Of a stretch of DNA of 64,000 nt, positions 1-64,000 are shown piece by piece. Below the pieces are notes generated by a model. It did no database searches. It saw nothing but the letters and a program-made list of their open reading frames with translations, and was not told where the DNA came from. Both the position numbers and the translations under genes were made by a program. How positions within the stretch are numbered: the stretch's first letter is position 1; every line of letters starts with the position of its first letter. Origin of the DNA: a bacterium. GTDB taxonomy: Bacteria; Patescibacteriota; Minisyncoccia; Moranbacterales; UBA2206. The stretch spans positions 10,448 to 74,447 of the forward strand of contig JAURXY010000026.1 in the NCBI GenBank assembly GCA_030654225.1. Reading direction: 5' to 3'.

Positions 1-11
1 TAAATAAACAT

Positions 12-41
12 AAAAAAACCGCCCCTTACGGGACGGTTTAG
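12..41 (-). terminator. rho-independent terminator downstream of csp
   Basis: GC hairpin AACCGCCCC-TTAC-GGGACGGTT followed by a T-run on the minus strand. Confidence 0.6.
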
Positions 42-61
42 TGAAAATACTTTTGACAGTA

Positions 62-262
62 TTAGATCTTTGATACGTTGACAGCGCATGGTCCTTTTGG
101 GCTTTCGCTTACTTCGAACTGTACCTTGTCACCTTCTCGCAGTTCTTCAAAGGTTACACCTTGAAGTTCTTTTGAATGAAAGAAAAGATCTTTGTCATTT
201 CCTTCTCGGGAAATGAATCCAAATCCTCGATCAGTCAATTTTTTGATTGTTCCTTGTTCCAT
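62..262 (-). CDS. cspA: cold-shock protein, CspA family
   Basis: 66 aa; RNP motifs KGFGFI and FFH in the translation. Confidence 0.9.
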   Translation of the reverse strand: MEQGTIKKLTDRGFGFISREGNDKDLFFHSKELQGVTFEELREGDKVQFEVSESPKGPCAVNVSKI

Positions 263-385
263 TGTGATAGAGATATAGGTTATTTAAATTGTTCCACTAG
301 AGGCTTTGCAAAAAAGTTCGACGATTCTTCTAACTGCAGGCTTATTGGGACTTGTAGACTAGTATACGCCTCTTTTTTGATTTTG

Positions 386-1645
386 TCAATGGCTTTGGGC
401 GCTGGATTTTCCAGCTGAATATCCCGTAGTCCAGGCGATTTGGAGGTTGTATCCGCCGGTTGGTCCGTCGAGATCCAATACTTCGCCAGCTAGATATAGA
501 TTGGAAATAATTTTGGAGCGCATAGTTTTGTTTTCTACTTCTTTCAAACTCACTCCGCCGGAAGTTATCATAGCTGATTCAAAATCCAAAAGTGAATCGA
601 CACTCAGACGAATATTTTTGAGAAGCTTGGCTAAGTTATTGCGATGATTTTTGCCGAGAGAATAAATTTTTCGGTCGGTTTCAAGTTTAGAAAGTTCTAA
701 AATTGTGAGAGCTAATTTTTGCGAAAAATATTCAGCCAGATAATTTTTCAAATCTTTTTTCTTATATTCTTCAAAATCTATTTTCAATTTTTCTTCTAGT
801 GCATTTTGTGTGAGAGTAGGGAAGAGGTCAAGTTTCAAAAAGATTTCACCCCTAGTAAGATTAGTACTTACATATTTACTGGCGTTAATTATCGCTGGTC
901 CGGAAAGGCCAAAATGAGTGAAAAGAATTTCTCCGGTTATTTCGAATATTTTTTTGTCCTGTTGTAATATTTTTATCCCGACATTTGGAAGGCTCACTCC
1001 CGGCAACTCTTTGACCCAGCGCTCTTTTATTTTTATCGGTGCAAGCGCCGGCATTGGAGAAATGATAGTGTGTCCCATTTTTTCAAGCCATGCATATCCA
1101 TCGCCAATCGAACCAGTGGTTGGAAAAGATTTTCCGCCAGTAGAAAGAATGAAATTTTTGGCATAGATTTTTCGCTCGGCTGTTTTGACGCAGACTATTT
1201 TTGCATCTTTTATTTCAAAAGCCAAAACATTTTGATTGAGTTTCACTACTACCCCATTTTTTTTCAAACTTTTTTTCAAAGTATCTAGTACGTCTTGCGC
1301 TTTGTCGCTCTCGGGGAAAACCCGGCCATCTTTTTCAGTTTTTAGTTTGAGTCCTAATTTCTCAAAAAATTCTTGGGTTTCGCGCGGACCAAAAACGGAG
1401 AGTCCAGAAAAAAGGAACTTACCACTTTTGCCAAGTTTTTCCACAAACTCCCGATTGGAAAAATTAGCTTGGGTAATGTTGCACCGCCCATTGCCAGTCA
1501 AAAGTAATTTCTTTCCCAGGGTAGAATTTTTTTCAATGATGGCTACTTTTTCATTATTTTCGCTCGCCAAAATCCCCGCCATCATTCCAGACGCTCCGCC
1601 TCCCACAATCACTGTATCAAATTTTTCTTCTTTTAGATTGTTCAT
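386..1645 (-). CDS. NAD(P)/FAD-dependent oxidoreductase, HI0933/BaiN-like flavoprotein
   Basis: N-terminal Rossmann GxGxxG (VIVGGGASG); family-typical length 419 aa. Confidence 0.75.
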   Translation of the reverse strand: MNNLKEEKFDTVIVGGGASGMMAGILASENNEKVAIIEKNSTLGKKLLLTGNGRCNITQANFSNREFVEKLGKSGKFLFSGLSVFGPRETQEFFEKLGLKLKTEKDGRVFPESDKAQDVLDTLKKSLKKNGVVVKLNQNVLAFEIKDAKIVCVKTAERKIYAKNFILSTGGKSFPTTGSIGDGYAWLEKMGHTIISPMPALAPIKIKERWVKELPGVSLPNVGIKILQQDKKIFEITGEILFTHFGLSGPAIINASKYVSTNLTRGEIFLKLDLFPTLTQNALEEKLKIDFEEYKKKDLKNYLAEYFSQKLALTILELSKLETDRKIYSLGKNHRNNLAKLLKNIRLSVDSLLDFESAMITSGGVSLKEVENKTMRSKIISNLYLAGEVLDLDGPTGGYNLQIAWTTGYSAGKSSAQSH

Positions 1646-1775
1646 AATAATTTTATCCTAGCATTGTTTGTAATTTTTTCCTATACAAGCTATTGATTTA
1701 TTGGGGAAAAAGGGGTAAAATGGAAGTGTCCAGTAACACTTTTTTAAAAGAATAATTGCCTATAAATATAATTTT

Positions 1776-2330
1776 ATGAATATAAAAAATAAAAATGCGA
1801 TAATACTCCATGGAACGGCTGACAAGCCGACTGATTTTTGGTTTCCGTCTTTGAAAAAAGATTTGGAAGCGAAGGGTTATGAAGTTTGGCTTCCTGAGCT
1901 TCCAAATGCCAAGTTTCCTAATCGAAAAGATTGGCTACCGTTTATTTTGGAAAATGGAAAGTTTACTGAAAAGACAGTTATCATTGGTCACTCAGCCGGC
2001 GCGCAAATAATTTTGAGTCTTTTGGAAAAGATTGAGGTGAAAATCAAACAAGCTATTATGGTGTCTGGTTATGCTAAGGCGCTACGAAGAGAGGAAAGTA
2101 GTGAAAAAAATGTTGATGATTATGATTGGGAGGCAATCAAACCAAAATGTGAAAAATTTGTTTTCATTAATTCCGACAATGATCCTTGGACTTGCGATGA
2201 TACACAAGGAAGGATTATGTTTGATAAGCTTGGTGGAATGCAAATAATTTTGCACGAAGGACACATGGGTTCAAATTATTATAATCAACCCTACAAAGAA
2301 TTCCCTTTAATTTCGAAACTGATTGATTGA
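1776..2330 (+). CDS. alpha/beta hydrolase, YdeN/RBBP9-type serine hydrolase
   Basis: GHSAG nucleophile elbow; about 180 aa single domain. Confidence 0.65.
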   Translation: MNIKNKNAIILHGTADKPTDFWFPSLKKDLEAKGYEVWLPELPNAKFPNRKDWLPFILENGKFTEKTVIIGHSAGAQIILSLLEKIEVKIKQAIMVSGYAKALRREESSEKNVDDYDWEAIKPKCEKFVFINSDNDPWTCDDTQGRIMFDKLGGMQIILHEGHMGSNYYNQPYKEFPLISKLID

Positions 2331-2492
2331 TGTTGTATGAATAATTTTTGTTCAGTAACTTGTTAAGTAACACTTTTCGAAGTAACAATTACATAATTAA
2401 TTACTTACATAAAAAATGAAAAGTAAAATAAAAACTAGTGCAGTCGTGGCGGCGGAATAAAAATTTCCCCAAACCTAAAACCGACATTGATT

Positions 2493-2526
2493 GACTATCC
2501 GACATTCTGCAGAAAGCCAGAATATT
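2493..2526. repeat. 34-bp direct repeat copy 1 (GACTATCCGACATTCTGCAGAAAGCCAGAATATT); candidate ArsR operator
   Basis: exact second copy at 2870-2903; overlaps an extended -10 TGGTATAAT upstream of arsR-like gene. Confidence 0.6.
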
Positions 2527-2567
2527 GTGGTATAATATTATTATCATAAAAAATAATAAAAATAAAA

Positions 2568-2867
2568 ATGTTAGCGAAAAAAAGACAAATTGAGAAAAAG
2601 CAAAAAACTCCATTGCAAATGGAGCGACACTTGAAGGGCGTAGCTAATCATCGGCGGATTGAAATTTTGTTTATTATCTCCGAAGAAGATGGAATTACAC
2701 TAGATGGAATATGCGAAGCGCTCAAAGGTAATACAAAGACAATTTCCGAACACACCAAAAAATTGGTTGGATCTGGCTTGGTGAATAAGAATCGTCGAGG
2801 CAGGAGAATGAGTCACTCACTTTCTCCCTATGGCAAACGCTTTTTGAAATTCATAAAAACATTCTAA
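2568..2867 (+). CDS. ArsR/SmtB-family transcriptional regulator
   Basis: HTH_ArsR signature (NHRRIEIL ... ISEHTKKLVGSGLV). Confidence 0.75.
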   Translation: MLAKKRQIEKKQKTPLQMERHLKGVANHRRIEILFIISEEDGITLDGICEALKGNTKTISEHTKKLVGSGLVNKNRRGRRMSHSLSPYGKRFLKFIKTF

Positions 2868-2869
2868 AT

Positions 2870-2903
2870 GACTATCCGACATTCTGCAGAAAGCCAGAAT
2901 ATT
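2870..2903. repeat. 34-bp direct repeat copy 2, upstream of nitroreductase gene
   Basis: identical to 2493-2526. Confidence 0.6.
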
Positions 2904-2994
2904 AATTGCGCAATTCATTACTTATATAGAATATTTTTTTGTTCCCTAATATGTTAAGTAACACTCTATTAAATAATTAATTAGATATTAAATT

Positions 2995-3498
2995 ATGCTT
3001 ATCGAATCAATTAGAAAGCGTCGGAGCATTCGGGTTTATAAATCTGACCCGATCTCGGATGAAATGGTCGAAGAGGTGATAAGAGCGGGAAAAATTGCCC
3101 CATCAGCTCATGGCGCAGATGCCTTAGAATTCATTGTGGTCAAAAAACAAGAAATGAAGGAGGCTATTTTTGTCATCGTCGGACAAGAAGTCGAGCAAGA
3201 TTTTGTCAAAGAAGCGCCAGTCATCATCATCCCGGTCGCCACTCACGAAGCAAAACTTCCGGTGCAGGATATTGCGGTTGCTTCTGAAAATATGTTTTTG
3301 CAAGCGACGGCGCTGGGGCTAGGCAGTGTCTGGAAAAATATCTCACCCGAGTTTGAAGGAAAGATAAAAACCTTGCTGGGCATTCCGGATAATGCCAAGG
3401 TGATCAATTTAATCCCATTGGGCTTTTCAGGCGAAGAAAAAGAGGAACACACCGAAGATGTGTCAGTGACGGAAAAAATTCACATGGAAAAGTGGTGA
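2995..3498 (+). CDS. nitroreductase family protein
   Basis: N-terminal RRSIRxY motif, about 165 aa. Confidence 0.7.
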   Translation: MLIESIRKRRSIRVYKSDPISDEMVEEVIRAGKIAPSAHGADALEFIVVKKQEMKEAIFVIVGQEVEQDFVKEAPVIIIPVATHEAKLPVQDIAVASENMFLQATALGLGSVWKNISPEFEGKIKTLLGIPDNAKVINLIPLGFSGEEKEEHTEDVSVTEKIHMEKW

Positions 3499-3554
3499 TA
3501 TTTGTTAGATAATATGTTAAGTAACATTTTATAAATAATTAATTATATAAAAAT

Positions 3555-4115
3555 ATGAAAAAAATCACTCTCGTCCCATTGCTATTTTTGGGTGTAATAA
3601 TTTTTTCTGGTTGTGGTGAAAAAACAGAACAAGTAAACAATGGAGAAAAAGCCACGGAGGTGGTGGCGGATAACAATTCTCCAGTAACTGCAAAAACCGC
3701 GGAAGGAATCTGCGGAATTTTTTCCAAGGAGTTTGTCGCTTCGGCCACGGGTCTAAATGTCACAACCGCCGAAACATATGCCACGGAAGGCGTGGAAAGT
3801 TCCAATTGTCGCTATTATATTGATGGCAAAAAAATCGCGCCAGTGATCACTATTGGGAAATTCAAAAATGATTTGGAAAAAGAAAAAAAGAAATATACGG
3901 AGCATCCACTTTTCAAGGGCTGGAGGATATTAAAGAATGACACAATACCTATGGATAATCTGGTCACCTATAATGAGGTCGGGCAATTGAATGACATTTT
4001 TTTGATCACAGGCACAAATGAATATTATCGCCTAACACTCTATTCTTTCAAAACTATTGGTAGTAACGAGATGATCACGTTGGCCTTGAAAGCGCAGAAA
4101 GAGATTGGAAAGTAA
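3555..4115 (+). CDS. lipoprotein, function unknown
   Basis: signal peptide ending with lipobox FSGC. Confidence 0.5.
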   Translation: MKKITLVPLLFLGVIIFSGCGEKTEQVNNGEKATEVVADNNSPVTAKTAEGICGIFSKEFVASATGLNVTTAETYATEGVESSNCRYYIDGKKIAPVITIGKFKNDLEKEKKKYTEHPLFKGWRILKNDTIPMDNLVTYNEVGQLNDIFLITGTNEYYRLTLYSFKTIGSNEMITLALKAQKEIGK

Positions 4116-4130
4116 TTATCTATCAAGCTT

Positions 4131-4159
4131 GACAAAACGAAAAAGAAAGGGTATACTTA
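4131..4159 (+). promoter_or_regulatory. sigma70-like promoter TTGACA-17-TATACT upstream of helicase gene
   Basis: hexamers read directly from the sequence. Confidence 0.4.
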
Positions 4160-4227
4160 CTTTTTATGTTAATACATCTTCACACGTATCTAAACATAAA
4201 ATAATTAATTTTTTATGTTAGATAACA

Positions 4228-5442
4228 ATGTATAACAAAACAAACGCGCGAAGTTCTCGCGCAGACAGTTCTTATGGTGGCAAAAGAGGCGGATCGCGTG
4301 GCGGTTCTCGTCCAAGTGGTCGAAAAAGATTTACTGGCAATGTAATTGATGTTAGTCGTTTCATTTGTAAGGCCAAAGAAATTGTGCCAACGGAAGTTTT
4401 CAAGCCTCGCTATGAATTTTGCGATCTTGAAATTCATACATTGCTCAAGCGCGCTATTGAAAGTCGTGGTTTTGCTGTGCCAACTCCGATTCAAGATCAA
4501 GCTATTCCGGCCATTCTTGCAGGAAAAGATGTGATTGGCTTGGCTAACACTGGCACTGGGAAAACGGGGGCTTTTCTCATTCCAATGATCAATAAAATTC
4601 TTTTGAATCCGCGTGAAAAAGTTTTGATTGTGACGCCGACTCGTGAGCTAGCCATTCAAATTCAAGATGAATTTATGGCGCTGGCTAAAAGACTAAATAT
4701 TTTTTCTGTGGTAGTAGTGGGAGGGGCGGATATTCGAAGACAAATAAAAGAATTGCATAGACGACATAATTTAGTCGTGGGTACTCCAGGGAGACTCAAA
4801 GACTTGATCACCCGAAAAGTTTTGGATCTATCGCAATTTAGTAGTGTGGTGCTCGACGAAGCTGATCGCATGCTCGACATGGGATTTATCAATGATGTAA
4901 ATTGGCTGTTGTCTCTCGTGGCAAAACAAAGACAGATTATGCTTTTCTCAGCAACATTCGGCGCTGAGATTGAAAGTTTAACCAGAAAATTTTTGGTTAA
5001 TCCTGTGAAAATTTCTGTTAAAAGTGGAGAGTCAGCTGGGCAAATTGATCAAAATATTGTGCGCATGGAAAAAGGCAAGGACAAGACAGACACACTGCAT
5101 GATTTGCTCATTCAAGCTAAATTTGAAAAAGTTTTGATTTTTACCCGCACCAAGCATGGCGCCGACAAGCTAACCAAGAGTTTGCTTCAGCGAGGTTTCA
5201 AGACTGAATCTATTCACGGCGACAAACCACACAGCAAAAGACAACGGGCACTCAAAATGTTCAAAGAAAATATTGTGGAAATTTTGGTCGCCACTGATGT
5301 GGCTGCTCGCGGACTCGACATTCCAAATGTGAGTCACGTCATTAATTTTGATCTTCCTGCAACTTATGAAGATTATGTCCACCGCATTGGTCGCACCGGT
5401 CGCGCCGACAAAAAAGGCATCGCGCTGACTTTTGTGGAATAA
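4228..5442 (+). CDS. DEAD-box ATP-dependent RNA helicase (RhlE/DeaD-like), Arg/Gly-rich N-terminus
   Basis: Q-motif, Walker A GTGKTGAF, DEAD, SAT, HRIGRTGR. Confidence 0.9.
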   Translation: MYNKTNARSSRADSSYGGKRGGSRGGSRPSGRKRFTGNVIDVSRFICKAKEIVPTEVFKPRYEFCDLEIHTLLKRAIESRGFAVPTPIQDQAIPAILAGKDVIGLANTGTGKTGAFLIPMINKILLNPREKVLIVTPTRELAIQIQDEFMALAKRLNIFSVVVVGGADIRRQIKELHRRHNLVVGTPGRLKDLITRKVLDLSQFSSVVLDEADRMLDMGFINDVNWLLSLVAKQRQIMLFSATFGAEIESLTRKFLVNPVKISVKSGESAGQIDQNIVRMEKGKDKTDTLHDLLIQAKFEKVLIFTRTKHGADKLTKSLLQRGFKTESIHGDKPHSKRQRALKMFKENIVEILVATDVAARGLDIPNVSHVINFDLPATYEDYVHRIGRTGRADKKGIALTFVE

Positions 5443-5462
5443 AAATTTTGTGAATAAAAAAA

Positions 5463-5500
5463 CAGAGCCGATGGTGGTGTTCACCAGTCGGCTCTTTTTT
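5463..5500 (+). terminator. rho-independent terminator
   Basis: hairpin AGAGCCGATGGTG / CACCAGTCGGCTCT + T6. Confidence 0.7.
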
Positions 5501-5526
5501 GGAATTAAATTTGATGTGTAGCGCTT

Positions 5527-6132
5527 TTATTCAAGCGCCAAAGGGATGCAGGCCGGAACATCAAGGCAGGTATTTTTATCGAGAAAAATTCTTACCCAGC
5601 CGACATCTGTTAGGGAGATAGAATTCCGAATAACATTACATCCGGTGGTCAATTTGTCATTTTCTGAAAGTTCAATAGGAAATTTGAAATTGACATTTCC
5701 TCGAAGAGCGATTGGTAATCTGGGAGCAACTTCAACCCAGTTATAATTGCTTAACTTAATAAGAACTGAACTGTTACATCCTATACGAGGATTTTCCAAA
5801 ACTTTTTCTCCATTTGCAATTTCATCTTGAGCTCGCAATGCTTGTGGTTGAGCGATATCGGTTGTGCGAAGCATATTTACGCCCGCTCCTTTGTGATGAC
5901 GAAAATACTCCCTTAGCCCATAGGAAACACCTCTATTTATTTCAGGCCAACCCGGGGTTTCCAATTTGGCTAACCTGCCTTTTCTTATGTATACGAGTTG
6001 CATTGGATTACTTAGATCCATAAACATAATTCCAACGGAACGATTCTTTTCCTTTCCGCGAATTACGCACAATTTTCCTTCGTATTTCCCAGAGAGAACT
6101 TTATAGATATTACTTTCTGGCTTTATAATCAT
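5527..6132 (-). CDS. hypothetical protein; locally elevated GC
   Basis: long ORF; no recognisable motif; composition differs from neighbours. Confidence 0.4.
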   Translation of the reverse strand: MIIKPESNIYKVLSGKYEGKLCVIRGKEKNRSVGIMFMDLSNPMQLVYIRKGRLAKLETPGWPEINRGVSYGLREYFRHHKGAGVNMLRTTDIAQPQALRAQDEIANGEKVLENPRIGCNSSVLIKLSNYNWVEVAPRLPIALRGNVNFKFPIELSENDKLTTGCNVIRNSISLTDVGWVRIFLDKNTCLDVPACIPLALE

Positions 6133-6248
6133 GGCACGCCCTCCTTAAAAGTGTGAGTTAATTACAGAAAAATAATAAAATATGTAAATTTTTAGTTGTC
6201 AAAAAACTAAGTTTTTAATTTAAGCATTAAATCCAAAAAAATGCAAGT

Positions 6249-7700
6249 CTATCTCTCCAAATCCAACACTTCATCAATCCTAATTTGCGAAACGAATTCG
6301 GGGACGTGGCTCACGAGAATCATAGCGCCTTCGAAGGAATTCAAGGCTTTGGCGATGATGGGCAGATGGCGAAAGTTGATGTGGTTGGTTGGTTCGTCTA
6401 GGATCAAAAGCCCCGGTTCTTCGAGCATAAGACGAGCAAAAGCCACCAGACCTTTTTGTCCTTCAGAAAGTGAACCGATTTTGGCGTCGATAATGGTTTT
6501 GTCGATGAGAAAACCGGAAGCCACAGAGCGCATTCGTTCTTCATCTTCATTTCGCATAACAGCAAAAAGGGAATTGCGCACGGTATCTTCAAAATTGAGA
6601 GTGGAAAAATCCTGGCGGTAATATCCCACGCGAATGCCTTCGGTAATTTTTGCGCCCTTAGCAGATCCTGTGGCGAGAGATTCAAGTAGGGTGCTTTTGC
6701 CAATGCCGTTTGGTCCGGCGAGGAGTAGATGAGTTTTTTTCTTGAGAGAAATTTTGACTTTCTTTATTTCCGGTTCATGATTTTTCATCACCGTGAGTGA
6801 AGAAATGTTTATTATCTCTCCAATTAATCCATCCTGGACTGGAATTTCAAAATCACGAATAGCTTTGTCTTCACGCCTAACATCCACTTTCGCTTCTTCC
6901 ATCTCTTCAGCTTTGTCGCGCATCTTTCGGGCCACGAGTCGCATCTTGCCACCCTTGTTAGCAAAGAAGTTGGCTTTTTCTTTATTAGCAATGATTTCTT
7001 TTTCATATTGGGCGTTTTTCATTTTTTCTTTTTCAATTCGATCGGCAATTTCCGCTACCACGACATAATAGTCGCCGAGATATTGTTCAACTTTGTGGGT
7101 GAAGATGTCGAGATAGAGCACGCCGTCGGTAAAAGAATTTAAAAAGTCCGCATCATGAGAAATCACGATGCAAGTTTTGTTGTAGCTCATCAAAAATTGC
7201 GTGAGATGTTCAATGCCGGCTTTGTCTAAATTATTCGTTGGTTCATCTAGAATCAAAAGATCCGGATCTTGAATCAACGCCGAAGCTAAAAGCAGGCGGG
7301 CTTGTTGTCCGCCGGAAAAAGATTTGACTATTTTGTCATGTGGAGCTTTCAAGTTTACAAGGTCTAGTACCTTGTCAATTTTTGGATCAAGATTATATAA
7401 TTTCTCAGTGAAACATTTAGCAAAAAATTCTTTGACAGTAAGTGTCATTTGTTCGGCCGGAATAACTTGTTTGGCATAAGCAATTTTGAGAGTGGGATTG
7501 ACATAGATGGAACCATCTTCTTCTTTCAAGGATCCTGTAATCAAATTCAAAATAGTCGATTTTCCAGCGCCATTTTGTCCCATAATAGTGATTTTAGTGC
7601 CTTGCCTGAGCGAAAAAGAAGCCTCATCGAGGATGGGTTTTTTGTGTCCGTATTCAAAAGAAACTTTGTTAAATCTAACTGCAACGTCGTCTTTGGCCAT
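6249..7700 (-). CDS. ABC-F family ATPase (translation factor-type; two ABC domains, no TMD)
   Basis: two Walker A (GQNGAGKST, GPNGIGKST), two LSGGQ-like signatures, two Walker B LILDEPTN. Confidence 0.85.
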   Translation of the reverse strand: MAKDDVAVRFNKVSFEYGHKKPILDEASFSLRQGTKITIMGQNGAGKSTILNLITGSLKEEDGSIYVNPTLKIAYAKQVIPAEQMTLTVKEFFAKCFTEKLYNLDPKIDKVLDLVNLKAPHDKIVKSFSGGQQARLLLASALIQDPDLLILDEPTNNLDKAGIEHLTQFLMSYNKTCIVISHDADFLNSFTDGVLYLDIFTHKVEQYLGDYYVVVAEIADRIEKEKMKNAQYEKEIIANKEKANFFANKGGKMRLVARKMRDKAEEMEEAKVDVRREDKAIRDFEIPVQDGLIGEIINISSLTVMKNHEPEIKKVKISLKKKTHLLLAGPNGIGKSTLLESLATGSAKGAKITEGIRVGYYRQDFSTLNFEDTVRNSLFAVMRNEDEERMRSVASGFLIDKTIIDAKIGSLSEGQKGLVAFARLMLEEPGLLILDEPTNHINFRHLPIIAKALNSFEGAMILVSHVPEFVSQIRIDEVLDLER

Positions 7701-7864
7701 AGTGTTTCGAAAAAAATTAAACTAATAAAAAAGCATTGAGTTTTCATTCTAGCGCATTTTTGAAAATTTGGGAAGAGCACTGACACTAAAAACATCCTTT
7801 TGAAATATAATTCTATTGTTGTTGTACTATATCAAGTAGTTCAGTAAGCACTAATATATCAACT

Positions 7865-8062
7865 ATGACAACTAAAGAAAATCAAAGATTAACAATCTTC
7901 ATCAACCCTTATCTGGCTAAACAAGCGAAAGCGCAAGCTATTGTTGAGGAAATAAGTCTCACTAGCCTAATAGAGAAGGCTCTGATTGAATATTTGCCCA
8001 AAGAAACAATAATTAAAAAGATCGAAATTAGTAAAAATAGAAAGGTGGTGAAAACAATATGA
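7865..8062 (+). CDS. small ribbon-helix-helix-like protein
   Basis: 65 aa; N-terminal beta-strand then two helices; 4-nt overlap (ATGA) with next gene. Confidence 0.35.
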   Translation: MTTKENQRLTIFINPYLAKQAKAQAIVEEISLTSLIEKALIEYLPKETIIKKIEISKNRKVVKTI

Positions 8063-8460
8063 CAGAAATTATAAAAGAAACTACAACTGCGAAAGAAGAT
8101 GGCAAAACTCCAGTTGCAGTGACTTCAATCGAAAGCGAAGCGACTGGTTTTCAGACGATTGAATATTTAGTTTATTTCTTTGCCGGACTTTTGGAAATAC
8201 TCTTAGTTTTTCGTCTCGTGCTCAAATTGATGGGAGCTAGCCTCGCAAGTTCATTTGTAGGATTGATTTATGGGATAACAGGAATTTTCATCACTCCCTT
8301 TGAAGGAATATTCCGCAGAGGCTTTGCTCAAGGAGTGGAAACAACTTCAGTTTTGGAGCCATCAACGCTCGTGGCAATTATCGTGTATGCTGTTTTAGCT
8401 TGGGGAATCGTCAAATTAGTACGAATATTCTCGGGCGAAAAACAAAAATCTAGTATGTAA
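8059..8460 (+). CDS. YggT-family membrane protein
   Basis: YGGT-like TM pattern (LLEILLVFRLVLKLM). Confidence 0.5.
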   Translation: MTEIIKETTTAKEDGKTPVAVTSIESEATGFQTIEYLVYFFAGLLEILLVFRLVLKLMGASLASSFVGLIYGITGIFITPFEGIFRRGFAQGVETTSVLEPSTLVAIIVYAVLAWGIVKLVRIFSGEKQKSSM

Positions 8461-8477
8461 TTAAATTTTCAAAAAAT

Positions 8478-8624
8478 ATGTGGACAATAATTATAATCCT
8501 GGTAATCCTATGGTTTCTGGGATTCATCACCTCGTATACTCTTGGTGGACTGCTTCACATCCTACTTGTAATTGCTGTTATTTTAGTTATAATAAGATTA
8601 CTACAAGGTCGAAACATTATTTAA
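8478..8624 (+). CDS. lmo0937-family small membrane protein (48 aa; absent from ORF track)
   Basis: MWTIIIILVILWFLGFITSYTLGGLLHILLVIAVILVIIRLLQGRNII matches the lmo0937/DUF5670 signature. Confidence 0.6.
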   Translation: MWTIIIILVILWFLGFITSYTLGGLLHILLVIAVILVIIRLLQGRNII

Positions 8625-8643
8625 TCTAAAATAGATATTATAT

Positions 8644-8922
8644 ATGGAAACAGTGATGAAAGCAGACATTTTCTTTTTTATCTCTTCTGTGGCGACAGTT
8701 GTGCTCTCGGTATTATTTTCTATCGGCTTGTTTTATCTTATCAAAGCCGGTAGAAATTTATATCTAATTTCAGAAAAGTTGCAAGATAATTTTGAGGATT
8801 CAAAAGAGTTTATTCTAGAACTCAAAGAAAGGTTGGAAGACAACATTATCTTTCGAATGTTTTTTCCACCAGCACGAAAAAGGAAGCGCTCAGAAACGAG
8901 AGATCAAAAAAAAGCTAATTAA
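8644..8922 (+). CDS. DUF948-like small membrane stress protein
   Basis: single N-terminal TM helix followed by a coiled-coil region. Confidence 0.4.
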   Translation: METVMKADIFFFISSVATVVLSVLFSIGLFYLIKAGRNLYLISEKLQDNFEDSKEFILELKERLEDNIIFRMFFPPARKRKRSETRDQKKAN

Positions 8923-8939
8923 TTTTTAAAATAAATATT

Positions 8940-9329
8940 ATGAAAAAGAAGACAGACAAGGTGATCAAGCTGGCAGTCATAGGCGCAAGCTTGGCTGGTG
9001 TAGCAGCGACCGCCTATTTTTTCTTCGGGCCAAAAGGGAAGAAACATCGCGATCATGCCAAATCTTGGGCGATCAAAATGAAGGGGGATGTCATTGAAAG
9101 ATTGGAGAAAGCTAAGGAAATCACTGAACCAATCTATCTTGAAATTATCGATGCAGTGTCCAAGGATTATGCCAAAGAAAAAGTGGCAACAAAAGAGGAA
9201 ATTGGAGCAATTGCTAATGATCTCAAAAAACATTGGAAATCGATAAGTAAATTGGCAATTTCTGCCAAGCAAGATGTCGCCAAAGACGCTTCTCGTGTTA
9301 TGAAAGTAGTTAAGAAAATCAAAAAATAG
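8940..9329 (+). CDS. YtxH-like general stress protein
   Basis: GASLAGVAATAYFFFGPKGKKHRD matches the YtxH motif. Confidence 0.55.
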   Translation: MKKKTDKVIKLAVIGASLAGVAATAYFFFGPKGKKHRDHAKSWAIKMKGDVIERLEKAKEITEPIYLEIIDAVSKDYAKEKVATKEEIGAIANDLKKHWKSISKLAISAKQDVAKDASRVMKVVKKIKK

Positions 9330-9396
9330 GCATTGACGGAATGTGAAGACAGGACTATTATTGAGATATGAAAATTCAATCAAAAAATTTTTATAG

Positions 9397-9425
9397 AAAG
9401 CCACTTTAATCGGTGGCTTTTTTTG
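9397..9425 (+). terminator. rho-independent terminator
   Basis: AAAGCCAC-TTTAATC-GGTGGCTTTTTTT. Confidence 0.7.
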
Positions 9426-9492
9426 TCCTTTAAAAATAATTTCTTTCTGTCTGTGTAAGGTTTAAATAAACTTTTGCAAAAGGAGGCAGAGT

Positions 9493-9597
9493 ATGAAAGA
9501 AAAAATGAGAGCATTGGCAATGGCGGTTATTTTTGAAAGTTATTTTTTCTTAAAAAAACTTTATAACTTTGTGGAGGGCAAAAAAAATATTTTGTGA
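9493..9597 (+). CDS. small ORF (34 aa) with strong Shine-Dalgarno
   Basis: AAAGGAGG 6 nt upstream of ATG; SD sites are otherwise rare in this window. Confidence 0.3.
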   Translation: MKEKMRALAMAVIFESYFFLKKLYNFVEGKKNIL

Positions 9598-9698
9598 TAA
9601 GTGTGGTGCAAAAACTAATCATTGGAGTATAAAGAAAAGTCACGGAAAGATTTGCATTGTAGGCAATTATTGCTCAACTTATAAGTGGAGGAAAAATC

Positions 9699-9887
9699 AT
9701 GGAAAAAGGAAAAATACTGGAGTGTTTTATTTGCGGAAGTAAAAGAAATTTAGTGCTTTCGCCGATAAAAATCAACGGAAAATGGGAAGTGATTTGCTGG
9801 CCACATGAGAACGAAATGATCATAAATATCATTGGATATCGGTCTCAAATCAACATCGAAATATTCGATCGTTGCGGATTGGCCTAA
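9699..9887 (+). CDS. small Cys/His protein (zinc-ribbon-like)
   Basis: CxxC ... CWPH; strong SD GGAGG. Confidence 0.4.
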   Translation: MEKGKILECFICGSKRNLVLSPIKINGKWEVICWPHENEMIINIIGYRSQINIEIFDRCGLA

Positions 9888-9910
9888 ACCCTAAAATTTT
9901 GGAGGTGCTT

Positions 9911-10246
9911 ATGACTAGATCGGAACGTAAGAGGGAAAGTAATGGCACCGACAGAAGAAGTCAAAGTCAAAAAAAGAAAGACCGAAAGCGTGACAAAAAC
10001 GCTCTCGAAGAGTTGGTCAAGGCTGTTATTGATAGGCTTCCCAGAAAGGATATGACGCATGTCAATAAAGAATTTGTTTGCAATTGCTGCCACTTGCACT
10101 ACTGCGTAGCTTTTGACGGAAATGATGTTTTCTGTCGTGAATGTTTTTTCGTAGAAGGATGTCTCAAAAAAATGAGTGGCAATACTAAAACTTGCAACTA
10201 TTGCGAAGGAAAGGAGATGGGCAGTGAAAGCCATGTTATGCACTAA
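9911..10246 (+). CDS. basic N-terminus + Cys-rich C-terminal zinc-binding-like protein
   Basis: start moved to ATG preceded by GGAGG; 12 Cys in the last 60 aa. Confidence 0.4.
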   Translation: MTRSERKRESNGTDRRSQSQKKKDRKRDKNALEELVKAVIDRLPRKDMTHVNKEFVCNCCHLHYCVAFDGNDVFCRECFFVEGCLKKMSGNTKTCNYCEGKEMGSESHVMH

Positions 10247-10260
10247 GATTAGTGCAAAAA

Positions 10261-10297
10261 AAGGGGAGGCTCGAAATTATTTCAACCTTCCCTTTAA
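10261..10297. terminator. bidirectional terminator hairpin
   Basis: AAGGGGAGG ... CCTTCCCTT between convergent genes. Confidence 0.5.
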
Positions 10298-10312
10298 ATT
10301 TCTAAAATTTTT

Positions 10313-11725
10313 TTAGTATCGGTAATTTTCCGACTTATATGGACCATCAATTGGAGTGTTGATATAATTGGCTTGTTTTTTGGTGAGCTTAGTCAAAGAC
10401 ACACCAAGTTTTTCCAAATGCAAGCGGGCTACTTCTTCATCTAGTTTTTTTGGCAAAGTATAAACTCCAATGGCATGTTTATTTTCCCAAAGTTCCAGTT
10501 GCGCCAAGACTTGATTGGTGAAAGAGGTACTCATCACAAAACTTGGATGCCCCGTAGCATTGCCAAGATTGACTAGTCGACCTTGTGAAAGAAGCACAAT
10601 GGCGTGTCCGTCAGGGAAGACATATTTGTCCACTTGCGGTTTGATGTTTATTTTTTCAATTCCATTATATTTTTCCAATTTCTCAACTTGAATTTCATTG
10701 TCAAAATGTCCAATATTGCAAACAATCGCTTCATCTTTCATTTTTTCCATATGAGAAATTGTGATGATATCTTGATTGCCCGTAGCGGTCACATAAATAT
10801 TGCCTTCGCCAAGTGTTTCTTCGACAGTCTTAATTTCAAAACCTTCCATCGAAGCTTGCAAAGCGCAAATTGGATCAATTTCCGTGATGATGACTCGCGC
10901 GCCAAGACCTTTCATGCTTTGGGCGCAACCTTTGCCAACATCGCCATAGCCACAAACAACGACAACTTTTCCGGCCACCATCACATCTGTTCCGCGCTTG
11001 ATGCCATCGGCCAAACTTTCTCGACAACCATAAAGATTGTCAAATTTGCTTTTGGTCACACTGTCATTAACATTAATCGCGGGGAAGAGTAATCTCTTTT
11101 TTTCAAACATTTGATAGAGTCGATGCACGCCTGTGGTAGTTTCTTCGGAAACTCCTTTGATATCTCGAATCATCTTGCTCCAAAAATTTTTGTTTTCGCT
11201 ATAAATTTTAGAGAGAATTTTCATGAGTTCTTTTTCATCTTCAGTTTTTCCGGAATAATTTTGTTTGAGTATTTTTGGATCTTTTTCAATCTCTGCGCCA
11301 AGATGAAGCATGAGCGTGGCATCGCCTCCATCATCCACAATTAAATTTGGTCCAAGATTTTTACCAAACTTGAAAGCTTGCTCAGTACACCACCAATATT
11401 CTTCCAATGTTTCACCTTTCCAAGCAAAAACCGGAACGCCGGCTTTGGCAATGGCGGCTGCGGCGTGATCTTGAGTGGAATAGATATTACAAGAAACCCA
11501 CCGTACTTCGGCGCCCAACTCAACCAAAGTTTCAATGAGTACCGCCGTTTGAATAGTCATATGCAGACTCCCCAAAATACGCGCGCCTCGGAGAGGCTTC
11601 TTTTTGCCAAATTTTTTTCGCAGAGCCATAAGCCCCGGCATTTCTTTCTCGGCGATAATAATTTCATTGCGCCCATACTCTGCCAAGCTAATGTCTTTGA
11701 TTTTGTAATCTTGTATTTTGTCCAT
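10313..11725 (-). CDS. ahcY: adenosylhomocysteinase
   Basis: full-length SAHH; NAD-binding GYGDVGKG; start placed at [11 protein letters not shown]. Confidence 0.9.
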
Positions 11726-11768
11726 TTTCCTTGTTAAATAAGATTTGAATCTTGTGATAAGACACAAC

Positions 11769-12773
11769 TTATTTTTTAATTAAATTATGATGTTTTTTGT
11801 TAAGTCGTGCGCCAGAACTCGCAACGACTAGAGCTGAGACACGACTGGCTATTTTGCCAGCTTCTCCTAAGTCTAAATTATTTATCAATCCATGTAAAAT
11901 TCCGGCAGCGTACATATCGCCTGCGCCATTGGTGTTTATCACCTTAGCTGGGCAAGGTGAAATTTCAAAAATTTTCCCGTCTTCCTCTATTAGACTGCCG
12001 TTTTCTCCTAATTTTACTATTGCGATGCGACAATTTTTGGCAATTTCGTGCAAAGCTTTGCGAGAATTTTTCTTGCCACTAAATGCGGTGGCTTCTTCTT
12101 CGTTGGCAAAAACAATGTCAATATGTTCTTTGACAATACTGGCGAAAAGTTTTTTGTTGCGCCTTATAAGCTGGGTGTCTGAAAGATCCAGTGAAACCAA
12201 AACATCATTTTTCTTGGCAATTTCCACGGCATGAAAAATTGCTTGGCGACTGACAGAATTTTCCAGTTGATAGGCTTCGATGTGAAGGATTTTTGCGCGT
12301 TTAATTTCTTTTTCTTGGATATGATTTTTATTGAAATTAACTGACGCGCCCAGATGGGTAGCCATTGTGCGTTCTCCGTCTGGAGTGACAAACACAATGG
12401 CGTGTCCAGTCATTCCATTGTCATGAAAACAAAGATGAGAAGCGACACCTTCCGCTTCTATTTTTTCTTGATATTTTTTGCCATGTTCATCTTGGCCAAC
12501 AAGTCCCAAAAATGACACGCGACTGCCCAAAAGATTAGCCCCAGAAAGAGTGTTGGAAACACTGCCACCGGGAGTGAGCTCTAGCTTGATGTTTTTGAAT
12601 TGCTGGAAAATATTTTCACTTTCCGCCTTTGAAATCAAATTCATCGATCCTTTTTTGAAATTTAGCTTAACTAGCATTTCTTCACTAATATTAATCACAA
12701 TATCAAACAGGGGACTGCCAATCCCCAAAATATCCCAGTGTTTTTTCTTCGCTGATTTTTTATTAGTTTTCAT
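11769..12773 (-). CDS. PfkB-family carbohydrate/adenosine kinase
   Basis: PfkB signature [12 protein letters not shown]; adjacency to ahcY suggests adenosine kinase. Confidence 0.75.
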
Positions 12774-12779
12774 GTTTTT

Positions 12780-13835
12780 CTATCCGAAATAATTTTCCAC
12801 CGCGAATTCGAATTGTTTGACGAAGATTTCTTTTAGAAAATAAAGACTATTTTGTTCATAAAAAAGTAGAGTCGCTTTTTTGTAGTCATTTTTATCAACA
12901 TCCCTATAAGATAGTGGGCAATATCCCTCCGCTAATAAAATAGCATTGCCTAAAATTCTAGCAGTTCTTTTGTTTCCATCTTCAAAGGGTTGAATATAGG
13001 AAATTAAGGCGATCGCAGAAAGCGCTTTTAGCAGGGGATGTATATTTTTGGCATTAATAATCGAAAGCACTTCATGCAAAGCTTCTTTTATTTGAAATTG
13101 ATTATCCAGCGGTTTGTAATTAGTTCCAGTTATCCCGACTGATGTTTTTCTGACATTTTTTTCAACTCCAAGGTCGAAGGTAAGTAGCTGGTGCAGGTCT
13201 TCGATTTTAGAAAGAGTTAATTCTTTGAAAATTTTAGGATTCTTAATAATATAGTCCAGAGCTTTTTTATGATTTAGAATCATTTGAGTTTCTGATTTTG
13301 TGTGACCGGAAGCCTCTTGATTTTCTGTTATTAGAATTTCTGTTTCTATTAAGGAATACGTGTTTCCTTCTATTTGAGATGATTTCCAACTTAATTCTAT
13401 AGTTAGTCTTTCAAACTCTTTTTTTAGAATAGTAGGGGAGAGTTTCTTTACTCTTTTCTGATAGTTGTCATTTAGTTTATCAAGATTAGCCAATTCTTCT
13501 TTTGAGAATATTGAGTTATCAAAATTTTTGAAGATATCGAAGTTGAAGTTTTTTTGAGAATTTCTCTTCTCTACAGATTGTTCAAAATATTTCTCGATAT
13601 CATAAAAAGACATCAGGGGATTCTCAATCATTACACCATAAGAAACGCTTCTTCCCCGCCCTGTTTTTTTGATTAGTTTTTTTGTTATTAAAACATCGAG
13701 ATCTCTTATGATTGTGATTCTATTCAAAGCCCCGGTTTTTAGTTCTTGGTATTCCTTAATTTCTCTGGTGCTAGCTTGCCCTTGATTTTGTATGAATTCC
13801 AGGATTGAGTTTTGACGAGTAGTTAATTTTTCCAT
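12780..13835 (-). CDS. Fic/Doc-family protein with N-terminal wHTH; catalytic His replaced by Gln (QPFEDGNKRTAR)
   Basis: Fic core motif present except H->Q; codon is CAA (plus-strand TTG at 12990-12992). Confidence 0.75.
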   Translation of the reverse strand: MEKLTTRQNSILEFIQNQGQASTREIKEYQELKTGALNRITIIRDLDVLITKKLIKKTGRGRSVSYGVMIENPLMSFYDIEKYFEQSVEKRNSQKNFNFDIFKNFDNSIFSKEELANLDKLNDNYQKRVKKLSPTILKKEFERLTIELSWKSSQIEGNTYSLIETEILITENQEASGHTKSETQMILNHKKALDYIIKNPKIFKELTLSKIEDLHQLLTFDLGVEKNVRKTSVGITGTNYKPLDNQFQIKEALHEVLSIINAKNIHPLLKALSAIALISYIQPFEDGNKRTARILGNAILLAEGYCPLSYRDVDKNDYKKATLLFYEQNSLYFLKEIFVKQFEFAVENYFG

Positions 13836-13964
13836 AAGCTTATTCTAATTGTTACATTAATTTACTCTAATTGTAACATTTTGATACAATTAATGCAACA
13901 ATTAAATTTACAAAAAAAGACGCAATTTAAATTAGGTATTCTTTACGGGCGACGCTGTGAGATG

Positions 13965-13996
13965 AAAAAAAGACTGTTTCTAAAAACAGTCTTTTT
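13965..13996. terminator. bidirectional terminator hairpin
   Basis: AAAAAAGACTGTTT-CTAA-AAACAGTCTTTTTT. Confidence 0.65.
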
Positions 13997-14010
13997 TGAA
14001 TTTTTCGCAG

Positions 14011-14082
14011 CTCCGCGACCAGGACTCGAACCTGGAACCAATTGATTAACAGTCAACTGCTCTACCATTGAGCTATCGCGGA
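14011..14082 (-). tRNA. tRNA-Asn (GTT)
   Basis: cloverleaf read from reverse complement; anticodon loop CTGTTAA; T-arm GGTTCGAGTCC; CCA not encoded. Confidence 0.85.
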
Positions 14083-14220
14083 ATAAATATTCAATTTTTA
14101 AAACAAATTGATTATAACAAGATGTTTCAGATAAATCAAGGAATGAACAATTATGAATAATTCTGGCGAGTTTTTTGTTTTTGGATTATAATTATATTAG
14201 AAATAATTTAAAAAAACAAA

Positions 14221-14961
14221 ATGGAGAAAAAAATTATAAAAGTTAGAAAAATCAACAAAACTAAAAAACCCATTATCAAAAAAGAAGCGATAAAAAAGGC
14301 GATAGGGGATATAACGGAGAAAATAAAAACGATTAGAGTCACTAATCCTTTCAAAAACATAAATATACTCCAAAAATTCAGAAAACCGAAGGTGGTGATG
14401 CGAAAAACATATCAGAAAAAAACTTGGAAAAAAGTGGCGAGTATGATTTTAGTTGCAATTATTATCCTAGCTATAATTGTCGGGATAATATTTTTGGTGA
14501 AAAAAATAAAAAACTCTCCGCGTCCATTGCCGAAAAATTCGATTAACACTAATTCGCAAGAGCCGGGCAATGTGATAGAGATAGATAATCTAGACGAAAA
14601 TTTTCCGGATAACGGAGAGATTATTTCTCAAGGGAGATTCAATAATGTCGAGCAGATTTTGAAAGGCAAAGCCCTTTTTGTCAAAAGTGGCGGGGATGTC
14701 TTTTTGCGATTAGAGGGTTTTGAAACGGTCAATGGTCAAGATATGCACATTTATCTTTCACCAATTTTGAATCTCAATCCAGAAGATGCAATTGACTTGG
14801 GAATCATGAAATCGACCACTGGAAATGTTAATTATAAAGTAGAAAAGTCAGTTGATTTGGAAAAATATTTCAATGTCTTGATTTGGTCTAACCGTTTCAA
14901 CGCTTTCTTTGGATACGCCACATTGCAAAAAGGGGAATTACTACCAGAAAATCCAATTTGA
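14221..14961 (+). CDS. DM13-domain protein with basic N-terminus and one TM helix
   Basis: C-terminal pattern (GKALFVKSGGDVFLRLEGFETVNGQDMHIYL) typical of DM13. Confidence 0.5.
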   Translation: MEKKIIKVRKINKTKKPIIKKEAIKKAIGDITEKIKTIRVTNPFKNINILQKFRKPKVVMRKTYQKKTWKKVASMILVAIIILAIIVGIIFLVKKIKNSPRPLPKNSINTNSQEPGNVIEIDNLDENFPDNGEIISQGRFNNVEQILKGKALFVKSGGDVFLRLEGFETVNGQDMHIYLSPILNLNPEDAIDLGIMKSTTGNVNYKVEKSVDLEKYFNVLIWSNRFNAFFGYATLQKGELLPENPI

Positions 14962-15133
14962 CCTTTTTTAATTTTTAAGCTACAATCTTTTTAGTTGTAA
15001 GTCTTCTCAGTAAGTTTTGCCTTATCTAAAAAAGTAAGGAACAAGCGATATGAGAGAGGTCGCCTTGCAATATTAAATTTAATAAGGCAACCCCGCAAAA
15101 TTCTGTAAACAGAATAGCGGGGCAAGTAAGAAA

Positions 15134-15463
15134 ATGGCACAAAAACTATATGTAGGAAATTTATCCTACAATGTGAATGATGAAGCATTGAAAGAAATGT
15201 TTTCCGCAGCGGGAACAGTATCTTCAGCAATGATCATCACCGACAGAATGTCTGGACGATCCAAAGGTTTTGGATTCGTTGAGATGAGTTCTGATGCAGA
15301 AGCAATAGCTGCAATTGACATGTTCAATGGAAAAGAAGTTGAAGGACGAGCATTGACTGTTAACGAAGCTCGACCAAAAGAAGATCGACCTCGAAGCACA
15401 GGTGGCTTTGGAGGCGGAAATGGCCGTGGCCGAGATTTCGGTGGACGAAGAGACCGATTCTAG
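15134..15463 (+). CDS. glycine-rich RNA-binding protein (RRM)
   Basis: RNP-2 LYVGNL, RNP-1 KGFGFVEM, RGG tail. Confidence 0.9.
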   Translation: MAQKLYVGNLSYNVNDEALKEMFSAAGTVSSAMIITDRMSGRSKGFGFVEMSSDAEAIAAIDMFNGKEVEGRALTVNEARPKEDRPRSTGGFGGGNGRGRDFGGRRDRF

Positions 15464-15583
15464 TATGCGAATCAATCAAACAGTTCCGAGTAATCGGGGC
15501 TGTTTTTTTGTGCAAATTGGAATAAATTTGGCTTTATGCTAGTATACTTAGTGTATGGTGTAATAATTTAAAATTAACAAACG

Positions 15584-15955
15584 ATGAATAAATATCTTTT
15601 AGTCGCAATTTTATTGAGTGTGGGGCTTGTTTTGTCCGGTTGTGGTCAAAAAAATGGGGACACCCCTCTGGTGGATAAAAACGCGAAAATTATTTTGTTT
15701 TATGGACAAGAATGTCCGCATTGCAAAATCGTAGAAAAATATATCAAAGATAATAAGATTTCAGAAAAAGTTAATTTTGCGCAGGGGGAAGTCTACCATA
15801 ACAAAACCAATTCTGCCTTGCTCGCAGAAAAAGCCGGCAAATGCGGAATTGATACAAAAGCAATTGGAGTGCCTTTTCTTTGGGAGAATGACAAATGTTA
15901 TGTTGGTCAAGAAGAAGTCATTCAATTTTTCAAGGACAAAGTAAACAGCAAATAA
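15584..15955 (+). CDS. thioredoxin-fold lipoprotein (CPHC)
   Basis: signal peptide + lipobox LSGC; CPHC active-site-like motif. Confidence 0.6.
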   Translation: MNKYLLVAILLSVGLVLSGCGQKNGDTPLVDKNAKIILFYGQECPHCKIVEKYIKDNKISEKVNFAQGEVYHNKTNSALLAEKAGKCGIDTKAIGVPFLWENDKCYVGQEEVIQFFKDKVNSK

Positions 15956-15968
15956 TAATCAAAGAACA

Positions 15969-16484
15969 ATGAACAATAAATTTAAAAAATATCTAAGAAT
16001 TTTGTTGCCAACTGTAATTTTTCTTTTTGCACGCAGTGCGCAAGCCGTTTGTCCGGTGTGCGTGGTAGCAGTGAGTGCTTGTGTGGGACTTTCGGAATAT
16101 TTGGGAATAGATGACACGGTTTCCGGTCTTTGGATTGGGGGACTTTTGGTTTCAATGACGATCTGGACAATCGATTGGCTAAAGCGAAAAAACATTAGAT
16201 TTTATGGCCGAAAAATTCTAACAGCCATGCTTTTCTATGTTTTTACTATCGGACCGCTTTACAAAAATGAAATGATTGGGCAACCACTGAATAAATTTTG
16301 GGGAGTGGACAAATTACTCCTGGGGATAATTTTGGGCAGTATTTTTTTCCTCGTAGCGGTATTTTTAAACGCGTATTTCAAAAAGAAAAATGGTGGCAAA
16401 GTTTTTTTCCCATTTCAAAAAGTTGTTGTGCCGATTGTGATACTGGGAATTTTAAGTGGTATTTTTTATTTTCTAACCTGTTGA
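15969..16484 (+). CDS. polytopic membrane protein with CPVC ... C motif
   Basis: signal/TM + 4 TM helices; CxxC right after the first TM. Confidence 0.4.
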   Translation: MNNKFKKYLRILLPTVIFLFARSAQAVCPVCVVAVSACVGLSEYLGIDDTVSGLWIGGLLVSMTIWTIDWLKRKNIRFYGRKILTAMLFYVFTIGPLYKNEMIGQPLNKFWGVDKLLLGIILGSIFFLVAVFLNAYFKKKNGGKVFFPFQKVVVPIVILGILSGIFYFLTC

Positions 16485-16488
16485 AATC

Positions 16489-16575
16489 TTTACTAATTAC
16501 GAATTAAGTACGAATATACTAATAAAAAATTCGTACATTCGTATATTAGTAAATGATTAATAATTCGTAAAGACA
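16489..16575. repeat. TACGAAT/ATTCGTA palindromic intergenic repeat, copy a
   Basis: about 85 percent identical to 48968-49047; imperfect palindrome. Confidence 0.7.
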
Positions 16576-16580
16576 AACTT

Positions 16581-17111
16581 ATGGAAAACACAATCAAAAA
16601 TCTCAATGAACTAATTGAAAAAGTCGACACAATGAAAAAGCAGGATAAGCTTGATCTCTCGTCTGATCAAGATTTGTCAATTGCCATTATGAATCTAGTG
16701 AGCATTGAAGAGCATTTCTTTTTCACTGGATCAAAACTTGGCAAGCCCGAATATTTTGATCTTTTGCAAGAAGTGAGAAAAATGCGAGGGGACTTGCTTC
16801 GAAAAATCGTCAAAAATCCTGAGGGTGAGGAGTGGTGCATCTCTAAACACCTGTTGGCAGCTTCAATGCGTCTAATGGAAGTTGGCACCAAACAGCAAGG
16901 GATGGGTAAAAAAGAAGAAGCTCAAAATCTTTTTCAAAAAGCCTATGATCTCTATTCTCTTTTTTGGGGAATAAACATGAAAGTAATCGGCACGGACGAT
17001 GTGAAAAAAATTGACAGCGAAGCTTTGCATAAAAACGATCAAGTGAAAGCGGGCTTTATGGGCAAACTTGGAGAATTAGTGCGGAAGGCGGTTGATTGTT
17101 GTATAGAATAA
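16581..17111 (+). CDS. hypothetical protein
   Basis: ORF directly preceded by the conserved repeat. Confidence 0.4.
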   Translation: MENTIKNLNELIEKVDTMKKQDKLDLSSDQDLSIAIMNLVSIEEHFFFTGSKLGKPEYFDLLQEVRKMRGDLLRKIVKNPEGEEWCISKHLLAASMRLMEVGTKQQGMGKKEEAQNLFQKAYDLYSLFWGINMKVIGTDDVKKIDSEALHKNDQVKAGFMGKLGELVRKAVDCCIE

Positions 17112-17280
17112 TAATAGAACTTACGCATTTCTCTTCAAATCTATTGTTCGCTGAAATTACAAATAAATTAACTAAGATTATAGATAGCGATTATAGATTT
17201 TAATCCTGCCATTGTCATGGCTACATAAATAGATTTTCAGAAAAATGCGTAAGTCCTAATAATTTAATTGATAAATTAAT

Positions 17281-18369
17281 ATGAACAAAAAAATCAATGT
17301 AGCTGTAATTTTTGGGGGAAAATCTGGTGAGCATGAAATTTCTTTGAAATCAGCCAAGCAAGCGATGGATGCTTTGGATAAAGAAAAATATAATATTATT
17401 CCGATTGCGATAACAAAAGGCGGACAGTGGTTGATTGGAAAAATTGGAAATAAATATATGGAGACAAATTTTCCCAATGCTCAAAAAGAAGGAGGCATAA
17501 CTTTGGAACAGTCGCAACGGCTCGTAATCGAAAAAGAAGGAGGAAAAAATATAAACAATTTCTATCAAGGAGGAGAAGAAGAAAATGAAATTGATATAGT
17601 TTTGCCAATTGGGCACGGAACATATTTGGAAGATGGAAAATTGCAAGGCATGCTGGATATGCTTGGGATTCCATATGTTTTTTCGGGAGCATTAGCCAGT
17701 GCCTTGGCAATGAACAAGAAGAAAACAAAAATCATTGCTAAATCAGTAGGACTTAAGATTGCGAAAGATGTGATTGTTTTGAGAAACAAGAAATTTAATT
17801 TAGAAAAAATTATCGCTAAGCTAAATTTGCCAATAGTGGTGAAACCCGCAGAGCTTGGTTCATCAGTTGGAACGAGTTTAGCTAGTACCAAAGAAGAATT
17901 AGCAGAAGGGATAAAAACAGCTTTGGAATATGGCGAAGAAGTTTTGCTAGAGCAATTTATTCAAGGACGAGAGTTGACCGTGGCTGTGATGGGAGACAAA
18001 TCACCTAAAGCTTTGCCAGTAATTGAAATTATCCCACAGGTGTCCGGCTGGTTTGATTATCGTGCTAAATATGAGAAGGGTGGTTCGAAAGAAGTTTGTC
18101 CAGCGGAAATTCCAGAAGAAATCAGAAAAAAAATTCAAAAATATGCCGTGAAAATTTTCAAAGCTATTGGCTGTTTGGATTTGGCGCGCGCAGATTTTAT
18201 CTGGGACAAGAATGATGGAAAATTATATTTTCTAGAAATCAATACTATCCCTGGTATGACGGGAACGAGTCTGGCGCCACAAGCCGCTGCGGCCACGGGT
18301 ATAAATTTTTCAAAATATCTAGATAAATTAATTTCTGGCGCACTAAAAAGAGCTAAAGACCTAATTTAA
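17281..18369 (+). CDS. ddl: D-alanine--D-alanine ligase
   Basis: N-terminal VAVIFGGKSGEHEISL; ATP-grasp. Confidence 0.9.
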   Translation: MNKKINVAVIFGGKSGEHEISLKSAKQAMDALDKEKYNIIPIAITKGGQWLIGKIGNKYMETNFPNAQKEGGITLEQSQRLVIEKEGGKNINNFYQGGEEENEIDIVLPIGHGTYLEDGKLQGMLDMLGIPYVFSGALASALAMNKKKTKIIAKSVGLKIAKDVIVLRNKKFNLEKIIAKLNLPIVVKPAELGSSVGTSLASTKEELAEGIKTALEYGEEVLLEQFIQGRELTVAVMGDKSPKALPVIEIIPQVSGWFDYRAKYEKGGSKEVCPAEIPEEIRKKIQKYAVKIFKAIGCLDLARADFIWDKNDGKLYFLEINTIPGMTGTSLAPQAAAATGINFSKYLDKLISGALKRAKDLI

Positions 18370-18375
18370 TTTTCA

Positions 18376-19557
18376 ATGTTTGAACGCACAAAAGATCTTC
18401 GACTTTCAGTGATAAAACAGATGGAACTTCGGGCTTCTAAATTTCCCGATGTCATTTCTTTGGCGCAAGGAGTGCCAAGTTTTGATACGCCGTCAGGGAT
18501 AAAAAGGCGAGTGGAGTTGGCGCTGCAAAATGGTGTTGTTTCCAAATATTCTCTTTCGCCAGGACTTTCGGAACTGCGAGAATTGATTGAGGTAAAATTG
18601 GCTGAGGATAATATGTTTTATGATTTCGAAAAAGAAATCATTGTGACGGCTGGTTCGATTGAAGGAATCACAGCGACACTTTTAGCGATTACCAATTCAG
18701 GAGATGAGATAATCATTCCTGAGCCAACCTATACCTCATATCGCGAAGTGATTGTGCTTTGCGGTTGCACTCCAGTTTTTGTAGGACTCAATGAAGAAAA
18801 AGATTGGAGTTTTGAATTGGAAAAATTTGAAAAAGCCATCACGCCCAAAACTAAAGCCATCTTCTATTGCAATCCTAATAATCCAACTGGCACTATTTAT
18901 TCCAAAGAGCAACTTTTGGGTTTGGCGGAATTAGCCAAAAAACATAATTTGTTTTTAATTTCAGATGAAGTTTATAAGGATTTTACTTTTGCGAGAAAAG
19001 AAAAAATTTTTAGTCTGGCGGAAATTCCCGAGCTTCGAAAAAGAGTCATTCGACTGTTTAGTTTTTCCAAATCATATGCCATGACGGGGTACCGTGTGGG
19101 ATATCTCCACTGCGACGAAAGTGTCGCTCAAGAAATTTTGAAAGTGCATGACTCGCTGGTCACTTGCGCGCCAGTTATCTCTCAATACGCAGCTATGGGA
19201 GCATTGGAAATGGCGGAAAAAGATGTGATTTTTTTCAATGGCGAATATCTGAAACGGCGGGATTTGATTTGCGTACGCCTCGAAAAATTAAAACATATTT
19301 TTAGCTATGTCAGACCGGAAAGCGCCTATTATGTTTTTCCAAAAATAATTAAAAATGATTTTGATTTTGGTTCGCTTGAAGCGCCGGAAAGTTTTTCGTT
19401 CAAATTTGCCTTTTGGCTTCTGGAAAAAGCTCAAGTAGCAGTTGTCCCAGGAGTGGCTTTCGGTCCAAGTGGCGAAGACCATGTTCGTTTTAGTTTTGGT
19501 CGAACAGAGCGTGACATCAACCGAGCGTTTGATAGGATGGAGAAAATATTTTTATAA
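18376..19557 (+). CDS. PLP-dependent aminotransferase class I/II
   Basis: SFSKSYAMTGYRVGY PLP-lysine region. Confidence 0.85.
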   Translation: MFERTKDLRLSVIKQMELRASKFPDVISLAQGVPSFDTPSGIKRRVELALQNGVVSKYSLSPGLSELRELIEVKLAEDNMFYDFEKEIIVTAGSIEGITATLLAITNSGDEIIIPEPTYTSYREVIVLCGCTPVFVGLNEEKDWSFELEKFEKAITPKTKAIFYCNPNNPTGTIYSKEQLLGLAELAKKHNLFLISDEVYKDFTFARKEKIFSLAEIPELRKRVIRLFSFSKSYAMTGYRVGYLHCDESVAQEILKVHDSLVTCAPVISQYAAMGALEMAEKDVIFFNGEYLKRRDLICVRLEKLKHIFSYVRPESAYYVFPKIIKNDFDFGSLEAPESFSFKFAFWLLEKAQVAVVPGVAFGPSGEDHVRFSFGRTERDINRAFDRMEKIFL

Positions 19558-19561
19558 AAAT

Positions 19562-20302
19562 ATGAAATTTTTTTGCAAAACAATTCTAAAATATTATCTG
19601 AAATATGTGACAAAAATAGTCTTGGCTGTTCATCGTCCAACAGTTATCGCAATTTCCGGCAGTTCAAACAAAACTTTCATTCGAGATGAGGTTCGAAAAA
19701 TTTTAGAGGAAAAAGGAAAAACTGTACGAGCTAATCCAAAAAATTTCAACACCGAGATTGGTTTGCCTTTGGCAATTCTTAATGTCCAGAGCGGGTATAA
19801 TTCTTATCGCGCGTGGCTTCCGATTATTTTCCAAACATTTTTGGCAATTTTTCAAAAAAACTTCCCAGAGTATTTAGTGCTGGAACTGGGTGTTTCCGAG
19901 AGAGGGGATATGCGTTATCTGCTTTCAATCGTGAGACCAAAAATTTCCATAATTTCCGAAATCAATCAGCGATATATTGAATCTTTTTCTGGAATGGACA
20001 ATTTGTTTTTGGAATACAAATATCTAGCACGACATATCAAAAAAGACGATGTACTAATTTTGAATTATGATAATGCGCGAGTAAGAAGCTTGTCTAAAAA
20101 AACCAAGGCAAGAGTGGAATTTTTTGGCAAAACTGAAAAAACAGGAATTTTTCAAATTGAAAAAATTGAAAAGCAAGTCGCGGGGCAAAAATTTTGGTTG
20201 AAACATAATAATAAAACACAAGAATTTTTTATGCCTCGCTTTGGTGAGCACAATATTTATACCTCGGCGGCGGGAAAAGTTTTTGAGTATATATTAAAAT
20301 AA
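19562..20302 (+). CDS. murF: MurF-like Mur ligase, short form (246 aa; lacks C-terminal domain)
   Basis: Mur ligase ATP-binding VIAISGSSNKT; ddl-murF synteny; stops after central domain. Confidence 0.55.
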   Translation: MKFFCKTILKYYLKYVTKIVLAVHRPTVIAISGSSNKTFIRDEVRKILEEKGKTVRANPKNFNTEIGLPLAILNVQSGYNSYRAWLPIIFQTFLAIFQKNFPEYLVLELGVSERGDMRYLLSIVRPKISIISEINQRYIESFSGMDNLFLEYKYLARHIKKDDVLILNYDNARVRSLSKKTKARVEFFGKTEKTGIFQIEKIEKQVAGQKFWLKHNNKTQEFFMPRFGEHNIYTSAAGKVFEYILK

Positions 20303-20319
20303 ATATTTAAGCTAATAAA

Positions 20320-20580
20320 ATGAAAAAAATTCGCGAACGAGTGTCAGAAGTTAATCGAGAAGTAAGAAACAAAATTGCTGGCTATGTTACGGCCGGCCTG
20401 GGGCTGGTAGCCGGCTTTGCGTGGAACGACGCTATCAGATCTTCTATTGAATATTTTTTCCCACTAGAACAAAATAGCCTGTGGGCTAAGTTTATCTATG
20501 CGGTCGTTATCACTTTGGGAGTAGTTATTGTGAGTTTGTATCTAGTGAGTATTTTGAAGGAAAAGCCGGAAGAGAAATAG
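20320..20580 (+). CDS. DUF5654-like small membrane protein
   Basis: MKKIRE ... VTAGLGLVAGFAWNDAI pattern. Confidence 0.45.
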   Translation: MKKIRERVSEVNREVRNKIAGYVTAGLGLVAGFAWNDAIRSSIEYFFPLEQNSLWAKFIYAVVITLGVVIVSLYLVSILKEKPEEK

Positions 20581-20664
20581 ATGGGAAAAAGTTATCCACA
20601 GCTCAAAAGTTGCCGGAAATATCACAGAGTGATATAATATCATCATAACAAACTAAATAAAGTT

Positions 20665-21663
20665 ATGAAAAACAAAAAAGAACAAAAAGAAATAATTATT
20701 TATCAGGCTAAGGATGGCGCCATCGAACTGCGTGGTGATTTTAAGCATGAAAATATTTGGGCTTCGCAAAAACAAATCGCTGATATCTTTGGAATTGATA
20801 GAACAGTAGTAACGAAGCACATTAAGAAAATTTTAACAGACAAAGAGCTTGATAAAAAAGTGGTATGTGCAAATTTTGCACAGACCACTAAGCACGGAGC
20901 AATCAAGGGTAAAACTCAAACAAAAGAAGTTGAATTTTATTCTCTCGATATGATTTTGTCTGTGGGGTATCGGACAAGTTCTTTCAAGGCTATTGAATTT
21001 AGAAAATGGGCGAATAAGATTTTGAAAGAGCATTTAATTCAAGGCTACACAATCAACAAAAAACAAATTGCCAAAAATTATGAGGCTTTTATGCAGACAG
21101 TATCTAGTATTCAAAATCTTTTGCCTGAGCATATCACGCTTGATCCAAAACTAGTTTTGGAACTAATCAAGGAATTTGCTAGCACATGGGTAGCGCTGGA
21201 TGCTTATGACAAAGAAACTCTTCGCGCAATTGGCACAACTAAAAAAGCAATCAAATTGTCAGGCAAAGAGCTAGTTGAAGCAATTATTGAGCTTCGAGGC
21301 GAACTTATGAAAAAAGGTGAGGCTTCTGATCTTTTTGCGCGAGAAAAAAGAGCTGGTAGTGTTGAGGGAATAGTGGGAAATGTAATGCAATCATTTGGTG
21401 GCAAAAATCTATATCCTACCGCTGAAGAAAAGGCGACCCATCTTTTGTATTTTATGGTGAAGAATCACCCATTCGACGACGGAAACAAACGCTCTGGTGC
21501 GTTTGCTTTTGTGTGGTTCTTGCGAAAAACAAAAATCCAAGGCGCTAAAAACATCAACCCAAGCGCGCTTACCGCCCTCACACTTTTGATTGCGGAAAGT
21601 AATCCAAAAAAGATGAATCAAATGACAGCGCTTGTCACGACACTTCTGTCAGTGAAAAAATAA
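20665..21663 (+). CDS. RhuM-family N-terminal domain fused to Fic/Doc domain (HPFDDGNKRSGA)
   Basis: RhuM-like N-terminal 120 aa; Doc-type motif HxFxDGNKR. Confidence 0.8.
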   Translation: MKNKKEQKEIIIYQAKDGAIELRGDFKHENIWASQKQIADIFGIDRTVVTKHIKKILTDKELDKKVVCANFAQTTKHGAIKGKTQTKEVEFYSLDMILSVGYRTSSFKAIEFRKWANKILKEHLIQGYTINKKQIAKNYEAFMQTVSSIQNLLPEHITLDPKLVLELIKEFASTWVALDAYDKETLRAIGTTKKAIKLSGKELVEAIIELRGELMKKGEASDLFAREKRAGSVEGIVGNVMQSFGGKNLYPTAEEKATHLLYFMVKNHPFDDGNKRSGAFAFVWFLRKTKIQGAKNINPSALTALTLLIAESNPKKMNQMTALVTTLLSVKK

Positions 21664-21670
21664 AATTCAC

Positions 21671-21695
21671 AAAACCGCTATCACTGGCGGTTTTT
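21671..21695 (+). terminator. rho-independent terminator
   Basis: AAAACCGC-TATCACTG-GCGGTTTTT. Confidence 0.7.
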
Positions 21696-21777
21696 GATTT
21701 ATTGGGGGAAAGGGGGGTAGAATGGAAGTGTTAAGTAAAGTGTTAAGTAACAAGTTCAGTAACATAAATATAAACAT

Positions 21778-21960
21778 ATGTCTATGCGAAAAATTGAGGA
21801 AAAAAATGTGAGGAAGTTAACGAGGATGGGGAGAGAGGGAAGCAGTCTCGGGATGACCATCCCAAAGGAACTCATCGGCGAACTCGGCTGGCGCGAGCGT
21901 CAGAAAGTGGTGGTGAAAAAAGTTGGGAAAAATCTTGTAATTAGTGATTGGAAAAAATAA
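21778..21960 (+). CDS. AbrB/MazE/SpoVT-family small DNA-binding protein
   Basis: SSLGMTIPKELIGELGW ... KNLVI swapped-hairpin motif. Confidence 0.6.
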   Translation: MSMRKIEEKNVRKLTRMGREGSSLGMTIPKELIGELGWRERQKVVVKKVGKNLVISDWKK

Positions 21961-21971
21961 AAAATAATTTT

Positions 21972-22943
21972 ATGAAAAATAAATTAACTTTTATTGAAGA
22001 AGAAAATAAACTAATTCCGAATAGAATAATTGAAGAGCTAGGAATTAAGAATAATCAACAAATATATTTTGAAAAGGAATCAGAATCATTAAAAGTTTTT
22101 GAAATTGTTAATAAATTGCTCGGACCTCGTGGGTTTGAGGAATTTTCCGCCGGCCAGTTTAAAGCAATAGCGGGAGGATCATTAAACTGCTCAAATAAAA
22201 TTAAAAACTATGCAACTGGGAAAGGGGCTATCTCTAAGGGTTTTACTTATATCGCAGACATTATCAAATATTGCCAGATTTGTATTGATAATTCAGTCTT
22301 GATTCCTTTGGAAAGTATAATAGAAGAATTCGAGTGGGCGAAAAAAGCTATAAATGAGGGATATATTACATTACATTCGAATGGGAAGATGAGATATGAT
22401 ATTGAAGCAATTATGGATATAACAAAAGGTTTATTGGTGGAAGTTGCATTTAAAATTGATAGTGAGAGAAAAAATATAGAAATCGAATTGAATAGAGATT
22501 TTTTTACTGGGACAAGTAATACTGATGAGGGTCAAGATATCAAGCGGATAAAATTTACTGGTGATGTTTTTATATCTCCTCGGATAAAAGTACAAATTAA
22601 GGATACTCAATATTTTATACTTATTTCAGAAAATGAATTTAATGGGCCAAGAAAAGCAGAACTTTTTATTTCATATAAAGTACATTGGAAAAAAGCCAAT
22701 ACGGGGCAAAGATTTTTTAGAAGTCTTGGTGGAAGGGGCGAGCATATATTTTCCGATTTTCCAGTTCTTAAGGGAATACGAGCCGAAAGGAGAGGATGGG
22801 CGTTAAGAGAAGATTTTAAGGAATTAAAAAAGTTTAATAAATATAAAGGAAAATCTTTTAATAATGATAATATGTATGTTTATTGGGATGATTTGCGCGA
22901 TTTGAATGATCTTTTTTCAAAATTAAAAAATCTTATTGCTTAA
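21972..22943 (+). CDS. hypothetical protein; candidate restriction endonuclease/effector partner of the LexA-MTase
   Basis: no known motif; 3-prime end overlaps the convergent MTase gene by 11 nt. Confidence 0.45.
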   Translation: MKNKLTFIEEENKLIPNRIIEELGIKNNQQIYFEKESESLKVFEIVNKLLGPRGFEEFSAGQFKAIAGGSLNCSNKIKNYATGKGAISKGFTYIADIIKYCQICIDNSVLIPLESIIEEFEWAKKAINEGYITLHSNGKMRYDIEAIMDITKGLLVEVAFKIDSERKNIEIELNRDFFTGTSNTDEGQDIKRIKFTGDVFISPRIKVQIKDTQYFILISENEFNGPRKAELFISYKVHWKKANTGQRFFRSLGGRGEHIFSDFPVLKGIRAERRGWALREDFKELKKFNKYKGKSFNNDNMYVYWDDLRDLNDLFSKLKNLIA

Positions 22944-24507
22944 TCGCTTTCATAATTTGTTTTGCTACGGCCGTAACCACAGGGACACTCACAGAATTTC
23001 CAGCTTGCTTGTATAGTGAAGAGTCAGCCAAGTTTTTTGGCAGGATAAATGTTTTTGGAAATCCTTGTAGCCTAAAACATTCAAGAGGAGTCAGTTTTCT
23101 GATTCCTTTTTTGTCTTTTATAATTGGAACATTATGTCCACCCGTTCCCATATTAGCAGTGAGAGTTGGACACACGCCTTTTTTGTTTTCCCTCACATAT
23201 TGTCTTCTCCATTGATAAACTTTTCCTCCTTCATTTACAAAATCCTTAAGTTTTTCAAAGAGTGGTTTGTCGTTATAATAATATTTTTTGTCCACATTTT
23301 TTTCCAAAAGGTCAGTGACTCTTAGTTTCAATTCTTGTGGCTCTGGAAATTCAAATTTATCTGAATAATCTTTATTCTTAAATCCGACTATATAAATTCT
23401 TTCTCGGTTTTGTGGAACATTACCATACTCCATAGTGTTTAAAACTTTAGTTTTCACATGATAGCCCAAATCTTCTAGTGTCTGGATGATTATACTAAAA
23501 GTTTTCCCGTTGTCATGACCTTTGAGATTTTTTACATTTTCCAAAAGAAATCCTTCGGGCTTTCTAGCTTCCAAAATTCTTGCAACATCAAAAAACAAAT
23601 TTCCCCGATCTTTTTCATCATTAAATCCTTTGCGATATCCTGCGATTGAAAATGCTTGGCAAGGAAAACCGCCCAAGAGAAAATCAAATTTTGGTAAATC
23701 ATCAATTTCAATTTTTCTCATATCTTCCACGATAAGTTTTGATTTTTTGAAATTCAAATCATAAGTGTTCTTGCAATATTTATCAAAATCATTTGCAAAA
23801 ACTGTTTCAAATCCTGCATTTTCAAAACCTAATCTTATACCTCCAACTCCGGCAAATAAATCTAAGGTTCTAAATAATTTTTGTTTTGAGTCGCTAGGGG
23901 TATTCTCTAAATTTCTTTTTATCTCAATAACCACCCCTCTAATCTCAACTTCTTTCCTATATATCGGCAACATTGTTTGATTGGCTGGTTGAAGTCGGAA
24001 TCTATTTTTCTCTCGGTATATTTTTTTCAAAGTGGCTTCATTGTCATCAATTATCGCGACCACTGTCTGGCCATTTTCTGCCGAAGATTGTTTTTTTATA
24101 ACCACAATGTCACCATCGAAAATTCCTTCATCAATCATGCTCGTACCCCTAACTTCGAGAGCATAATATTGTTCATCTTTTTTTATATTACCCGAAGCAA
24201 TCATCACGCTTTCTCCTATTGTTTCTATGGCTTCGATTGGCTGACCGGCAACTATTACTCCAACTAATGGAATTTTTATAAGGCTATATGGATTTTTCTT
24301 TTTCAATTCGATCCCTCTAGCTGAACTTCCATTTCTTTCGATGAATTCTTTTTTCTCCAATGCTTCTAAGTGTTGGTGAATAGTTGAAGGAGCGGAGAGT
24401 TTGAAATGTTTTCTAATTTCTTCGATAGTAGGGGATAGCCTTTTTTTATTTATATAAGATTTGATAAAATCTAGTATTTGTTTTTGTTTTTTTGTGAGAG
24501 TGGACAT
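22933..24507 (-). CDS. fusion of full LexA-like repressor (wHTH + S24 peptidase) and DNA (cytosine-5)-methyltransferase
   Basis: N-term wHTH; VAG-Q cleavage site; S24 Ser (GTSM) and Lys (ATLKK) 38 aa apart; then MTase motifs I DLFAGVGG, IV GFPCQAFS, VI ENV, VIII QNRERIYIVG, X GNSVSVPV. Confidence 0.85.
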   Translation of the reverse strand: MSTLTKKQKQILDFIKSYINKKRLSPTIEEIRKHFKLSAPSTIHQHLEALEKKEFIERNGSSARGIELKKKNPYSLIKIPLVGVIVAGQPIEAIETIGESVMIASGNIKKDEQYYALEVRGTSMIDEGIFDGDIVVIKKQSSAENGQTVVAIIDDNEATLKKIYREKNRFRLQPANQTMLPIYRKEVEIRGVVIEIKRNLENTPSDSKQKLFRTLDLFAGVGGIRLGFENAGFETVFANDFDKYCKNTYDLNFKKSKLIVEDMRKIEIDDLPKFDFLLGGFPCQAFSIAGYRKGFNDEKDRGNLFFDVARILEARKPEGFLLENVKNLKGHDNGKTFSIIIQTLEDLGYHVKTKVLNTMEYGNVPQNRERIYIVGFKNKDYSDKFEFPEPQELKLRVTDLLEKNVDKKYYYNDKPLFEKLKDFVNEGGKVYQWRRQYVRENKKGVCPTLTANMGTGGHNVPIIKDKKGIRKLTPLECFRLQGFPKTFILPKNLADSSLYKQAGNSVSVPVVTAVAKQIMKAIKQ

Positions 24508-24810
24508 ATAATTGACGCAGGATATTATTTTGTTATAATTCTATTATACCGAAAAAAAACCGAACTAGCAAAAGCGAGTTATCCACAGCACGACCCTTTG
24601 AATATTTTAAGTAAAACTAATTTTTTGTTCAGCGACATGCTAAGTAACACTTTTTTTATTAGAACTGGTTCTTGGAAAGCTTGTCGGGAATAGGGTATAG
24701 AATAAGCAACAGCTATTGACATAATAAACTCAATCAATTAAGATTATTTTACTGGGTAATTTCGAAACCCTAGTCGTTTCGTTTTTTTAATTTAATGATT
24801 TTTATTTTAT

Positions 24811-25230
24811 ATGCCAACGATAAATCAACTCAAGAGAAAACCAAGAAAAACTACCGAGAATAAAAGCAAAACGCCAGCTTTTAAATATGTCTTTAACACT
24901 ATTCAAAACAGACCAACAGATACGGCTGGTCCATTTAAGCGGGGAGTGTGCATCAAGGTTTCCACTACTACTCCAAAAAAACCAAACTCAGCTCTGCGAA
25001 AAATTGCCCGAGTTCGTCTCACAAACGGAATGGAAGTAACGGCCTATATCCCTGGAATCGGACATAACTTGCAAGAGCATTCTATTGTGATGATTCGCGG
25101 AGGTCGCGTTAAGGATCTTCCAGGAGTGCGTTATCATATAGTGAGAGGTGTGCTGGACACTGCCGGAGCAGCTAACCGAAAACAAGGCCGATCAAAATAT
25201 GGAGCAAAAAGAGAAAAAGCTAAAGAATAA
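24811..25230 (+). CDS. rpsL: 30S ribosomal protein S12
   Basis: MPTINQL ... strong family match. Confidence 0.95.
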
Positions 25231-25354
25231 TTGAAAATCTTTACGAATTACTAATCAAATACTAATATACGAATAATATTTATAAGTTGAGAGAATTTTT
25301 TTAGTTTACATTAGTATATTCGTACTTAATTCGTAATTAGTAAAGAATAAGTTT

Positions 25355-25822
25355 ATGGCAAGAAGAAAAAGAATTTATCAAAAAAATACTAAACCTGATC
25401 CAAAGTATAACAACATACTAGTTGGAAAATTTATGGTGAGCATCATGGAAAGCGGAAAGAAAACTATTGCAGAAAAAATAATGTATGATTCTTTTGATAT
25501 CATTCACGAAAGAACAAAAAAGGGTGGTTTGAATATTTTTGAACAAGCTATTAAGAATGTTTCTCCTTTGGTGGAATTGAAATCCCGCCGAGTTGGAGGT
25601 GCTAACTATCAGGTGCCTGTTCCCGTAGCAGGAGACAGAAGAACAACTTTGGCTATTCGTTGGTTAAAAGTAGCTATTAATGCGAAAAAAGGCAAGAAAA
25701 TGGCAGAAAAATTGGCTGATGAACTAATTGATGCTTCCAACAAAATTGGCGGAGCTATGAAAAAACGAGAAGATGTTCATCGAATGGCTGATGCTAATAA
25801 GGCTTTTGCGCACTTCGCTTAA
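25355..25822 (+). CDS. rpsG: 30S ribosomal protein S7
   Basis: family match, 155 aa. Confidence 0.95.
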   Translation: MARRKRIYQKNTKPDPKYNNILVGKFMVSIMESGKKTIAEKIMYDSFDIIHERTKKGGLNIFEQAIKNVSPLVELKSRRVGGANYQVPVPVAGDRRTTLAIRWLKVAINAKKGKKMAEKLADELIDASNKIGGAMKKREDVHRMADANKAFAHFA

Positions 25823-25924
25823 TTTACGAAAGTACGAATCTGGCGAAATTACGAATTCGTATTTTCGTTTAATTCGTATATTCGTAAATTATAAATAAAA
25901 TTAAGAAAGTAAAAATCAAATTAT

Positions 25925-28015
25925 ATGGCTCGAGAATACCCAATCGAAAAATATCGCAATATCGGAATTATCGCTCATATTGATGCTGGAAAAACCACCA
26001 CCACGGAGCGTGTTTTGTTTTATACCGGTATCACTCACAAAATTGGTGAAGTGCATGAAGGCGCTGCAACGATGGACTGGATGGAACAAGAAAAAGAACG
26101 AGGAATTACCATCACTTCAGCCGCGACAACTTGTTTTTGGAAAGATCATCAAATTAATATTATCGATACTCCGGGACATGTGGACTTTACCGTGGAAGTG
26201 GAAAGATCGCTTCGTGTTTTGGACGGTGGTGTGGTAGTTTTTGATGGCAAGGAAGGTGTGGAACCACAATCAGAAACAGTTTGGCGACAAGCAGAAAAAT
26301 ATAAGGTGCCGAGAATTTGTTTTATCAATAAAATTGACAAAGAAGGTGCTGATTTTTATTACGCTCTAAAAACTATTTGGGACAGACTTACTCCAAACGC
26401 GGTAGCTGTGCAACTTCCGATTGGAGAGCGAGGAGATTTTTCTGGCGTGGTGGATTTGATTAAAATGAAAGCTTATACTTTTTCTGGAGAGATGGGAGAA
26501 ATTGTCAATGAAGAAGAAGTTCCAGCTGACATGCTCGAAAAATCCAAAGAGTGGCGAGAAAAAATGGTAGAAAAAATTTCTGAAACTGATGACGCGCTCA
26601 CAGAAAAATTTTTAAACGGTGAAGAAATTTCGCAAGCGGAACTAAAATCGGCTCTTCGCAAAGGAGTCAACGCCGTGACGCTCGTTCCAGTTTTCACAGG
26701 CACTGCTCTTCGAAACAAGGGAGTGCAATTAGTGCTAGATGCGGTAGTGGATTATCTGCCATCCCCAATTGATGTTCCAGCAATCAAAGCAACGGAAGTT
26801 GATGATGAAACTAAAGAAGTAGCCATTAAATATGATGACAGCGCTCCTTTTTCTGCTTTGGCTTTCAAAGTAGCTACTGATCCATTTGTCGGTCAACTAA
26901 CTTTCTTTAGAGTCTATAGCGGAATGCTCAAAGCCGGTTCTTATGTTTTGAATTCTTCTAAAGGAGAAAAAGAAAGAGTGGGCCGAATTCTGCGAATGCA
27001 TGCTAATCATCGAGAAGAAATTGACGAAATTTATACTGGAGGAATCGGAGCGCTTGTTGGAATGAAAAATACTACTACAGGAGACACTTTGTGTGATCCA
27101 GAAAATCCAGTTTTACTGGAAAAAATAACTTTTCCAGAACCAGTTATCTCAATCGCCGTGGAACCAAAAACTAAAGCTGATCAAGAAAAGATGGGAATGG
27201 CTCTTAGAAAATTAGCCGAAGAAGATCCAACTTTCAAAATTAGAACTGATGAAGAAACGGCTCAGACTATTATCTCCGGAATGGGCGAATTACATCTCGA
27301 TATTATCGTGGATCGAATGAAAAGAGAATTCAAAGTTGAAGCTAATATCGGTCAGCCACAAGTAGCTTATCGAGAAACAATTAAATCCAACGCCCAAGCG
27401 GAAGGAAAATATATCAAACAATCAGGTGGACGCGGACAATATGGCCACTGTTGGATCAAAGTGGAACCGCAAGAAGCTGGCAAAGGATTTGAATTCGTGG
27501 ATGAAATCAAGGGTGGCTCTATCCCGCAAGAATATATTGCTCCGATTGGCAAAGGAATCAAAGAGGCGATGGACAACGGAGTTTTGGCGGGGTATCCAAT
27601 GGTGGACATCAAGGCCACTGTATATGACGGATCTTTTCATGATGTTGACTCCTCAGAGGCAGCCTTTAGAATCGCTGGTTCAATGGCTTTCAAAGAAGCT
27701 TCTCGTCGGGCCAACCCAATTATCATGGAACCGATTATGAAAGTAGTGGTGACGACCCCAGAGAATTTTATGGGGGATGTGGTGGGAGATTTGAACTCCA
27801 AGCGAGGTATCATCAAAGAAATGAATGATCGCGGAGAAGGCAATGCGCGAGTAAAAGAAATTGACGCCGAAGCCCCACTTTCTTCAATGTTTGGTTATGC
27901 CACTCAACTTCGCTCAATGACCCAAGGTCGCGCCAACTATGTGATGGAATTTTCCCACTACGCCGAAGTGCCGAAGAATGTGGCGGAAGGAATTATTAGT
28001 GGGGATAAGAAATAA
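25925..28015 (+). CDS. fusA: elongation factor G
   Basis: G-domain [17 protein letters not shown]; 696 aa. Confidence 0.95.
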
Positions 28016-28024
28016 AATATAGGA

Positions 28025-28070
28025 AACAAATTTAAATTCAGTAGAGACGAGGCACTGCCTCGTCTTTTTC
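28025..28070 (+). terminator. fusA terminator / REP-like hairpin (copy 1 of 46-bp direct repeat)
   Basis: GTAGAGACGAGGCACTGCCTCGTCTTTTT; near-identical at 29026-29072. Confidence 0.75.
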
Positions 28071-28133
28071 TTATGGCAATATGTTTTTTAATTTGGCTTG
28101 CAAATTGGGCTAAAATATGATATAATGTAAGAT

Positions 28134-28364
28134 ATGATAAAGTTTCGTCAGGCATTATTTTGGGATACTAATCCAAAGAATATAGATACAGAGAAAAACG
28201 CTCAATATATCATTGAACGCGTTTTGGATTTTGGCAATGATAGAGAGGTAAAATGGCTTTATAATTTCTACGATAAATCGTTGTTAAAAAAAGTTGTCGC
28301 TAAGTCTCGTTCGCTAATGCCAGAAACAAAAAATTTATGGATAATGCTTCTAGAAAGCAAATAG
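28134..28364 (+). CDS. small protein upstream of AbiEii-family toxin (putative antitoxin partner)
   Basis: 76 aa; overlaps toxin start; recalled similarity to partners of DUF1814 toxins. Confidence 0.4.
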   Translation: MIKFRQALFWDTNPKNIDTEKNAQYIIERVLDFGNDREVKWLYNFYDKSLLKKVVAKSRSLMPETKNLWIMLLESK

Positions 28365-29014
28365 AATATAATTTTAGTATTATACCTGCAAAAACAAAAA
28401 AAGCGTTTGTTTTTTTGTCTGGACAAAATTGGCTTAGCGAAAGCGGATGGTATTTGGCTGGTGGAACTGCGCTGGCATTGCAAACAGGGAATCGCAAGTC
28501 AGTGGATTTGGATTTTTTTACCGTAGAAAAAGATTTTGATAAATCAGAATTGCTTGAAAATTTTTCAGAAAATAAAGAATGGAAAACTACCCTAAATAGA
28601 AAAAATACCGTTTATGGCGAACTGTCTAAGGCCAAAATAAGTTTTATCGCTTATCCTTTTTTTGTTCCTAAACAAGAATTTATCCAATATGGTTCGATTA
28701 AAATTTTGCAACCGCGCGATATTGCCGTAATGAAAATTATCGCCATTTCACAACGCGGACGCAAGCGTGATTTTTTTGATCTGTATTGGTGTGCAAAAAA
28801 TGTGGAATCATTAGAAGATTTGATAATAAGATTGAAAGTGCAATATCCTTTTGTGGCACACGATTATCATCATATTTTGAAAAGTTTAGTTTATTTTCAA
28901 GACGCAGAAAATGATCCACTGCCAGATATCACTTTTAAGGCGGATTGGAAAGAAATTAAGGATTATTTTAAAAAAGAAATTTTACGCATTACCAAAAAAA
29001 TAATCTTAAAATAG
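28337..29014 (+). CDS. nucleotidyltransferase AbiEii/AbiGii-family toxin (DUF1814)
   Basis: LAGGTALALQTGNRKSVDLDFF signature. Confidence 0.75.
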   Translation: MDNASRKQIEYNFSIIPAKTKKAFVFLSGQNWLSESGWYLAGGTALALQTGNRKSVDLDFFTVEKDFDKSELLENFSENKEWKTTLNRKNTVYGELSKAKISFIAYPFFVPKQEFIQYGSIKILQPRDIAVMKIIAISQRGRKRDFFDLYWCAKNVESLEDLIIRLKVQYPFVAHDYHHILKSLVYFQDAENDPLPDITFKADWKEIKDYFKKEILRITKKIILK

Positions 29015-29025
29015 AAAAAGCATTA

Positions 29026-29072
29026 AACAAATTTAAATTCCGTAGAGACGAGGCACTGCCTCGTCTTTTTTG
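29026..29072 (+). terminator. REP-like terminator hairpin (copy 2 of direct repeat)
   Basis: same hairpin and flanks as 28025-28070. Confidence 0.7.
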
Positions 29073-29171
29073 TGGCAAGGATTGCTTTTTTGATTGGGAT
29101 GTGCTTGTATGATGATAAGTTATTTTAACAAAAATTTTATCAACGCATAAAATATATATAAGGGGGAAATT

Positions 29172-29477
29172 ATGAAAAAATTCACGGTTAACATGATAAG
29201 AAAAACTCCCGACTTTTCGGAGGTTATAAATTGTTTTTCAAGCCAAGAGCGAAAATATTATTGTCATGAAATAGATAAATTAAGAGTGACATTTTTCGAC
29301 TATGGTTTGATTGAAGTCTTTATCATGAAAGTAAATCCAGCAGGGCCGGATGTAGCTAGAATAAGCTTGATTGGTTATGACGGATATGATGGGCTCCCAA
29401 TTTGGGATGTGAGAGGAGTGTTCAGAATGATTATGAAAGAGGTAATCGAAAAAATTTCGATGCCAAACTTACTATAA
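29172..29477 (+). CDS. hypothetical protein (strong SD)
   Basis: AAGGGGGAAATT-ATG. Confidence 0.4.
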   Translation: MKKFTVNMIRKTPDFSEVINCFSSQERKYYCHEIDKLRVTFFDYGLIEVFIMKVNPAGPDVARISLIGYDGYDGLPIWDVRGVFRMIMKEVIEKISMPNLL

Positions 29478-29493
29478 TTTTAAGGAGGTAGCC

Positions 29494-29691
29494 ATGAAAA
29501 AAAAGGGAATAAATCCAGAAATTGAAGCGGAAGAAAAAGTAACTACTGAAATTAAGCAGTTTCTTGAAGAAAAAGGAATTTTTGAGAAAATCAACCTGCG
29601 TGTAAAAAAACATATCGCACATCTCGGATTGACTGATTTTGAGGAAGACAATTTTATTCGCAAATGCTTCCACGAAGCATTGCATTATTAA
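29494..29691 (+). CDS. hypothetical small protein (strong SD)
   Basis: TAAGGAGGTAGCC-ATG. Confidence 0.4.
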   Translation: MKKKGINPEIEAEEKVTTEIKQFLEEKGIFEKINLRVKKHIAHLGLTDFEEDNFIRKCFHEALHY

Positions 29692-29805
29692 CTGTGTTAC
29701 CAGGCATTCCCCTTCTCTCATTTACGCATTGGCGTGATAGAGAGGCGGGGATTTTTTATTTGTCGCAAAAATTGTGGTAAAATATTTTATATAAAATTGT
29801 AGGCG

Positions 29806-29833
29806 GTAGAGACGCAAAATTTTGCGTCTCTAC
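29806..29833. repeat. 28-bp perfect palindrome GTAGAGACGCAAAATTTTGCGTCTCTAC (REP-like), copy 1, 25 bp upstream of RAYT gene
   Basis: exact copies at 30147-30174 and 54579-54606. Confidence 0.9.
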
Positions 29834-29858
29834 GATGTGATATAATACAAAAATAAAA

Positions 29859-30416
29859 ATGTCAGAATTATTCAAAAACAAATACACAATTAAATCATCC
29901 AGATTATCAAATTATGATTATTCTCAAAATGGAATGTACTTCGTTACGATTTGCACGAAAGACAAGGAATATTTTTTTGGGGAGGTGAAAAATGGGGGAA
30001 TGGTGTTGAATGATGTGGGGAAAATGGCAGATAAATATTGGCGCGAAATTCCAGCGCATTTTCCATTTGTAAGATTAGATGAATTTGTTGTAATGCCCAA
30101 TCATGTGCATGGGATTGTGGAAATTGCAAAAAACATTGATGCTAGCGTAGAGACGCAAAATTTTGCGTCTCTACAGGGCGAAAGGGGAAATAAATTTGGT
30201 CCACAATCAAAAAATTTAGCCTCTATAATTCGTGGTTTTAAGGTGGGGGTAAAAAAATATACAACAAAAAATGAAATTTATTTCCAATGGCAACCCCGTT
30301 ATTACGACCAAATAATTCGAAACGAAATTTCCCTAAACAAAATTCGTGAATATATCCAAATTAATCCGCAGATGTGGGAAAGAGATAAAAACAGTTTAGA
30401 AAATATATTTATGTAA
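29859..30416 (+). CDS. REP-associated tyrosine transposase (RAYT) / IS200-like HuH transposase
   Basis: HuH motif MPNHVHGIV; C-terminal EYIQINP and RYYDQ Tyr region; contains in-frame REP copy 2. Confidence 0.7.
   Translation: MSELFKNKYTIKSSRLSNYDYSQNGMYFVTICTKDKEYFFGEVKNGGMVLNDVGKMADKYWREIPAHFPFVRLDEFVVMPNHVHGIVEIAKNIDASVETQNFASLQGERGNKFGPQSKNLASIIRGFKVGVKKYTTKNEIYFQWQPRYYDQIIRNEISLNKIREYIQINPQMWERDKNSLENIFM
30147..30174. repeat. REP-like 28-bp palindrome copy 2, in-frame inside RAYT ORF (encodes SVETQNFASLQ)
   Basis: exact palindrome. Confidence 0.9.
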
Positions 30417-30478
30417 TTTTCCATTGACATCCAATTTTAAATAAGTTAGCATTAATTTATCAAGTTAAAATAAAATTT

Positions 30479-30757
30479 ATGTTAGACAAAAAACTCAAAG
30501 AAGCGCTTGATCTCTTGGGAGGAAAAGCGGTGATAAAAGACCAAGAACAATATTATGTGATTCTCAGCCTTTTGGAATTTAAGAAAATAAAGAAAGAAGG
30601 CATAGAAGGCTTGACAAAACAAGAATTGGTTGATAAAATCAATAATGATATAGCAAGCTGGAAAGTGATCCAAGAAGAGGAAAAAATTGAAGATATGGAT
30701 CTTAGCGAAATGAGTGAAGCGAAAAGTGAGGAAATACGCTATGAAAAGACGCAGTAG
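30479..30757 (+). CDS. hypothetical protein
   Basis: 92 aa ORF; acidic C-terminus. Confidence 0.35.
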   Translation: MLDKKLKEALDLLGGKAVIKDQEQYYVILSLLEFKKIKKEGIEGLTKQELVDKINNDIASWKVIQEEEKIEDMDLSEMSEAKSEEIRYEKTQ

Positions 30758-30931
30758 GTCTTATCCACAGCAATAAATATACGGGGGACTTGCCAAAATA
30801 ATAAAAGTGTATTAAACTAAATTTTGTAATATATAACTTAATAAAAAATCGCGACTAATTGCGAATCCGGTATTTATTCCGGAATTTTCCGCTCTGGCGG
30901 GGAATGCAAAAATCGCGCCAAAATTAAAACT

Positions 30932-32125
30932 ATGGCAGCAGAAAAATTTGAAAGAACTAAACCTCATGTTAACGTCGGAACTATCGGCCACGTTGATCAT
31001 GGCAAAACCACTTTGACAGCGGCTATTCTTCATGTCTTGGCTTTCAAGGGACAAGCTAAGGAAAAAGGAATTGATGAAATTGACAAAGCTCCAGAAGAGA
31101 AAGAACGAGGGATTACCATCGCTACTGCTCATTGTGAATATGAAACTGAAAAGAGACATTATGCTCATGTTGACTGCCCAGGACATGCTGACTATATCAA
31201 AAATATGATCACAGGTGCAGCTCAAATGGATGGCGCGATTATCGTTGTAGCAGCTACTGATGGTCCTATGCCTCAGACTCGAGAACACATTCTTCTTGCT
31301 AATCAGGTGGGTGTTTCTGAAATAGTAGTATTTTTGAACAAAGTTGATATGGTGGACGATCCAGAATTGGTTGATCTAGTTGAAGCAGAAATCCGAGAAC
31401 TTCTCACTAAGTATGAATTTGATGGAGAAAATGCCAAGGTTATTCGTGGATCAGCTTTGAAAGCCCTTGAATCAAAATCAGCTGACGACGAAGCTGCTAA
31501 ACCAATCTTTGAACTTATGGCCGCATTGGATGAAAAAATTCCTGAGCCAGTGAGAGAAACAGAAAAAGATTTCCTTATGCCAATTGAAGATATTTTCTCC
31601 ATTGAAGGCCGAGGAACAGTAGTGACCGGAAGAATTGAAAGAGGTACAATCAACATCAATACTGAAGTTGAAATTGTGGGAATTCGTCCAACGCAAAAAA
31701 CTATTGTTACAGGAATTGAAATGTTCAACAAATCTCTTGATAGCGGACAAGCGGGAGATAATGCCGGAGTATTGCTTCGTGGAACTAAAAAGGAAGATGT
31801 AGAGCGAGGCCAAGTTTTGGCAAAACCAGGATCAATTACCCCACACACTGAATTTAACGGCGAAGTTTACATTTTGACCAAAGAAGAAGGCGGAAGACAC
31901 ACTCCATTTTTCAAAGGCTACAAACCTCAATTCTATATCCGAACAACTGATGTGACTGGAGAAGTGGTGCTACCGGAAGGAACTGAAATGGTTATGCCGG
32001 GAGACACAGTGAGTTTTGAAGTTAAATTAGGAGCACCCGTAGCTATGGAAGAAGGAATGCGATTTGCTATTCGAGAAGGCGGAAAGACTGTTGGTGCTGG
32101 AGTGGTGACAAAAATTATAAAATAA
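30932..32125 (+). CDS. tuf: elongation factor Tu
   Basis: [21 protein letters not shown]. Confidence 0.95.
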
Positions 32126-32230
32126 AGTATGCGAATAGCGCGCTACGAATGCGCACATGCGAATTGCTCCGAATTTTTTCGTAGATTCGTGTTCATTCGT
32201 AGTTTCGCATCGGATATTATTAAAAACTAA

Positions 32231-32557
32231 ATGTTGAAGGTAGTAGACGAAGTAAAACCAAGAATTAGGATTAAGATTAAGGCGTATGATCATAAGATTA
32301 TTGATCAATCAGCTAAACTTATCGTTGAAACAGCCCAGAGATCAGGCGCAAGTATTGCCGGACCAGTGCCTTTGCCTACCGAAATAAGAAGGTACACTGT
32401 TAACAAATCAACATTTGTTCATAAAGATTCTCGTGATCAATATGAAATGAGAATTCACAAAAGATTAATTGATATAATTAGCCCAACTCCAAAAACGATT
32501 GATAGTCTCACTAATCTAGATTTGCCAGCAGGAGTAGATGTGGAGATAAAAATGTAA
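32231..32557 (+). CDS. rpsJ: 30S ribosomal protein S10
   Basis: family match. Confidence 0.9.
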
Positions 32558-32771
32558 AATATTTCTAGTTAAAGTCTGTACCTGCCAAATTTTCTTACTT
32601 TGTTATATTATTCTCCAACTAAGGATAATGATTATCTGACCCAAACAGTTGAGGATATATAATAAGATAGGAAAATTAGGCAGGCGAGATACTCAACTAG
32701 CCAAGAAAGAAATTTCTATAAACTCGAAAGAGTTTCGGCTGGTAATGACCAGTTTTTATTTTTATAAAAAA

Positions 32772-33332
32772 ATGACAAAGTTTATTCTAGGAAAAAAAAT
32801 AGGAATGACAACGCTTTACAGCGAAGAAGGTGCACAGAATGTGACGCTAGTTGAATGTGGCGCCAAAGTTAGTTTGATTAGAGATGAAAAAAAGAATGGT
32901 TACAATGCTATTCAATTGGAAATAGATAAGACTAAAAATAAAAAGTATAAAAAAGAATTTAGAGTCAATGAAATAAAATTGGAGCAAGATGCTACCTTAG
33001 ATGTTTCTATTTTTGAAATTGGAGAAAAGGTGAAAGTCAGTGGAATTTCCAAGGCTAAAGGTTTCCAAGGTGTAGTTAAGAGGCATGGCTTTGCTGGTGG
33101 ACCAGCAAGTCATGGAGGAAAGCATAATCTTCGCCAACCAGGATCAATTGGTTCTGGATTTCCTGAACATGTTATGAAAGGCAAAAGAATGGCCGGTAGA
33201 ATGGGTGGAAAAAGAACAACTAGTAAAAATTTGAAAATTGTTTTTATTGATAAAGAAAAAAATATTTTAGGACTCGAAGGGGCTGTGCCAGGCGTAGCCG
33301 GTAGAGTTGTTGAAATTGTAAGTGTTAAATAA
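32772..33332 (+). CDS. rplC: 50S ribosomal protein L3
   Basis: start trimmed to MTKFILGKKIGMTT. Confidence 0.85.
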   Translation: MTKFILGKKIGMTTLYSEEGAQNVTLVECGAKVSLIRDEKKNGYNAIQLEIDKTKNKKYKKEFRVNEIKLEQDATLDVSIFEIGEKVKVSGISKAKGFQGVVKRHGFAGGPASHGGKHNLRQPGSIGSGFPEHVMKGKRMAGRMGGKRTTSKNLKIVFIDKEKNILGLEGAVPGVAGRVVEIVSVK

Positions 33333-33337
33333 CTATC

Positions 33338-33964
33338 ATGAAAATTGCTGTTTATAATATAGCCGGAGAAGAAGTTGAAAAAATGGAATTATCCGAAACT
33401 GTTTTTGGAGTGGAAAAAAACAATACCCTCATTCATCAAGCGATGGTAGCAATTCAATCCAATCAAAGACAAGTTCTAGCTCACACAAAAAACAGAGGGG
33501 ACAGAGCTGGCTCCGGGATCAAGCCATGGAAACAAAAAGGAACAGGCCGAGCGCGAGTAGGATCAGTTAGAAATCCTGCTTGGAAAAAAGGTGGAGTGGC
33601 TTTTGGACCAAGAAACGATCGAAATTTTACCAAGAAAATAAATAAGAAGATGAACGCCAAGGCAATTTTAATGGTTTTGAGCGCAAAACTCAAAGATAAG
33701 GAAATTGTTATTTTAGATAAATTTGATTTGAAAGACAAGAAAACTAAATCAATGGCCGATGTTTTGAAAAACCTGAAAATCAGTGCTAAAACTTTGATAT
33801 CTTTCTCAACTTCGGAAAAAGATCTTAGAATTGTTAGTCGAAATCTCAAAAAAACAGAAAATATCCTGACTAGTCAATTGAATGTTTTGGAAATGCTCAA
33901 AAATAAATTTTTGTTAATGTCAAAAGACTCAGTTAAATATTTGGAAGAAAAGTATAATAAATAA
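33338..33964 (+). CDS. rplD: 50S ribosomal protein L4
   Basis: family match. Confidence 0.9.
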   Translation: MKIAVYNIAGEEVEKMELSETVFGVEKNNTLIHQAMVAIQSNQRQVLAHTKNRGDRAGSGIKPWKQKGTGRARVGSVRNPAWKKGGVAFGPRNDRNFTKKINKKMNAKAILMVLSAKLKDKEIVILDKFDLKDKKTKSMADVLKNLKISAKTLISFSTSEKDLRIVSRNLKKTENILTSQLNVLEMLKNKFLLMSKDSVKYLEEKYNK

Positions 33965-33973
33965 TAGAAAAAA

Positions 33974-34288
33974 ATGGTTGAAGATAAAAAAGTAGAAAAT
34001 TCAAATATCGCTTCAAAAATACTTATTGAACCTTGGATAACTGAAGCGGCGACAATGGCTGGAGAACAGAATAAATATATTTTCAAAGTGGCTAAAAAAG
34101 CGACTAAGATTCAAATTAAAAAAGCAATCGAAGAATTATACAAAGTAAAAGTGATAACTGTCAGAACAATCAACATTCCAAGTAAAAAGAGAACAAGGGG
34201 AAGAGTAGTTGGAACAAAATCAGGCTACCGAAAAGCGATAGTGAAAATAAAAAAAGGAGAAAGCATTGATGTATTTGGAGGAAAATAA
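33974..34288 (+). CDS. rplW: 50S ribosomal protein L23
   Basis: family match. Confidence 0.9.
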   Translation: MVEDKKVENSNIASKILIEPWITEAATMAGEQNKYIFKVAKKATKIQIKKAIEELYKVKVITVRTINIPSKKRTRGRVVGTKSGYRKAIVKIKKGESIDVFGGK

Positions 34289-34311
34289 TTTAGAGAGTTA
34301 ACTAAACCAAA

Positions 34312-35145
34312 ATGGCGATTAAAATTTATAAACGAAATACAGCTGGTAGAAGAAACATGTCAATCGTGAAATCTTCTATGATAACCGACCAAAAACCGGA
34401 GAAATCTCTTTTGGCGAAAATGACTAAGAAAGCTGGAAGATCCGGTGGAAAAATTTCTGTTCGTCATCAAGGTGGTGGAGCAAAGCAAAGATATCGAAAG
34501 GTTGATTTTATGCAAGATAAATTTGGTATCTGGGGACGCGTGGCCTCAATTGAAAAAGATCCAGTCAGAAGTGCTTTTATCGCTCTTATAAACTACGTTG
34601 ATGGAGAAAAGAGATATGTTTTGGCTCCAGAAGGTTTGGCAGTTGATCAAAAAATAATCACCCAAGAAGATGCTCCGATAAAATTAGGTAATCGCGCCAA
34701 GGTGAAAAATATTCCTATCGGAACAATTGTTTCCAATTTGGAACTTTTCCCTAGCCGTGGAGGGCAAATTGCAAGAAGCGCTGGCTCAGGGGCAACTCTT
34801 ACCGCCATAGATCAAAAAACTGCTCAAGTAAAAATGTCTTCCGGAGAAATTCGCTTGATAAGTAGTGAATGCTATGCTACTATCGGTCAAGTAAGTAATT
34901 TTGAACATAGTTCTGTTACGATTGGAAAAGCTGGTAGAAAAAGACATATGGGAGTGCGACCAGGAGTGCGAGGCTCAGCTATGAATCCAGTTGATCATCC
35001 ACACGGTGGAGGTGAAGGCCGACAAGGAATTGGACTTAAACATCCAAAAACTCCATGGGGAAAGATAGCTCTTGGTAAGAAAACCAGAAAGAAGAAAAAA
35101 TATAGTAATAAATTCATAATCAAAAGAAGAACTAAGAGAAAATAA
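34312..35145 (+). CDS. rplB: 50S ribosomal protein L2 (basic C-terminal tail)
   Basis: family match. Confidence 0.95.
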   Translation: MAIKIYKRNTAGRRNMSIVKSSMITDQKPEKSLLAKMTKKAGRSGGKISVRHQGGGAKQRYRKVDFMQDKFGIWGRVASIEKDPVRSAFIALINYVDGEKRYVLAPEGLAVDQKIITQEDAPIKLGNRAKVKNIPIGTIVSNLELFPSRGGQIARSAGSGATLTAIDQKTAQVKMSSGEIRLISSECYATIGQVSNFEHSSVTIGKAGRKRHMGVRPGVRGSAMNPVDHPHGGGEGRQGIGLKHPKTPWGKIALGKKTRKKKKYSNKFIIKRRTKRK

Positions 35146-35487
35146 ATGACAAGAAGTCTAAAAAAAGGTCTTTACGTTGACGAAAGACTTATCAAGAAAA
35201 TTAAAGATAAAAAACCGGGGGATCGAACTCCAATTAAGACTTGGTCTCGCGCCTCGGTAATTTCTCCAGAAATGGTTGGTTTCACTTTTGGTGTGCACAA
35301 TGGCAAGGATCATATTCCAGTTTTGGTTTCTGAAGAAATGGTGGGACATAAATTAGGAGAATTTTCTCCAACCAAGAAGTTTGTCCGTCACGGAGGAAAG
35401 ATGCAAAAAGAATTAGAAACAGCCGCTAAACAAAAAGAATTAGATGCTTCAAAAGCAGCTAAAGCCTCAACAGACACCAAGAAATAA
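35146..35487 (+). CDS. rpsS: 30S ribosomal protein S19 (C-terminal K/A-rich extension)
   Basis: family match. Confidence 0.9.
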
Positions 35488-35499
35488 TATTCAACAATT

Positions 35500-36039
35500 A
35501 TGAAAGTTAATGCAAAATTAAACAATTTGAGAATCGCTCCAAGAAAGTCAAAATTAGTGGCTGATTTGATAAAGGGTCTAGATGTTTTGGAAGCACTTGA
35601 TCAACTTGAAGCACATGTCAAAAGAACTAGTCCGCACATGAAAAAATTGCTTCTAAGCGCAATTGCTAATGCGGAAAATAATTTTGGATTAGACAAGAAT
35701 AACCTATATGTATATGAAGCTAGAATCGGAGCAGGACCAACCATGAAACGCTGGATGCCAAAAGCTTTCGGAAGAGCGGGTGAGATTTTGAAAAGAACAT
35801 CAAAAATAGAAATTATCCTAGAAGAGAGAGTAGAAGGAAAGAATAGAAAAACTAAGGAAGAAATGGAAGCGGAAATGAAAAAAAGAGAAAAAGAAAGAAG
35901 GAAGGAAGAAAAAGAACAAAAAGAAACACAGGAAAAATCAGGTAAGGATTCAGATAAAAAAGGTGGAGAAGAACATGCCAAAAAAGAAACTCCTAATAAG
36001 GGTTGGGCAAAAAAAATATTCCAAAGAAAATCAATGTAA
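35500..36039 (+). CDS. rplV: 50S ribosomal protein L22 with about 70-aa K/E-rich C-terminal extension
   Basis: family match over first 110 aa. Confidence 0.9.
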   Translation: MKVNAKLNNLRIAPRKSKLVADLIKGLDVLEALDQLEAHVKRTSPHMKKLLLSAIANAENNFGLDKNNLYVYEARIGAGPTMKRWMPKAFGRAGEILKRTSKIEIILEERVEGKNRKTKEEMEAEMKKREKERRKEEKEQKETQEKSGKDSDKKGGEEHAKKETPNKGWAKKIFQRKSM

Positions 36040-36060
36040 TTTAGTATAAATTAGCAAATT

Positions 36061-36717
36061 ATGGGACATAAAGTAAATCCAATTGGATTCCGCATGGGGA
36101 TAACTCAAGACTGGAAATCTAAATGGTTTAGTAAAAGAGAATATACAAAAAACCTCAAGCAAGATATTGAAATTAGAGGTGGTGTTTCTAAAAAATGGAA
36201 AGCGGCTTTTATCGCTGAAGTAGAAATAGAAAGATCAGCTAAAATGATTCGAGTAATCATAAAAACTGCTAGACCAGGAGTGCTAATAGGACGCGGTGGC
36301 AGTGGCATTGAAGATATCAAAAGCTATATTCAAAAGAATTTTTTCAAAGGTAACAAGAATATGAATTTGAAAGTGGATATTCAGGAAGTTAAGAATATGG
36401 AAGAGAGCGCTGCAATTATGGCGCAAAATATCGCCGATCAACTAGAAAAAAGATTACCTTTCCGAAAAGCTATGAAATCAGCATTGGAACAAGTAATGAA
36501 GAATAAAAATATCAAAGGAGTGAAAATAGAAATGTCTGGAAGATTAGGTGGCGCTGAAATGAGTCGCAGAGAATGGTCAGCCAAAGGAACATTGCCCCTT
36601 CACACTATGCGATGTGATATCGATTTTTCTAGAGCAACGGCCTATACGACATATGGAACACTGGGAGTGAAAGTTTGGTTATATAAAGGTGAAGTTTTTG
36701 AAAAGAGTGTAAATTAA
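36061..36717 (+). CDS. rpsC: 30S ribosomal protein S3
   Basis: KH domain, family match. Confidence 0.95.
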   Translation: MGHKVNPIGFRMGITQDWKSKWFSKREYTKNLKQDIEIRGGVSKKWKAAFIAEVEIERSAKMIRVIIKTARPGVLIGRGGSGIEDIKSYIQKNFFKGNKNMNLKVDIQEVKNMEESAAIMAQNIADQLEKRLPFRKAMKSALEQVMKNKNIKGVKIEMSGRLGGAEMSRREWSAKGTLPLHTMRCDIDFSRATAYTTYGTLGVKVWLYKGEVFEKSVN

Positions 36718-36747
36718 TTATAAAGAAAATAGAATTTTGCAAATATT

Positions 36748-37158
36748 ATGTTGATGCCAAAAAAAGTAAAACACAGAAAGATCCAACGTGGAGGGAAAAT
36801 CCGCGGAACAGCTCATCGCGGTAATGAGATTAGTTTTGGCAGTTTTGGTTTGAAATCTATGGGTGCGAGCTTAGTTACTGCTCGTCAGATAGAAGCCTCC
36901 AGACGCGCAATGACTAGATATGTTCAACGTGGAGGAAAAATTTGGATTAGAATTTTCCCTGACAAGCCAATGACGAAAAAAGGAGATGAAACTCCGATGG
37001 GTAAAGGAAAAGGTGCAGTGGATCATTTTGTAGCAGTGGTGAAACCAGGAACAATGTTATTTGAAATGGATGGCGTGAAGAGAGAAATTGCTAAGGAAGC
37101 GATGCGACTTGCAGCTTATAAATTAAATGTAAAGACTAAATTTGTTGAAAAAGAATAA
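36748..37158 (+). CDS. rplP: 50S ribosomal protein L16
   Basis: family match. Confidence 0.95.
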
Positions 37159-37220
37159 GATGACCGATGCGAAACTACGAATGATATGCGAATCTACGAA
37201 TAATAAGATATGAAAAAATT

Positions 37221-37406
37221 ATGAAGATAAAAGAATTACGAGAAAAAAATACTGAAGAGCTGAAAAAAATGCTTTTGGAAAAACAAGAAAAAGTCCGAAA
37301 GCTTAGATTTGATATTGCTGTAAAGCAAGTGAAAAATACTCGAGAGCTGAGAGGTGAAAAAAAAGATATTGCTCGAATAAATACTTTAATTAATGAAAAA
37401 CAATAA
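37221..37406 (+). CDS. rpmC: 50S ribosomal protein L29
   Basis: family match. Confidence 0.85.
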   Translation: MKIKELREKNTEELKKMLLEKQEKVRKLRFDIAVKQVKNTRELRGEKKDIARINTLINEKQ

Positions 37407-37411
37407 AGAAA

Positions 37412-37660
37412 ATGGAAAATAATTCAAATAGCAATAAAATACTCGCGAAAAAGAAAGGTACGGTAGTTAGTGACAAGGGCAATAAGACCGCTATTATTGC
37501 TGTGGATATATTCAAAACTCATAAAAAATATCAGAAAAGATATAAATCAACCAAAAGATATAAGGCTCATGATGAAGAAAACAAATGTAAAATTGGCGAT
37601 ACAGTAGAGATAGTGGCTTGTCGACCAATGAGTAAGGATAAAAAATATAAAGTAGTTTAG
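37412..37660 (+). CDS. rpsQ: 30S ribosomal protein S17
   Basis: family match. Confidence 0.9.
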   Translation: MENNSNSNKILAKKKGTVVSDKGNKTAIIAVDIFKTHKKYQKRYKSTKRYKAHDEENKCKIGDTVEIVACRPMSKDKKYKVV

Positions 37661-37666
37661 AAATAT

Positions 37667-38032
37667 ATGATACAAGCTCAGACAAAATTAAAGGTAGCTG
37701 ATAACAGTGGAGCAAAAATGATTCAATGCTTCAAGGTTTTAGGTGGATCAAAAAGACGCTTTGCCAGTATTGGTGATATTGTTGTGGCTTCAGTAAAAAC
37801 AGCTGAGCCTCGTGGAATAGTGAAAAAAGGAGATAAGGTACGAGCCGTGATCGTTAGACAAAGAAAAGAATTTAGAAGAAAAGATGGATCATATATTCGA
37901 TTTGATGAAAATGCCGCAGTAATTTTGGAAAACAAAGAACCAAAAGGGACTAGAATTTTTGGACCGATTGCTAGAGAAATCAGAGATAAGGGATTTAGCA
38001 AGATAATTTCTCTCGCGCCAGAAGTTCTATAA
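37667..38032 (+). CDS. rplN: 50S ribosomal protein L14
   Basis: family match. Confidence 0.95.
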
Positions 38033-38053
38033 TTTAAAGTTATAAGAAATATT

Positions 38054-38359
38054 ATGAAGATAAAGAAAAATGATTTAGTGAAAATGCTAGCAGGCAAGGA
38101 CTCCGGAAAAACTGGGAAAGTTTTGCAAGCGGTTCCGCAGGATGGCAAAGTTGTTGTGGAAGGTTTGAATATCATGAAAAAACATTCTAAGCCGAGGAAA
38201 CAGGGAGAAAAAGGACAACGAATTGAAGTGCCGAGAAAAGTTCAGATTTCTAATGTAATGTTGATTTGTCCAAAATGCGCAAAACCTACTAGAGTGGGAT
38301 ACAAACTATTAGATGGAAAGAAACAAAGAATTTGTAAAAAATGCCAAGGAGAAATATAA
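38054..38359 (+). CDS. rplX: 50S ribosomal protein L24 (C-terminal zinc-ribbon-like CxxC ... CxxC)
   Basis: KOW motif + Cys pairs. Confidence 0.9.
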   Translation: MKIKKNDLVKMLAGKDSGKTGKVLQAVPQDGKVVVEGLNIMKKHSKPRKQGEKGQRIEVPRKVQISNVMLICPKCAKPTRVGYKLLDGKKQRICKKCQGEI

Positions 38360-38379
38360 TAAATATTTAAAGAAAGATC

Positions 38380-38925
38380 ATGGCTAGTATTAGAGAAAAA
38401 TATAATAAAGAGGTAGTTGAAAAAATGAAGAAAGAACTCAATCTTTCCAATAATTTTGAAGTGCCTAAGATAAAAAAAGTTGTGGTCAATATCGGAATAG
38501 GAAAATTTTTGAAAGATTCTGCTCAGGTTGAAGATATCACCAAATCTCTTACCGTTATCACAGGACAAAAACCATTACCAACTAAAGCAAAAAAATCAAT
38601 TGCTGGATTCAAAACAAGAGAGGGATTGGAAATTGGAATGAAAGTGACGCTACGCGGAAAAAGAATGTGGAGTTTTATCGAAAGACTAGTCAAAGCTGCT
38701 CTGCCTCGCGTGAAAGATTTTCATGGTCTAAAAGAATCAGCAGTGGACGCAAGTGGAAATTTGAATATTGGGATAAAAGAACAATTGATTTTTCCGGAAA
38801 TTTTGCCGGAACAAGTCAAGAATACTTTCAGTCTAGAAGTGACAGTAGTTACGGATGCGCAGGATCATGCGAAAGGTTTGGCACTAGTTAAGTTATTAGG
38901 ATTTCCAATGGAAATTAAAAGTTAA
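38380..38925 (+). CDS. rplE: 50S ribosomal protein L5
   Basis: family match. Confidence 0.95.
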   Translation: MASIREKYNKEVVEKMKKELNLSNNFEVPKIKKVVVNIGIGKFLKDSAQVEDITKSLTVITGQKPLPTKAKKSIAGFKTREGLEIGMKVTLRGKRMWSFIERLVKAALPRVKDFHGLKESAVDASGNLNIGIKEQLIFPEILPEQVKNTFSLEVTVVTDAQDHAKGLALVKLLGFPMEIKS

Positions 38926-38958
38926 TTTGTAAAAGTTTATTAATTGTAGATAAAGAAT

Positions 38959-39144
38959 ATGGCGAAGAAATCAACTGAAGCAAGAGCCCGCAAAAAACCT
39001 AAATTTTCGACGAGAATAGTCAGACGTTGTTGGAAGTGCGGAAGAAAGCATGGATATATGAGACAATTTGATATTTGCCGAATATGTTTTAGAGAGTTAG
39101 CTATTACTGGGCAAATTCCTGGAGTTAAAAAAGCAAGTTGGTAA
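38959..39144 (+). CDS. rpsZ: 30S ribosomal protein S14 type Z (zinc-binding)
   Basis: 61 aa, CxxC ... CxxC. Confidence 0.9.
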
Positions 39145-39159
39145 TTAATTTTATAAATT

Positions 39160-39552
39160 ATGGACAAAATTTCTGAAATGTTAACTAAAATAAGAAATGC
39201 TCAGATGGCTGGGCACCAAGAAGTGATGATAAAACCATCTAAGCTTAGAATTGCCTTGGCGGGAATTCTAGAAAAAGAAGGTTTTATAGAAAAAACTTCT
39301 ATGGACGCGCAAGGCTTGATAAAGATAATTTTGAAATATTATCAAATTACTCCAACCAGAAAAATTCCTGCAATTAAGGGAATCAAAAAAATCTCTAAAT
39401 CTGGCCAAAGAATTTATATCAAAAACAAAGATATTAAGAATGTTAAAAATAATTATGGCACAGCTATTATCTCTACTTCCAAAGGCGTGATGACCGGAGT
39501 GCAGTCAAGAAAACTTGGATTAGGAGGAGAATATATTTGTGAAGTTTGGTAA
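39160..39552 (+). CDS. rpsH: 30S ribosomal protein S8
   Basis: family match. Confidence 0.95.
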   Translation: MDKISEMLTKIRNAQMAGHQEVMIKPSKLRIALAGILEKEGFIEKTSMDAQGLIKIILKYYQITPTRKIPAIKGIKKISKSGQRIYIKNKDIKNVKNNYGTAIISTSKGVMTGVQSRKLGLGGEYICEVW

Positions 39553-39569
39553 AAATAATATAAACTAAT

Positions 39570-40115
39570 ATGTCAAAGATTGGAAAAAAAATAATAGCTA
39601 TACCACAAGGAATCGAGGTCAAGCTCGACGGTGAAAAATTGGAAGTCAAGGGACCAAAAGGTACTTTGAATTTGGAAATTAATCGACAAATCAAAGTAGA
39701 GGTCACTGACGGAGAAATGAAATTTTCCCGCACAAGGAACACGAAAGAAGCTAATGCTCTTTGGGGGCTCACGCGAGCACTAGTGAATAATATGATTATT
39801 GGTGCTAAAGATGGATATGAAAAGAAACTGGAACTGCAAGGAGTGGGCTTTCGAATGGCTTTGCAAGGAAAGAAATTGGTAATGGCACTGGGTTTTTCAC
39901 ATCCAGTGGAAGCCGAGATTCCAGAAGGACTAACGGTTAAAATTGAAGATAATAATGTCCTCTCAATTTCTGGATTTGATAAACAAAAAGTTGGGCAATT
40001 TGCAGCTAATATCAGAGCCCTAAAAGAAGTCGAACCATATAAGGGTAAGGGTTTTAGATATCAAGGAGAAAAAGTTAGAAGAAAAGTCGGCAAGAAAGCC
40101 GGCGCCGTAAAGTAA
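39570..40115 (+). CDS. rplF: 50S ribosomal protein L6
   Basis: family match. Confidence 0.95.
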   Translation: MSKIGKKIIAIPQGIEVKLDGEKLEVKGPKGTLNLEINRQIKVEVTDGEMKFSRTRNTKEANALWGLTRALVNNMIIGAKDGYEKKLELQGVGFRMALQGKKLVMALGFSHPVEAEIPEGLTVKIEDNNVLSISGFDKQKVGQFAANIRALKEVEPYKGKGFRYQGEKVRRKVGKKAGAVK

Positions 40116-40192
40116 AATTTACGAAAGTACGAATTAAACTAAATTACGAATTCGTATTTTCGCTCGATTAGTAATTTCGTAAATGAAAAACA

Positions 40193-40540
40193 ATGAAAAA
40201 TAGTAGAAACAATTTAAGATTACATCGAAAAAAGCGAATAAAAGCTAAGATTAAGGGTGACGCAAAAAGACCACGCTTAGCAGTTTTCAAAAGTCTCACG
40301 GGCATATCTGCTCAGGTTATTGATGATGAGAAATCAACTACAATAGTTTCGGCGTATCTCAAAGAAATAAAGCAAGCTAAAAATGATATCGAAGGCGCAA
40401 AAAATATTGGAATTTTGATAGCTAAAAAATGCTTAGAGAAAAAGATTAGCGAAATTGTATATGACAGAAGTGGTTATAAATATCATGGAAAAATAAAAGC
40501 GCTAGCGCAGGGAGCTAGAGAGGGCGGACTAAAATTCTAA
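40193..40540 (+). CDS. rplR: 50S ribosomal protein L18
   Basis: family match. Confidence 0.9.
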   Translation: MKNSRNNLRLHRKKRIKAKIKGDAKRPRLAVFKSLTGISAQVIDDEKSTTIVSAYLKEIKQAKNDIEGAKNIGILIAKKCLEKKISEIVYDRSGYKYHGKIKALAQGAREGGLKF

Positions 40541-40613
40541 AACGCGATGCGAATCTACGAATAGCATGCGAATCTACGAACATGCATTTGTAAATTAGCA
40601 AAATTATAATTTT

Positions 40614-41105
40614 ATGGGCAGAGACAAACGAACAAGAACTAAAAAAGAAAAACCTGAATACGAACAGAAGCTTTTGGATTTGGCCAGAGTGACGCGCGTG
40701 GTTAAGGGCGGTAGAAGATTTCGTTTTCGCGCTACCTTAGTTATCGGCAACAGAAAAGGAAAAGTTGGCGTGGGTGTCGGCAAAGGAGCAGATGTGACGG
40801 ATGCAATCAAAAAAGCTTTTGATGACGGCAAGAAAAATATGATCAATGTTGATGTCAACAAAAACACCATTCCGCATGACATGTTCATAAAATCAGGTAG
40901 TGCTAAAATTATGCTCAAACCTGCTCCAGAAGGTCGTGGAATTGTGGCGGGTGGAGCCGTGCGCGCCGTTGTTGATTTAGCTGGAATAAAAGATATCGTT
41001 TCAAAATCATTGGGAACTGCCAATAAATTAAATGTAGCTAGAGCTACTATCGAAGCTTTGAGAACATTCCAAGATTCGAAAAAAAGAGCAGAGAGAGACA
41101 AATAA
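40614..41105 (+). CDS. rpsE: 30S ribosomal protein S5 (followed directly by L15; no L30 gene)
   Basis: family match. Confidence 0.95.
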   Translation: MGRDKRTRTKKEKPEYEQKLLDLARVTRVVKGGRRFRFRATLVIGNRKGKVGVGVGKGADVTDAIKKAFDDGKKNMINVDVNKNTIPHDMFIKSGSAKIMLKPAPEGRGIVAGGAVRAVVDLAGIKDIVSKSLGTANKLNVARATIEALRTFQDSKKRAERDK

Positions 41106-41124
41106 TTTTTACTTAAATAAAACA

Positions 41125-41592
41125 ATGCAAGTTAACACTCTAAAACTTAATAGCAAAAAGAAGAAAAGAAAGACTATCGGACGAGGTGGAAAAAAAGGCA
41201 CCTATTGTGGCAAAGGTAATAAGGGACAAAAAGCTCGAAGTGGAGCGCATGTCGATCCTTTGTTTGAAGGTGGTCGCTCAACTCTCATTGATCACATGAA
41301 AAAGAAAAAAGGATTCAAATCAAGAGAAACTAAAGCAACTGTTCTGTCCCTAGATCAAATAGAAAAAGAATTTAAGGATGGCGAAATAGTAAATGTTGAA
41401 TCTTTGGTTAAAACGAAATTACTCGGCAAGGTTATAAAACGAGAAAAGATCAAAATTCTTGGCGCAGGTAAATTTTCCAAAAAACTTTCTTTTAGCAAAG
41501 ATATTCTTCTCTCAGAATCAGCCAAAGAGGCAATTAAAAAAGCCGGTGGTAAAGTAATCAATGATCAAGGAACAAAAGACAAGGAGCAATAA
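41125..41592 (+). CDS. rplO: 50S ribosomal protein L15
   Basis: family match. Confidence 0.9.
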   Translation: MQVNTLKLNSKKKKRKTIGRGGKKGTYCGKGNKGQKARSGAHVDPLFEGGRSTLIDHMKKKKGFKSRETKATVLSLDQIEKEFKDGEIVNVESLVKTKLLGKVIKREKIKILGAGKFSKKLSFSKDILLSESAKEAIKKAGGKVINDQGTKDKEQ

Positions 41593-41645
41593 AAAAAGTA
41601 TAGTTTTTATTGTTCATTGTTCACTGGTCATTGTTCGTTGAACTT

Positions 41646-42917
41646 ATGTTTCAAAAAATAATTCAAATCTTCAAAGTCAAAGAACTTAGAAATAAGATAT
41701 TTTTTATCTTGGCACTTTTGGTAATTTTTCGCCTAGCAGCTAACATTCCTATTCCTGGTATTGATCAAGAAAGACTCAAGATGTTTTTTGAGGGCAATCA
41801 ATTTTTCGGGCTACTAAATCTTTTTTCTGGTGGAGGCCTTTCTAGCATTTCCATTGTGATGCTTGGAGTTGGCCCATATATTACTTCTTCAATTATCATG
41901 CAACTTATGACCATGATTGTTCCACGACTCGAACAAATCTACAAAGAAGAAGGAGAAGCAGGACGCGAAAAATTCAATCAATGGACGAGGTGGCTCACTG
42001 TGCCATTTGCCGCTTTGCAAACAATTGGTATGATTTCACTTTTTCGCTCACAACAAATTATGGCGCCAAGCGGAGCGTACGGATTGTTTTCTATAGTGAT
42101 TGTTGCCACTGCAGGAACAATCTTTTTGATGTGGCTGGGAGAATTGATCACTGAAAAAAAGATTGGCAATGGTGTGTCGCTTTTAATTTTTGCTGGAATA
42201 GTTTCTAGCTTACCTTCGGCAATTTCTCGTATCATATCCACTTGGGATCCAACTCAATTTTTCGCTTATGTTTTTCTATTAGTAGCAGTGATTGGCGCAG
42301 TTGGCGCGGTAGTCTTTATGACTGAAGGACAAAGGAACATCCCCATTGCTTATGCCAAGAGAATTAGTGGCAACAAAATGTTCGGAGGAACGAACACTCA
42401 TTTGCCACTTCGTATCAATCAAGCGGGTGTAATTCCAATTATCTTTGCGATGTCCATTATGCTTTTTCCAGGAATGATTGCTAATTTTTTAGCCAGTTCA
42501 TCTAATGGAACGGTAGCTAGCGTAGCGCGCTCAGTCGGAAGCTTTTTTCAAAATCAATTTTTTTATGGTTCGCTATATTTTCTTCTGGTAGTAGCGTTCA
42601 CGTATTTTTATACTGCTGTAGTTTTTGATCCTAATAAGATTGCAGAAAATTTGCAAAAACAAGGCGGATATATTCCTGGAATTCGTCCCGGCAAAAACAC
42701 TTCTGAATATCTATACAAAATTATGAATCGCGTGACGCTCACAGGTGCAACATTCTTGGGGCTTATCGCGGTACTGCCTTTTATCGTGCAGGGCTTCACT
42801 AAAGTCGGTTCAGTTTCAATCGGAGGCACCGGACTTTTGATTGTGGTTTCTGTGGTTATTGAGCTTATTCAACAAATTGAAGGGCAATTGGTAATGAGGG
42901 ATTACGAAGGCTTTTAA
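41646..42917 (+). CDS. secY: preprotein translocase subunit SecY
   Basis: 10 TM topology, SecY signature; start placed at MFQKIIQIF. Confidence 0.9.
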   Translation: MFQKIIQIFKVKELRNKIFFILALLVIFRLAANIPIPGIDQERLKMFFEGNQFFGLLNLFSGGGLSSISIVMLGVGPYITSSIIMQLMTMIVPRLEQIYKEEGEAGREKFNQWTRWLTVPFAALQTIGMISLFRSQQIMAPSGAYGLFSIVIVATAGTIFLMWLGELITEKKIGNGVSLLIFAGIVSSLPSAISRIISTWDPTQFFAYVFLLVAVIGAVGAVVFMTEGQRNIPIAYAKRISGNKMFGGTNTHLPLRINQAGVIPIIFAMSIMLFPGMIANFLASSSNGTVASVARSVGSFFQNQFFYGSLYFLLVVAFTYFYTAVVFDPNKIAENLQKQGGYIPGIRPGKNTSEYLYKIMNRVTLTGATFLGLIAVLPFIVQGFTKVGSVSIGGTGLLIVVSVVIELIQQIEGQLVMRDYEGF

Positions 42918-42918
42918 T

Positions 42919-43581
42919 ATGAATATTGTTATCCTTGGTCCGCAAGGTTCTGGCAAAGGAACGCAAGCGGAAAAATTAGCGCAGAAATTTGATTTAGAAC
43001 ATATTGATATGGGAAAGTTTTTGCGTGAAGTTGCCAAGCTTGATACACCACTGGGAAAAGAAGTTTATAACATTCAAAATGTGACAAAAACTTTGGTGCC
43101 AGCCAGAATCTTAGAAGAAGTTTTTACTATAAAACTTAATGGTATCGCTAGAGAAAAAGGCATTGCTTTTGATGGTTTTCCAAGAAATATTGATCAAGCC
43201 AAGTATTTTGAAAAAGCTATGAAAGAATTCGGTCGGCAAACTGACAAAGTAATTCATATTAAACTTTCCGAAAAAGAATCGCTTGAGAGAATTTCAAAAA
43301 GAAGAGTTTGTGAAAAATGCAAAAAAGTTTTTATTTTAGGCAAGGATATTCAAAATGCCTGCCTGCCGGTAGGCAGGGAAAACGAAAAATGCGATGTGTG
43401 TGAAGGAAGAATAATTCAAAGAATAGATGATAGTGTTGAGGGCGTGAAAAAAAGATTGGAAATATTCAATGAAGAAACAATGCCAGTAATTGAATATTAT
43501 AAAAAACAAGGTAAGTTTATCGAAATTGACGGCGACAAAGAAATTGAAAAAGTGTTTGAAGATATTTTAGAAAAATTATGA
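42919..43581 (+). CDS. adk: adenylate kinase (zinc-lid type)
   Basis: P-loop GPQGSGKGT; CxxC ... CxxC lid. Confidence 0.95.
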   Translation: MNIVILGPQGSGKGTQAEKLAQKFDLEHIDMGKFLREVAKLDTPLGKEVYNIQNVTKTLVPARILEEVFTIKLNGIAREKGIAFDGFPRNIDQAKYFEKAMKEFGRQTDKVIHIKLSEKESLERISKRRVCEKCKKVFILGKDIQNACLPVGRENEKCDVCEGRIIQRIDDSVEGVKKRLEIFNEETMPVIEYYKKQGKFIEIDGDKEIEKVFEDILEKL

Positions 43582-44336
43582 TAGTGATAAAAAACGAAAA
43601 AGAAATAGCGTCGATGCGTCGTGGCGGAAAAATACTTTCGATGATTATGAGTGAAATTGGAAAAATGATTGCTCAAGGCGTAAATACACAGGAGTTAGAC
43701 AAGCTGGCCGAAAGGCTCGTTTTTGATAATGGAGGAACACCAGCTTTCAAAGGTTATGGTGACAAAACTAATCCCTATCCAGCTACAATCTGCGCTTCGA
43801 TTAACAATGAAATTGTGCATAGTATTCCAAGTATTGAAAAAACAATAAAGGAAGGGGATTTGGTAAAGATTGACATCGGAATGGAATTTGAAGGGATGAT
43901 CACTGATATGGCGCGTACATTTTCAGTTGGCGCGGTGAGCCATGAGGCGCATACGATAATGAAGGTAACTAGAGAAGCATTGAATCATGGAATTGCCAAG
44001 ATTAAGGCGGGGGCAAAACTCAGTGAATATTCCATAGCAGTGGAAAGTTATGCCCGCTCATATGGATTTTCAGTCATCCGGGATTTAGTCGGACATGGTG
44101 TGGGGAAAATTTTGCACGAAGATCCAATTGTGCCAAACTATCACTGGAGTGCCAAAGATATAATTTTGAAAGAGGGGATGACGCTGGCACTTGAGCCAAT
44201 GATAAATGTCGGAACGCATAAGATAAAATTAGGAAGCGACGGCTGGACATATCTGACGGATGACGAAAAACTCTCCGCGCACTTTGAAGATACGGTTTTA
44301 GTGAAAAAAGGTGGGTGTGAGATTTTGACGAGGTAA
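43578..44336 (+). CDS. map: methionine aminopeptidase type I
   Basis: family match; metal ligands D, D, H, E, E. Confidence 0.9.
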   Translation: MIVIKNEKEIASMRRGGKILSMIMSEIGKMIAQGVNTQELDKLAERLVFDNGGTPAFKGYGDKTNPYPATICASINNEIVHSIPSIEKTIKEGDLVKIDIGMEFEGMITDMARTFSVGAVSHEAHTIMKVTREALNHGIAKIKAGAKLSEYSIAVESYARSYGFSVIRDLVGHGVGKILHEDPIVPNYHWSAKDIILKEGMTLALEPMINVGTHKIKLGSDGWTYLTDDEKLSAHFEDTVLVKKGGCEILTR

Positions 44337-44342
44337 AAAATT

Positions 44343-44462
44343 GTCATTCCCGCGAAGGCGGGAATCTAGTGTAGAAGCTAAATAAAAAAGAATAGATTAT
44401 ATAAAAAGATTGGTTATTTTAAAATAAACTTAAGACTAGATCCCCGCATCCGCGGGGATGAC
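44343..44462. mobile_element. MITE-like element A1 (28-bp TIRs GTCATTCCCGCGAAGGCGGGAATCTAGT / ACTAGATCCCCGCATCCGCGGGGATGAC)
   Basis: imperfect terminal inverted repeats, each itself a hairpin; AT-rich core; second copy at 54342-54435. Confidence 0.65.
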
Positions 44463-44541
44463 AGAGAAAAAAGAAATAAAAAAAACCGGAGATATGTCAG
44501 ATGTTACTAGACACATGCCCCGGTTCGGCCAATTGCAAGCC

Positions 44542-44862
44542 CTAGGTTTTTTTCAGACGCATATTCGTCTGGATGTTGCATCGCTCTTTCAGGTCATTTT
44601 CGATCCGTGGAGATTCTGAAGATTGGAAGGTGGCGGTGATTCTCGATCGGAAAAAAAATGCTACCACTATAAAAGCTAAAAGCGAGCCTATAATGGCGAA
44701 TTTTATGAGATCGGTTTCGTCGTATATGACGAAGCCATTCTTATAAAGATCTATTCCGATATTTCCGCAGAAACACACGGGTATTATACCGCCGGTCACA
44801 ACCACGAGTAAGAATAATTTTATTGCATTTACAACTTTCGGATTCAATGATCTTTTTTTCAT
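44542..44862 (-). CDS. hypothetical membrane protein
   Basis: two TM helices; minus-strand hairpin + T8 terminator at 44478-44525. Confidence 0.4.
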   Translation of the reverse strand: MKKRSLNPKVVNAIKLFLLVVVTGGIIPVCFCGNIGIDLYKNGFVIYDETDLIKFAIIGSLLAFIVVAFFFRSRITATFQSSESPRIENDLKERCNIQTNMRLKKT

Positions 44863-44979
44863 TTTTTTTATCTCCTAACAAGGGTTTAAAAAATGATTTA
44901 TATGAATGACCGTTAGATTCAACGGCCGGTTAGAATGTAAATGTTCTATTAACCACTAACTTGTAATTATACTATTAAA

Positions 44980-45414
44980 ATGAATAATTGTCAAGCGCAA
45001 AAACCTAATATCCCTCAAATAAGCCATATTTTAGGAATCGACTATGGGAAATCCAAGGTTGGTTTGGCGTTGGCGGACTTGGAGACCAGAATTGCTTTCG
45101 TTTATACTACACTTCCAAATGACAAAAATTTTCTGGATAATCTAGTCAAAATTATTGGGAAAGAAGGCGTCGGTAAGATTATAATTGGAATTCCTACACA
45201 CGTCAATCATGGCGAAGTGCTTTACGAAGGCGAAAAACTGGGCGCAAGGATTGCTAAAGTCTTGCCGGAGATTTCAATTGAATACCAAGACGAAATGTTT
45301 TCCACGAAAATGGCGCAAGCAAATCTTTTGGAAAAGGGGATGAAAAATGTGGGAAAATTTGATGACGGCGAATCAGCCAAGATAATTTTGCAAAGCTGGT
45401 TGGATAGGATGTAA
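44980..45414 (+). CDS. ruvX: Holliday junction resolvase-like RuvX/YqgF
   Basis: ILGIDYGKSKVGLALAD N-terminus. Confidence 0.85.
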   Translation: MNNCQAQKPNIPQISHILGIDYGKSKVGLALADLETRIAFVYTTLPNDKNFLDNLVKIIGKEGVGKIIIGIPTHVNHGEVLYEGEKLGARIAKVLPEISIEYQDEMFSTKMAQANLLEKGMKNVGKFDDGESAKIILQSWLDRM

Positions 45415-45546
45415 ATTTATGCTATAATTAAAATGTAAATTATGTCATGCTGAACTTGTTTCAGCATCTCTATTAATAGCAAAAATTATAATAAGATCCC
45501 GAAATAAATTCGGGATGACAATTAGTAATCATTAAATTTAAGAGAA

Positions 45547-46314
45547 ATGGAACAAAAACCTTTTATATCAGTGATTATCCCGACTTATAACGAAGCTGTA
45601 AAAGAAAAAGAAATGGGGGAGCATCTAAATTCTATCAAGGAATATTTTGAAAAAATAGGCAAAAGCTATGAAGTGGTGATAGTGCTCGATGGTCCGACGG
45701 ATAACACTCCGGAAATTGTCAAAGAAAAAATCAAAGACAAGCCAAATTTTTGGATAATGGATCGAAAAGTTAATCACGGCAAAGGCTATAGTATTCGTGA
45801 AGGATTTTCAGCAGCACACGGTGAATGGCGACTTTGGACTGATATGGATGGTGCCACACCGATTGATAATTTAGACAAGTTTATTCCAGAATTCAAAAAA
45901 GCTGATGTGGTGATTGGATCTCGCGATCTAAAAACTTCCAATATTGAAAAGCATCAGCCGAAATGGAAAGAATGGCTGGGAAATGCTGGAAATATTTTGA
46001 TTCAAGTTCTGATGGGTCTTCGAGGAATTTATGATACTCAATGTGGATTCAAAGCTTTTAGTGAAGAGGTCGTGAAGGAAGTTTTCCCTCGCACGAAAGT
46101 TGATCGTTGGGGAATTGATTTTGAAATTTTGATGATAGCGAAAAAACTCGGATATCGAATTTCTGAAGTGCCAGTAGTTTGGTTGGATATGGGATACAGC
46201 TTAGTTGGAATGAAAGGATATTTCATCACGCTTCGCGAATTGTTCAAAGTTTGGTGGAATAATGTGCGAGGGGTATATCAACTCAAAAAAAAGATGAGTG
46301 AAATTGAAAAGTAG
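45547..46314 (+). CDS. family 2 glycosyltransferase (polyprenol-phosphate sugar synthase-like)
   Basis: ISVIIPTYNE; DxD (TDMDG). Confidence 0.8.
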   Translation: MEQKPFISVIIPTYNEAVKEKEMGEHLNSIKEYFEKIGKSYEVVIVLDGPTDNTPEIVKEKIKDKPNFWIMDRKVNHGKGYSIREGFSAAHGEWRLWTDMDGATPIDNLDKFIPEFKKADVVIGSRDLKTSNIEKHQPKWKEWLGNAGNILIQVLMGLRGIYDTQCGFKAFSEEVVKEVFPRTKVDRWGIDFEILMIAKKLGYRISEVPVVWLDMGYSLVGMKGYFITLRELFKVWWNNVRGVYQLKKKMSEIEK

Positions 46315-46512
46315 ACCCCGCACAAAATTCCAATATAGATTAGTGATAATAAAAATTTTAGTGTGCGTGGTCGCCTACGGCTTAGATTGCAAAAACAAAA
46401 ATATTTTTTGAGCGAATTTATGCGGGGTTCTCATTTTTACCCGCCTCGACTCGCCGGAGACGGCTTGTCGATGGCGAGGCTGGGTGGCTACTCGCTTCGC
46501 TCATAGACAAAA

Positions 46513-47523
46513 ATGGAAAAAACAAATAAAAATAAAACTAGCGAACTTAGGCAGGATTTGGTGACGGGGGATTGGGTGGTGGTTTCCAAGATTCGTGCGC
46601 GTCGTCCAGATGAGTTTGCTAAAAAAGAACAAGATTTAACGCAGGATAACCTCAGCGAATGTTTGTTTTGTAATCCCGAGGAAAGTGGACAAGAAAAAGA
46701 TGTTTTGATATATAGCACAACAGATGGAGATTGGTCACTGCGAGTTTTTCCCAATAAATTTCCAGCTTTTTCTCGACCGAGTGGCGGACAAATGAAACAC
46801 AAGGAAGAGGGTCCATATTTTTGGATGGATAGCGTGGGGTATCATGAAGTAATCGTCACCAAAGATCATTGTAATCATATTGGGGAAATGGAACCTCTTT
46901 TGGTGGCAGAAATTTTGGATGCCTATCAATCGAGATATATTGATTTGATGAACAAAAAGTCCGTGAGTTACATCGACATTTTTCACAATCACGGTGCCTC
47001 AGCTGGCGCATCAATTCCTCATCCACATTCACAACTAATGGCTATTCCCGTGATCTCCCCGTATGTCAAAAGTGAATTGGATGGTGCGGAAGAATATCAC
47101 AAACAAAACAAGCATTGCGTCTATTGCGCAATGGTTGAGTGGGAAATTGAACAGAAAAAAAGAATAGTTTTTGAAAATGATGATTTTTTGCTGTTTTGTC
47201 CTTTTGCCTCGCGGGCTAATTTTGAAATGTGGCTCATTCCCAAAAAACACAAACCATATTTTGAAAGAATAACCCAAGATGAAAAAATTTCAGCCGGAGA
47301 GGTTCTTCATGAAGCAATCAAAAGACTAAGTGAAAAACTCAACAACCCTGATTTCAATTTCTATATTCACACTTCACCTTGCGATGGAAAAGATTATCCA
47401 CATTTCCATTGGCACATTGAGATTTTGCCAAAAACAAACATCTGGGCGGGATTTGAAATTTCAACGGGAGTAGAAATAATCACAATCAGTCCGGAAGACG
47501 CAGCGCAGTATTTAAAAAACTAA
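46513..47523 (+). CDS. GalT-family HIT nucleotidyltransferase (galactose-1-phosphate uridylyltransferase-like)
   Basis: Zn site CLFC; HPHSQ active-site motif; tandem HIT-like halves. Confidence 0.75.
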   Translation: MEKTNKNKTSELRQDLVTGDWVVVSKIRARRPDEFAKKEQDLTQDNLSECLFCNPEESGQEKDVLIYSTTDGDWSLRVFPNKFPAFSRPSGGQMKHKEEGPYFWMDSVGYHEVIVTKDHCNHIGEMEPLLVAEILDAYQSRYIDLMNKKSVSYIDIFHNHGASAGASIPHPHSQLMAIPVISPYVKSELDGAEEYHKQNKHCVYCAMVEWEIEQKKRIVFENDDFLLFCPFASRANFEMWLIPKKHKPYFERITQDEKISAGEVLHEAIKRLSEKLNNPDFNFYIHTSPCDGKDYPHFHWHIEILPKTNIWAGFEISTGVEIITISPEDAAQYLKN

Positions 47524-47541
47524 TAAATCAGAATTACTTTT

Positions 47542-48180
47542 ATGCTAATTATAGATTTTATCCTCAATATAGATGTTCATTTAGGAGAAATTATTGCCAA
47601 TTATGGTAGAATGACTTATGCTATTTTATTTCTAATTATTTTTGCAGAAACCGGATTTGTTTTCACGCCGTTTCTTCCGGGAGATTCATTGCTTTTTGCT
47701 GCGGGGATGTTTTCTGCTACAGGCTCGTTTAATATAATATTTTTAGCAATGCTTCTTTGGTCAGCTGCTTTTTTGGGAGATAATATAAATTATTGGGTGG
47801 GATATTATTTTGGACAAAAAATAGTGAATAATAAGTATGTACCAGTCAACCAAAAGCACATAGATAGTACTCAAGAATTCTATAGTCGTCACGGTGGAAA
47901 AACTATTTTTCTAGCTCGTTTTATGCCAATTATAAGAACTTTTGCACCATTTGTAGCAGGAATTGGAAAAATGCATTATCGCAAATTTATATCCTACAGT
48001 ATTATTGGTGGGTTTACTTGGGTAGGACTTTTTGTTTTTGCGGGATATTTTTTCGGAAATATTCCAATAATAAAAGATAATTTTTCCATAGTCATTATGG
48101 GAATAATTGCGATATCAGTTTTTCCAGGAATATTCAAACTAATCAAAAGTAAACTAAAAAAAAACAATTATAAAATATGA
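47542..48180 (+). CDS. DedA-family membrane protein
   Basis: DedA motif FTPFLPGDSLLFAAG. Confidence 0.8.
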   Translation: MLIIDFILNIDVHLGEIIANYGRMTYAILFLIIFAETGFVFTPFLPGDSLLFAAGMFSATGSFNIIFLAMLLWSAAFLGDNINYWVGYYFGQKIVNNKYVPVNQKHIDSTQEFYSRHGGKTIFLARFMPIIRTFAPFVAGIGKMHYRKFISYSIIGGFTWVGLFVFAGYFFGNIPIIKDNFSIVIMGIIAISVFPGIFKLIKSKLKKNNYKI

Positions 48181-48938
48181 GCAAACTAATTATAGGAAAT
48201 TTAAAGATGAATATTTTGTCTCCTGCCCAGCAGGAACAATATTTAAGTTTGTTCAAAAAAGAATTGACTGGCAAAAAGATAAATAACTGTGAGCTTATTC
48301 TTTGCCCGCCAGCTATTCATTTGCCGGGATTCCAAAAAGCTAAGATAAAAAAAATAATTCTCGGAGCGCAAAATATGTTTTGGGAAGAAAAAGGTTCTTA
48401 TACCGGAGAAATTTCTCCAGCAATGCTCAAAAATTTTGATTGCGCTTATGTGATTTTGGGACACAGCGAAAGAAGGAGATATTTTTGTGAGCGAGATGAG
48501 GAAGTGAATTTGAAAGTTATTTCAGCTCTCAAAAATGGCCTGAAGCCAGTCCTTTGTGTGGGAGAAAATGGAGAGCAAAAAAAAGAAGGATCGAAAGTTG
48601 TTTTGCAACAGTTGGAAAATTGTCTTGCGAATATTAGTCGAGGAAAAATTGAAAATGTGGTTATCTGTTATGAACCAGTGTGGGCAATAAGTTCTAATAA
48701 TCCAGATCATTTGCCTTCGGCTAATGATATAATGAGTGCTAAACTTTTAATTAGAAAATTTTTAGTAGGAAAATATGGAGTCAAACTTGCTGAAAAAGTG
48801 AAGATAATTTATGGTGGTTCAGTCTCAGCTAGTATTACTAAGGAAGTTTGTTTGGAACCAGGAATGGACGGAGTCTTGATTGGCAGAGAAAGTTTGGCGC
48901 CACATGAGTTTGTTAAGATAGCAAGCTTGCTAAATTAG
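48177..48938 (+). CDS. tpiA: triose-phosphate isomerase
   Basis: GHSERR, catalytic region YEPVWAI. Confidence 0.9.
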   Translation: MSKLIIGNLKMNILSPAQQEQYLSLFKKELTGKKINNCELILCPPAIHLPGFQKAKIKKIILGAQNMFWEEKGSYTGEISPAMLKNFDCAYVILGHSERRRYFCERDEEVNLKVISALKNGLKPVLCVGENGEQKKEGSKVVLQQLENCLANISRGKIENVVICYEPVWAISSNNPDHLPSANDIMSAKLLIRKFLVGKYGVKLAEKVKIIYGGSVSASITKEVCLEPGMDGVLIGRESLAPHEFVKIASLLN

Positions 48939-48967
48939 TTTGAAGATATAAATATAAATTAATTTTT

Positions 48968-49047
48968 ACTAATTACTAATTTTATACGAATATACTAATA
49001 AAAAATTTGTACATTCGTATATTAGTAAGTGATTAGTAATTCGTAAA
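48968..49047. repeat. TACGAAT/ATTCGTA palindromic intergenic repeat, copy h
   Basis: about 85 percent identical to 16489-16575. Confidence 0.7.
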
Positions 49048-49050
49048 GTT

Positions 49051-49911
49051 ATGATTACATCAGTCAAAGAAATTCTAACTAAAGCCAGAGAAGGGGGATA
49101 TGCCGTGGGAGCGTTTAATACGGTTAATTTAGAAACTACCCGAGCGATTGTGGATGCTGCCAAAGAAATGCGTTCACCAGTGATCATTCAAATTACAGAA
49201 AAAACGATGGAATATGCTGGAGGTCGGATGATTTATAATATCGTAAAAAATGATGTTGAATTTTATGCGCCGGAAATTCCCGTGGGAATTCATCTCGATC
49301 ATGGCAAAAGTTTTGAGGCTGTTGAGCGTTGTGAGGAAATTGGTTTTGGTTCAGTAATGTATGATGGTTCCAGAGCAAAATTTGAAGATAATGTGAGAAA
49401 CACTAAAAAAGTGGTAGAATATTGCCACGAAAAAGGTGTGGATGTCCAAGGGGAACTTGGTAGCGTTCTTTATATCGGAGAAACAGAAGGAGGGACAATC
49501 GATTGGGATAAAAACATGACTGATCCTCAAAAAGCAGTGGAATTTGTAAAAAGTACTGGAGTAGATGCGTTAGCAGTAGCCATCGGTAATTCTCATGGTT
49601 TCCTTAAGGAAAGGTCAGAACCAGATTTTGAAAGATTGAAAAAAATAAATGAACTTTGTAATATCCCGCTCATTCTTCACGGTGCTTCAGATTGGGAGGA
49701 TGGAAAAGTTGTCGAAGCTATTAAAAATGGCATATCTTGTTTTAATGTTGATACTGCTATTCGAGTAGCGTTTGTTAGTAGTCTGATTAATTCTTTGAAG
49801 GGTGGTAGCACCAATTTTGATGTTAGAAAAATTCTAGAAGGAGCCAGAGAATCAGTCAAGGAAACGGTGAAACAAAAAATAAAATATTTCGGAAGTGAGG
49901 GTAAGGCCTAA
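49051..49911 (+). CDS. fba: class II fructose-bisphosphate aldolase
   Basis: VGAFN; IHLDHG; Zn ligands. Confidence 0.9.
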   Translation: MITSVKEILTKAREGGYAVGAFNTVNLETTRAIVDAAKEMRSPVIIQITEKTMEYAGGRMIYNIVKNDVEFYAPEIPVGIHLDHGKSFEAVERCEEIGFGSVMYDGSRAKFEDNVRNTKKVVEYCHEKGVDVQGELGSVLYIGETEGGTIDWDKNMTDPQKAVEFVKSTGVDALAVAIGNSHGFLKERSEPDFERLKKINELCNIPLILHGASDWEDGKVVEAIKNGISCFNVDTAIRVAFVSSLINSLKGGSTNFDVRKILEGARESVKETVKQKIKYFGSEGKA

Positions 49912-49948
49912 TCACTAATTTACACTAATATAACACCAATTTTCACGA

Positions 49949-50398
49949 ATGATTAAGAAAACAATACAGAATATAATTTTAGAGTTTGAACCTGAGGCTA
50001 AGAATATTTTACCGGCGCTGAAAAAAATTAGCGCCGTTTTTGGTTATGTGAGCGAAGAAGATGTCAAAATAATGGCTGAATATTTTGGTGTGTCGGAAAG
50101 TAAGATTTTTGAAACCGCTAGTTTTTATGATGAAATTAAAACTGAAAAACAGCCGGAGATTCTAATTCAAATCTGCAATTCAGCTAACTGCACAGTAAAC
50201 AATTCTTTTTCAATAATTTCTGAGGTTGAAAATTTTCTAAAAATAAAAGCAGGAAGCTCGGCCAGTTCGAAATTTAAGCTGGAAGAAATTAGCTGTCTTG
50301 GGCGTTGCGCTGACGGTCCGGTGATGGTGGTAAATGGAAAAATATTTGAGCGAGTGACGAAGAGTTCATTACATGGGATATTGGGAGAGTATTTATAA
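49949..50398 (+). CDS. NuoE/HoxE-like [2Fe-2S] subunit
   Basis: Cx4C ... CxxxC (ICNSANC ... CLGRCADGP). Confidence 0.8.
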   Translation: MIKKTIQNIILEFEPEAKNILPALKKISAVFGYVSEEDVKIMAEYFGVSESKIFETASFYDEIKTEKQPEILIQICNSANCTVNNSFSIISEVENFLKIKAGSSASSKFKLEEISCLGRCADGPVMVVNGKIFERVTKSSLHGILGEYL

Positions 50399-50419
50399 AA
50401 TTACAAAATTAAAAATTCT

Positions 50420-51643
50420 GTGAAGGATATAAAAATTATAACTGAATACTGGGGCAAAATAAATCCTTTGAAAATAGAGGACTATATTAATGTTGGAGGA
50501 TACACGGCCTTGGAAAAATTTGTTTCGAAAATGAATCCAGAAAAGGCAATTGAGGAGATTCAAAAGTCTGGTCTTTGTGGGCGCGGTGGTGCGGGTTTTC
50601 CAATGGGAGATAAATTGGGAATGGTAGCAAAACAAACTGGAGAGAAATATTTCATCTGCAACCTTGAAGAATCAGAACCGGGGACATATAAGGATAGATT
50701 GGTTGTGGATAATAATCCGCATTTGCTTTTGGAAGGAATTATAATTTCTGCACTTTCGATTGGTGCTCAAAAAGCCTATATCTACATCAATGGGAATTAT
50801 GAAAAGCAAAAAGAAATTTTGGAGATTGTAATTTTGCAAGCGAAAGAAAAAAAATATTGGGGAGAAAATATTTTGGGTTCGAAATTTAGTTTAGAAATAG
50901 AAATTTTTTCTGGCGCCGGTGCATATATTTGTGGAGAAGAAACGGCGCTCATAAATTCTATTGAGGGTAATCGCGGAGAGCCAAAAATTCGTCCACCATT
51001 TCCAACTTCGGCTGGACTTTTCGGTTGTCCAACCGCCGTGAGTAATGCAGAAACAATTTCTAATATTCCCTGGATAATTTCTAATGGTGGGAAGAAGTAT
51101 TCAATTATTGGCTCAAAAAATTCCCCTGGGACAAAGCTTTTTCTTTTGAATGGTGCTGTAGCAAAGCCAGGGTGCTATGAAGCACCAACCGGAATAACAG
51201 TTAAAAAATTAATTGACGATTACGCTGGCGGAATAAAAAGAGGTAAAGAATTTTGGTTTGCGCAAATTGGTGGCGCTTGTGGAAAATTACTTTTAGAAAA
51301 AGAACTAAAAGCTAAAATGGAATTTGGCAAAGAATGTGAATGTTCGCTAGGCTCCGGATCAATTTTAGTGGTGGATAAAAGTGTCAATATTCATGACCTC
51401 CTTATTTCTTGGACAGATTTTTTTCGTCGAGAATCTTGTGGAAAATGTGTACCTTGTCGAGAAGGAACTTTTCGGCTGTGGGAAATAGCTAAAAGATTTC
51501 GTGACGGTGAAATTTCCGATCGCGACAAAGAAGCGATTCAAGATATTTTATGGACACTGGACAATACGACTTTTTGCCCATTGGGAAAATTCGCCGGAAC
51601 CGCGTTTCGGGATGCAGTGGGAAAAGGTATAGTGAAATTTTAA
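50420..51643 (+). CDS. NuoF/HoxF-like NAD(H)/FMN-binding subunit
   Basis: GRGGAGFPMG; 4Fe-4S ESCGKCVPCREG. Confidence 0.85.
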   Translation: MKDIKIITEYWGKINPLKIEDYINVGGYTALEKFVSKMNPEKAIEEIQKSGLCGRGGAGFPMGDKLGMVAKQTGEKYFICNLEESEPGTYKDRLVVDNNPHLLLEGIIISALSIGAQKAYIYINGNYEKQKEILEIVILQAKEKKYWGENILGSKFSLEIEIFSGAGAYICGEETALINSIEGNRGEPKIRPPFPTSAGLFGCPTAVSNAETISNIPWIISNGGKKYSIIGSKNSPGTKLFLLNGAVAKPGCYEAPTGITVKKLIDDYAGGIKRGKEFWFAQIGGACGKLLLEKELKAKMEFGKECECSLGSGSILVVDKSVNIHDLLISWTDFFRRESCGKCVPCREGTFRLWEIAKRFRDGEISDRDKEAIQDILWTLDNTTFCPLGKFAGTAFRDAVGKGIVKF

Positions 51644-51803
51644 TTTTTACAGAATTAACTCGAAGGCTGATTTTGTAGCAAAAAAATTCCCTCAATCGAC
51701 GGCGTCCAATGGAATTTTTTTAACAAAAGCAACCTTCTCAAACAGGAATTCTATAAAAATTAAAAATTTCACTATTAAAAAATAAAAGATAAGGAGTGAA
51801 AAT

Positions 51804-52838
51804 ATGAATATAAAAATAAACGGAAAAATTTACGAGGCAAAAGCAGGTGAAGCAATATTTGCGGTTTGCAAAAAAAATGGGATAAAAGTTCCGACTTTGT
51901 GTTCGACGAAAAAATTTCAAGAAGGGGTATGTCGAATTTGTGTGGTTGAGATAGGCGGAAGATTGGTGACTTCTTGCAATACAAAAGTTTGCGAAGGGAT
52001 GGAAATTGTAACTGAAAGTGAAAAGATTGAAAAAGCACGGCGGATTAATCTGGAACTTTTGTGGGCGGATCACGCTGGGAAATGCGCGACTTGCAAAAAA
52101 AATCAAATGTGCGAATTGCAAAATTTAGCCTTGGAATATAAGATTGAAAATTTTCATTTCATTCCGAGAAAGGGTGAAATAACAGGCGCGGAAGAATTGG
52201 ATTTGATCAAAGATAATTGGTCTCGCGTGGTGGTAGAAAATGAAAATCCCTGCATATCCAGAAATAGCGAGCTTTGTATTGAATGTCGCAGATGTATCAA
52301 TATTTGCCCAGAGAAAAAATTTGGCTTTAACTATCGTGGTAATTCTGTGGTGGTGGGAACTCCTTATGAAAAAGTTTTGGATTGCAGTTTTTGTGGAAAA
52401 TGTGTAGAGGCGTGTCCTACGGGAGCGCTCACGGATCAAAATAATTATTTGAAAATCGTGGAAGATCTGGATAATCTTGAAAAATTTTCAGTGGCTGTTT
52501 TAGATCTCGGAATAGAAGAAAAAATATTAAAGGCGATGGGAAAAATAAGCCCAGAGAAGGATTTGAATAAATTGCTAATCAATTTAGGTTTTGAGAAGAT
52601 TGTAAAATTAGGAAAAGAAAATTTGAAAATTGAATTTGTGAAAAATATTAAAGATGAATATTCCAGAACCAAAAAAATAAATCAGCAAGATATTGTGGTA
52701 TTTTTCATTTCTTCAAGGATTTATGAGAAAGCTAAGCGAGATAAAAATTTGGATTATATTCTAAGTGAAAGGGAAGTGGCGAGATTGGTTAGAGATAAGG
52801 AGAAAATAAAGATAGGAAAAATTCACCCTATTAAATAA
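51804..52838 (+). CDS. NuoG-N-terminal/HoxU-like [2Fe-2S]+[4Fe-4S] subunit with about 110-aa Cys-free C-terminal extension
   Basis: 2Fe-2S Cys; CIECRRC, CSFCGKC clusters; SD GGAG. Confidence 0.75.
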   Translation: MNIKINGKIYEAKAGEAIFAVCKKNGIKVPTLCSTKKFQEGVCRICVVEIGGRLVTSCNTKVCEGMEIVTESEKIEKARRINLELLWADHAGKCATCKKNQMCELQNLALEYKIENFHFIPRKGEITGAEELDLIKDNWSRVVVENENPCISRNSELCIECRRCINICPEKKFGFNYRGNSVVVGTPYEKVLDCSFCGKCVEACPTGALTDQNNYLKIVEDLDNLEKFSVAVLDLGIEEKILKAMGKISPEKDLNKLLINLGFEKIVKLGKENLKIEFVKNIKDEYSRTKKINQQDIVVFFISSRIYEKAKRDKNLDYILSEREVARLVRDKEKIKIGKIHPIK

Positions 52839-52863
52839 ATTTTAAATTTTTAGCCAAATTTAC

Positions 52864-53085
52864 ATGCAGTATGTTTATGTCTTGAAAAGTAAAAAAGATA
52901 ATAAAAATTATGTAGGTTATACTAAAAATTTAAAATTAAGATTTGAGCAACATAACAAAGGACTGGTGCTTTCTACTAAAAATAGAATACCACTAAGTCT
53001 TATATATTATGAAGCTTGCCTAAATCAACAAGATGCTACTAAAAGAGAAAAGTATCTAAAACTATTTACGGCAAGCGATATATAA
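52864..53085 (+). CDS. GIY-YIG nuclease family small protein (YhbQ-like)
   Basis: YVYVLKS ... YVGYT ... RFEQH ... KRE motifs. Confidence 0.7.
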   Translation: MQYVYVLKSKKDNKNYVGYTKNLKLRFEQHNKGLVLSTKNRIPLSLIYYEACLNQQDATKREKYLKLFTASDI

Positions 53086-53117
53086 AAAGTAGGCTCAAAT
53101 CTTATTTAATAGGGTAA

Positions 53118-53324
53118 ATGTGTCTCGCAATTCCAGCAAAAATTATAAAAATCAACGGTCAACTGGCGATAGTTGATTTTCAGGGTGCAAAAAAAGAAAT
53201 AAATATCAGCATTGTGGATGTTAAGGTTGGTGATTATGTGATGGTACACGCTGGTTTTGCGATTGAGAAGATGGAGAAAGATAATGTGAAAGAAATTAAC
53301 GCCTACTTAAAAAATGGAATCTAA
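53118..53324 (+). CDS. hypC: hydrogenase maturation factor HypC
   Basis: MCLAIP N-terminus. Confidence 0.85.
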   Translation: MCLAIPAKIIKINGQLAIVDFQGAKKEINISIVDVKVGDYVMVHAGFAIEKMEKDNVKEINAYLKNGI

Positions 53325-54354
53325 GAAAATCATAAAAAGTATTTGGGAGAAAGCACAAAAAATTAATCGATCACTTCGATTTATGGAACTTTGTGGAACG
53401 CATTCAGAAAGTATTGCTAAACATGGGATAAAAAATATTTTACCAAAAAATATAAAACTCATTACCGGACCTGGCTGTCCGGTTTGCGTCACTGATCAAA
53501 GTGAAATTGATATTGTCACGGGACTAGCGCTCGCTGGAATTCCAATTGCTTGCTATGGAGACGCCACTAACATTCCTGGAAGTTTAGGTAGCTTGGAAAA
53601 TGCTCGGCAAAATGGTGCGCAAGTTTTCATTGTTTATGATGTGGCAGAAGCCATTGAAATTTCCAAAAAAATTTCCAATTTGGTTTTTTGGGGAATTGGT
53701 TTTGAAACAACCACTTCGATGACAGCATGGGGGATTAAAAACAATCTTACAGTTTTTTCTTCCCACAAACTTTTTCCGCCAGCTATGGAAGCGTTGATGG
53801 CAAACAAAAAAATTAGAGTTGATGGCTTTATCAATCCGGGTCATGTGAGTGCTATTATCGGAACGAAAGTTTATGAAAAATTCCAAATACCACAAGTGAT
53901 TGCTGGCTTTGGCGCAGAGGACGTTCTTCTGGCGATTGAAATGCTTTTGGATCAAATAATTTCTGGAGAAAAAAAAGTGGAAAATGAATATGCGAGACTG
54001 GTGAAAAAGGAAGGCAATATAAAAGCGAGAAAATTAATTTCAGAAGTTTTTGAAATCAGAAATGCTTCTTGGCGAGGTTTGGGAGAAATCAAAAATTCCG
54101 GATTGAAAATTCGAAAAAAATATCAGCATCTTGACGCTGAATTTATCCATCGAGATTTGATTGCGAAAATAAAAAAAGAAATTAAACCAAGAAAAAGTAT
54201 CTGTCGTTGTGGAGAAGTTTTGCAAGGATTGATTGAATCAAAGCAATGTAAATTATTTGGAAAATCTTGCACGCCTGACAATCCTCAAGGTGCTTGCATG
54301 GTTTCGAGGGAAGGGAGTTGTAATATTGAGTACAGATTTATGTCATTCCCGTGA
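53314..54354 (+). CDS. hypD: hydrogenase maturation factor HypD
   Basis: CGTHS ... GPGCPVC motifs; last 4 codons and stop lie inside MITE TIR. Confidence 0.85.
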   Translation: MESKKIIKSIWEKAQKINRSLRFMELCGTHSESIAKHGIKNILPKNIKLITGPGCPVCVTDQSEIDIVTGLALAGIPIACYGDATNIPGSLGSLENARQNGAQVFIVYDVAEAIEISKKISNLVFWGIGFETTTSMTAWGIKNNLTVFSSHKLFPPAMEALMANKKIRVDGFINPGHVSAIIGTKVYEKFQIPQVIAGFGAEDVLLAIEMLLDQIISGEKKVENEYARLVKKEGNIKARKLISEVFEIRNASWRGLGEIKNSGLKIRKKYQHLDAEFIHRDLIAKIKKEIKPRKSICRCGEVLQGLIESKQCKLFGKSCTPDNPQGACMVSREGSCNIEYRFMSFP

Positions 54355-54435
54355 AAACGGGAATCTAGTCATAAAAATGTTTTTATCGCGATAAATTTAA
54401 TTTCTACACTAGATCCCCGCATTCGCGAGGATGAC
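54342..54435. mobile_element. MITE-like element A2 (TIRs GTCATTCCCGTGAAAACGGGAATCTAGT / ACTAGATCCCCGCATTCGCGAGGATGAC)
   Basis: same architecture as 44343-44462; lies between hypD and hypE, overlapping the hypD stop. Confidence 0.65.
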
Positions 54436-54442
54436 AAACTTT

Positions 54443-55450
54443 ATGAATAAAATAATTGAATTAGAAATGGGCGGAGGAGGAAAAAAATCGGAAGAACTTA
54501 TTGGAAACATAAGGAAAATTTTGAATGTTCGTGGAAAATGGAAAAACACTAAGGATGATGGGGCGGTTTTTGACTTGAGTAGAGACGCAAAATTTTGCGT
54601 CTCTACGGGGGGTAATAAGTTGGTGTTTACCACCGATGCTTTTATTGTTGACCCACTGTTTTTTCCGGGAGGGGATATTGGAAAAATTGCGATTTGCGGA
54701 ACGTTAAATGATCTTTCGGTTATGGGCGCTAAGCCGATTGGAATTTCACTCAGTATTGTAATCGAAGAAGGATTTTTGCAAAACGATTTGGAAAAAATAA
54801 TTCAGTCTATAAATAAAATTTCGAAAGTTACAGGCGTTCCGATTGTGACGGGGGACACAAAGGTGACAGAAAAAGGCAAGATAGATAAAATTGAAATTAC
54901 CACTTCGGGAGTAGGGCTCGCTTCAAAAATAATTTCTAATGATGGCGCAAAAGTGGGGGATGATATAATCGTTTCTGGCGATCTTGGTGAGCACGCAGTA
55001 GCGCTTTTGGCCAAGAGATTTAACTATCAAACAAAAATAAAAAGCGATTGTCAACCGCTCATTGCCGAAATTCAAAGTGTAGCTAAATATCTTACTTCTT
55101 GCAAGGATCCAACGCGTGGCGGACTGTCCGCTGTGCTAAATGAAATGGCGGAAAAATCCAAAACTAAATTTGTTTTAGATGAAAAAAATTTACCATTTAA
55201 AAAAGAAACTGTGGCAATTTCAGAACTTCTTGGCATTGATTTTTTTTCTTTTCCATCAGAAGGAAGGTTTGTGGCGACAGTGGCGAGAAAAAATTCCAAG
55301 AGAGTTGTTGAAATTTTGAAAAAATATAATAAATCTGCTAGAATAATTGGAGAAGTGCAAAGGGGCAAAGAAGTTTGGCTGAAAACCAAAATTGGATCTG
55401 TCAAAAAAATTGAAGTGCCAAGAGGAAAATTAATTCCACGGATTTGCTAA
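54443..55450 (+). CDS. hypE: hydrogenase maturation factor HypE
   Basis: DPLFFPGGDIGKIAICGTLNDL; contains in-frame REP-like palindrome. Confidence 0.85.
   Translation: MNKIIELEMGGGGKKSEELIGNIRKILNVRGKWKNTKDDGAVFDLSRDAKFCVSTGGNKLVFTTDAFIVDPLFFPGGDIGKIAICGTLNDLSVMGAKPIGISLSIVIEEGFLQNDLEKIIQSINKISKVTGVPIVTGDTKVTEKGKIDKIEITTSGVGLASKIISNDGAKVGDDIIVSGDLGEHAVALLAKRFNYQTKIKSDCQPLIAEIQSVAKYLTSCKDPTRGGLSAVLNEMAEKSKTKFVLDEKNLPFKKETVAISELLGIDFFSFPSEGRFVATVARKNSKRVVEILKKYNKSARIIGEVQRGKEVWLKTKIGSVKKIEVPRGKLIPRIC
54579..54606. repeat. REP-like 28-bp palindrome copy 3, in-frame inside hypE (encodes RDAKFCVST)
   Basis: exact copy of 29806-29833. Confidence 0.9.
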
Positions 55451-55502
55451 GATAGTTGTTCTTTAAAAATTTAACAAACATATTTTGCCACAACATAAAA
55501 AG

Positions 55503-55531
55503 TGTCTTTGATAATCTCAAAGATTTTTTTT
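55503..55531 (+). terminator. rho-independent terminator after hypE
   Basis: TCTTTGA-TAATC-TCAAAGA + T8. Confidence 0.7.
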
Positions 55532-56009
55532 GTGCTGTGGCAAAATTGAAAATAAACAATATGACAATAAATTTAATTTGAGAGGAAGTTGGATTATTAT
55601 GAAAATGATTACGGGAATTACTATGAATCAAACCCACACATTCTTAAGTGCTCTTGGGACTGGTGCAGATTGGGTTTATTTAGAAAAAAAATTCAGTTTA
55701 CAATGTATTTCTGAAAGCATAGAGAAAAACCCAAAAGTTGCAGGGAGTTTATTTACTGAATTTGTGTTAAGAAAAGAAATAAAGCAGGAAAAACAAAAAA
55801 ATAAGGAAAAAGTTTTTTCAAGTAGTGAATCCATAATATTTTCGAATAAAATATTGAGATTGATCGCTGAGAATATTCAATGGGAAAGAATTGATTTTAA
55901 TAGGGATCAAATCCAATACAGGATTATTCGTAATACTGTTGGGTCTGGTAAGGCATTTACCGAATTTTTGATAAGCCTTATGACCAACCCTGATTTAGAA
56001 TTAGTTTAA
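55530..56009 (+). CDS. hypothetical protein
   Basis: ORF only; true start may be at the internal Met near 55602. Confidence 0.35.
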   Translation: MCCGKIENKQYDNKFNLRGSWIIMKMITGITMNQTHTFLSALGTGADWVYLEKKFSLQCISESIEKNPKVAGSLFTEFVLRKEIKQEKQKNKEKVFSSSESIIFSNKILRLIAENIQWERIDFNRDQIQYRIIRNTVGSGKAFTEFLISLMTNPDLELV

Positions 56010-56123
56010 TTCAAAATCAGCCAGTTATTTTTATTTTTTCAACGGAAGTTGGCAAACTCGCCACAACGCTTTCCGGATTGGGCGAAAACAATCCGGAGCC
56101 TCTACGAAATCGCATGGGGCTTT

Positions 56124-57437
56124 TTATTTTCCCAAAAGATAATAAACGATTTGCCCAAAAGAAAGTCCGGCGTCGCCACGGGGTATATTTTTATTGGCAT
56201 AAGCTCCTTTAGAAATAAGATACTCGGAAATTATTTTATTATTGGCAATGCCGCCAGCGATAAAAATATTGTCATGAGCAAATGCAGGTTCAGGTATCTT
56301 GCCTGAACATTTTATTTCTGGAAAAATTTTATTTAAATTGCTAAATTTAAGTTTATCAGAACTTTGCGGTTTAATCGGGACGATTGAACCTGCATTATTA
56401 TAGCATTTTAGTTTTATTATTTTATACAAGCCATTGACTATATAAAGTTGAGCAGTGGCGGCAAGACGATGCTTATCTTTTTTATGTAAGTATTTAATTA
56501 CGTAATTAAATAAATAAGTAGTATCTAAAATATATTCATCTTCCGAAATTGTTATTTTTGGTTTTAAATCAGAATAAGGTTTAGCTGAATTTTTTTCTAG
56601 TAAATCAATGGGTTCATGCTTGTATTTTCGGGCATTCCCACAAAAACCTAAAAGTAAAGAAACAGCATCCAAAACTCTTCCAGCGCTAGAAGTTTCGAGG
56701 CAATTGAAATTTTGTTGAAGCTGATTATATATAAGTTCAAATTCGTTTTTGGTGTAGAATTTTTTGACGAAATTATAAATATTTTTTTTGTGTTGTATCT
56801 CGCCCTTACCCTCTCCTGTCGCGAGTACGCGACATCCTCTCCCAAAGGGAGAGGAGGAATCTGAAAAAAGTTTATATAAAACTCCAATGAGCATTCTGGC
56901 TGGCTCTCGTACAGCCAAATCCCCACCAACCATAACCTGATTTTCCAAATGCCCAATTCGTTTTACGCTTTCTACTTTATTCTTTCTACTTTCTACTTGA
57001 AAGATTTCTCCGCCCCAAATTTTTTCATCTACTCCAAAACCAGTACCATCTATAGCGATTCCATAAAAAGTAGAAGGTAGTAAGTAGGAAGTATTATGCA
57101 AAATTTTGTCTCCAATAGAAGAAAATATGTGAGCGAGGTGATGTTGAATAAAAAGGTGTTTCACTTTATATTTTTTGGCGAGTTTCTCTCCCCAAATAGT
57201 GGTTTTATATAGCGGATGAAGGTCAGTGAGAATTATTTGCGGTTTAATTTTTTGTTTTTTCAAATATTGCAAAACTTCTTTTTGATACCTTTCCCAATTT
57301 TCTTCTTCCAATAAATCCCCAAAATCATCCGAAAAAAATATTTTTCCATCACGAAAAACCGAAAAATTCCCAGCCGATTCAGCGCCGAGAGCTAAAATGG
57401 ATATATTTCTTTTGTATCCAAGGGAAATTGTTTGCAT
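56124..57437 (-). CDS. hypF: HypF C-terminal (Kae1/TsaD-like carbamoyltransferase) domain protein; lacks acylphosphatase, Zn-finger and YrdC domains
   Basis: LALGAESAGNFSV, TDLHP, QHHLAHI, IAIDGTGFGVDEKIWGGE; start trimmed to MQTISLGYK. Confidence 0.75.
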   Translation of the reverse strand: MQTISLGYKRNISILALGAESAGNFSVFRDGKIFFSDDFGDLLEEENWERYQKEVLQYLKKQKIKPQIILTDLHPLYKTTIWGEKLAKKYKVKHLFIQHHLAHIFSSIGDKILHNTSYLLPSTFYGIAIDGTGFGVDEKIWGGEIFQVESRKNKVESVKRIGHLENQVMVGGDLAVREPARMLIGVLYKLFSDSSSPFGRGCRVLATGEGKGEIQHKKNIYNFVKKFYTKNEFELIYNQLQQNFNCLETSSAGRVLDAVSLLLGFCGNARKYKHEPIDLLEKNSAKPYSDLKPKITISEDEYILDTTYLFNYVIKYLHKKDKHRLAATAQLYIVNGLYKIIKLKCYNNAGSIVPIKPQSSDKLKFSNLNKIFPEIKCSGKIPEPAFAHDNIFIAGGIANNKIISEYLISKGAYANKNIPRGDAGLSFGQIVYYLLGK

Positions 57438-57498
57438 ATATGTGATTTCAGTATATAATATTATTAGGATAAAATAAACAATAAAAACAAAATAATAA

Positions 57499-58458
57499 AT
57501 GAATATATTTTCTGTATACAATAACCCAATCCCTTCTATCGCTATAGTAGCAATCGCTATTTTGGGCTATCTATTATTTAGATTTTCAAGAAATAAATCA
57601 GGCAAAATTTTCACGGCCACACCTATCATAAATAGTTTTTCAAAAGACATTACTGATTTAGCTAGGAAAAACCAACTTGATCCAGTCATTGGTCGAGAAA
57701 AAGAAATAAACCATCTCATTATGGTTTTGAGTCGCAGGACTAAAAACAATGCTGTGCTCATCGGGGATGCTGGTGTTGGGAAAACTGCGATCGTAGAAGG
57801 TTTGGCGCATAATGTTTCGCAGAAAAATGTTCCTGCAAGTCTTTTTGGCAAAAGAGTTTTGATGCTTGATCTCAACGCTCTTTTAGCTGGTACGAAATAT
57901 CGGGGCGAGTTCGAAGAAAGAGTAAGGAAGCTCACTGATGAAATATCTAACTCAAAAAGAAAAATAATTCTTTTTATTGATGAAATACATAATCTTATTC
58001 AAGCCGAAAGTTCAGGGGAGTCAGTTTCAGTAGGGGATATTTTCAAACCGGCAATGGCTAGGGGAGAACTGCAAATAGTTGGCGCCACAACCAAGGAAGA
58101 ATATGATCAATATTTTCATACGGACTTAGCTTTCAAAAGAAGAATGCAACCAATTTTTGTGAAAGAGCCGAGCAAAAAAGATACTTTTGAAATTCTTAAG
58201 GGTGTAAAATCAAAATATGAATCTTTTCATAATGTCAGAATTTCCGAAAAAGTCATCAGGGCTTGCATAGAACAATCAGAAAAAATGTTGCCTGGACGAT
58301 CCTTTCCGGATAAGGCGATAGATTTAATGGATGAAGCATCTAGCAAAGCTAGAATGGGATGTATCAACAATAAATCGAAAAAATGTAAAATTATTCCAGA
58401 AGTGAAAATAACAGATGTAGCTCAAATTGCCAAAGAATATCGAGAGGTAAAAAGATAG
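57499..58458 (+). CDS. ClpA/ClpB-type AAA+ NBD1-only protein with N-terminal TM helix
   Basis: DPVIGREKEINHL, Walker A GDAGVGKTAI, Walker B ILFIDEIH; no second NBD. Confidence 0.65.
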   Translation: MNIFSVYNNPIPSIAIVAIAILGYLLFRFSRNKSGKIFTATPIINSFSKDITDLARKNQLDPVIGREKEINHLIMVLSRRTKNNAVLIGDAGVGKTAIVEGLAHNVSQKNVPASLFGKRVLMLDLNALLAGTKYRGEFEERVRKLTDEISNSKRKIILFIDEIHNLIQAESSGESVSVGDIFKPAMARGELQIVGATTKEEYDQYFHTDLAFKRRMQPIFVKEPSKKDTFEILKGVKSKYESFHNVRISEKVIRACIEQSEKMLPGRSFPDKAIDLMDEASSKARMGCINNKSKKCKIIPEVKITDVAQIAKEYREVKR

Positions 58459-58535
58459 CCTGGGGATAAATTTTTAGTAAAGTATGGTATAATTGGTTTA
58501 GTTGTAAATAAGTAAAAATATTTAATTTTAAAAAA

Positions 58536-59078
58536 ATGAAGAAAACAAAAACAAAAACAAAAACAAAAACAAAAATAAAAATTGGGACTGCGGTAGCGAT
58601 TGCTATTGCCGTGATTAGCGTGGGTGGAATAATGGCAGCGGGAGCGATGAGAATAGCTAAAAACAAAACGAATAATTCAAAATTAGAAAATTGTAAAAAT
58701 TATTGGTGGCACAATAGTCAAAGTACCGAATGTTTACATGGTAAATTCTGCGGAAAATATCAATATGAAGGGTTGAAAACTTTTGAAGAAAAAAAGGAAT
58801 GTGAAACTTCTCTGGGAAATAAATGTGGTTTATGCAAACAAATTGCCTCTCCGCCAGCTGATTGGTGCAAAGATGGTCAAATAGTATCAGGAGGAAAAGA
58901 CAATTGTGGATGCGCAAAAGCGCCAACATGCAAATGTGGTTCATGCCCGCAACTTTCTCCGCTACCAATTGATTGGTGCAAAAATGGAAAGATAGTCCCA
59001 GGAGAAAAAAATGAATGTGGATGCTATTCAGCACCAAAATGTATTATTGCTACAACCGCAAATTCAATTTCAAATTAA
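58536..59078 (+). CDS. secreted/membrane-anchored Cys-rich protein with (KT)n N-terminus and tandem about 30-aa Cys repeats
   Basis: (AAAACA)6 at 58546-58581; repeats PPADWCKDGQIV ... / PLPIDWCKNGKIV ... Confidence 0.5.
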   Translation: MKKTKTKTKTKTKIKIGTAVAIAIAVISVGGIMAAGAMRIAKNKTNNSKLENCKNYWWHNSQSTECLHGKFCGKYQYEGLKTFEEKKECETSLGNKCGLCKQIASPPADWCKDGQIVSGGKDNCGCAKAPTCKCGSCPQLSPLPIDWCKNGKIVPGEKNECGCYSAPKCIIATTANSISN

Positions 59079-59176
59079 TAACGCGTTTAAACTACTATTC
59101 AAAATCCTCCACAATGGGGGATTTTTGATTTGGCTAAAATATGCTATTATATAGGCATAAATAGTAAGATATTATT

Positions 59177-60526
59177 ATGGAAAAAACAATAAATCCCAAG
59201 ATTTTTAAGGCGTATGATATTCGGGGGCTCTATCCAGATGAGATTAATAGTGAAACTGCCTATAGCATCGGTCGAACTTTGGTGACGTTTACTAAGGCCA
59301 AAAAAATAGCTGTAGGGTGCGATATGCGAGTATCTTCACCGGAAATGGAAGAGGCGTTATTAAGAGGCATAACTGATCAAGGTGCGGACGTAGTGAAGAT
59401 TGGATTAGCTTCGACGCCAATGACCTATTTTTCCTCTTGGAAATTGGAAGTAGATGTAGCAGTTATTATCACGGCTTCACATAATCCCGCGCAGTATAAT
59501 GGGATGAAGTTTTGCTGGAAAGGTGCTGTGCCAATTGGAGAGGGAAGCGGAATGGAGGAAATAAAAGAACTAGCTGTTAAGGGTGAATTTATTGACGCCG
59601 AAAACAAAGGAAAAATTGAAGAAAATTTTGAAATAGGGAATCAATATATTGATTATGTGGCGGGATTTTTTAACAAAAATTTTGCCAAGAAAAAAATTGT
59701 GGTTGATTTTGGTAATGGTATGGCATCAGTGGAAAAAGGAGTGTTTGAAAAATTTCCGGAAAATTTGGAAGTTGATTATTTATTCGAAGAGCTGGATGGA
59801 AATTTTCCCAATCATGAGGCCAATCCATTGAAAGTTGAAACATTGGAAGCTTTGCAAAAAACAGTTTTGGAGAAAAATGCAGATTTAGGAATTTCCTATG
59901 ATGGCGACGCAGACCGAGTAGGTTTTGTCGACGAAAAAGGCGAGGCAGTGCCGATGGATTATCTGATTGCCCTTTTAGCCAAGGAAGTTCTCAAAAAAAA
60001 TCCTGGAGGTCTTATTCTTATGGATCTTCGTAGTTCTAATGCAGTCAAAGAAGTAATTGAAGAAGCGGGAGGAAAAGTTAATCGTTGTCGAGTGGGGCAT
60101 TCTTTGATCAAAAAACAAATGCGCGCAGAGGGCGCAATTTTTGCTGGTGAACTTTCGGGGCATTATTTTTTCGAAGCTAATTCCAAGGCGGAGATGGCCA
60201 CATTGGCAGTTTTGATGTTGCTAAATCTAATGAACGAAACCGGTCAAAAAATGTCGCAACTTGTAGCTGATCTTAAACGATATTTTCACTCCGGAGAGAT
60301 AAATTCCGAAGTGGCGGATAAGAATGCGGTAATGGAAAAACTCAAAGAAAAATATGCGAATGGAAAATTAGATACATTAGACGGAATTAGAATCGATTTT
60401 CCTGATTGGTGGTTCAGCGTTCGAGCCTCAAACACCGAACCAGTTCTTCGACTTAATCTTGAAGCTAAGACAAAAGAATTGATGGAGGAGAAAAGGGAGG
60501 AAGTTTTGGGACTTGTTCGTGGGTAA
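59177..60526 (+). CDS. phosphoglucomutase/phosphomannomutase
   Basis: active-site TASHNP; Mg loop DGDADR. Confidence 0.9.
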   Translation: MEKTINPKIFKAYDIRGLYPDEINSETAYSIGRTLVTFTKAKKIAVGCDMRVSSPEMEEALLRGITDQGADVVKIGLASTPMTYFSSWKLEVDVAVIITASHNPAQYNGMKFCWKGAVPIGEGSGMEEIKELAVKGEFIDAENKGKIEENFEIGNQYIDYVAGFFNKNFAKKKIVVDFGNGMASVEKGVFEKFPENLEVDYLFEELDGNFPNHEANPLKVETLEALQKTVLEKNADLGISYDGDADRVGFVDEKGEAVPMDYLIALLAKEVLKKNPGGLILMDLRSSNAVKEVIEEAGGKVNRCRVGHSLIKKQMRAEGAIFAGELSGHYFFEANSKAEMATLAVLMLLNLMNETGQKMSQLVADLKRYFHSGEINSEVADKNAVMEKLKEKYANGKLDTLDGIRIDFPDWWFSVRASNTEPVLRLNLEAKTKELMEEKREEVLGLVRG

Positions 60527-60531
60527 CGCTT

Positions 60532-60655
60532 GTCATTCTGAGCGTAGCGGAGCGAAGTCGAAGAATCTGCCTTATATTTTAACTATTTATAGTATTTAGT
60601 AGATCCTTCGACTACGCAAAATTACTTTTCGTAATTTTACTTCGCTCAGGATGAC
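60532..60655. mobile_element. MITE-like element A3 (variant; TIRs GTCATTCTGAGCG / CGCTCAGGATGAC)
   Basis: same terminal heptamer as A1/A2; internal complementary arms. Confidence 0.5.
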
Positions 60656-60894
60656 ATTATTTCAAAGTGAGTTGGTCACAAAATGTGACAAGCTAAAAAT
60701 ACAGTTTTCCAAATAAAGTGGTTATAAATTGTAACCGATTGAAAATACTAATTTGAAGCGACAAGATTGCCAGGGATGCTAGAATTGCGCTGGAAGAAAA
60801 AACTGGAAAGTCAGTCGTTACCAAAGAAAATTATTTATTGAAAGATGAATCGAAAAAAAGTTTGAAATAAAAAATTTATAAATCCGTTCCTGCA

Positions 60895-61176
60895 TTAGAA
60901 TTCTTTAGGATTTTGAATTCCGAATTTTTTAAGAAATGATGGGCTTAAACTGCATCCCAAATAAACACCATAGCATTGTCCGCTACAGCTAAGGCAATTT
61001 TTAGAGAACTTGGAACATTTTCTATTTAGCGTAAAACCGATGCAAGTGTTTGAACACCCAGTGGGAGCACATCCCATTTCAACAATATTATTCCAATAGC
61101 TGTATTTCACAGGAAGTAGAAATAATACAATCAATATAATAATGATTACTATTATTATATATTTTTTTGTTTTCAT
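60895..61176 (-). CDS. small secreted Cys-rich peptide (8 Cys) with N-terminal TM/signal
   Basis: 93-aa ORF; hydrophobic N-terminus. Confidence 0.35.
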   Translation of the reverse strand: MKTKKYIIIVIIIILIVLFLLPVKYSYWNNIVEMGCAPTGCSNTCIGFTLNRKCSKFSKNCLSCSGQCYGVYLGCSLSPSFLKKFGIQNPKEF

Positions 61177-61194
61177 AACAATTAATTTATTAAA

Positions 61195-62310
61195 TTAACT
61201 TATAAACCCAATCTTTTTCTTCACTTCTTCTAGTTTTTTCTTCGCAATCGGGCGGACTTTTTTGGCGCCGTCTTCCAAAATTTGCAAAACTTTTTCGTCG
61301 GATAATTCTTTTATTTTTTCTTGGAGAGGTTTCATAAATGAAACCACTACATTCGCCAAATCAGTTTTAAATTCGGCGTATCCCTTGCCGATGTATTTTT
61401 TTTCAATTTCTTTTGGCGAAATTTCAGAAAGCAGGGAATAGATATTTATCAAATTATTAAGCGCTGGCTTGTCGTCTCTGTAGATAATTTCACTGCCTGA
61501 ATCAGTCACGGCTTTTTTGATTTTTCTTCGAACAGTTTCTTCATCATCGCTCAGGGCTATATAGTTATATTCAGACTTGGCGGATTTTGACATTTTTTTG
61601 CTTGGGTCGTCGAGTCCCATGATGTTTTCACTCGTCTCGGTTGTGTAGGCTTTTGGAATGACAAAAGTTTCGCCAAATTTCTTGTTGAATCTTTCCGCCA
61701 GGGTTCTTGTGAGTTCGACATGCTGTTTTTGATCTTTACCGACTGGAACGAGATTTGTGTCATAAAGTAAAATATCAGATGCCATTAAAACCGGATATGT
61801 CATTAAGCCTGCATCTACGCCAATTTGAGATCCAGCAGATTTAAGAAATGCATTAACCCATCGATTAATGTCCTCTTCTTTGCCAGCACCCATTTTTATT
61901 ATCCCATTATTATTCTCTGATTCTTTTAATAAGGCTACTCTCAATGAATATTCAAAATATCTAATGCCAGCCTTGTCTTTAAACTGCGTCATTCTCTCCA
62001 ATTCTGAAATTTTTGTAATTGTGTTTAATATCCAAGCTAACTCTGCGTGTTCGCTCACTTGTGATTGAATGAAAAGCGTGGATTTTTTTGGGTCGATACC
62101 AGAAGCCAAATAAACCTTGGCGACTTCGATGGTTCTTCGACGAAGCTCGGCGGGATCTTGGGGGACTGTGATGGCGTGCATGTCCACAACGCAAAAAATT
62201 GAATCGTATTGATCCTGTAATTTAACCCAATTGCTAATGGCACCCAAATAGTTGCCCAAATGAAGATTGCCTGACGGCTGAATGCCGGAAAATATGCGTG
62301 GTTTATTCAT
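61195..62310 (-). CDS. trpS: tryptophan--tRNA ligase
   Basis: HLGNYLG (HIGH) and KMSKS motifs. Confidence 0.9.
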   Translation of the reverse strand: MNKPRIFSGIQPSGNLHLGNYLGAISNWVKLQDQYDSIFCVVDMHAITVPQDPAELRRRTIEVAKVYLASGIDPKKSTLFIQSQVSEHAELAWILNTITKISELERMTQFKDKAGIRYFEYSLRVALLKESENNNGIIKMGAGKEEDINRWVNAFLKSAGSQIGVDAGLMTYPVLMASDILLYDTNLVPVGKDQKQHVELTRTLAERFNKKFGETFVIPKAYTTETSENIMGLDDPSKKMSKSAKSEYNYIALSDDEETVRRKIKKAVTDSGSEIIYRDDKPALNNLINIYSLLSEISPKEIEKKYIGKGYAEFKTDLANVVVSFMKPLQEKIKELSDEKVLQILEDGAKKVRPIAKKKLEEVKKKIGFIS

Positions 62311-62578
62311 AATCTAAGTATAAAATATTATATATCTAGTATATAAAAAAAGACACAATGTGTCCACTTCGCCTTACTCTTTGCAAAACTTCGCTTTTCT
62401 TTTTCCCGCAAAAAGAAAAGTAACAAAAGAAAAGCTCTCAGCCGAGCTCACGCGCCAATAAATTTTAGCGAAAAAGTTGAAAATTTATCTTTCTATGAGC
62501 CGGATGGCCTTTTTCTTTTTTGCCACTTTTCTTTTGGGAAAAGAAAAATGGCGAGGAGTATGAATTATAATACGTATT

Positions 62579-62601
62579 AAAAAAACGAGCCTTAGGGCTC
62601 G
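62579..62601 (-). terminator. rho-independent terminator of rnj
   Basis: minus-strand CGAGCC-CTAA-GGCTCG + T7. Confidence 0.7.
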
Positions 62602-62641
62602 TTTTCGCTTAATACTTCCTACTTTATACATCCTACTTTTC

Positions 62642-64000
62642 CTATACTTCAATAATCACCGGCAGAACCATCGGCCGTCTTTCGGTTTTTTGAAAGAGGA
62701 AGAGGCCGACGACTTCGCGAATGGCGTTTTCGATGAATTTCTTTTCGGGGGAAGTTTTTTTGGAAGTAGTGTCTTTGATAGCTTTTTTCACTTGATTTTT
62801 AGTTTCATTGACCAAGTCAAAATTATCTTTGACATAAATAAATCCGCGAGAGGTGATTTGAATGTTGCCAACAACATTTTTAGTTTTACTGTCCAAAATT
62901 ACAGTGATTACAAACATTCCGTCTTCACTCAAAACTTGGCGATCACGCAGGACTACTTGTCCGACATCGCCCACGCCGAGTCCGTCCACCATCACATAAC
63001 TAGTATCAACTTTTTTTGGTAAAATTTTGGCAGTATTATTTTTTTGCACTTCCAAAACATTACCATTGTCGAGCACGAAAATATTTTCTTTGCGAAAGCC
63101 AATGCGCACAGCTAATTTTTCTGCTTCTTTGAGCATATAATGATGAGCATAAACTGGCACAAAGAAATCTGGTCGCACTTGGCGAAGCATTTCTTGAATG
63201 TCCACGGCGCTACAGTGTCCGCTGATATGCACATCCATAATGTCATCATGAATCACATTGTCGCATTTTCGGTATAGATTATCCTTGAGTCTTTGCACAG
63301 TTCTTTCGTTGCCTGGGATAACCGAGGAGGAAAAAATAACTGTGTCATTTTTTTTGATTTTGATGAAGCGGTGATTGTCAGTGATAATTCTTGAAAGCAC
63401 GGCATTGCCTTCGCCTTGCGCACCAGTGCAGATGACAATAATTTTGTTTTCTGGATAATTGTGAATATTGGCAATTGGCACCAGCGTATCTTTATGCATT
63501 TTGATGTAGCCCAATTCTTTGGCAATTTCCACATTCATTTTCATGCTATAGCCATCCAAGGCAACTTTCTTGCCAATCTTTTCGGCGTATTCCAAAATGT
63601 GTCCGATGCGTTTGATTTGAGAAGAAAAAGTTCCGATGATAATTTTCCCGCTCGCTTCACTGATGAGTTTTTCCAAATTGAAATACATTTCTTCTTCCGT
63701 GGTACGGCTAGGATTTTTGACAATTGCGCCAAGACTTTCTAGCATCAAAATTCTTGGGCTAGGCAAGCGTGACAAATGCTCGTAGGTGACGAGACTTTTT
63801 CCATTGGCGTTTTTTTCCATTGTCCAGTCCCCTGGGTGAATGACAGTGCCATCTGGAGTTTTAATGATCACTCCGACGGCGTCCATAATCGAATGTTCTA
63901 CATCGAAAAATTCTATTTCAAAACTACCTAAGCGAATTTTGTCTGTGATAGCTTTGACGCGAATAGTTTTGAGATTTTGGGCGGATCCTTTTTCAAAGTC
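62642..64000 (-). CDS. rnj: ribonuclease J (beta-CASP MBL), partial; 5-prime end beyond window
   Basis: C-terminal beta-CASP and RNase J C-domain similarity; ORF open to window edge. Confidence 0.7.
   Translation of the reverse strand, partial: DFEKGSAQNLKTIRVKAITDKIRLGSFEIEFFDVEHSIMDAVGVIIKTPDGTVIHPGDWTMEKNANGKSLVTYEHLSRLPSPRILMLESLGAIVKNPSRTTEEEMYFNLEKLISEASGKIIIGTFSSQIKRIGHILEYAEKIGKKVALDGYSMKMNVEIAKELGYIKMHKDTLVPIANIHNYPENKIIVICTGAQGEGNAVLSRIITDNHRFIKIKKNDTVIFSSSVIPGNERTVQRLKDNLYRKCDNVIHDDIMDVHISGHCSAVDIQEMLRQVRPDFFVPVYAHHYMLKEAEKLAVRIGFRKENIFVLDNGNVLEVQKNNTAKILPKKVDTSYVMVDGLGVGDVGQVVLRDRQVLSEDGMFVITVILDSKTKNVVGNIQITSRGFIYVKDNFDLVNETKNQVKKAIKDTTSKKTSPEKKFIENAIREVVGLFLFQKTERRPMVLPVIIEV

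Follow-up and report, generated by a model that had tools for sequence, protein, structure and literature searches.

According to our analysis, the word-built repeats that fill intergenic spacers in this member of the Moranbacteria (candidate phyla radiation, CPR) are probably miniature mobile-repeat insertions and not sites of a ribosomal-gene regulator. More specifically, we interpret them as gene-less, MITE-like members of a mobile family whose full-length relatives carry a gene for a GxxExxY protein, a reading to which we assign a probability of about two in three. For a reduced CPR genome, it removes the tempting but, in our opinion, wrong view of the spacers as parts of a regulatory system of ribosomal-protein operons. 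The link to a nuclease-gene cassette is a point that was absent from an earlier, sequence-only reading of this DNA.

Word-built spacers in the window

The window, i.e., the whole stretch of 64,000 nucleotides that was analyzed, contains 43 TACGAA/TTCGTA words, compared with 27.4 ± 5.2 in shuffles. Thirty of them lie within eight spacers that together comprise 751 nt, or 1.2% of the window, which corresponds to a 194-fold density (Poisson p ~1e-57); in the same spacers, TACTAA/TTAGTA is enriched 42-fold and TGCGAA/TTCGCA 18-fold. All eight spacers that the sequence-only reading had described were recovered.

A gene-less complete element of the “CTTTAC” subfamily occupies positions 16485–16575 between two plus-strand hypothetical genes, with arms at 16488–16523 and 16537–16572, a 13-nt loop and an RNA fold of −23.5 kcal/mol (z −5.5). 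Another complete element of this subfamily, between tpiA and fba (48961–49048; arms 48964–48999 and 49013–49048; fold z −5.2), is flanked by genes with TIM and F_bP_aldolase domain matches. The two are 91% identical over 88 nt (16485–16572 against 48961–49048), in agreement with the relatedness claimed earlier for the copies that precede the hypothetical gene and fba. The rpsL–rpsG spacer holds a complete element of the same family (25235–25350; arms 25239–25274 and 25310–25345, 35-nt loop) in the orientation opposite to both; it is 95% complementary to the arm at 16487, and its fold z is −2.1 on the plus strand and −4.9 on the minus strand.

The rpsG–fusA (25820–25893) and rplF–rplR (40113–40187) spacers contain zero-loop palindromic elements, each centered on TACGAATTCGTA, and their supposed likeness was borne out by 82% identity over 78 nt. 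The former folds at −32.1 kcal/mol (z −7.8), and the latter has z values of −2.3 on the plus strand and −4.0 on the minus strand. In the tuf–rpsJ spacer (32126–32215, plus strand), a copy of an asymmetric subfamily has GC-rich mini-stems around a TACGAA word in its left arm and four TTCGTA-type words in its right arm; its fold z is only −1.9, and it aligns with seven copies at L007, a locus of another genus, all of them in one orientation. The rplP–rpmC spacer carries a solo arm with no partner (37165–37205, plus strand; TGCGAAA-C-TACGAAT-GATA-TGCGAAT-C-TACGAAT), which is unfolded (−0.3 kcal/mol, z +1.45). An arm of the TGCGAAT subfamily with a truncated two-word partner (ATTTGTA-A-ATTAGCA) is found in the rplR–rpsE spacer (40545–40600, plus strand; fold z −2.1), and the similarity proposed for these last two copies is real (89% over 36 nt).

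The description of the spacers as long imperfect palindromes fits several copies; it does not extend to the rplP–rpmC copy, a single arm of direct words, and the folds of the tuf–rpsJ and rplR–rpsE copies are marginal (z ~−2). An enrichment in the ribosomal-protein cluster of the window exists but is modest, with elements at 6 of ~31 junctions there against 2 of ~55 elsewhere (Fisher p 0.023).

In the window, no terminator-like site (GC-rich stem with a T run) overlaps an element, a clear terminator being located after fusA at 28043–28067, and no strong promoter-like site (≥10/12) coincides with one. In 70 co-directional cases, the elements fit snugly between coding sequences, with median gaps of ~5 nt after the stop codon and ~8 nt before the start codon. 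The elements may persist in operon-internal spacers because they have neither terminator- nor promoter-like sites and fit between stop and start. When the window was searched with Rfam 15, tRNA alone reached the gathering score, and at E ≤ 1 the sole match in the region 24500–41200 was a plant miRNA model (28 bits against a threshold of 211 bits).

Filled and empty junctions in related genomes

Two congeneric genomes, L001 and L002, were used for the comparison of orthologous junctions (ribosomal proteins 93–100% identical, DNA ~90% identical). The rplP–rpmC spacer is 62 nt long in the window and 1 nt long in both relatives, and the rplF–rplR spacer measures 77 nt in the window, 21 nt in L001 and 16 nt in L002; these two junctions are filled in the window alone. 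The rplR–rpsE spacer is 73 nt in the window and 15 nt in L001, and in L002 it is occupied by a 99-nt element of other words. In turn, rplC–rplD and rpsQ–rplN are filled in L001 alone, and rpsS–rplV, rplV–rpsC, rpsE–rplO and rpsJ–rplC in L002 alone.

Other junctions are filled differently in different genomes. At rpsL–rpsG, both L001 and L002 hold a complete TGCGAAT-word element, unlike that of the window; this is the complete form of the subfamily whose arm is found at rplR–rpsE in the window. At tuf–rpsJ, both are without the window element and have a plain hairpin instead. The rpsG–fusA element of the window also occurs in L002, with a similar one in L004; at the same junction, L001 has an element of CATGAAA words, no element is present in L006, whose spacer measures 32 nt, and in L007 and L460 the junction harbors an arm-bracketed GxxExxY gene. 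Where spacers are empty, their sequences are the same or almost the same from genome to genome.

These comparisons show that the elements are insertions that are polymorphic between close relatives. The sequence-only reading had mentioned a REP-type repeat family among its options, and this is appropriate in the broad sense only, i.e., for dispersed, insertional, inverted-repeat elements. In filled spacers, the whole ancestral spacer is often replaced, at times with a changed stop codon, and is not split; simple cut-and-paste insertion does not predict this, and the observation counts against the mobile-element reading. Homing with co-conversion was considered and rejected, as the 90-nt coding flanks of filled and empty junctions revealed no consistent drop in identity (a fall was seen at rpsE–rplO in L002 alone, to 0.83).

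If the spacers are indeed insertions of a mobile family, selfish DNA has colonized even the most conserved operon in a genome of ~1 Mb, at junctions that differ per species. This would explain why spacing varies in the ribosomal-protein clusters that serve as phylogenetic markers when CPR genomes are binned, and the spacers are now recognizable to annotators.

Conserved arms and nuclease-gene cassettes

Three window copies share an arm of ~36 nt with the order CT[T/C], word, word, 3–4 nt, word, N, word, in which the words start 7, 10–11 and 8 nt apart; the remaining window copies are variants of it. This architecture is kept in the window and in L002, L006 and L007; L008 and L015 match it less well (3 mismatches). 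It is common to several genera. The arm is also present in at least 120 metagenome contigs, probably of Patescibacteria. Among 153 metagenome family members, 12% adjoin the str/S10/spc cluster, and other sites include hydrogenase, RtcB-Tmk, type IV secretion, T2SS and glycolysis genes. A literature search for the word array found no description of it.

The loci examined contained 62 inverted arm pairs, and their loops mostly measure −2 to 115 nt. When the arms of one element are compared with each other, word positions 1–3 and 5–7 are 94–100% identical, and the word center matches in 58% of cases and appears to vary independently. Complementarity of the internal 3–4-nt spacer is rarer than in shuffles, although not significantly so. 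Conservation of the words without conservation of pairing is better explained if the words are recognized than if pairing is under selection. However, the three nucleotides beyond the outer words are complementary in 90, 57 and 48% of cases (z 7, 4 and 3); they co-vary to stay complementary, so that pairing or the exact ends are under some selection. At their 3′ outer end, 69% of the arms finish with ...GTAG, which gives a CTAC...GTAG polarity, and the outer nucleotides on the start-codon side are often G-rich (GTAGGG, GTAGAG).

No direct-repeat signal of target-site duplication was detected in 61 pairs (boundaries 0–5, lengths 2–8). Solo arms do not favor the sense strand (12 sense and 20 antisense); the bias that a few phage contigs and three copies of the window and L001 had seemed to show was not upheld. 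Separately, small GC-rich palindromes are nested within the word arrays of L002 and L007 at a fixed position (TAC^G).

Full-length relatives of the short elements are ~470–550 bp long and consist of one GxxExxY gene of 120–145 aa between such arms, co-directional with its neighbors in operons. Within loci that had been chosen for their arms, the gene of L007 and six of eight further GxxExxY genes are bracketed on both sides (those of L386 and L388 are not). Homologues obtained by protein search, with no regard to their flanks, were bracketed in all eight cases, with inverted-repeat scores of 14.5–34.5 compared with 6–10 for 14 of 15 neighboring control genes and 17 for the remaining one. On isolate plasmids from other phyla, three of four genes (Bacteroides, Bernardetia and Treponema) are bracketed by arrays of CACAGAG/CACGGA words. 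Gene-carrying and gene-less elements of one contig have the same subfamily-specific termini in L394, L406 and L411. Furthermore, a short element of L394 (5626–5766) has retained an arm and the 5′ portion of the GxxExxY ORF (~50 nt, 17 codons), and is an internal-deletion derivative. The loops of other short elements mostly contain no gene remnant, L394 alone being convincing; a possible remnant in the rpsL–rpsG loop of the window (25275–25309) was too weak to claim. Neither the window (64 kb) nor any of the L001–L006 loci (20 kb each) contains a GxxExxY gene.

The GxxExxY protein matches PF13366 (4.5e-25) and TIGR04256, and its function is listed as unknown (PMC3424549). With the invariant residues E38, D77, E87 and K89, the cargo agrees with the family profile, the GxxExxY motif, the D...ExK signature and the predicted PD-(D/E)XK fold, and the protein looks like an active nuclease. 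A sequence search of solved structures gave nothing but a weak likeness to Csn2 (E ~0.002 over 40 residues), which we took as spurious. PADLOC and PHROGs returned nothing meaningful for the nuclease, a profile search of viral contigs found no GxxExxY, and the literature searched mentions the family with nothing on its genomic context. The family (PF13366) comprises about 11,000 clusters at 50% identity (E ≤ 1e-10). A large protein family of unknown function is thereby tied to a concrete DNA partner, the word arrays that flank its gene, and the cassettes suggest what role this widespread family may have.

In the mechanism that we propose, the family would end in inverted arrays of ~36–45 nt made of 7-nt words (TAC[G/T]AA[T/A], TGCGAAT), and the short elements would be born by internal deletion and arm loss. 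The GxxExxY nuclease would recognize the words and mobilize both gene-carrying and gene-less forms, a step that we put at somewhat less than an even chance; a trans-acting copy of its gene is assumed to exist in this genome. Since short elements and gene-carrying relatives have the same arms, we regard the former as MITE-like gene-less derivatives without target duplication; the lack of such duplication means that they are not classical DDE-type MITEs. We know of no transposition chemistry for the GxxExxY protein family, and the linkage of arms and gene could have another ground, e.g., homing of the gene into hairpin loops.

More broadly, GxxExxY proteins might be mobilizing or homing nucleases of an unrecognized, cross-phylum class of very small selfish cassettes, a suggestion that we offer tentatively and consider a little less probable than its opposite. 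Such a cassette would comprise one ~130-aa PD-(D/E)XK gene between inverted, lineage-specific word arrays (TACGAAT in Patescibacteria; CACGGA/CACAGAG in Verrucomicrobiota, Bacteroidota and Spirochaetota), would insert without target duplication into operon-internal spacers and would spawn MITE-like hairpins. If the nuclease does mobilize the cassette, this would represent a compact mobile element with a PD-(D/E)XK enzyme and multi-word ends.

Alternative readings and known systems

The spacers could also be host-selected RNA hairpins that serve as RNase III processing sites or 3′-end stabilizers, or that keep the following ribosome-binding site covered until translation of the upstream ORF. 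Correia elements and REPs influence the processing and stability of mRNAs; on one or both strands, five window copies fold far beyond shuffles (z −4 to −8), and the elements begin and finish at short distances from the stop and start codons. In addition, the complementary outer nucleotides, G-rich on the start-codon side, could pair away a Shine-Dalgarno-like motif. We nevertheless find this reading unlikely, in view of the presence/absence polymorphism at orthologous junctions of near-identical operons, the occurrence of an unstructured solo arm and weakly folding copies, and the absence of compensatory change at the word center and of complementarity in the internal spacer. Moreover, window copies are found in either orientation, solo arms have no preference for the sense strand, and no Rfam family matches. 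As conservation applies to the words but not to their pairing, and with the solo arm and both orientations considered, an effect on RNA would be at most a side effect.

According to a further alternative, the spacers are REPIN-type elements moved by a RAYT-like transposase of the Y1 (HUH) type, whose gene lies at 29859–30416 of the window. The gene product has HVH and RYYD motifs, Y1 transposases leave no target duplication, most arms end in ...GTAG, the inverted two-arm architecture resembles that of REPINs (PMC3337134), and all eight copies of the L007/tuf–rpsJ subfamily have one orientation. The product scores 23.0 bits with PF01797, equal to the cut-off; its score with NF047646 (REP-associated tyrosine transposase) is 57 bits, below the cut-off of 80. 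The gene has its own palindrome, GTAGAGACGCAAAATTTTGCGTCTCTAC (29806, 30147 and 54579), copies of which lie upstream of and inside it, and no TACGAA arm nearby; the palindrome is also given as GTAGAGACGC. The genes that the arms bracket encode GxxExxY proteins and not RAYTs, the arms are AT-rich word arrays and not a GC-rich stem of 20–40 nt, the polarity of their tags is opposite to that of REPINs, and L002 is rich in elements yet does not have this RAYT at the locus. We therefore consider movement by this transposase improbable.

The sequence-only reading had suggested binding sites for a regulator of translation-machinery genes, and a DNA- or RNA-binding protein could act on such operator arrays as in ribbon-helix-helix heptad arrays or as proposed for a TAACTGA-binding regulator. 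The strict conservation of 7-nt words in direct and inverted arrays would suit this, as would the ~3-fold enrichment at str/S10/spc genes (12% against an assumed ~3–4% of junctions), the location of six of the eight window copies within the ribosomal-protein cluster, an RRM protein encoded at 15134–15463 and the precedent of TAACTGA repeats in ribosomal-protein operons (PMC4679880). However, the repeats are missing from orthologous spacers of the congeneric genomes, which have elements at other junctions, and this is the outcome that the sequence-only reading had itself named as speaking against it; differing word subfamilies swap at one junction, and 88% of the 153 metagenome family members lie away from str/S10/spc genes. 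We regard regulation of these genes as very improbable. Birth of immobile simple-sequence arrays by slippage (STRR or heptamer microsatellites), unrelated to any gene, is already disfavored to the same degree: tandem arrays of arbitrary heptamers are common, as control words in viral contigs showed (TAGCAAT at least 120 and TATCGAA 73, against at least 120 for TACGAAT, whose triple arrays show there a weak excess of exact period-7 arrays only) and an empty rplF–rplR spacer holds a word-like TTAGTA seed, but a fixed four-word architecture with set spacings and termini is common to several genera, near-identical copies occupy separate spacers (82–91% in the window; eight copies in L007), and the nuclease-cassette link and the deletion derivative stand against it.

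The mobile-element reading, which we prefer, can be placed among several known systems. SDRs, described by Elhai et al., are reportedly very small nested repeats of cyanobacteria; the GC-rich palindromes at TAC^G in L002 and L007 resemble them, but this nesting concerns a second element type, which targets the TACGAA word, and not the TACGAA elements themselves. Further comparison systems are 23S rRNA intervening sequences that contain a small ORF, and the free-standing homing-endonuclease genes of phage operons. As in these, a small selfish gene lies between inverted repeats or conserved genes inside a transcription unit, and the rpsG–fusA junction has been struck repeatedly (L007, L460 and the hairpin of the window); unlike in these, there are no signs of RNase III excision or homing, and no consistent co-conversion signal is present in flanking coding sequence.

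Cyanobacterial STRRs are intergenic heptamer repeats. TAACTGA repeats are intergenic heptamers of Beggiatoaceae, Cyanobacteria and Bacteroidetes that also occur in ribosomal-protein operons (PMC4679880). Both share with our elements 7-nt words in spacers, including those of ribosomal-protein operons, a patchy distribution across phyla and absence from close relatives. They form contiguous direct repeats, mostly forward and just upstream of start codons, whereas our elements have a fixed non-contiguous spacing, inverted arms, both orientations and a tie to a gene cassette.

With the REP/REPIN-RAYT system (PMC3337134, PMC3733652), our elements share an extragenic location, palindromic structure, the absence of target duplication, a two-arm inverted doublet, frequent GTAG at arm ends and a RAYT-like gene in the window. 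They differ in that this gene has an unrelated palindrome and that the arms are AT-rich, have reversed tag polarity and flank GxxExxY genes.

Overall, the elements resemble bacterial MITEs, such as Correia/CREE of Neisseria and Nezha of cyanobacteria: they are short (60–170 bp), non-coding and dispersed in many copies, have terminal inverted repeats, are polymorphic among relatives and are co-transcribed in operons. At loci outside the window, longer gene-carrying partners with the same ends and at least one internal-deletion derivative complete the likeness. Unlike MITEs, they have no target-site duplication and often replace the whole spacer, their ends are arrays of four 7-nt words and not a unique TIR, and their partner is a ~130-aa PD-(D/E)XK nuclease and not a DDE transposase.

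Word repeats at filled and empty junctions

The window derives from a bacterium of Candidatus Moranbacteria (Patescibacteria/CPR) whose GC content is low (36%). The sequence-only reading had pointed out eight spacers with TACGAA/TTCGTA-word repeats, and all eight are present and match the description. These words number 43 in the window against 27 ± 5 expected, and 30 of them fall within these spacers, which total 751 nt, so that their density there is raised 194-fold. The copies sort into subfamilies: CTTTAC...GTAAAG termini mark three complete elements (16485, 25235 and 48961), and the others are two zero-loop palindromes (25820 and 40113), an asymmetric copy (32126), a solo arm (37165) and an arm with a truncated partner (40545). 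Both orientations occur, the copy at 25235 being opposite to those at 16485 and 48961. An Rfam search of the window elements matched no family, and no terminator-like or strong promoter-like sites were found overlapping them.

The nearest of the compared genomes are the MAGs UBA2206 (L001) and MFD12002 bin49 (L002), whose ribosomal proteins are 93–100% identical to those of the window and whose operon DNA is ~89–91% identical. Alignment of every str/S10/spc junction indicated that elements have been gained or lost between the three genomes, while spacers without an element differ little or not at all. The spacer lengths in the window, L001 and L002, respectively, are 62, 1 and 1 nt at rplP-rpmC; 77, 21 and 16 nt at rplF-rplR; 73, 15 and 99 nt (the last with other words) at rplR-rpsE; 12, 12 and 115 nt at rpsS-rplV; 21, 21 and 192 nt at rplV-rpsC; 6, 109 and 6 nt at rpsQ-rplN; 19, 20 and 116 nt at rpsE-rplO; and 5, 60 and 8 nt at rplC-rplD. 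The rpsL-rpsG junction is filled in all three genomes, though not by the same subfamily throughout. At rpsG-fusA one element is common to the window, L002 and the relative L004; the element of L001 is built of CATGAAA words, L006 has none, and a 489-nt insert occupies the junction in L007, a more distant genus with 42% GC. Seven aligned copies of the window tuf-rpsJ subfamily occupy all but one of the eight junctions between rplB and rplX in L007, in a single orientation, each spanning from just past the stop codon up to the ATG. These alignments show the elements to be insertions rather than conserved sites. At filled junctions the ancestral spacer has often been replaced in its entirety, in some cases along with a change of stop codon, and the coding flanks beside filled and empty junctions gave no consistent signal of homing-type co-conversion.

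A metagenome scan for the arms returned at least 120 contigs (median GC 0.39 among those listed, whose record names suggest groundwater and sediment samples). From the outside to the inside, the fixed plan is CT(T/C), word, word, 3–4 nt, word, 1 nt, word, the word being TAC(G/T)AAT. A relaxed search gave 64 left–right arm pairs, with loops of −2 to 115 nt in 56 and of 162 nt in one, and interiors of 369–482 nt in five and of 1049 and 2324 nt in two more. Word positions 1–3 and 5–7 are 94–100% identical between the two arms of an element. At the word centre, agreement drops to 58% of pairs, and a rough estimate has G and T varying there independently on the two arms. Complementarity of the 3–4-nt internal spacer falls below that of shuffles (not significantly). 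Just outside the outer word, three nucleotides are complementary in 90%, 57% and 48% of cases (z 7, 4 and 3), with no signal beyond −4. No direct target duplication was found flanking paired-arm elements. Thus, conservation extends to the words and the exact ends but not to continuous pairing, a pattern expected of protein-recognised ends rather than of a selected RNA helix.

This bears on the possibility that the host has selected the elements as RNA hairpins. The folds can be very stable (−32 kcal/mol, z −7.8 for the copy at 25820), the placement between stop and start is snug, and a G-rich motif ahead of the start could be sequestered by pairing of the complementary outer triplets. However, solo arms exist, and that in the rplP-rpmC spacer (from 37159) has no fold (z +1.45); the insertion polymorphism between relatives, the uncompensated word centres and the mixed orientation, with no sense bias found among solo arms, also speak against such selection, which would be at most a secondary effect.

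A nuclease-fold gene between the arms

The 489-nt insert of L007 is an arm pair enclosing a 133-aa ORF that matches PF13366 (PDDEXK_3, 4.5e-25) and TIGR04256 "GxxExxY protein." Eight further GxxExxY genes were found at arm-selected loci, six of them with inverted word arrays on both sides, no more than tens of nucleotides away. Since these loci had been chosen for their arms, an independent test was run, in which a protein database was searched with the L007 protein and eight homologues were chosen on contig size and identity spread (33–71%), their flanks unseen beforehand. All eight are bracketed by inverted word arrays, with inverted-repeat scores of 14.5–34.5 against 6–10 for 14 of 15 neighbouring genes and 17 for the other.

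Five homologues from Patescibacteria-type contexts (48–71% identical to the L007 protein) are flanked by TACGAAT/TACGAAA/TACTAAT and lie co-directionally inside operons (hydrogenase small–large subunits, RtcB-Tmk, TraC-TraG, T2SSE-T2SSF and rpsG-fusA, again the site occupied in L007). The three distant ones (33–38% identity), one from a Verrucomicrobiota member with 62% GC, have the words CACGGAA/CACAGAC. Finished isolate plasmids carry CACAGAGGA arrays (Bacteroides finegoldii), CACAGAGA arrays (Bernardetia) or an 11-nt inverted repeat (Treponema) around the gene; a Fusobacteria plasmid has a direct repeat, not an inverted one.

On each of three contigs (L394, L406 and L411), elements with the gene and elements without it have identical subfamily-specific termini. 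The gene-less copy at L394:5626–5766 keeps one arm and, from the neighbouring cassette's ORF, the opening ~50 nt (17 codons), and is therefore an internal-deletion derivative.

Residues E38, D77, E87 and K89 are kept in 50 GxxExxY sequences, and the predicted structure is confident (pLDDT 89.7). At E ≤ 1e-3 the family has 28,914 representatives, of which 11,020 remain at E ≤ 1e-10. Tandem fusions of two GxxExxY domains are frequent among them, and many of the best-scoring representatives are such fusions of ~260–270 aa, which suggests that proteins with a single domain work as dimers. The family is listed as one of unknown function (PMC3424549), and our literature search found no paper describing its genomic context.

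Other elements and genes nearby

In the window, a RAYT-like Y1 (HUH) gene with HVH and RYYD motifs lies at 29859–30416. The perfect 28-nt GTAG...CTAC palindrome GTAGAGACGCAAAATTTTGCGTCTCTAC stands just upstream (29806–29833) and recurs in frame within the ORF (30147–30174, reading ...VETQNFASLQ...) and within hypE (54579–54606, reading ...SRDAKFCVST...); such in-frame copies recall Rickettsia palindromic elements. The presence of this gene and the absence of target duplication would suit a REPIN/RAYT system, but the gene is linked to its own unrelated palindrome, and the arms bracket GxxExxY genes, not RAYT genes.

Between fusA and tuf, a cassette with an AbiEii toxin gene (type IV TA system; genes 28134–29014), missing from L001 and L002, is flanked by 64-nt direct repeats (28006–28069 and 29007–29070, 86% identical), each with the fusA terminator hairpin; the arrangement suggests an insertion with duplication of the terminator region. 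A second family of inverted repeats, in which ends of the type TGTCAT(T/C)C...GGATGACA enclose GC-rich stems, e.g., TGTCATTCCCGCGAAGGCGGGAATCTAG, occupies other spacers (44337–44470, 45443–45521, 54341–54436 and 60530–60665; a related copy lies at rpsE-rplO in L007). A third element of ~130–200 nt, bounded by CCCCGCAC...GTGCGGGG with the conserved core CGCCTACGGCTTA, occurs at 46315–46512, in L001 (18915–19126), in L002 (16030–16240) and in several L003–L005 spacers, recurring in relatives at rplO-secY, rpsJ-rplC and rplC-rplD; the window copy had no Rfam match. Small GC-rich palindromes (CCTGCCTACCGGCAGGCAGG, or the 44-nt CCCGCCTCG...CGAGGCGGG) sit nested in TACGAA words, each at TAC^G (L002 10325–10516; L007 12409–12518 and 16772–16877); the word thus apparently serves as the target of a further tiny element.

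High-GC (55–65%) phage-like contigs of IMG/VR carry (AATTACG)x3–4 arrays, single or as inverted pairs (L072 at 1831, 5828–5895 and 9610–9676, in spacers between co-directional genes; L095 at 8 sites; L062 and L082); control heptamers are also common there, so the arrays may have no significance, and no GxxExxY gene was found in the examined stretches. A 23S_rRNA_IVP (four-helix-bundle) gene, likewise a small gene of a kind known from inserts bounded by hairpins, occupies L455 1–192; a GxxExxY cassette follows ~1.3 kb downstream, within a conjugation-like gene cluster.

A 523-aa ORF at 22933–24507 (minus strand) joins LexA DNA-binding, S24 peptidase and C-5 cytosine DNA methyltransferase domains, an unusual architecture. 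The motif TGTTAAGTAACAC, often preceded by TTTTTGTTCAGTAAC, has 8 copies in the window against 1.1 expected (among them 1727, 2361, 2952, 3515, 21741, 24605 and 24638), all in spacers upstream of genes, including this fusion, and is a candidate operator or promoter element. The 109-aa RRM_1 (RNA recognition motif) protein at 15134–15463 (Pfam E = 5.8e-22) could conceivably bind single-stranded word repeats.

Placement, interpretation and known systems

Among the metagenome loci listed, a str/S10/spc gene adjoins 18 of 153 elements (12%), and this cluster makes up, by our own uncomputed estimate, roughly 3–4% of a genome's gene junctions, so that it is favoured about threefold. Most metagenome copies lie outside it, as do two in the window (ahead of a hypothetical gene and in the tpiA/fba spacer). 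When both neighbours are resolved, 70 of 82 elements lie between co-directional genes, with median gaps of ~5 nt past the stop and ~8 nt ahead of the start. The elements would be tolerated in operon-internal spacers because they fit from stop to start and bring no terminator- or promoter-like site.

The sequence-only reading had also considered binding sites of a regulator of translation-machinery genes. The elements come and go at orthologous junctions, and orthologous spacers of close relatives lack the repeats, an outcome that this reading had itself named as refuting, so a dedicated regulatory role of this kind is disfavoured. The comparative data likewise disfavour microsatellites born by slippage.

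The best-supported reading is that the window palindromes are gene-less, MITE-like members of the GxxExxY cassette family. From the constant position of the gene between the arms, the coarse difference in words between Patescibacteria-type and distant homologues, and the intact catalytic residues, we infer that the nuclease may recognise the words and move the elements. A simple transposon model is opposed by the missing target duplication, by the replaced spacers and altered stop codons, and by the finding of no GxxExxY gene in the window or the L001–L006 loci. That the cassette represents a new class of mobile element has a substantial probability, which we put at somewhat less than even odds.

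Among known systems, those nearest to this family are bacterial MITEs, REPINs and the heptamer repeats found in intergenic regions of Beggiatoaceae, Cyanobacteria and Bacteroidetes, which also occur, unexplained, in ribosomal-protein operons (PMC4679880). Unlike MITEs, the TACGAA elements make no target duplication and have a PD-(D/E)XK nuclease as partner enzyme; unlike REPINs, their arms are not associated with RAYT; and, in contrast to the heptamer repeats, their words are not contiguous forward repeats.

Follow-up and report, generated by a model that had tools for sequence, protein, structure and literature searches.

Core defence hotspots have been described in E. coli and Pseudomonas, the CIMEs and ICEs of streptococci are cis-mobilisable elements whose att repeats lie at gene 3' ends, and insertion-duplication is known in competent bacteria. 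Hotspots of horizontal gene transfer were reportedly described by Oliveira and colleagues in 2017. REPtrons, in which GTAG REPs accompany RAYT genes, have been reported in several studies (Nunvar 2010, PMC2817692; Bertels & Rainey 2011, PMC3116915; Di Nocera 2013, PMC3733652). The last of these already places REPs just downstream of coding regions, where they were proposed to work as transcribed RNA or post-transcriptional elements, and describes overlaps of REPs with the RAYT ORF at its 5' or 3' end only. In the part of that article devoted to Ton-Hoang et al. 2012, REP DNA is said to be cut and rejoined by RAYTs in vitro, and REP intermediates of circular form are proposed.

We focused on the interval between fusA and tuf in an ultra-small Candidatus Moranbacteria bacterium (CPR/Patescibacteria; genome of ~1 Mb), within a stretch of 64,000 nucleotides that is referred to here as the window. 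Its EF-G matches that of a MAG at 100% and those of Moranbacteria relatives at 97-99%. All the sequence features named in a first-pass annotation (genes, hairpin repeats, palindromes and a DnaA box) are present (Table 1). That annotation had proposed a 2.9-kb accessory island bounded by hairpins; the hairpins enclose a TA module of 1 kb only, and the interval as a whole is accessory in part. Homology to the relatives examined (L001-L005, L044, L086 and L123-L125) resumes between ~30408 and 30419, where a conserved 92-aa ORF (ORF92), which always precedes tuf in relatives, is approached. A perfect TTATCCACA box of DnaA type lies downstream of it, at 30761, and its sequence is also conserved in relatives. 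All relatives retain ORF92, the DnaA-type box, and the promoter and leader of tuf; these are therefore core sequence and lie outside the island in which ORF92 and the box had been included, and the splitting of fusA and tuf by ORF92 is ancestral in the lineage of the window. The str cluster is arranged here as two transcription units, namely rpsL-rpsG-fusA, ending at a strong terminator, and a second unit with an ORF92 promoter and a separate tuf promoter and leader, as judged by predicted terminators and conserved predicted promoters.

Table 1. Features between fusA and tuf, and a distant REP copy, in window coordinates.
Feature	Position	Strand	Basis or remark
fusA (EF-G)	25925-28015	+	ORF list; left core flank of variable slot
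T1, direct-repeat copy 1	28024-28096	+	16-nt leader (AAACAAATTTAAATTC), GTAG-headed hairpin 28041-28065, U run, old-terminator relic
Sigma-70-like cassette promoter	28098-28126	+	TTGCAA-17-TATAAT, extended TG
DUF6922 ORF, 76 aa, presumed antitoxin	28134-28364	+	Pfam PF21956, E 8e-19
AbiEii/DUF1814-family nucleotidyltransferase, presumed toxin	28337-29014	+	Pfam PF08843, E 2.5e-18; PADLOC AbiEii
T2, direct-repeat copy 2	29025-29098	+	hairpin 29042-29066
Module 2: ORF101 (29172-29477) and ORF65 (29494-29691)	29172-29691	+	strong Shine-Dalgarno each
Module 2 predicted intrinsic terminator, not a GTAG hairpin	29708-29751	+	-26.7 kcal/mol, z -5.9
GTAG REP, perfect 28-nt palindrome (GTAGAGACGCAAAATTTTGCGTCTCTAC)	29806-29833		25 nt upstream of RAYT start
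RAYT-like Y1 HUH protein, variable module 3	29859-30416	+	motifs NHVHG and WQPRYYDQIIRN
Identical 28-nt REP inside RAYT ORF	30147-30174		encodes VETQNFASL
Right core flank: ORF92 promoter (30424-30452) and ORF92 (30479-30757)	30410-30757	+	homology
TTATCCACA box, tuf promoter (30790-30818) and structured tuf leader	30761-30931	+	conserved
tuf	30932-32125		gene 3' of interval
Third identical 28-nt REP, in-frame in hypE	54579-54606		sequence match

Comparison of relatives with EF-G 92-99% identical revealed at least eight haplotypes between the fusA terminator (hereafter T) and the ORF92 promoter, so the interval does not simply reflect a shared ancestral organisation. In all of them the left edge is T and the right edge is the ORF92 promoter (window ~30410). 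With these differences lying between fusA and the conserved ORF92, the variable slot is placed at about 28016-30415. Its contents in relatives include a Bro-N/phrog_8036 gene, an EcoRI-like methylase together with T5orf172, RhuM and GmrSD, an M24 peptidase and ORFs of unknown function, in slots of 0.2-5 kb (a 5-kb island in L005); none of the slot ORFs in any haplotype is an integrase. GC content is 31-34% in the slot and 40-46% in fusA, the low value being normal for non-core genes here. In the window, the two ORFs of module 2 gave no family match in profile searches; the corresponding position holds ORF89 in L002 and an unrelated ORF of ~77 aa in L086, and the module 2 terminator is conserved in both strains. 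Overall, the gap after fusA appears to be a slot in which strains swap small accessory and defence genes, an insulated recombination hotspot where modules made of promoter, gene and terminator would be gained, lost and exchanged.

The hairpin that follows fusA fits the criteria of an intrinsic terminator, being a GC-rich stem-loop with a U run at the 3' end of a gene, and it is kept after fusA in relatives; the T1 hairpin is thus the predicted fusA terminator. The segment of 73 nt that contains it is present twice, as T1 and T2, at a distance of 1001 bp and with only the TA module enclosed. A repeat search recovered 28006-28069 and 29007-29070 as 64 nt at 86%, and the gapped alignment of T1 with T2 scored 95, against 18.8 +/- 2.7 (maximum 32) for shuffles. 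Within a 45-nt core (AAACAAATTTAAATTC-N-GTAGAGACGAGGCACTGCCTCGTCTTTTT) the copies differ by one mismatch, and both fold into an 11-bp stem with a 3-nt loop and a run of 5-6 U (-16.8 kcal/mol; z -5.1 and -3.8). The first-pass annotation had rightly recognized a duplicated hairpin bracketing the TA module, and the repeat proves longer than it had claimed, extending ~30 nt beyond the T run across the relic of an older terminator, a type that is intact in L125.

The cassette between T1 and T2 has 1.0 kb and consists of the genes for DUF6922 and AbiEii, whose ORFs overlap by 28 nt. The AbiEii protein carries the motif GG...DLDFF and is matched by 14 PADLOC AbiEii models, and the duplicated fusA 3'UTR begins right at the stop codon of its gene (AAATAG). 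Pairing of DUF6922 with AbiEii was found in 20 of 22 metagenome loci, the other two (L146 and L147) being contigs cut inside AbiEii. The cassette shares with the AbiE type IV TA system (Dy et al. 2014, PMC3985639) a bicistronic overlapping operon with the AbiEii/DUF1814 nucleotidyltransferase in second place, but differs from it in the upstream partner, which is a 76-aa DUF6922 protein and not the winged-helix AbiEi (COG5340). No match to the AbiEi antitoxin was obtained for the upstream gene in Pfam, NCBIfam and PADLOC profile searches, and no mention of DUF6922 was found in the literature searched. In the pair designated earlier as an AbiEii-family TA pair, the TA partner is therefore DUF6922 and not the canonical AbiEi antitoxin. 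The cassette probably serves abortive infection or addiction, with a nucleotidyltransferase toxin and a small antitoxin as its parts.

Presence and absence of this module among relatives agree with the insertion footprint suggested in the first-pass annotation. In L086 the site is empty and holds one hairpin: window positions 27000-28093 and 29019-29172 map to overlapping stretches of its sequence that share one T. This T is preceded by sequence matching fusA and followed by sequence matching window 29019-29172, which fits the precise removal of an insert. Moreover, the same cassette follows fusA in two more distant lineages (L044/L127/L128 and L126), between two copies of the fusA 3'UTR that measure 80-150 nt and begin with the stop codon. 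Between the window and L126, dS is 0.87 for fusA and 1.14 for rpsG, compared to 0.23 for AbiEii and 0.34 for DUF6922, and amino-acid identity is 96-99% for the cassette and 92% for EF-G. With synonymous divergence 3-4 times lower than in its flanks, the cassette has therefore moved horizontally.

The junctions give further detail on how this may have happened. The last 100 nt of fusA are 96-100% identical to L002 and ~80% to the cassette-sharing L126, and the 3' coding end of the gene is native to the lineage of the window; both native/foreign switches therefore fall inside the duplicated element, where the crossover is placed by few polymorphisms, essentially one A/C site and the flank types. 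T1 has the same A just before GTAG as T1 of L126, and T2 has the native C. The 5' flank of T2 (TAGAAAAAGCAT) is of cassette type, resembling the cassette 3'UTR of L044 and L126, and its 3' flank is of native type, resembling the sequence after fusA in L002 and L086. Together, these flanks show the hybrid attL/attR pattern that would be expected from one crossover within the core. Homology to the L044 and L126 cassettes begins at the cassette promoter, and the spacer between T1 and this promoter differs between the window and these lineages; hence, either the donor was another lineage or deletions occurred later. In addition, a related TA pair located elsewhere, in L135, is flanked by a duplicated target segment of ~270 nt, in which the signature of insertion-duplication recurs.

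Based on these results, the balance of probability tips slightly towards integration of the cassette by a single crossover (Campbell-type) at the REP-derived terminator of an insulated hotspot. The cassette would have entered by recombination in the ~45-nt conserved core of the fusA 3'UTR (16-nt leader plus hairpin), most likely from a circular or circularised molecule, itself postulated, carrying one copy of the element, and the single crossover would leave the element duplicated on either side of the cassette. Recombination of T1 with T2 would excise the cassette and restore a single T, as in L086, and the excised circle could re-enter the conserved site in another lineage. RecA-type homologous recombination is the assumed enzymatic activity. 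It speaks against this route that a block of identity of 45 nt comes close to the minimum with which RecA recombines efficiently. Beside the Campbell-type route, REP-guided recombination may be named, with catalysis by the RAYT being possible.

This brings in the REP family to which T belongs. The window contains 8 occurrences of the motif GTAGAGACG, where 0.09 would be expected, and five REP elements are spread over the 64 kb; the copy in hypE shows that the family is dispersed in this genome. The 28-nt copies are short palindromes with a 5' GTAG head (GTAGAGACG...CGTCTCTAC); T keeps the GTAG head and the stem, and ends in TTTT in place of CTAC. The exact 25-mer of T was found at more than 115 loci (11 or more in one MAG), with 70 of 124 copies being full palindromes with unique flanks, and the RAYT-associated palindromes of the sister strain L002 equal this 25-mer plus CTAC, so that the relation of the hairpin to REPs is stronger than the 9-nt match from which it was first suspected. 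Thus, the fusA terminator is best regarded as a domesticated GTAG-type REP with a GTAGAGACG head, in which a T run replaces the 3' CTAC.

The RAYT-like ORF of the window scores 23.0 bits with Pfam Y1_Tnp, equal to the cutoff, and 57.3 bits with NCBIfam REP_Tyr_transpos, below the cutoff of 80; NHVHG and WQPRYYDQIIRN align, in a weak alignment, with the matching segments of E. coli TnpA-REP (PDB 4ER8). It belongs to a divergent clade of more than 3700 homologues, some of which are named RayT by JGI, and the literature searched yielded no paper linking RAYTs with CPR. L086 has the intact gene, whereas that of L002 breaks off exactly where the internal REP ends on its 3' side, and the other haplotypes lack it. 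REPs lie both ~50 nt upstream of and inside the RAYT homologues in the window, L002, L086, L068 and L106, and inside only in L053 and L072; the REP in the middle of the ORF is conserved across phyla.

Given such an enzyme, hairpin-specific recombination could be catalysed by the RAYT, as had been suggested earlier: a Y1 HUH protein would cut single-stranded DNA beside GTAG hairpins and rejoin it, and cassettes would be excised and inserted at T, the attachment site of an integron-like or IS200/IS605-like platform. The exact identity of T with the RAYT-associated REPs of L002 speaks in its favour, as do the intact RAYT with HUH and Tyr motifs in the same slot, the L002 RAYT broken at its internal REP, the crossover inferred within the 16 nt directly 5' of the hairpin, and the coincidence of GTAGAGACG hairpins with several boundaries between modules of relatives, such as the GTAGAGACGTAGCATTGCTACGTCT(5) at the end of the Bro-N gene. 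REPs are also mobile in the clade, with three identical window copies and variable in-frame insertions in hypE, and the cleavage and rejoining of REP DNA recounted in PMC3733652 would supply the chemistry. However, L044 has the duplicated insertion and no RAYT between fusA and ORF92, and L126 has none within the ~300 nt after the second copy, where its contig ends before reaching ORF92. Furthermore, the duplication begins at the stop codon, takes in all of the 3'UTR and stops ~30 nt beyond the T run, and its length differs by lineage (73 to ~150 nt); the junctions are therefore not at a fixed distance from the hairpin. The REP core of the window RAYT (CAAAATTTTG) also differs from that of T (AGGCACTGCCT), the 5-kb island of L005 is devoid of internal GTAG hairpins, module 2 ends in another type of terminator, and the L135 duplication lacks a GTAGAGACG...CGTCTCTAC GTAG REP. 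RAYT-mediated integration is accordingly not supported as proposed, and we regard it as rather unlikely. Its fullest form is quite unlikely: GTAG hairpins would be the recombination sites of the co-resident RAYT, the fusA terminator the attachment site of an integron-like CPR cassette platform, and the REP inside the RAYT ORF the master recognition site of the enzyme, kept palindromic by compensatory change across phyla. If true, RAYTs, whose cellular role is still unclear, would gain a concrete function in cassette capture.

The Campbell-type route leaves the first duplication unexplained, and here the AAATAG common to the ends of fusA and AbiEii hints at a microhomology event. An illegitimate, template-switching origin would account for it: replication or repair that copies through the fusA 3'UTR would switch to a foreign TA template and return at AAATAG, so that the 3'UTR is copied twice, and later spread would be ordinary double-crossover homologous recombination of the whole block. 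The right junction does lie exactly at this 6-nt identity in all three lineages, and the hairpin is a plausible site of polymerase stalling. Nevertheless, an AT-rich match of six nucleotides at a stop codon may arise by chance. In addition, cassette-like sequence in the window is limited to the T1-T2 interval and fusA has a native 3' end, so there is no sign of a block transferred by double crossover in the flanking genes. As an account of the locus as a whole, this origin has a small chance of being correct.

Vertical inheritance with differential loss is very unlikely and already disfavoured. Here, an ancestor would have had the TA cassette and the duplicated terminator, most lineages would have lost the cassette through recombination of one repeat with the other, and no horizontal transfer would be involved, which suits the presence of the cassette at the same site in three lineages and the ease of deletion between direct repeats, giving exactly the single-T site of L086. 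It is at odds with the low dS and the higher protein conservation of the cassette relative to fusA and rpsG in the same genome pair, with the absence of the cassette from all the closest relatives of the window (fusA 89-91% identical in nucleotides), and with the left junction that differs from L044 and L126. Lastly, a chimeric join caused by the repeated hairpin is extremely improbable, for even though the window is MAG sequence and contigs may be wrongly joined at short repeats, the order fusA-T-TA-T recurs in independent assemblies from NCBI, ENA and JGI (L044 from NCBI; L126, L127 and L128 from JGI) and the flanks are continuous with core genes on both sides.

When set against known systems, the slot resembles integrons in its small promoter-proximal or terminator-delimited cassettes, held in a fixed platform with hairpin-forming sites at their ends. 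In contrast to integrons, it has no IntI tyrosine recombinase, its cassettes have their own promoters, and 16-60 nt of the duplicated site are flank outside the hairpin; with no integrase in any haplotype and several cassette ends devoid of a hairpin, identity with an integron was rejected. IS200/IS605 elements (TnpA Y1) are similar in having a Y1 HUH enzyme near and alike sub-terminal hairpins in direct orientation at both ends of the segment, but they leave neither a hairpin at the empty site nor a target duplication, whereas in this case one hairpin remains at the empty site and the repeat extends over the whole 3'UTR; such an element was likewise rejected, as the repeat measures 73-150 nt and includes the stop codon. 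As in REPtrons, palindromes of 28-29 nt with a 5' GTAG head adjoin a single Y1 HUH gene, and the family has copies downstream of ORFs, some in-frame within genes, dispersed in many genomes. The differences are the CPR/Patescibacteria host, the low copy number (five elements in 64 kb), the REP in the middle of the RAYT ORF, and the T run that takes the place of the 3' CTAC in T. The likeness to Campbell insertion-duplication and CIMEs lies in the heterologous DNA between direct duplications of one contiguous piece of chromosome at the 3' end of a conserved gene, the one-copy empty site and the repeat copies with hybrid flanks, even though there is no integrase or recombination module here, the repeat is a REP-terminator and the element has only ~1 kb. 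Finally, the slot shares with integration and defence hotspots between core genes its sharp conserved core-gene borders, strain-specific contents and enrichment in defence-type genes (AbiEii, methylase, GmrSD, RhuM and a phage-family Bro-N gene), albeit with no integrase. It differs from them in its very small size, in its location within the str/S10 cluster of translation genes in a genome of ~1 Mb, and in that one of its borders, the REP-derived terminator, has been duplicated on both sides of a cassette. Altogether, it represents no new mechanism, but rather a solid example of known genome plasticity.

The EF-G encoded in the window, through which its relatives were found, was 100% identical to a protein from an uncultured-bacterium MAG, and 97-99% identical to those of several Candidatus Moranbacteria (Parcubacteria/CPR) genomes; an exact-sequence look-up of Tuf matched no record. 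The gene order is rpsL, rpsG, fusA, DUF6922, AbiEii, ORF101, ORF65, a RAYT-like ORF (REP-associated tyrosine transposase), ORF92, tuf, rpsJ, rplC and onward. The RAYT-like ORF scored 57 bits with the NCBIfam model REP_Tyr_transpos, under its 80-bit cutoff; an alignment with TnpA-REP of E. coli (PDB 4ER8) covers the HUH and Tyr segments of the protein. ORF101, ORF65 and ORF92 returned nothing credible in Pfam, NCBIfam, PADLOC or PHROGs. Rfam, run on 24400-32600, gave just two sub-threshold matches to microRNA models, both spurious and arising from a long, AT-rich, imperfect palindrome of TACGAA/TTCGTA units in the rpsG-fusA spacer. Relatives have additional ORFs here (277-293 aa in some, 96 aa in another), which makes the spacer a second small variable site of the str cluster. 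Divergent from rpsL lies the gene for a 524-aa protein in which a complete LexA (DNA-binding domain and S24 peptidase) is fused to a C-5 cytosine DNA methylase.

Positions of features in the window and in compared contigs or loci (L numbers), and content of the interval between fusA and ORF92 in relatives (T, fusA terminator hairpin with flanks)
Feature	Position	Remarks
LexA-methylase fusion gene	22933-24507 (-)	Pfam E 2e-18, 5e-29, 2e-96
rpsG-fusA spacer palindrome	25822-25890	
fusA	25925-28015	EF-G
Ungapped repeat	28006-28069 / 29007-29070	64 nt, 86%
T1 / T2 (gapped repeat)	28024-28096 / 29025-29098	
DUF6922 ORF	28134-28364	Pfam E 8e-19
AbiEii ORF	28337-29014	Pfam E 2.5e-18, 14 PADLOC AbiEii models
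ORF101	29172-29477	
ORF65	29494-29691	
RAYT-like ORF	29859-30416	Pfam Y1_Tnp at threshold
Palindrome within RAYT ORF	30147-30174	
ORF92	30479-30757	
TTATCCACA sites	30761-30769, 20592, 24579, 47394 (+); 50704 (-)	
tuf 5' leader	30836-30931	
tuf	30932-32125	
hypE	54431-55450	
REP in hypE	54579-54606	
Extra ORFs, rpsG-fusA spacer	L001-3 7063-7944; L122 1359-1649	
RAYT with mini-palindrome	L002 11740-11790, 12007-12035	
184-aa ORF	L004 4026-4645	
Direct duplication	L135 283-548 and 1620-1876	
Other intra-RAYT REP loci	L148 10277-10304; L149 gene 7242-7790	
Interval, L001-3		EF-G 98%: T, Bro-N/phrog_8036 gene, ORF89, N-terminal RAYT fragment, M24 peptidase fragment
Interval, L004		EF-G 97%: T, Bro-N remnant, ORF184
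Interval, L005		EF-G 97%: T, Bro-N, EcoRI-like methylase, T5orf172 protein, RhuM, GmrSD
Interval, L086		EF-G 98%: single T, 77-aa ORF, intact RAYT
Interval, L122		EF-G 99%: T, Bro-N-like gene, contig end
Interval, L044/L127/L128		EF-G 93%: T, DUF6922-AbiEii, T
Interval, L126		EF-G 92%: compound hairpin, DUF6922-AbiEii, compound hairpin
Interval, L123-125		EF-G 93%: different terminator, unknown ORF, full M24 peptidase

The first-pass annotation had described a duplicated terminator hairpin after fusA, and both repeat and alignment results confirmed that it is real. The gapped alignment of T1 and T2 scored 95, versus 18.8 +/- 2.7 for shuffles, with a single mismatch in a 45-nt core, and each copy folds into a hairpin (11-bp stem, 3-nt loop, -16.8 kcal/mol) with a U run behind it. 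GTAGAGACG occurs eight times in the window, versus 0.09 expected, these being the two hairpins and three identical, perfect 28-nt palindromes (GTAGAGACGCAAAATTTTGCGTCTCTAC) located upstream of RAYT, within the RAYT ORF and within hypE. The two terminator copies, 1001 bp apart, do bracket the TA pair, but not the full 2.9-kb interval, so that the extent originally given to the island was too large. Between stop codon and hairpin leader, the fusA/AbiEii 3'UTRs of L044, L126, L086 and L004 contain one to eight copies of a heptamer, (G/A)CATGAA, which is nearly absent at the window equivalents (28016-28024 and 29015-29025).

As judged from its sequence, the fusA terminator hairpin is a domesticated REP (a short, GTAG-headed palindrome). 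L002, a sister strain, has GTAGAGACGAGGCACTGCCTCGTCTCTAC as its palindromes both 5' of the RAYT gene and within it; this sequence corresponds to T with CTAC replacing the T run. Among the matches listed in a scan of species-representative genomes, the exact 25-mer of T was present in more than 115 loci, with many copies per MAG, and 70 of the 124 copies were full palindromes with unrelated flanks; these matches came from several CPR groups and from bins labelled, with uncertainty, Omnitrophota, Calditrichaceae, Saccharibacteria and Gammaproteobacteria, and the T-run version after fusA was, among them, specific to Moranbacteria relatives. L125 retains an older, unrelated fusA terminator, and in the window a degraded relic of it closely follows T, within both repeat copies. 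GTAG-tagged REPs, REPtrons, REPs just 3' of coding regions and intragenic REPs have already been described (PMC3733652, PMC2817692); our literature searches returned only primer sequences for GTAGAGACG, and no paper connecting RAYTs with CPR bacteria. The exact 28-nt REP of the window also occurs once in each of five IMG/VR contigs (L150-L154), with no RAYT homologue near it in the fetched stretches.

The corresponding intervals of relatives were taken from the contigs encoding the closest EF-G relatives and from two collection scans. ORF92 and its promoter stand directly upstream of tuf in every contig reaching that far, homology to the window returns at ~30408-30419 (L001-L005, L044, L086, L123-L125), and the TTATCCACA box after ORF92, the tuf promoter and its structured leader are also conserved. 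Since homology resumes at this point and these downstream elements are kept, the accessory region extends from 28016 to about 30415; it is composed of at least three modules varying independently, namely the TA pair, ORF101/ORF65 and RAYT. In this lineage, the separation of fusA and tuf by ORF92 is an ancestral trait. As fusA has its own predicted terminator, and ORF92 and tuf their own predicted promoters, the gap would be transcriptionally insulated, which would plausibly explain why insertions are tolerated in this slot. The right border of the core can accept an insertion too, as a 184-aa membrane-anchored ORF in L004 separates the start codon of ORF92 from its promoter and 5'UTR.

The reading of the duplication as an insertion footprint is well supported by an empty site, filled sites, dS values and hybrid flanks, and the TA cassette (the DUF6922 and AbiEii genes between T1 and T2) has, on this evidence, moved horizontally. 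L086 represents the empty site, as the regions of it that match window 27000-28093 and window 29019-29172 overlap, with one T in common. The closest relatives of the window are without the cassette, and two lineages that are more distant (L044/L127/L128; L126) carry the same cassette in the identical position. At the filled sites it lies between duplicated fusA 3'UTRs that start at the stop codon (AAATAG), with a local variant of the element. In the comparison of the window with L126, dS was 0.87 for fusA and 1.14 for rpsG, versus 0.23 for AbiEii and 0.34 for DUF6922, and the cassette proteins are 96-99% identical, compared with 92% for EF-G. The last 100 nt of the window fusA are of native type (96-100% identical to L002, about 80% to L126), and therefore both switches between native and foreign sequence fall inside the duplicated element. 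T2 combines a cassette-type 5' flank (TAGAAAAAGCAT) with a native 3' flank; an A just before GTAG is common to the T1 copies of the window and L126, while T2 has the native C. Neither AbiEii relatives nor copies of the T 25-mer were found in viral contigs, and no phage vehicle for the cassette was identified there.

As a route, we propose Campbell-type integration of a circle bearing one T copy: a single crossover inside the ~45-nt core would yield the hybrid flanks of T1 and T2, and the reverse recombination would restore a single-T site of the L086 type. What we infer here is the circle, the enzyme and how the first duplication arose; for the latter, the AAATAG identity (6 nt) at the right junction hints at microhomology as a possible source. 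Among 15 other DUF6922-AbiEii loci, flanking direct repeats were present only at the fusA-linked ones and at L135, and duplication is therefore not a general property of the cassette. L135 is an unrelated locus whose pair, 70% aa identical to that of the window, lies between two direct copies, 72-82% identical, of a ~270-nt segment spanning the 5' region of an acyltransferase-like gene.

A RAYT acting as the recombinase at T, the role originally suggested for it, is less likely and was overstated, since in L044, where the same insertion is duplicated likewise, the stretch from fusA to ORF92 contains no RAYT. The duplication, varying from 73 to ~150 nt, also covers the whole 3'UTR. The T sequence is identical to RAYT REPs and REP mobility is evident in the clade, but the REPs of the window RAYT itself differ from T in their core. 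Likewise, some module borders coincide with GTAGAGACG hairpins, yet the 5-kb island of L005 has no internal GTAG hairpins. The inferred crossover lies within 16 nt 5' of the hairpin, and the L002 RAYT is cut exactly at its internal REP; however, L126 shows no RAYT in the ~300 nt fetched beyond its second copy, and the related L135 pair has its acyltransferase-gene duplication without such a REP. Simple double-crossover block replacement was rejected because a tract of cassette-donor-like sequence was sought in the 3' part of fusA and none was found. The dS values run counter to a cassette inherited vertically and lost differentially, and the recurrence of the architecture in independent assemblies excludes an artefact.

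The REP in the middle of the RAYT ORF and the HypE loop are the most unusual observations beside the main finding. The former is a perfect GTAG palindrome between the HUH and Tyr motifs. VET....SL, mostly VETQNFASLQ, stands at its position in 87 of the 120 best RAYT homologues, from many phyla, the top matches being biased toward the query peptide. An Ignavibacteriota RAYT gene (66% nt identical overall) has exactly the same 28 nt, and in a Bacteroidales RAYT gene (GTCGAGACG...CGTCTCGAC) a compensatory double change keeps the palindrome and turns Leu into Arg. The intra-RAYT palindrome suggests that selection acts on the structure of the DNA or RNA, and its conservation provides a testable handle on RAYT recognition. 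The L002 RAYT contains, in addition, a 21-nt in-frame mini-palindrome that adds LPRRQAG; the gene stops precisely where its internal REP ends on the 3' side, and next to it lies part of an M24 peptidase gene, of which L123-125 have the complete form. In HypE, the 28-nt REP is in frame and encodes SRDAKFCVST. The same loop is empty in 47 of 120 homologues (DDGAVFDLGKEKLV), and the others hold at least five unrelated peptides encoded by small repeats (loop peptides: RDAKFCVST, RDAINRVST, VETPRRGVST, IPNPSPYKGEGG, KNLWTSNVHNGHSMST, TPTLSLKRRGG); different palindromic elements have inserted into this loop repeatedly.

Five perfect TTATCCACA sites, matching the DnaA-box consensus, occur in the 64 kb. 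The box after ORF92 was rejected as a sign of an island or origin, as it is conserved core sequence, kept in five relatives. Another site lies upstream of the rpsL promoter. Rather than marking an origin, these sites may serve as a motif in the regulation of translation genes. The tuf 5' leader has a conserved multi-stem fold retained in six lineages, with slight covariation in this narrow sample and no Rfam match.

Regarding function, the cassette would be an AbiE-like module for abortive infection or a toxin-antitoxin pair (PMC3985639), because its genes overlap, have their own predicted promoter, and the GG...DLDFF motif is intact in the AbiEii/DUF1814 nucleotidyltransferase. Although streamlined to ~1 Mb, this CPR genome keeps, amid its most conserved gene cluster, a defined and presumably insulated landing pad for exchangeable genes of the defence/addiction type, where a REP domesticated as an essential-gene terminator can double as a recombination site. 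The locus is a rare, well-resolved case of a cassette passing horizontally between lineages of Patescibacteria, combining dS evidence with one empty site and with filled sites from three lineages, and it extends GTAG-REP/RAYT systems to CPR bacteria. Our literature search returned no paper naming DUF6922. In contrast to the AbiE system, the partner is DUF6922 rather than AbiEi, so that the pair corresponds to AbiE proper in one half only. Altogether, the finding is a new example, in a CPR genome, of known phenomena: a core-gene-flanked hotspot, recombination at a REP and a mobile TA cassette.

Follow-up and report, generated by a model that had tools for sequence, protein, structure and literature searches.

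The 64,000-nucleotide stretch of DNA analysed here (the window) raised the question of how one and the same palindrome came to lie in front of a transposase gene, inside that gene and inside the hydrogenase maturation gene hypE, and whether the two genes that read through it preserve a peptide or a DNA element. The perfect 28-nt palindrome GTAGAGACGCAAAATTTTGCGTCTCTAC was found by an exact scan in three copies (Table 1). This confirmed the sequence-only reading of the same DNA, according to which an identical 28-bp palindrome occupies three sites and lies in frame within the transposase gene and hypE. The 28-mer did not occur in any of 100 dinucleotide-preserving shuffles, and no copy is expected by chance. 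A fourth copy was not found in the 64-kb window, even when up to three mismatches were allowed. Both ORFs that contain the palindrome are uninterrupted and of full length when compared with their homologues, and the protein stretches that span the inserts in the two host proteins are DASVETQNFASLQGER and FDLSRDAKFCVSTGGNK.

The copy in the transposase gene and that in hypE are read in two different stop-free frames, and the third phase of the 28-mer holds a TAG stop. Because the 28-mer is palindromic, the other strand is likewise stop-free in two of its three frames. The upstream copy, folded as single-stranded DNA, was predicted to pair over 12 bp around a 4-nt loop (-12.1 kcal/mol, z = -7.4). 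The foot-stem-foot layout GTAG-AGACGCAAAATTTTGCGTCT-CTAC is that of a 'double-foot' REP (5' GT[AG]G and 3' C[TC]AC), and the general form of the element can be written as GTAGAGACG-N10-CGTCTCTAC. Two of the three copies are intragenic, and REP doublets were absent from the 64-kb window. Furthermore, a search of the window at three or fewer mismatches found no REP copy downstream of the transposase gene. No target sequence common to the three insertion sites was evident, nor was one evident among the flanks of the metagenomic copies described below. Literature searches for GTAGAGACG and for the read-through peptides returned unrelated primer matches or nothing.

Table 1 Palindromic elements and their host genes in the window, and hairpin elements at the HypE turn in the window and related genomes
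Feature	Position in the window, or locus	Strand	Basis
Single-foot GTAG hairpin GTAGAGACGAGGCACTGCCTCGTCT followed by a T-run, terminator-like, first 9 nt common with the REP	28041-28069	+	Terminator scan; ssDNA fold -10 kcal/mol
Single-foot GTAG hairpin, copy 2	29042-29070	+	Repeat comparison
Upstream 'double-foot' REP, 5' GTAG...CTAC 3'	29806-29833	.	Exact match; 25 nt before the RAYT ATG (29859)
RAYT/TnpAREP gene, 185 aa, subclass 2.4	29859-30416	+	Family profiles, invariant residues, fold
In-gene REP copy, read V97-ETQNFAS-L105, flanked by S96 and Q106	30147-30174	.	Exact match
hypE, hydrogenase maturation protein, 339-aa ORF, C-terminal PRIC intact	54431-55450	+	TIGR02124
REP copy within hypE, read RDAKFCVST after S	54579-54606	.	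Exact match
HypE-turn element, GTAG double-foot REP, two variants	window/L202 and L203		
HypE-turn element, CCCTTCTCCTTATAAAGGAGAAGGG	L209		
HypE-turn element, 39-nt GTGG...CCAC hairpin with 18-bp stem	L210		
HypE-turn element, CCCTCTCCTTAAAAAGGAGAGGG, close variant of the L209 element	L211		

Subsequently, the protein encoded behind the upstream copy was compared with known families and structures. Its ORF matched Pfam Y1_Tnp exactly at the 23-bit cut-off. It also matched the NCBIfam profile REP_Tyr_transpos (NF047646, REP-associated tyrosine transposase) with 57.3 bits and an E value of 1.6e-15, a score under the equivalog cut-off of 80. When the protein was aligned with 38 homologues (39 sequences), H84 and N81 of the HuH motif M79-P-N-H82-V-H84-G were invariant, and H82 was conserved in at least 90% of the sequences. 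W144-Q145 was invariant or nearly so, and both Y165 and N169 of the catalytic tyrosine motif Y165-I-Q-I-N169-P, which aligns to YIYINP of E. coli TnpAREP, were invariant. The AF2 model of the protein (pLDDT 80.4, pTM 0.77) had 4ER8_A, the E. coli TnpAREP in complex with a REP hairpin, as its top PDB match in Foldseek (E 6.1e-7, TM 0.56/0.62), and the TnpA structures of IS200/IS605 followed at ranks 2-30. The HuH sits on strand 82-89 of the model and aligns to the HMH of 4ER8. In the sequence alignment with 4ER8, the HuH and the WQPRF..xIRN...YIxINP segment superpose at marginal similarity (E 0.17). These results support the identification of the 185-aa protein as a REP-associated HuH/Tyr transposase (RAYT) and of its palindrome as a GTAG-tagged REP; the family that the sequence-only reading had proposed was thus borne out by the HuH, WQ and Tyr motifs, the family profiles and the fold nearest to 4ER8. 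By homology to E. coli TnpAREP, the RAYT of the window would bind and cleave its cognate single-stranded REP.

When the RAYT gene was compared with four CPR orthologues, dN was about 0.2-0.29 while dS exceeded 1 (saturated), indicating that the gene is under purifying selection. Its closest homologues with a named source were mostly from the Patescibacteria group. The surroundings of the gene include not only the perfect REP in front of it and the second one within it but also two single-foot GTAG hairpins 0.8 and 1.8 kb upstream. A scan for promoters gave no two-hexamer candidate in the interval from the upstream REP to the RAYT ATG. By eye, an extended -10-like sequence, TGATATAAT, was seen at 29838-29846, directly after the upstream REP. 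The distance between REP and start codon varies among relatives; accordingly, we do not claim a regulatory role for this -10-like sequence. Rfam and tRNA scans returned nothing related to the palindrome.

The locus was then set against the published classification of such transposases. In 2018, Quentin, Siguier, Chandler and Fichant (BMC Genomics 19:475, PMC6006769) divided them into subclasses, and the passages of that paper on subclass 2.4 describe the motifs NH[IFV]H, WQ and YIxNNP, proteins of 194 aa on average, and 'double foot' REPs in which 5' GT[AG]G and 3' C[TC]AC stand around a long stem. They place the subclass in Cyanobacteria, Bacteroidetes and various phyla and equate it with RAYT Group 4 of Bertels 2017, for which modest repeat numbers, with about 14 associated 16-mers, were reported. 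In addition to REPs that flank tnpAREP, they describe REPs standing in frame within it, in the variable peripheral beta3-alphaC region that falls between the HuH and Tyr motifs, as distinguishing for subclass 2.4. Judged by these passages, the window gene agrees with subclass 2.4 in its NHVH, its WQ, its length, its double-foot REP and the in-frame copy in the beta3-alphaC loop, as well as in low REP copy number and a wide, patchy phylogenetic spread. It differs in one residue of the Tyr motif (YIQINP against YIxNNP, I for N), in its Patescibacteria/CPR host and in having a flanking REP upstream only. The sequence-only reading had called the copy inside the transposase gene particularly odd; this view has to be given up, as the same passages present such a copy as a hallmark of the subclass. 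Since the in-gene REP was published for subclass 2.4, we report a new example and not a new phenomenon: the phenomenon is known, and the Patescibacteria instance is new. In the available part of Quentin 2018 (PMC6006769), there is no statement on the invariance of the 28-mer across phyla or on its two reading phases.

The occurrence of the in-gene palindrome was determined in 85 homologous loci, which comprised 80 genome loci retrieved with protein patterns lacking the insert segment, 4 CPR relatives retrieved by protein identity, and the window. A perfect palindrome was present inside the gene at 65 of these loci (76%), in many phyla, and it generally lay 3' of the HuH codons, at a distance of a few tens of nt up to about 150 nt. 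Counted from the first base of codon P80 (PNHVH), the in-gene copy of the window starts 51 nt further on. Among the in-gene palindromes, 45 from 41 loci had a GT[AG]G foot that could be recognised. The foot was in codon phase 0 in 33 of the 45 (VETQNFASL, VETLHATSL, VETRRGASL, VGTRHGVSL and others) and in codon phase 1 in 12 (RDVACNVST, RDAMHCVST, RDAVNRVST and others), and in none of the 45 was it in the phase with the TAG stop. The palindrome was absent from the gene in 20 of the 85 homologues, 13 of which nevertheless keep flanking REPs; for example, six loci (L012, L013, L025, L026, L030 and L031) have no insert and a shorter loop, yet REPs flank the gene. Several other RAYT genes contain two to four tandem in-gene copies, some of them decayed beside a perfect one (L005, L006, L016, L024 and L058).

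In the AF2 model of the window RAYT, residues 96-115, which comprise the peptide read from the REP and the ten residues behind it, had a pLDDT below 50 and lay between the HuH strand 82-89 and the helix 120-137. The in-gene REP peptide is hence predicted to be disordered, in a loop that connects the HuH beta-strand with the helix after it. Among the CPR relatives, which have 2-3 palindrome copies per 17-20 kb locus, three (L205, L207 and L208) resemble the window in having a REP shortly before the RAYT gene. The upstream and in-gene REPs of these three loci and of the window are 324-410 nt apart.

We also compared the nucleotide sequences that underlie the peptide. The homologues encoding VETQNFASL that had been selected by protein (L001, L006, L008, L015, L205-L208 and the window) all share the same 27 nt. 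Furthermore, the REP is identical at 28 of 28 positions among the CPR relatives, while the dS of RAYT is above 1. In the conserved motifs PNHVHGI, DHIIRN and QSKNLAS, 26-49% of the third codon positions vary, a comparison that pooled loci fetched by the exact 28-mer and is hence biased; reliance was placed on the protein-fetched loci L001-L080 and L205-L208. In 1.4 Mb of these loci, 57 of 71 double-foot elements were perfect palindromes with 24 different centres, all of them symmetric. The mismatches of the imperfect elements were confined to central (apical) positions in 12 of 14 cases. The symmetric changes of the centre are compensatory variation of the hairpin. Taken together, these findings show that the conserved entity is the DNA hairpin and not the encoded peptide, and that both intragenic copies are DNA-level in-frame insertions. 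According to the sequence-only reading, the palindrome would look coincidental if unrelated taxa had the same residues without palindromic DNA. Unrelated phyla do show VETQNFASL, always from the identical palindromic DNA, and other lineages read a like palindrome in another frame (RDVACNVST, RDAMHCVST). This test thus came out in favour of the sequence-only reading. That the in-gene copy is perfectly conserved from phylum to phylum exceeds what would be expected of a purely neutral passenger; therefore an added assumption is needed, namely selection on the hairpin or turnover. The decayed tandem copies beside perfect ones favour turnover. As a further observation, one REP variant was identical in CPR, Bacteroidota and Gammaproteobacteria.

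The second host gene was examined in the same manner. The HypE ORF scored 343 bits against TIGR02124 (cut-off 251.6), contains the Pfam AIRS and AIRS_C domains, and belongs to a hypC-hypD-hypE context. The NCBI start of hypE is probably at 54443, since a 100% identical protein (P0121) has 335 aa. When 27 close homologues were aligned, the C-terminal PRIC was invariant. Zero residues separate DDGAVFDL from GKEKLVFTTDAF in 12 of the 27, and GRDAKFCVST is found at this site in the window HypE and in an orthologue with 91% identity (P0122). The empty site reads GAT TTG GGA AAA GAA AAA (GTTTTTGATTTGGGAAAAGAAAAA) at the DNA level. The filled site reads GA(C/T) TT(G/A) (A/G)-[28-mer]-G GGG..., which adds 30 nt net (in the window, A + 28 + G), or 10 codons. 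A variant centre, AATTAATT, was seen in P0132, where the perfect palindrome is retained. As the AF2 model of HypE was poor (pLDDT 67), the insert was placed via an alignment to the solved HypE of T. kodakarensis (2Z1E), in which DDGATIPF is directly followed by GDKHIVFTID without any gap relative to the empty form. From this alignment, the insert is taken to occupy the turn of the first beta-hairpin in the N-terminal domain.

Comparison of the window hypE with the 91%-identical orthologue carrying the same insert gave a pS of 0.51 and a dN/dS of about 0.07, and 0 of the 28 nt of the palindrome differed. Purifying selection on both host genes, RAYT and hypE, is shown by these comparisons. The unchanged 28-mer in hypE indicates either a hairpin that is constrained or homogenised, or two recent independent insertions.

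Different elements were found at the same turn of other HypE proteins. The 120 closest homologues include 49 with the minimal 8-residue linker, that is, an empty site, and about 68 (~57%) with some insert there. The sequence-only reading had asked whether the residues read from the palindrome are lineage-specific insertions. For hypE they are, as the empty homologues demonstrate, whereas for RAYT the insert proved to be subclass-wide. At least four distinct hairpin elements were present at the HypE turn in related genomes, counted on the loci with DNA fetched (Table 1), and one HypE (P0198) has two elements in tandem. The HypE turn is thus a recurrent landing site for hairpin elements, either through targeting or merely as a very permissive loop. 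Di Nocera 2013 (PMC3733652) contains one comparable case, in which different REPs occupy about the same site in Xanthomonas recB; the density of inserts is higher in HypE than in that case. A second, smaller variable site was observed near the C-terminus of HypE among the 27 close homologues.

The 28-mer is also found in genes other than these two. A metagenome scan yielded at least 120 stretches with the 28-mer, with 132 copies among the matches listed. Eleven of these 132 listed copies were in RAYT genes, and 10 were within 400 nt of a RAYT gene. Thirty-five of the 132 lay at least 40 codons from both ends of a stop-free ORF that encodes 200 aa or more, and some of these are the RAYT copies. 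This definition replaced a looser class, a stop-free stretch of at least 120 codons, which overestimated the intragenic copies. Genes for CheA, UvrC, a CCA-adding enzyme and an Eco57I-type methylase, all confirmed by Pfam, were interrupted by the 28-mer in the metagenomes, and one further ORF with the 28-mer had no Pfam match. Extra copies were present inside ORFs of CPR relatives (L206:4992 and L207:5099).

We consider it likely that the window contains a REPtron of subclass 2.4, in which the RAYT processes the hairpin on single-stranded DNA, copies are rarely seeded, and loop insertions of 3n length survive. By analogy with the E. coli enzyme, the 185-aa HuH/Y1 protein would recognise its cognate 28-nt hairpin (GTAG foot, 12-14 bp stem, CTAC) on single-stranded DNA, cut it and rejoin it, and low numbers of REP copies would thereby be seeded around the chromosome on rare occasions. 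Because the element is stop-free in two of three frames, copies of net 3n length in surface loops would be read through and survive. The surviving sites would be the RAYT's own variable beta3-alphaC loop, from the HuH strand beta3 to helix alphaC, and the first beta-hairpin turn of HypE. The 9-10 residues that a copy encodes may be regarded as passenger peptides, predicted to be disordered, and the inserts appear to be tolerated by RAYT and HypE. The hairpin would be kept perfect by selection for recognition by the RAYT, or by continual re-insertion or homogenisation (conversion). Several points speak against this reading, namely the presence of only three copies in 64 kb, with none downstream of the gene and far below the copy numbers of classical REPs (though Bertels 2017 likewise reported few repeats for Group 4), the RAYT score under the NCBIfam equivalog cut-off, and a conservation of the in-gene copy beyond that of a purely neutral passenger.

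Other explanations have to be weighed against this one. The in-gene REP might be a selected cis-acting element, acting as an autoregulatory site (RAYT on its own single-stranded DNA or mRNA, or an mRNA hairpin that throttles translation) or as an 'end' paired with the upstream copy. Such a role would agree with the 0 synonymous changes in the 28-mer against a RAYT dS above 1, with a palindrome in the same loop in 76% of the homologues from many phyla, with an RNA context that folds at -27 kcal/mol (z = -4.4), and with the upstream and in-gene pair recurring in L205, L207, L208 and the window. However, 20 of the 85 homologues lack the in-gene copy and 13 of these still have flanking REPs, the frame and the copy number vary among homologues, and the hypE copy is equally conserved though incapable of regulating RAYT. 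In addition, the arrays of decayed copies beside a perfect one (L005, L016, L024 and L058) resemble birth and death by repeated insertion. We therefore regard the cis-acting role as rather improbable. A broader proposition, that selection maintains the in-gene REP as a cis element within the RAYT-REP system (autoregulatory or 'end') and/or that the HypE turn in Moranbacteria-like CPR is a genuinely targeted landing pad, has in our estimate a real but minority chance of being correct. If the former were true, the invariance of the 28-mer at every synonymous site across phyla would be explained; if the latter were true, hairpin elements would be drawn to a particular DNA context, or to hairpins already in place, beyond filtering by protein tolerance.

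It could also be supposed that the insertions inactivated their hosts, so that RAYT and/or hypE are pseudogenes whose frames happen to be open. The 10-aa insert does lie between Asp-bearing strands of the HypE N-domain, and the poor AF2 model of HypE fits this supposition. We nevertheless find it very hard to maintain, because the low dN/dS of hypE was obtained against an orthologue with the same insert, PRIC is intact, and inserts at this site, within intact hypCDE operons, are present in about 68 of the 120 nearest homologues of HypE; RAYT likewise has a dN/dS of about 0.1-0.2 and all its catalytic residues. Practically no credence can be given to the remaining idea that VETQNFASL is a functional peptide motif and the palindromic DNA incidental. 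V97, E98, T99 and Q100 are indeed conserved in at least 90% of the 38 closest homologues. A single DNA sequence stands behind all occurrences, however, against the third-position variation of true motifs, other lineages use a different frame (RD..VST), and the same DNA recurs in front of the RAYT gene and within unrelated genes. The segment is moreover disordered in the AF2 prediction, and homologues without it exist. The codon and frame tests thus led us to reject the peptide motif.

The preferred reading, a REPtron of subclass 2.4, can be compared with better-known systems. The E. coli TnpAREP of 4ER8 has the same fold, the aligned HuH and the WQPRF..xIRN GTAG-binding segment, and a REP composed of a GTAG foot and a hairpin. 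In contrast, the E. coli REPs are imperfect, bulged, single-foot and extragenic and number in the hundreds, and the E. coli gene itself is without a REP. To our knowledge, REP mobilisation in vivo is undemonstrated even for E. coli TnpAREP, and we know of no assayed enzyme of subclass 2.4. The E. coli TnpAREP with its REP/BIME was reportedly treated by Nunvar in 2010 and by Ton-Hoang and Messing in 2012. The available part of Corneloup 2021 (PMC8266576) also deals with E. coli TnpAREP and the REP/BIME system. With three copies in 64 kb, the window does not match classical REP/REPIN populations, which have tens to hundreds of copies per genome (copies >100), mostly extragenic and often in inverted doublets. 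The TnpA proteins of IS200/IS605 (IS608 and ISDra2) share the HuH/Y1 fold and the recognition of a subterminal hairpin on single-stranded DNA. They differ in that their transposase gene lies between two different hairpin ends and moves with them as a unit, whereas in the window the gene is apparently single copy and the hairpin alone is dispersed.

Classical RPE-1 elements are about 100-150 bp long and are not known to have an associated RAYT. Di Nocera 2013 (PMC3733652) reported GTAG/CGTC REPs inside ORFs of other genes in several species. As far as the available passages of that paper go (and Ogata 2000 therein), these intragenic REPs and the Rickettsia palindromic elements resemble the present copies in being short palindromes in frame in functional genes, where they add residues to loops. 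The same passages (PMC3733652) place most such cases in genes for the replication and repair of DNA, in Proteobacteria, Rickettsia and Opitutus, whereas the host here is hypE of a CPR bacterium.

With the present locus, in-frame REPs in their own RAYT gene are extended to the ultra-small genomes of Patescibacteria. For annotation, peptides like VETQNFASL and RDAKFCVST, which occur in thousands of predicted proteins, can be understood as REP read-through and not as motifs. A REP that crosses phyla and a HypE loop that accepts different hairpins also provide systems for the choice of target and for the function of in-gene copies. The interest that remains is modest; it attaches to the landing site in HypE and to the invariant nucleotide sequence of the REP across phyla.

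A minor observation concerns the region upstream of the RAYT gene. The two single-foot hairpins at 28041 and 29042 end 64-nt direct repeats, and these repeats bracket a cassette of DUF6922 and AbiEii.

The DNA of the hypE loci was compared at the first β-hairpin turn of HypE (window 54573-54612; relatives L202:10140, L203, L209, L210, L211, and L212), and differing hairpin-forming elements were found at this turn across closely related genomes of the Patescibacteria. The turn was filled in approximately 68 of the 120 closest homologues and empty in 49. A second insertion-prone site was observed in the C-terminal region, at about columns 313-335 of the HypE protein alignment A2. At this site, some homologues (P0127, P0131, P0134, and P0228) showed the repeat-like peptides GPARHASQSDAG, RSASSADKG, PSSAKAMAG, and PPAGG; the window HypE had no such insert there in the same alignment.

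Elements of the HypE turn, and repeats, motifs and ORFs of the window
Feature	Positions	Description
HypE turn, GTAG double-foot REP		two variants
HypE turn, CCCT(T/C)CTCC...GGAG(A/G)AGGG hairpins		two, mutually related
HypE turn, GTGG...CCAC hairpin		39-nt
GTCATTCCCG-NGAANN-CGGGAATCTAGT doublets	44343-44462; 54342-54435	inverted doublets
Direct repeats around cassette	28006-28069; 29007-29070	64 nt, 86% identical
AT-rich repeats	16485-16572; 48961-49048; 25238-25353; also 25819-25898, 40113-40193	75-90 nt
TGTT(A/C)AGTAAC...TGTTAAGTAACA motif	2349-2372; 2940-2963; 3503-3526; 21729-21764; 24626-24649	
Exact direct repeat	2492-2526; 2869-2903	35 nt
GIY-YIG ORF	52864-53085	small
HypF	56124-57521	minus strand, 464 aa

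A UvrC ORF at the metagenome locus L112 also carried the GTAG REP, which was read as VETQNFASL. In addition, this UvrC contained the segment 'GVIPAKAGILQ', which resembles the read-through of the GTCATTCCCG...CGGGAATC family, together with PLGKGG/PSSGRRG-type segments. Several repeat families appear to be read through within this single protein.

The window itself contained a second repeat family, in which the hairpin GTCATTCCCG-NGAANN-CGGGAATCTAGT is arranged as inverted doublets that look REPIN- or MITE-like. One doublet was intergenic and the other occupied the whole hypD-hypE junction, where it overlapped the hypD stop codon and an upstream alternative start of hypE. In the same hyp cluster, the GIY-YIG ORF adjoined hypC directly upstream, and such an ORF was also found in the relatives L202 and L210. 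The window HypF consisted of the Kae1-like C-terminal domains only; acylphosphatase, zinc-finger, and YrdC parts were not detected in it.

Immediately upstream of the region of the RAYT (the REP-associated transposase), the 64-nt direct repeats bracketed a cassette of roughly 1 kb encoding DUF6922 and an AbiEii toxin. Both repeats ended with a single-foot GTAG hairpin and a T-run, which is terminator-like. One possibility is that a toxin-antitoxin module was inserted here; another is that the hairpins represent a second REP type serving as a terminator.

Elsewhere in the window, AT-rich repeats made of TACGAAT/ATTCGTA units were observed. The copies were internally palindromic and 82-95% identical to one another; therefore, they constitute a third, MITE-like repeat family of the window. 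The motif TGTT(A/C)AGTAAC...TGTTAAGTAACA occurred six times, three of these at a spacing of about 570-590 nt. It resembles a binding site, such as an operator, located upstream of a gene set that is repeated. An exact direct repeat was also present (table).

Follow-up and report, generated by a model that had tools for sequence, protein, structure and literature searches.

Paired SRM/NTS-type hairpins in a Moranbacteria genome as probable miniatures of an ssn nuclease cassette

A class of repeats that has been studied in Neisseria for 25 years was linked to an enzyme only in 2025, and the analysis described here now shows it to occur in CPR bacteria, whose genomes are reduced. Chenal et al. 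(Nat Commun 2025; PMC11893778) define the 28-nt Neisseria Transformation Sequence (NTS), CGTCATTCCCGCGMAVGCGGGAATCYRG, and also a degenerate Ssn-related motif (SRM), HGTCWYN(0-2)YYVSBRHN(0-5)WNVSBRGN(0-2)RNCYNB. SsnA is a 94-aa single-domain GIY-YIG protein that binds the NTS hairpin solely as single-stranded DNA (ssDNA) and in one sense (GTCAT), cuts a few nucleotides upstream of the motif, and does not act on RNA; Ssn homologues of two other Neisseria species and of Wolbachia behave in the same way on their own motifs (PMC11893778). In N. meningitidis, the role demonstrated for NTS and SsnA is modulation of transformation, not transposition (PMC11893778). The Neisseria repeat dRS3 is the flanking component of the units called NIME. 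These have the form dRS3-RS-dRS3, in which 20-bp ATTCCC-N8-GGGAAT inverted repeats enclose an RS element of 50-150 bp, with spacers of 19-214 bp and a lower GC content (PMC1797815).

The window, by which we mean the whole 64-kb stretch of DNA that was analysed, has a G+C content of 36%. Its synteny with contigs of the Candidatus Moranbacteria genomes UBA4824 (locus L029) and RIFOXYA12_FULL_35_19 (locus L057), to which it is ~84% identical in nucleotides, assigns it to a Moranbacteria (CPR/Patescibacteria) genome. It carries four small inverted-repeat elements, which we call A1 (44342-44463), A4 (45443-45520), A2 (54341-54436) and A3 (60531-60656). All four are intergenic, have the same orientation (recorded on the plus strand), measure 78-126 bp with AT-rich cores, and start with TGTCAT and end with ATGACA. 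Each arm forms a hairpin of its own that is followed by ATCT(AG). The unpaired flanks are constant, but the stems vary among copies, being CCCGCG, CCCGTG, GCTGAA, CCCGAA or of a longer type, CTGAGCG. Folded as ssDNA, the elements have z-scores of -4.2 to -7.5 relative to shuffled sequence, and GTCATYC occurs 23 times in the window against 10.6 expected. A sequence-only reading of the same DNA had placed a 120-bp hairpinned inverted-repeat element at 44343-44462, a second with the same architecture at 54342-54435, and a third with the same termini and a different interior at 60532-60655. All three are there as A1, A2 and A3, each extending one base further on either side.

A1 lies 3' of map. 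Its arms (approximately 44342-44370 and 44435-44463) are 28-29 nt long, are 86% complementary to each other, and enclose an AT-rich core of 64-66 nt. The left arm reads TGTCATTCCCGCGAAGGCGGGAATCTAG, both arms contain a perfect 8-bp hairpin (ATTCCCGC/GCGGGAAT and ATCCCCGC/GCGGGGAT), and both match the SRM pattern, the right one on the minus strand. The usual continuation of the operon after map had been described as missing where A1 sits, which is accurate as a description; because the gene order around map is the same in L029, A1 is not the cause. A2 is an SRM doublet between hypD and hypE, with arms at 54341-54368 (plus strand) and 54409-54436 (minus strand), and homologues of it are found at other loci (L017 and L009). 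The left hairpin of A2 contains the stop codon of hypD (54352-54354), and the hypD frame ends M-S-F-P-stop. A3, 3' of a phosphoglucomutase/phosphomannomutase (PGM/PMM) gene, shares the termini TGTCATTC / GGATGACA with the other copies, whereas its arms (60531-60568 and 60601-60656) are longer and different, and have the TGTCATYCTGAGCG...CGAAGTCGAAGRATCT form, in which small inner hairpins vary. A4, between ruvX and a gene for a family-2 glycosyltransferase (GT2), had been taken for a degenerate copy at about 45445-45519. Its arms (45443-45469 and 45494-45520) have differing stems, GCTGAA and CCCGAA, but keep the TGTCAT and ATCT flanks and two intact 8-bp hairpins, and a relative that is 80% identical occurs in another Moranbacteria genome (L019 4059-4143), so A4 is an intact member of another subfamily.

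Several further repeats were seen in the window. TACGAA/TTCGTA-rich palindromic repeats occupy intergenic positions 16486-16525, 25237-25346, 25820-25928 and 40116-40184, and the same family is present in Moranbacteria loci L001, L009, L023 and L026. A perfect 28-nt palindrome, GTAGAGACGCAAAATTTTGCGTCTCTAC, has three copies (29806-29833, 30146-30175 and 54579-54607), one of them within the hypE coding sequence, and is also found in L001 (3299-3326). A segment of ~100 nt at 62461-62558 is 88% identical to positions 3126-3225 of L019, which belongs to another Moranbacteria genome.

The published SRM pattern has exactly four matches in the window, in the left and right arms of A1 and of A2 (four of the eight arms), compared with 0.05 expected and a maximum of one across 100 dinucleotide shuffles. 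The left arm of A1 is the Neisseria NTS/dRS3 with one mismatch. The arms of A3 and A4 do not match the published pattern, though they share its flanks and architecture. From the fetched loci as a whole, we assembled 127 distinct arms of 28 nt, picked by their outer anchors alone, and found the six variable stem pairs to be paired in 94.6% of cases, versus 82% when partners were shuffled and 36-54% when the partner was slid. Four of these six pairs show changes on both sides. Given this degree of pairing and the double-sided changes, the arm hairpin is under selection. The loop in the 127 arms is G-N-A-R, and neither the GTC nor the C flank varies. DNA loops of the GCGAAAGC kind have unusual stability, as would suit a substrate of ssDNA. 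Viral contigs scanned with an exact arm and with a degenerate arm gave no match, and a literature search on the arm sequences returned primers and the Ssn paper alone.

These hairpins occur mostly as inverted pairs, or doublets. We scanned one genome per species for the inner arm ends CGGGRATCTAG and CTAGATYCCCG separated by 38-68 nt, and obtained 59 loci. The hosts include many Neisseria (where the matches are NIME units), Rickettsia/Tisiphia, Methylophaga, Methylotenera, Undibacterium, Campylobacterales, Pirellulales (Planctomycetes), Elusimicrobia, and several Moranbacteria genomes; all told, at least four Moranbacteria genomes share the doublet layout. When metagenomes were scanned with one exact arm, at least 120 loci were found. 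For at least 44 of 102 such single-arm matches, a strict partner in inverted orientation lies no more than 160 nt away, and imperfect partners are seen for many others. Over all loci, part of which had been chosen by the doublet pattern itself, 167 of 190 adjacent arm pairs with their GTCAT ends outward are spaced by 0-80 nt, as against just 26 of 126 in the opposite orientation. The fetched loci contain 175 distinct doublets, with a median length of 102 nt. Dozens of very short doublets, with an 8-nt spacer and the second arm GATACCCACTTTCGTGGGTATGACA, were also seen in L069-L143 (JQIA01 contigs, all from one sequencing project), where they form part of a larger conserved repeat whose flanks are similar. 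The Rickettsia doublets recovered are those of L030, L037 and L047, and they may correspond to RPE families. A literature search joining Rickettsia palindromic elements to GIY-YIG proteins found no paper.

Longer forms of the doublet carry a gene. In L070, a TGTCAT-arm is followed by 37 nt, a 95-aa GIY-YIG ORF, 5 nt and an arm that ends in ATGACA, and ssn takes the core position in six or more contigs, several of them from CPR bacteria (L070; L186 from Parcubacteria; L187 and L193 from Pacebacteria; L198; and L203). These arm-ssn-arm elements of ~390-475 nt have the same termini as the gene-less doublets, and they sit in the spacers of housekeeping genes, such as enolase / iPGM in L193 (473 nt) and polA / ribD in L203. 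Overall, ssn is associated with the same arms in L070, L116, L008, L186-193, L198 and L203, and the gene between or beside the arms is the GIY-YIG gene ssn in all of eight or more independent contexts. A search for a cognate transposase had been suggested, but none was found; the gene that accompanies the arms encodes an ssDNA nuclease of ~95 aa with a GIY-YIG domain, not a DDE transposase. Annotated homologues of the L070 protein come from Patescibacteria, Pacebacteria, Falkowbacteria, Portnoybacteria and Parcubacteria, and an arm of the GAGCGAAGCGAAG type, similar to those of A3, adjoins the ssn gene in Patescibacteria loci L190-192.

Compared with these gene-carrying forms, the window elements have the anatomy of gene-less miniatures, and they appear to be miniatures of the arm-ssn-arm cassette. 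A doublet that stands beside ssn in L187 can be aligned with the full-length element of L193, in an arrangement that is nested and not clean, and the alignment suggests that the core of the doublet is made of the untranslated ends of the cassette. No gene for a GIY-YIG protein of the Ssn type (cd10448) is present in the 64-kb window. PDB sequence searches with proteins of both GIY-YIG families, that of Ssn and the one described below, gave weak UPF0213 matches at most and no Ssn structure to use. As separate observations, positions 4001-4297 and flanks of L190-L192 hold ssn with several SRM arms inside the NiFe hydrogenase operon of a Patescibacteria genome, which is paralleled by an unrelated GIY-YIG cassette within the hydrogenase/hyp cluster of the window, and L001 has a 92-aa GIY-YIG ORF (2014-2292) in a tRNA gene cluster, with its 3' end overlapping one tRNA gene.

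In comparisons of related genomes the elements look mobile. Filled and empty sites were compared between genomes that are ~84% identical, and the exact insertion junctions are therefore approximate. At the hypD-hypE junction, where the window has the 96-nt A2, the relative GCA_002328565.1 (L002, L003) has an empty site of 4 nt; cutting 54341-54436 out of the window would presumably give back a plausible end of hypD, overlapping the start of hypE. The spacer between the nuoE-like and nuoF-like genes is an empty site of 21 nt in the window (50399-50419), and in L057 it holds an A1-type element that is 83% identical to A1 and lies directly 3' of the nuoE-like stop codon (L057 4794-4913). This junction is variable, being empty in the window, filled by an SRM doublet in L057 and occupied by TTTTCAAT-type repeats in L029 (874-953). 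A4 is missing from the ruvX-GT2 spacer of L029. At the A1 site, L029 has an element (6800-6907) whose arms are identical to those of A1 at 27/28 and 26/28 positions and whose core, diverged or replaced, comes from a different subfamily than the window core. This suggests that the core was replaced by recombination at the arms, or that insertion occurred repeatedly at one site.

One insertion lies in frame within a gene. In L002, an A3-type doublet inside hypF (5616-5752) replaces about 45 residues, and canonical HypF is not known to have these ~45 residues. At the same position of hypF, the window carries a different insert of 143 nt (56267-56409), which starts with TGTCATGAGC, contains a 12-bp inverted repeat (56281-56292 / 56385-56396), and may be an element of another kind or one that has decayed. 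A hairpin-rich segment elsewhere in the hypF coding sequence (56800-56866, encoding ...PFGRGCRVLATGEGKGE...) recurs in L017 (4917-4983) and L005 (12778-12834), and may be another repeat that is tolerated in frame.

Homology among copies from different genomes ends exactly at TGTCAT and ATGACA. Upstream of the arms G is scarce and T frequent, and in the 175 doublets position -1 is without exception a pyrimidine. The sequence-only reading had proposed a search for further copies and for target-site duplications (TSDs), and had taken unique sequences without TSDs as evidence against a mobile family. Copies proved to be many, but no TSD was found in the four window copies or the 175 doublets under two boundary definitions, the observed frequency being equal to that of a shuffled control.

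We put a probability of roughly 0.7 on the elements being inverted pairs of SRM/NTS-type hairpins that are miniatures of the ssn cassette and that have spread via ends recognized by Ssn. In the mechanism we propose, an Ssn nuclease encoded elsewhere in the genome or in the population would recognize the ends of the element whenever replication, repair or DNA uptake leaves these single-stranded. The arms of a doublet point inward, such that each strand should present one sense hairpin at its 5' end; from this arrangement and the published cleavage upstream of the motif, Ssn is predicted to cut just outside both element boundaries. Host repair or recombination at the cut hairpins could then spread or exchange the elements without TSDs, and the inserted copies would be tolerated as neutral passengers in spacers and, at times, in frame in genes. 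That Ssn cuts the arms of the window elements is a prediction, as is any part that it may have in their copying. To our knowledge, GIY-YIG nucleases have no DNA strand-joining activity, so cutting alone does not explain copying, and spread by such a nuclease is the weak point of the mechanism. Also against this explanation are the lack of an Ssn-type gene in the window, the A3 and A4 arms that do not match the SRM pattern, and the role demonstrated in Neisseria, which concerns transformation.

The hairpins might instead be domesticated sites, at which Ssn restricts or shapes the recombination of incoming ssDNA in transformation; the elements would then be immobile, and the doublet would be merely the form in which sites accumulate. 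This proposal agrees with the modulation of transformation by NTS and SsnA in N. meningitidis (PMC11893778) and with the long-standing idea that NIME arrays promote recombination (PMC1797815). It also accommodates the orthologous site after map, where the arms are far better conserved than the cores and where the different cores in the window and L029 are expected if arms are recombination points. We nevertheless consider it unlikely as a full account, since insertion polymorphisms at several sites among close relatives, the in-frame insertion in hypF, and the overwriting of the hypD stop codon by an insertion look more like selfish spread than like regulatory sites that were placed, and the window has no arrays around particular gene classes. 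Domesticated sites are compatible with miniatures that spread via Ssn-recognized ends, and the two explanations are not mutually exclusive. A domesticated function in the control of incoming ssDNA, like that in Neisseria, would agree with all of the observations.

The only GIY-YIG gene of the window, which no SRMs flank, resides in a mobile cassette on the plus strand (52818-53118), between a hydrogenase subunit gene and hypC. Its product (ORF 52864-53085, 73 aa) is a single-domain protein that matches PF01541 with an E-value of 2.8e-15 and belongs to an 84-aa CPR family with 4433 matches, relative to which its C-terminus is frameshifted; an NCBIfam search with it gave no meaningful family. 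The cassette has its own inverted repeat of 13-17 bp (CCCTATTAAATAA / TTATTTAATAGGG; CCCTATTAARTAA / TTAYTTAATAGGG), contributes the final codons and the stop of the hydrogenase subunit gene that precedes it, and has copies that are 96-97% identical in three unrelated gene contexts. We give little credence to the idea that this protein, and not one of the Ssn-type family, recognizes the hairpins. It is a nuclease located 1.3 kb from A2, its gene is itself mobile, and it has homologues in the SRM-flanked Ssn-type proteins, with 38% identity across 65 aa (E 5e-13). However, it falls in a different family, with 141.9 bits on the CPR 84-aa profile versus 42.7 bits on the Ssn-type profile, whereas the scores of the SRM-flanked proteins are reversed, and it lacks the C-terminal W-x-R/K-x-W-K...NP-x-W-x-DL region that those proteins have. 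The inverted repeat of its cassette is unrelated to the arms, no SRM lies in the ~55 kb around six copies of the gene in relatives, and members of the 84-aa family in SRM-bearing contigs are at least 2.4 kb from SRMs. The profile scores, the separate repeat, the lack of nearby SRMs and the frameshifted C-terminus together indicate a separate mobile cassette that is unlikely to be the partner of the elements. As a candidate partner the gene was thus mostly rejected, on the grounds of its other family, its own inverted repeat and the SRM-free copies in relatives.

A function as RNA, whether as small RNAs, mRNA-stabilizing hairpins or transcription terminators, seems very improbable to us, although the predicted folds are strong and A2 must be co-transcribed with hypD-hypE. 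At curated thresholds, Rfam identifies only a tRNA in the window. With relaxed thresholds, A1 aligns end to end with RF02625, or WsnRNA46 (Wolbachia sRNA 46; positions 20-140 of the 151 in the model), with a score of 39.3 bits (E 3e-6) that is below the gathering score of 65.3. The consensus of this model is itself a doublet, TGTCAT...CCAG-core-CTGG...ATGACA, and WsnRNA46 is among the most multi-copy annotated sRNAs (PMC9029176), which suggests that this Wolbachia "sRNA" belongs to the same repeat class; expression of one Wolbachia copy does not turn the family into an RNA gene. Other features also argue against RNA function: the cores are unconserved, none of the hairpins has a T-run after it on the coding strand, termination between hypD and hypE would be detrimental, and SsnA is inactive on RNA (PMC11893778). 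Intrinsic termination had been considered separately and was rejected, as terminator-like calls were confined to the minus strand and to two arms, and A2 lies inside an operon.

The elements match the anatomy of REPINs in their inverted hairpin doublets, lack of TSDs, intergenic location and conserved single-stranded flanks (REP/RAYT literature cited in PMC11893778). Yet it is extremely improbable that they are REP/REPIN-like or IS200/IS605-derived palindromes moved by a Y1 HUH transposase (RAYT or TnpA), since the gene at the arms in the eight or more independent contexts is always the GIY-YIG gene ssn and never one for a Y1 transposase, the ends of IS200/IS605 are not inverted copies of each other, and no Y1 transposase is found among the window ORFs examined. 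A classical MITE from the insertion sequence of a DDE transposase is scarcely conceivable: the earlier description of the family as MITE-like holds for the 78-126-bp size, terminal inverted repeats, AT-rich core and several copies, for the 175 doublets and the filled and empty sites, and for derivation by deletion from an autonomous element with the same ends (here the gene-carrying arm-ssn-arm form), but it fails in that TSDs are no more frequent than in the control, the termini are structured hairpins with covariation, and the full-length relatives encode a nuclease and no transposase.

A broader grouping can tentatively be proposed. The arm-ssn-arm cassettes and the gene-less doublets may constitute one unrecognized class of mobile element, of which Neisseria NIMEs, WsnRNA46 and the Moranbacteria elements would all be members. 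Such a class would be ssDNA-based, with a GIY-YIG nuclease replacing the transposase and with autonomous and miniature forms, would be spread over many phyla including the CPR, and would be capable of in-frame insertion. We regard this grouping as possible, with the odds somewhat against it. Whether a GIY-YIG nuclease drives an IS-like element that works on ssDNA can be tested directly. Inverted pairs, a pair that encloses the nuclease gene, and presence or absence among relatives, all of which are observed here, were raised in the enzyme paper only as a possibility. There is also a warning for annotation, in that doublets can overwrite stop codons, extend proteins and pass for small RNA genes.

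Among described systems, the SRM/NTS-Ssn system (PMC11893778) shares with A1 and A2 the SRM pattern itself, the oriented flanks (GTC upstream and C downstream) and a compensating hairpin, and environmental and CPR contigs have a single-domain GIY-YIG gene of ~95 aa between the same arms. The present case differs in its host, as Moranbacteria (CPR) are absent from that paper; moreover, the window has no ssn gene, and the arms of A3 and A4 lie outside the published pattern. The paper covers single hairpins and the NTS-ssnA-NTS arrangement, and its text is without doublets, REPIN-like units or MITEs (PMC11893778); the view of doublets as mini-cassettes therefore adds a point that is not spelled out there.

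NIMEs are similar in that many Neisseria units were retrieved by the doublet pattern with the same ends (CGTCATTCCCGCG...GGGAATGACG) and spacing, and in their mosaic cores, which can differ at a single site. ATTCCCN8GGGAAT is matched by the left arms of A1 and A2, whereas the right arms read ATCCCC...GGGGAT or ATCCTC...GGGGAT and do not fit; the cores are 40-66 nt. According to their description, NIMEs are confined to Neisseria, where long arrays of them are frequent, in contrast to the single units in the window, which lie in a CPR genome of 36% GC. WsnRNA46 resembles the elements in its termini and its inner CCAG/CTGG boundaries, and differs in its stems, its core and its sub-threshold score. 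REPIN/REP-RAYT systems are alike in outline, with inverted hairpin doublets, no TSD and one small repeat-flanked gene, but they have a Y1 HUH transposase in place of a GIY-YIG nuclease and an unrelated motif. By this analogy, for which we claim no membership, REPIN/RAYT seems to be the closest analogue in apparent working, while the elements themselves are SRM/NTS hairpin doublets of a known repeat class in a new host group, the Moranbacteria of the CPR.
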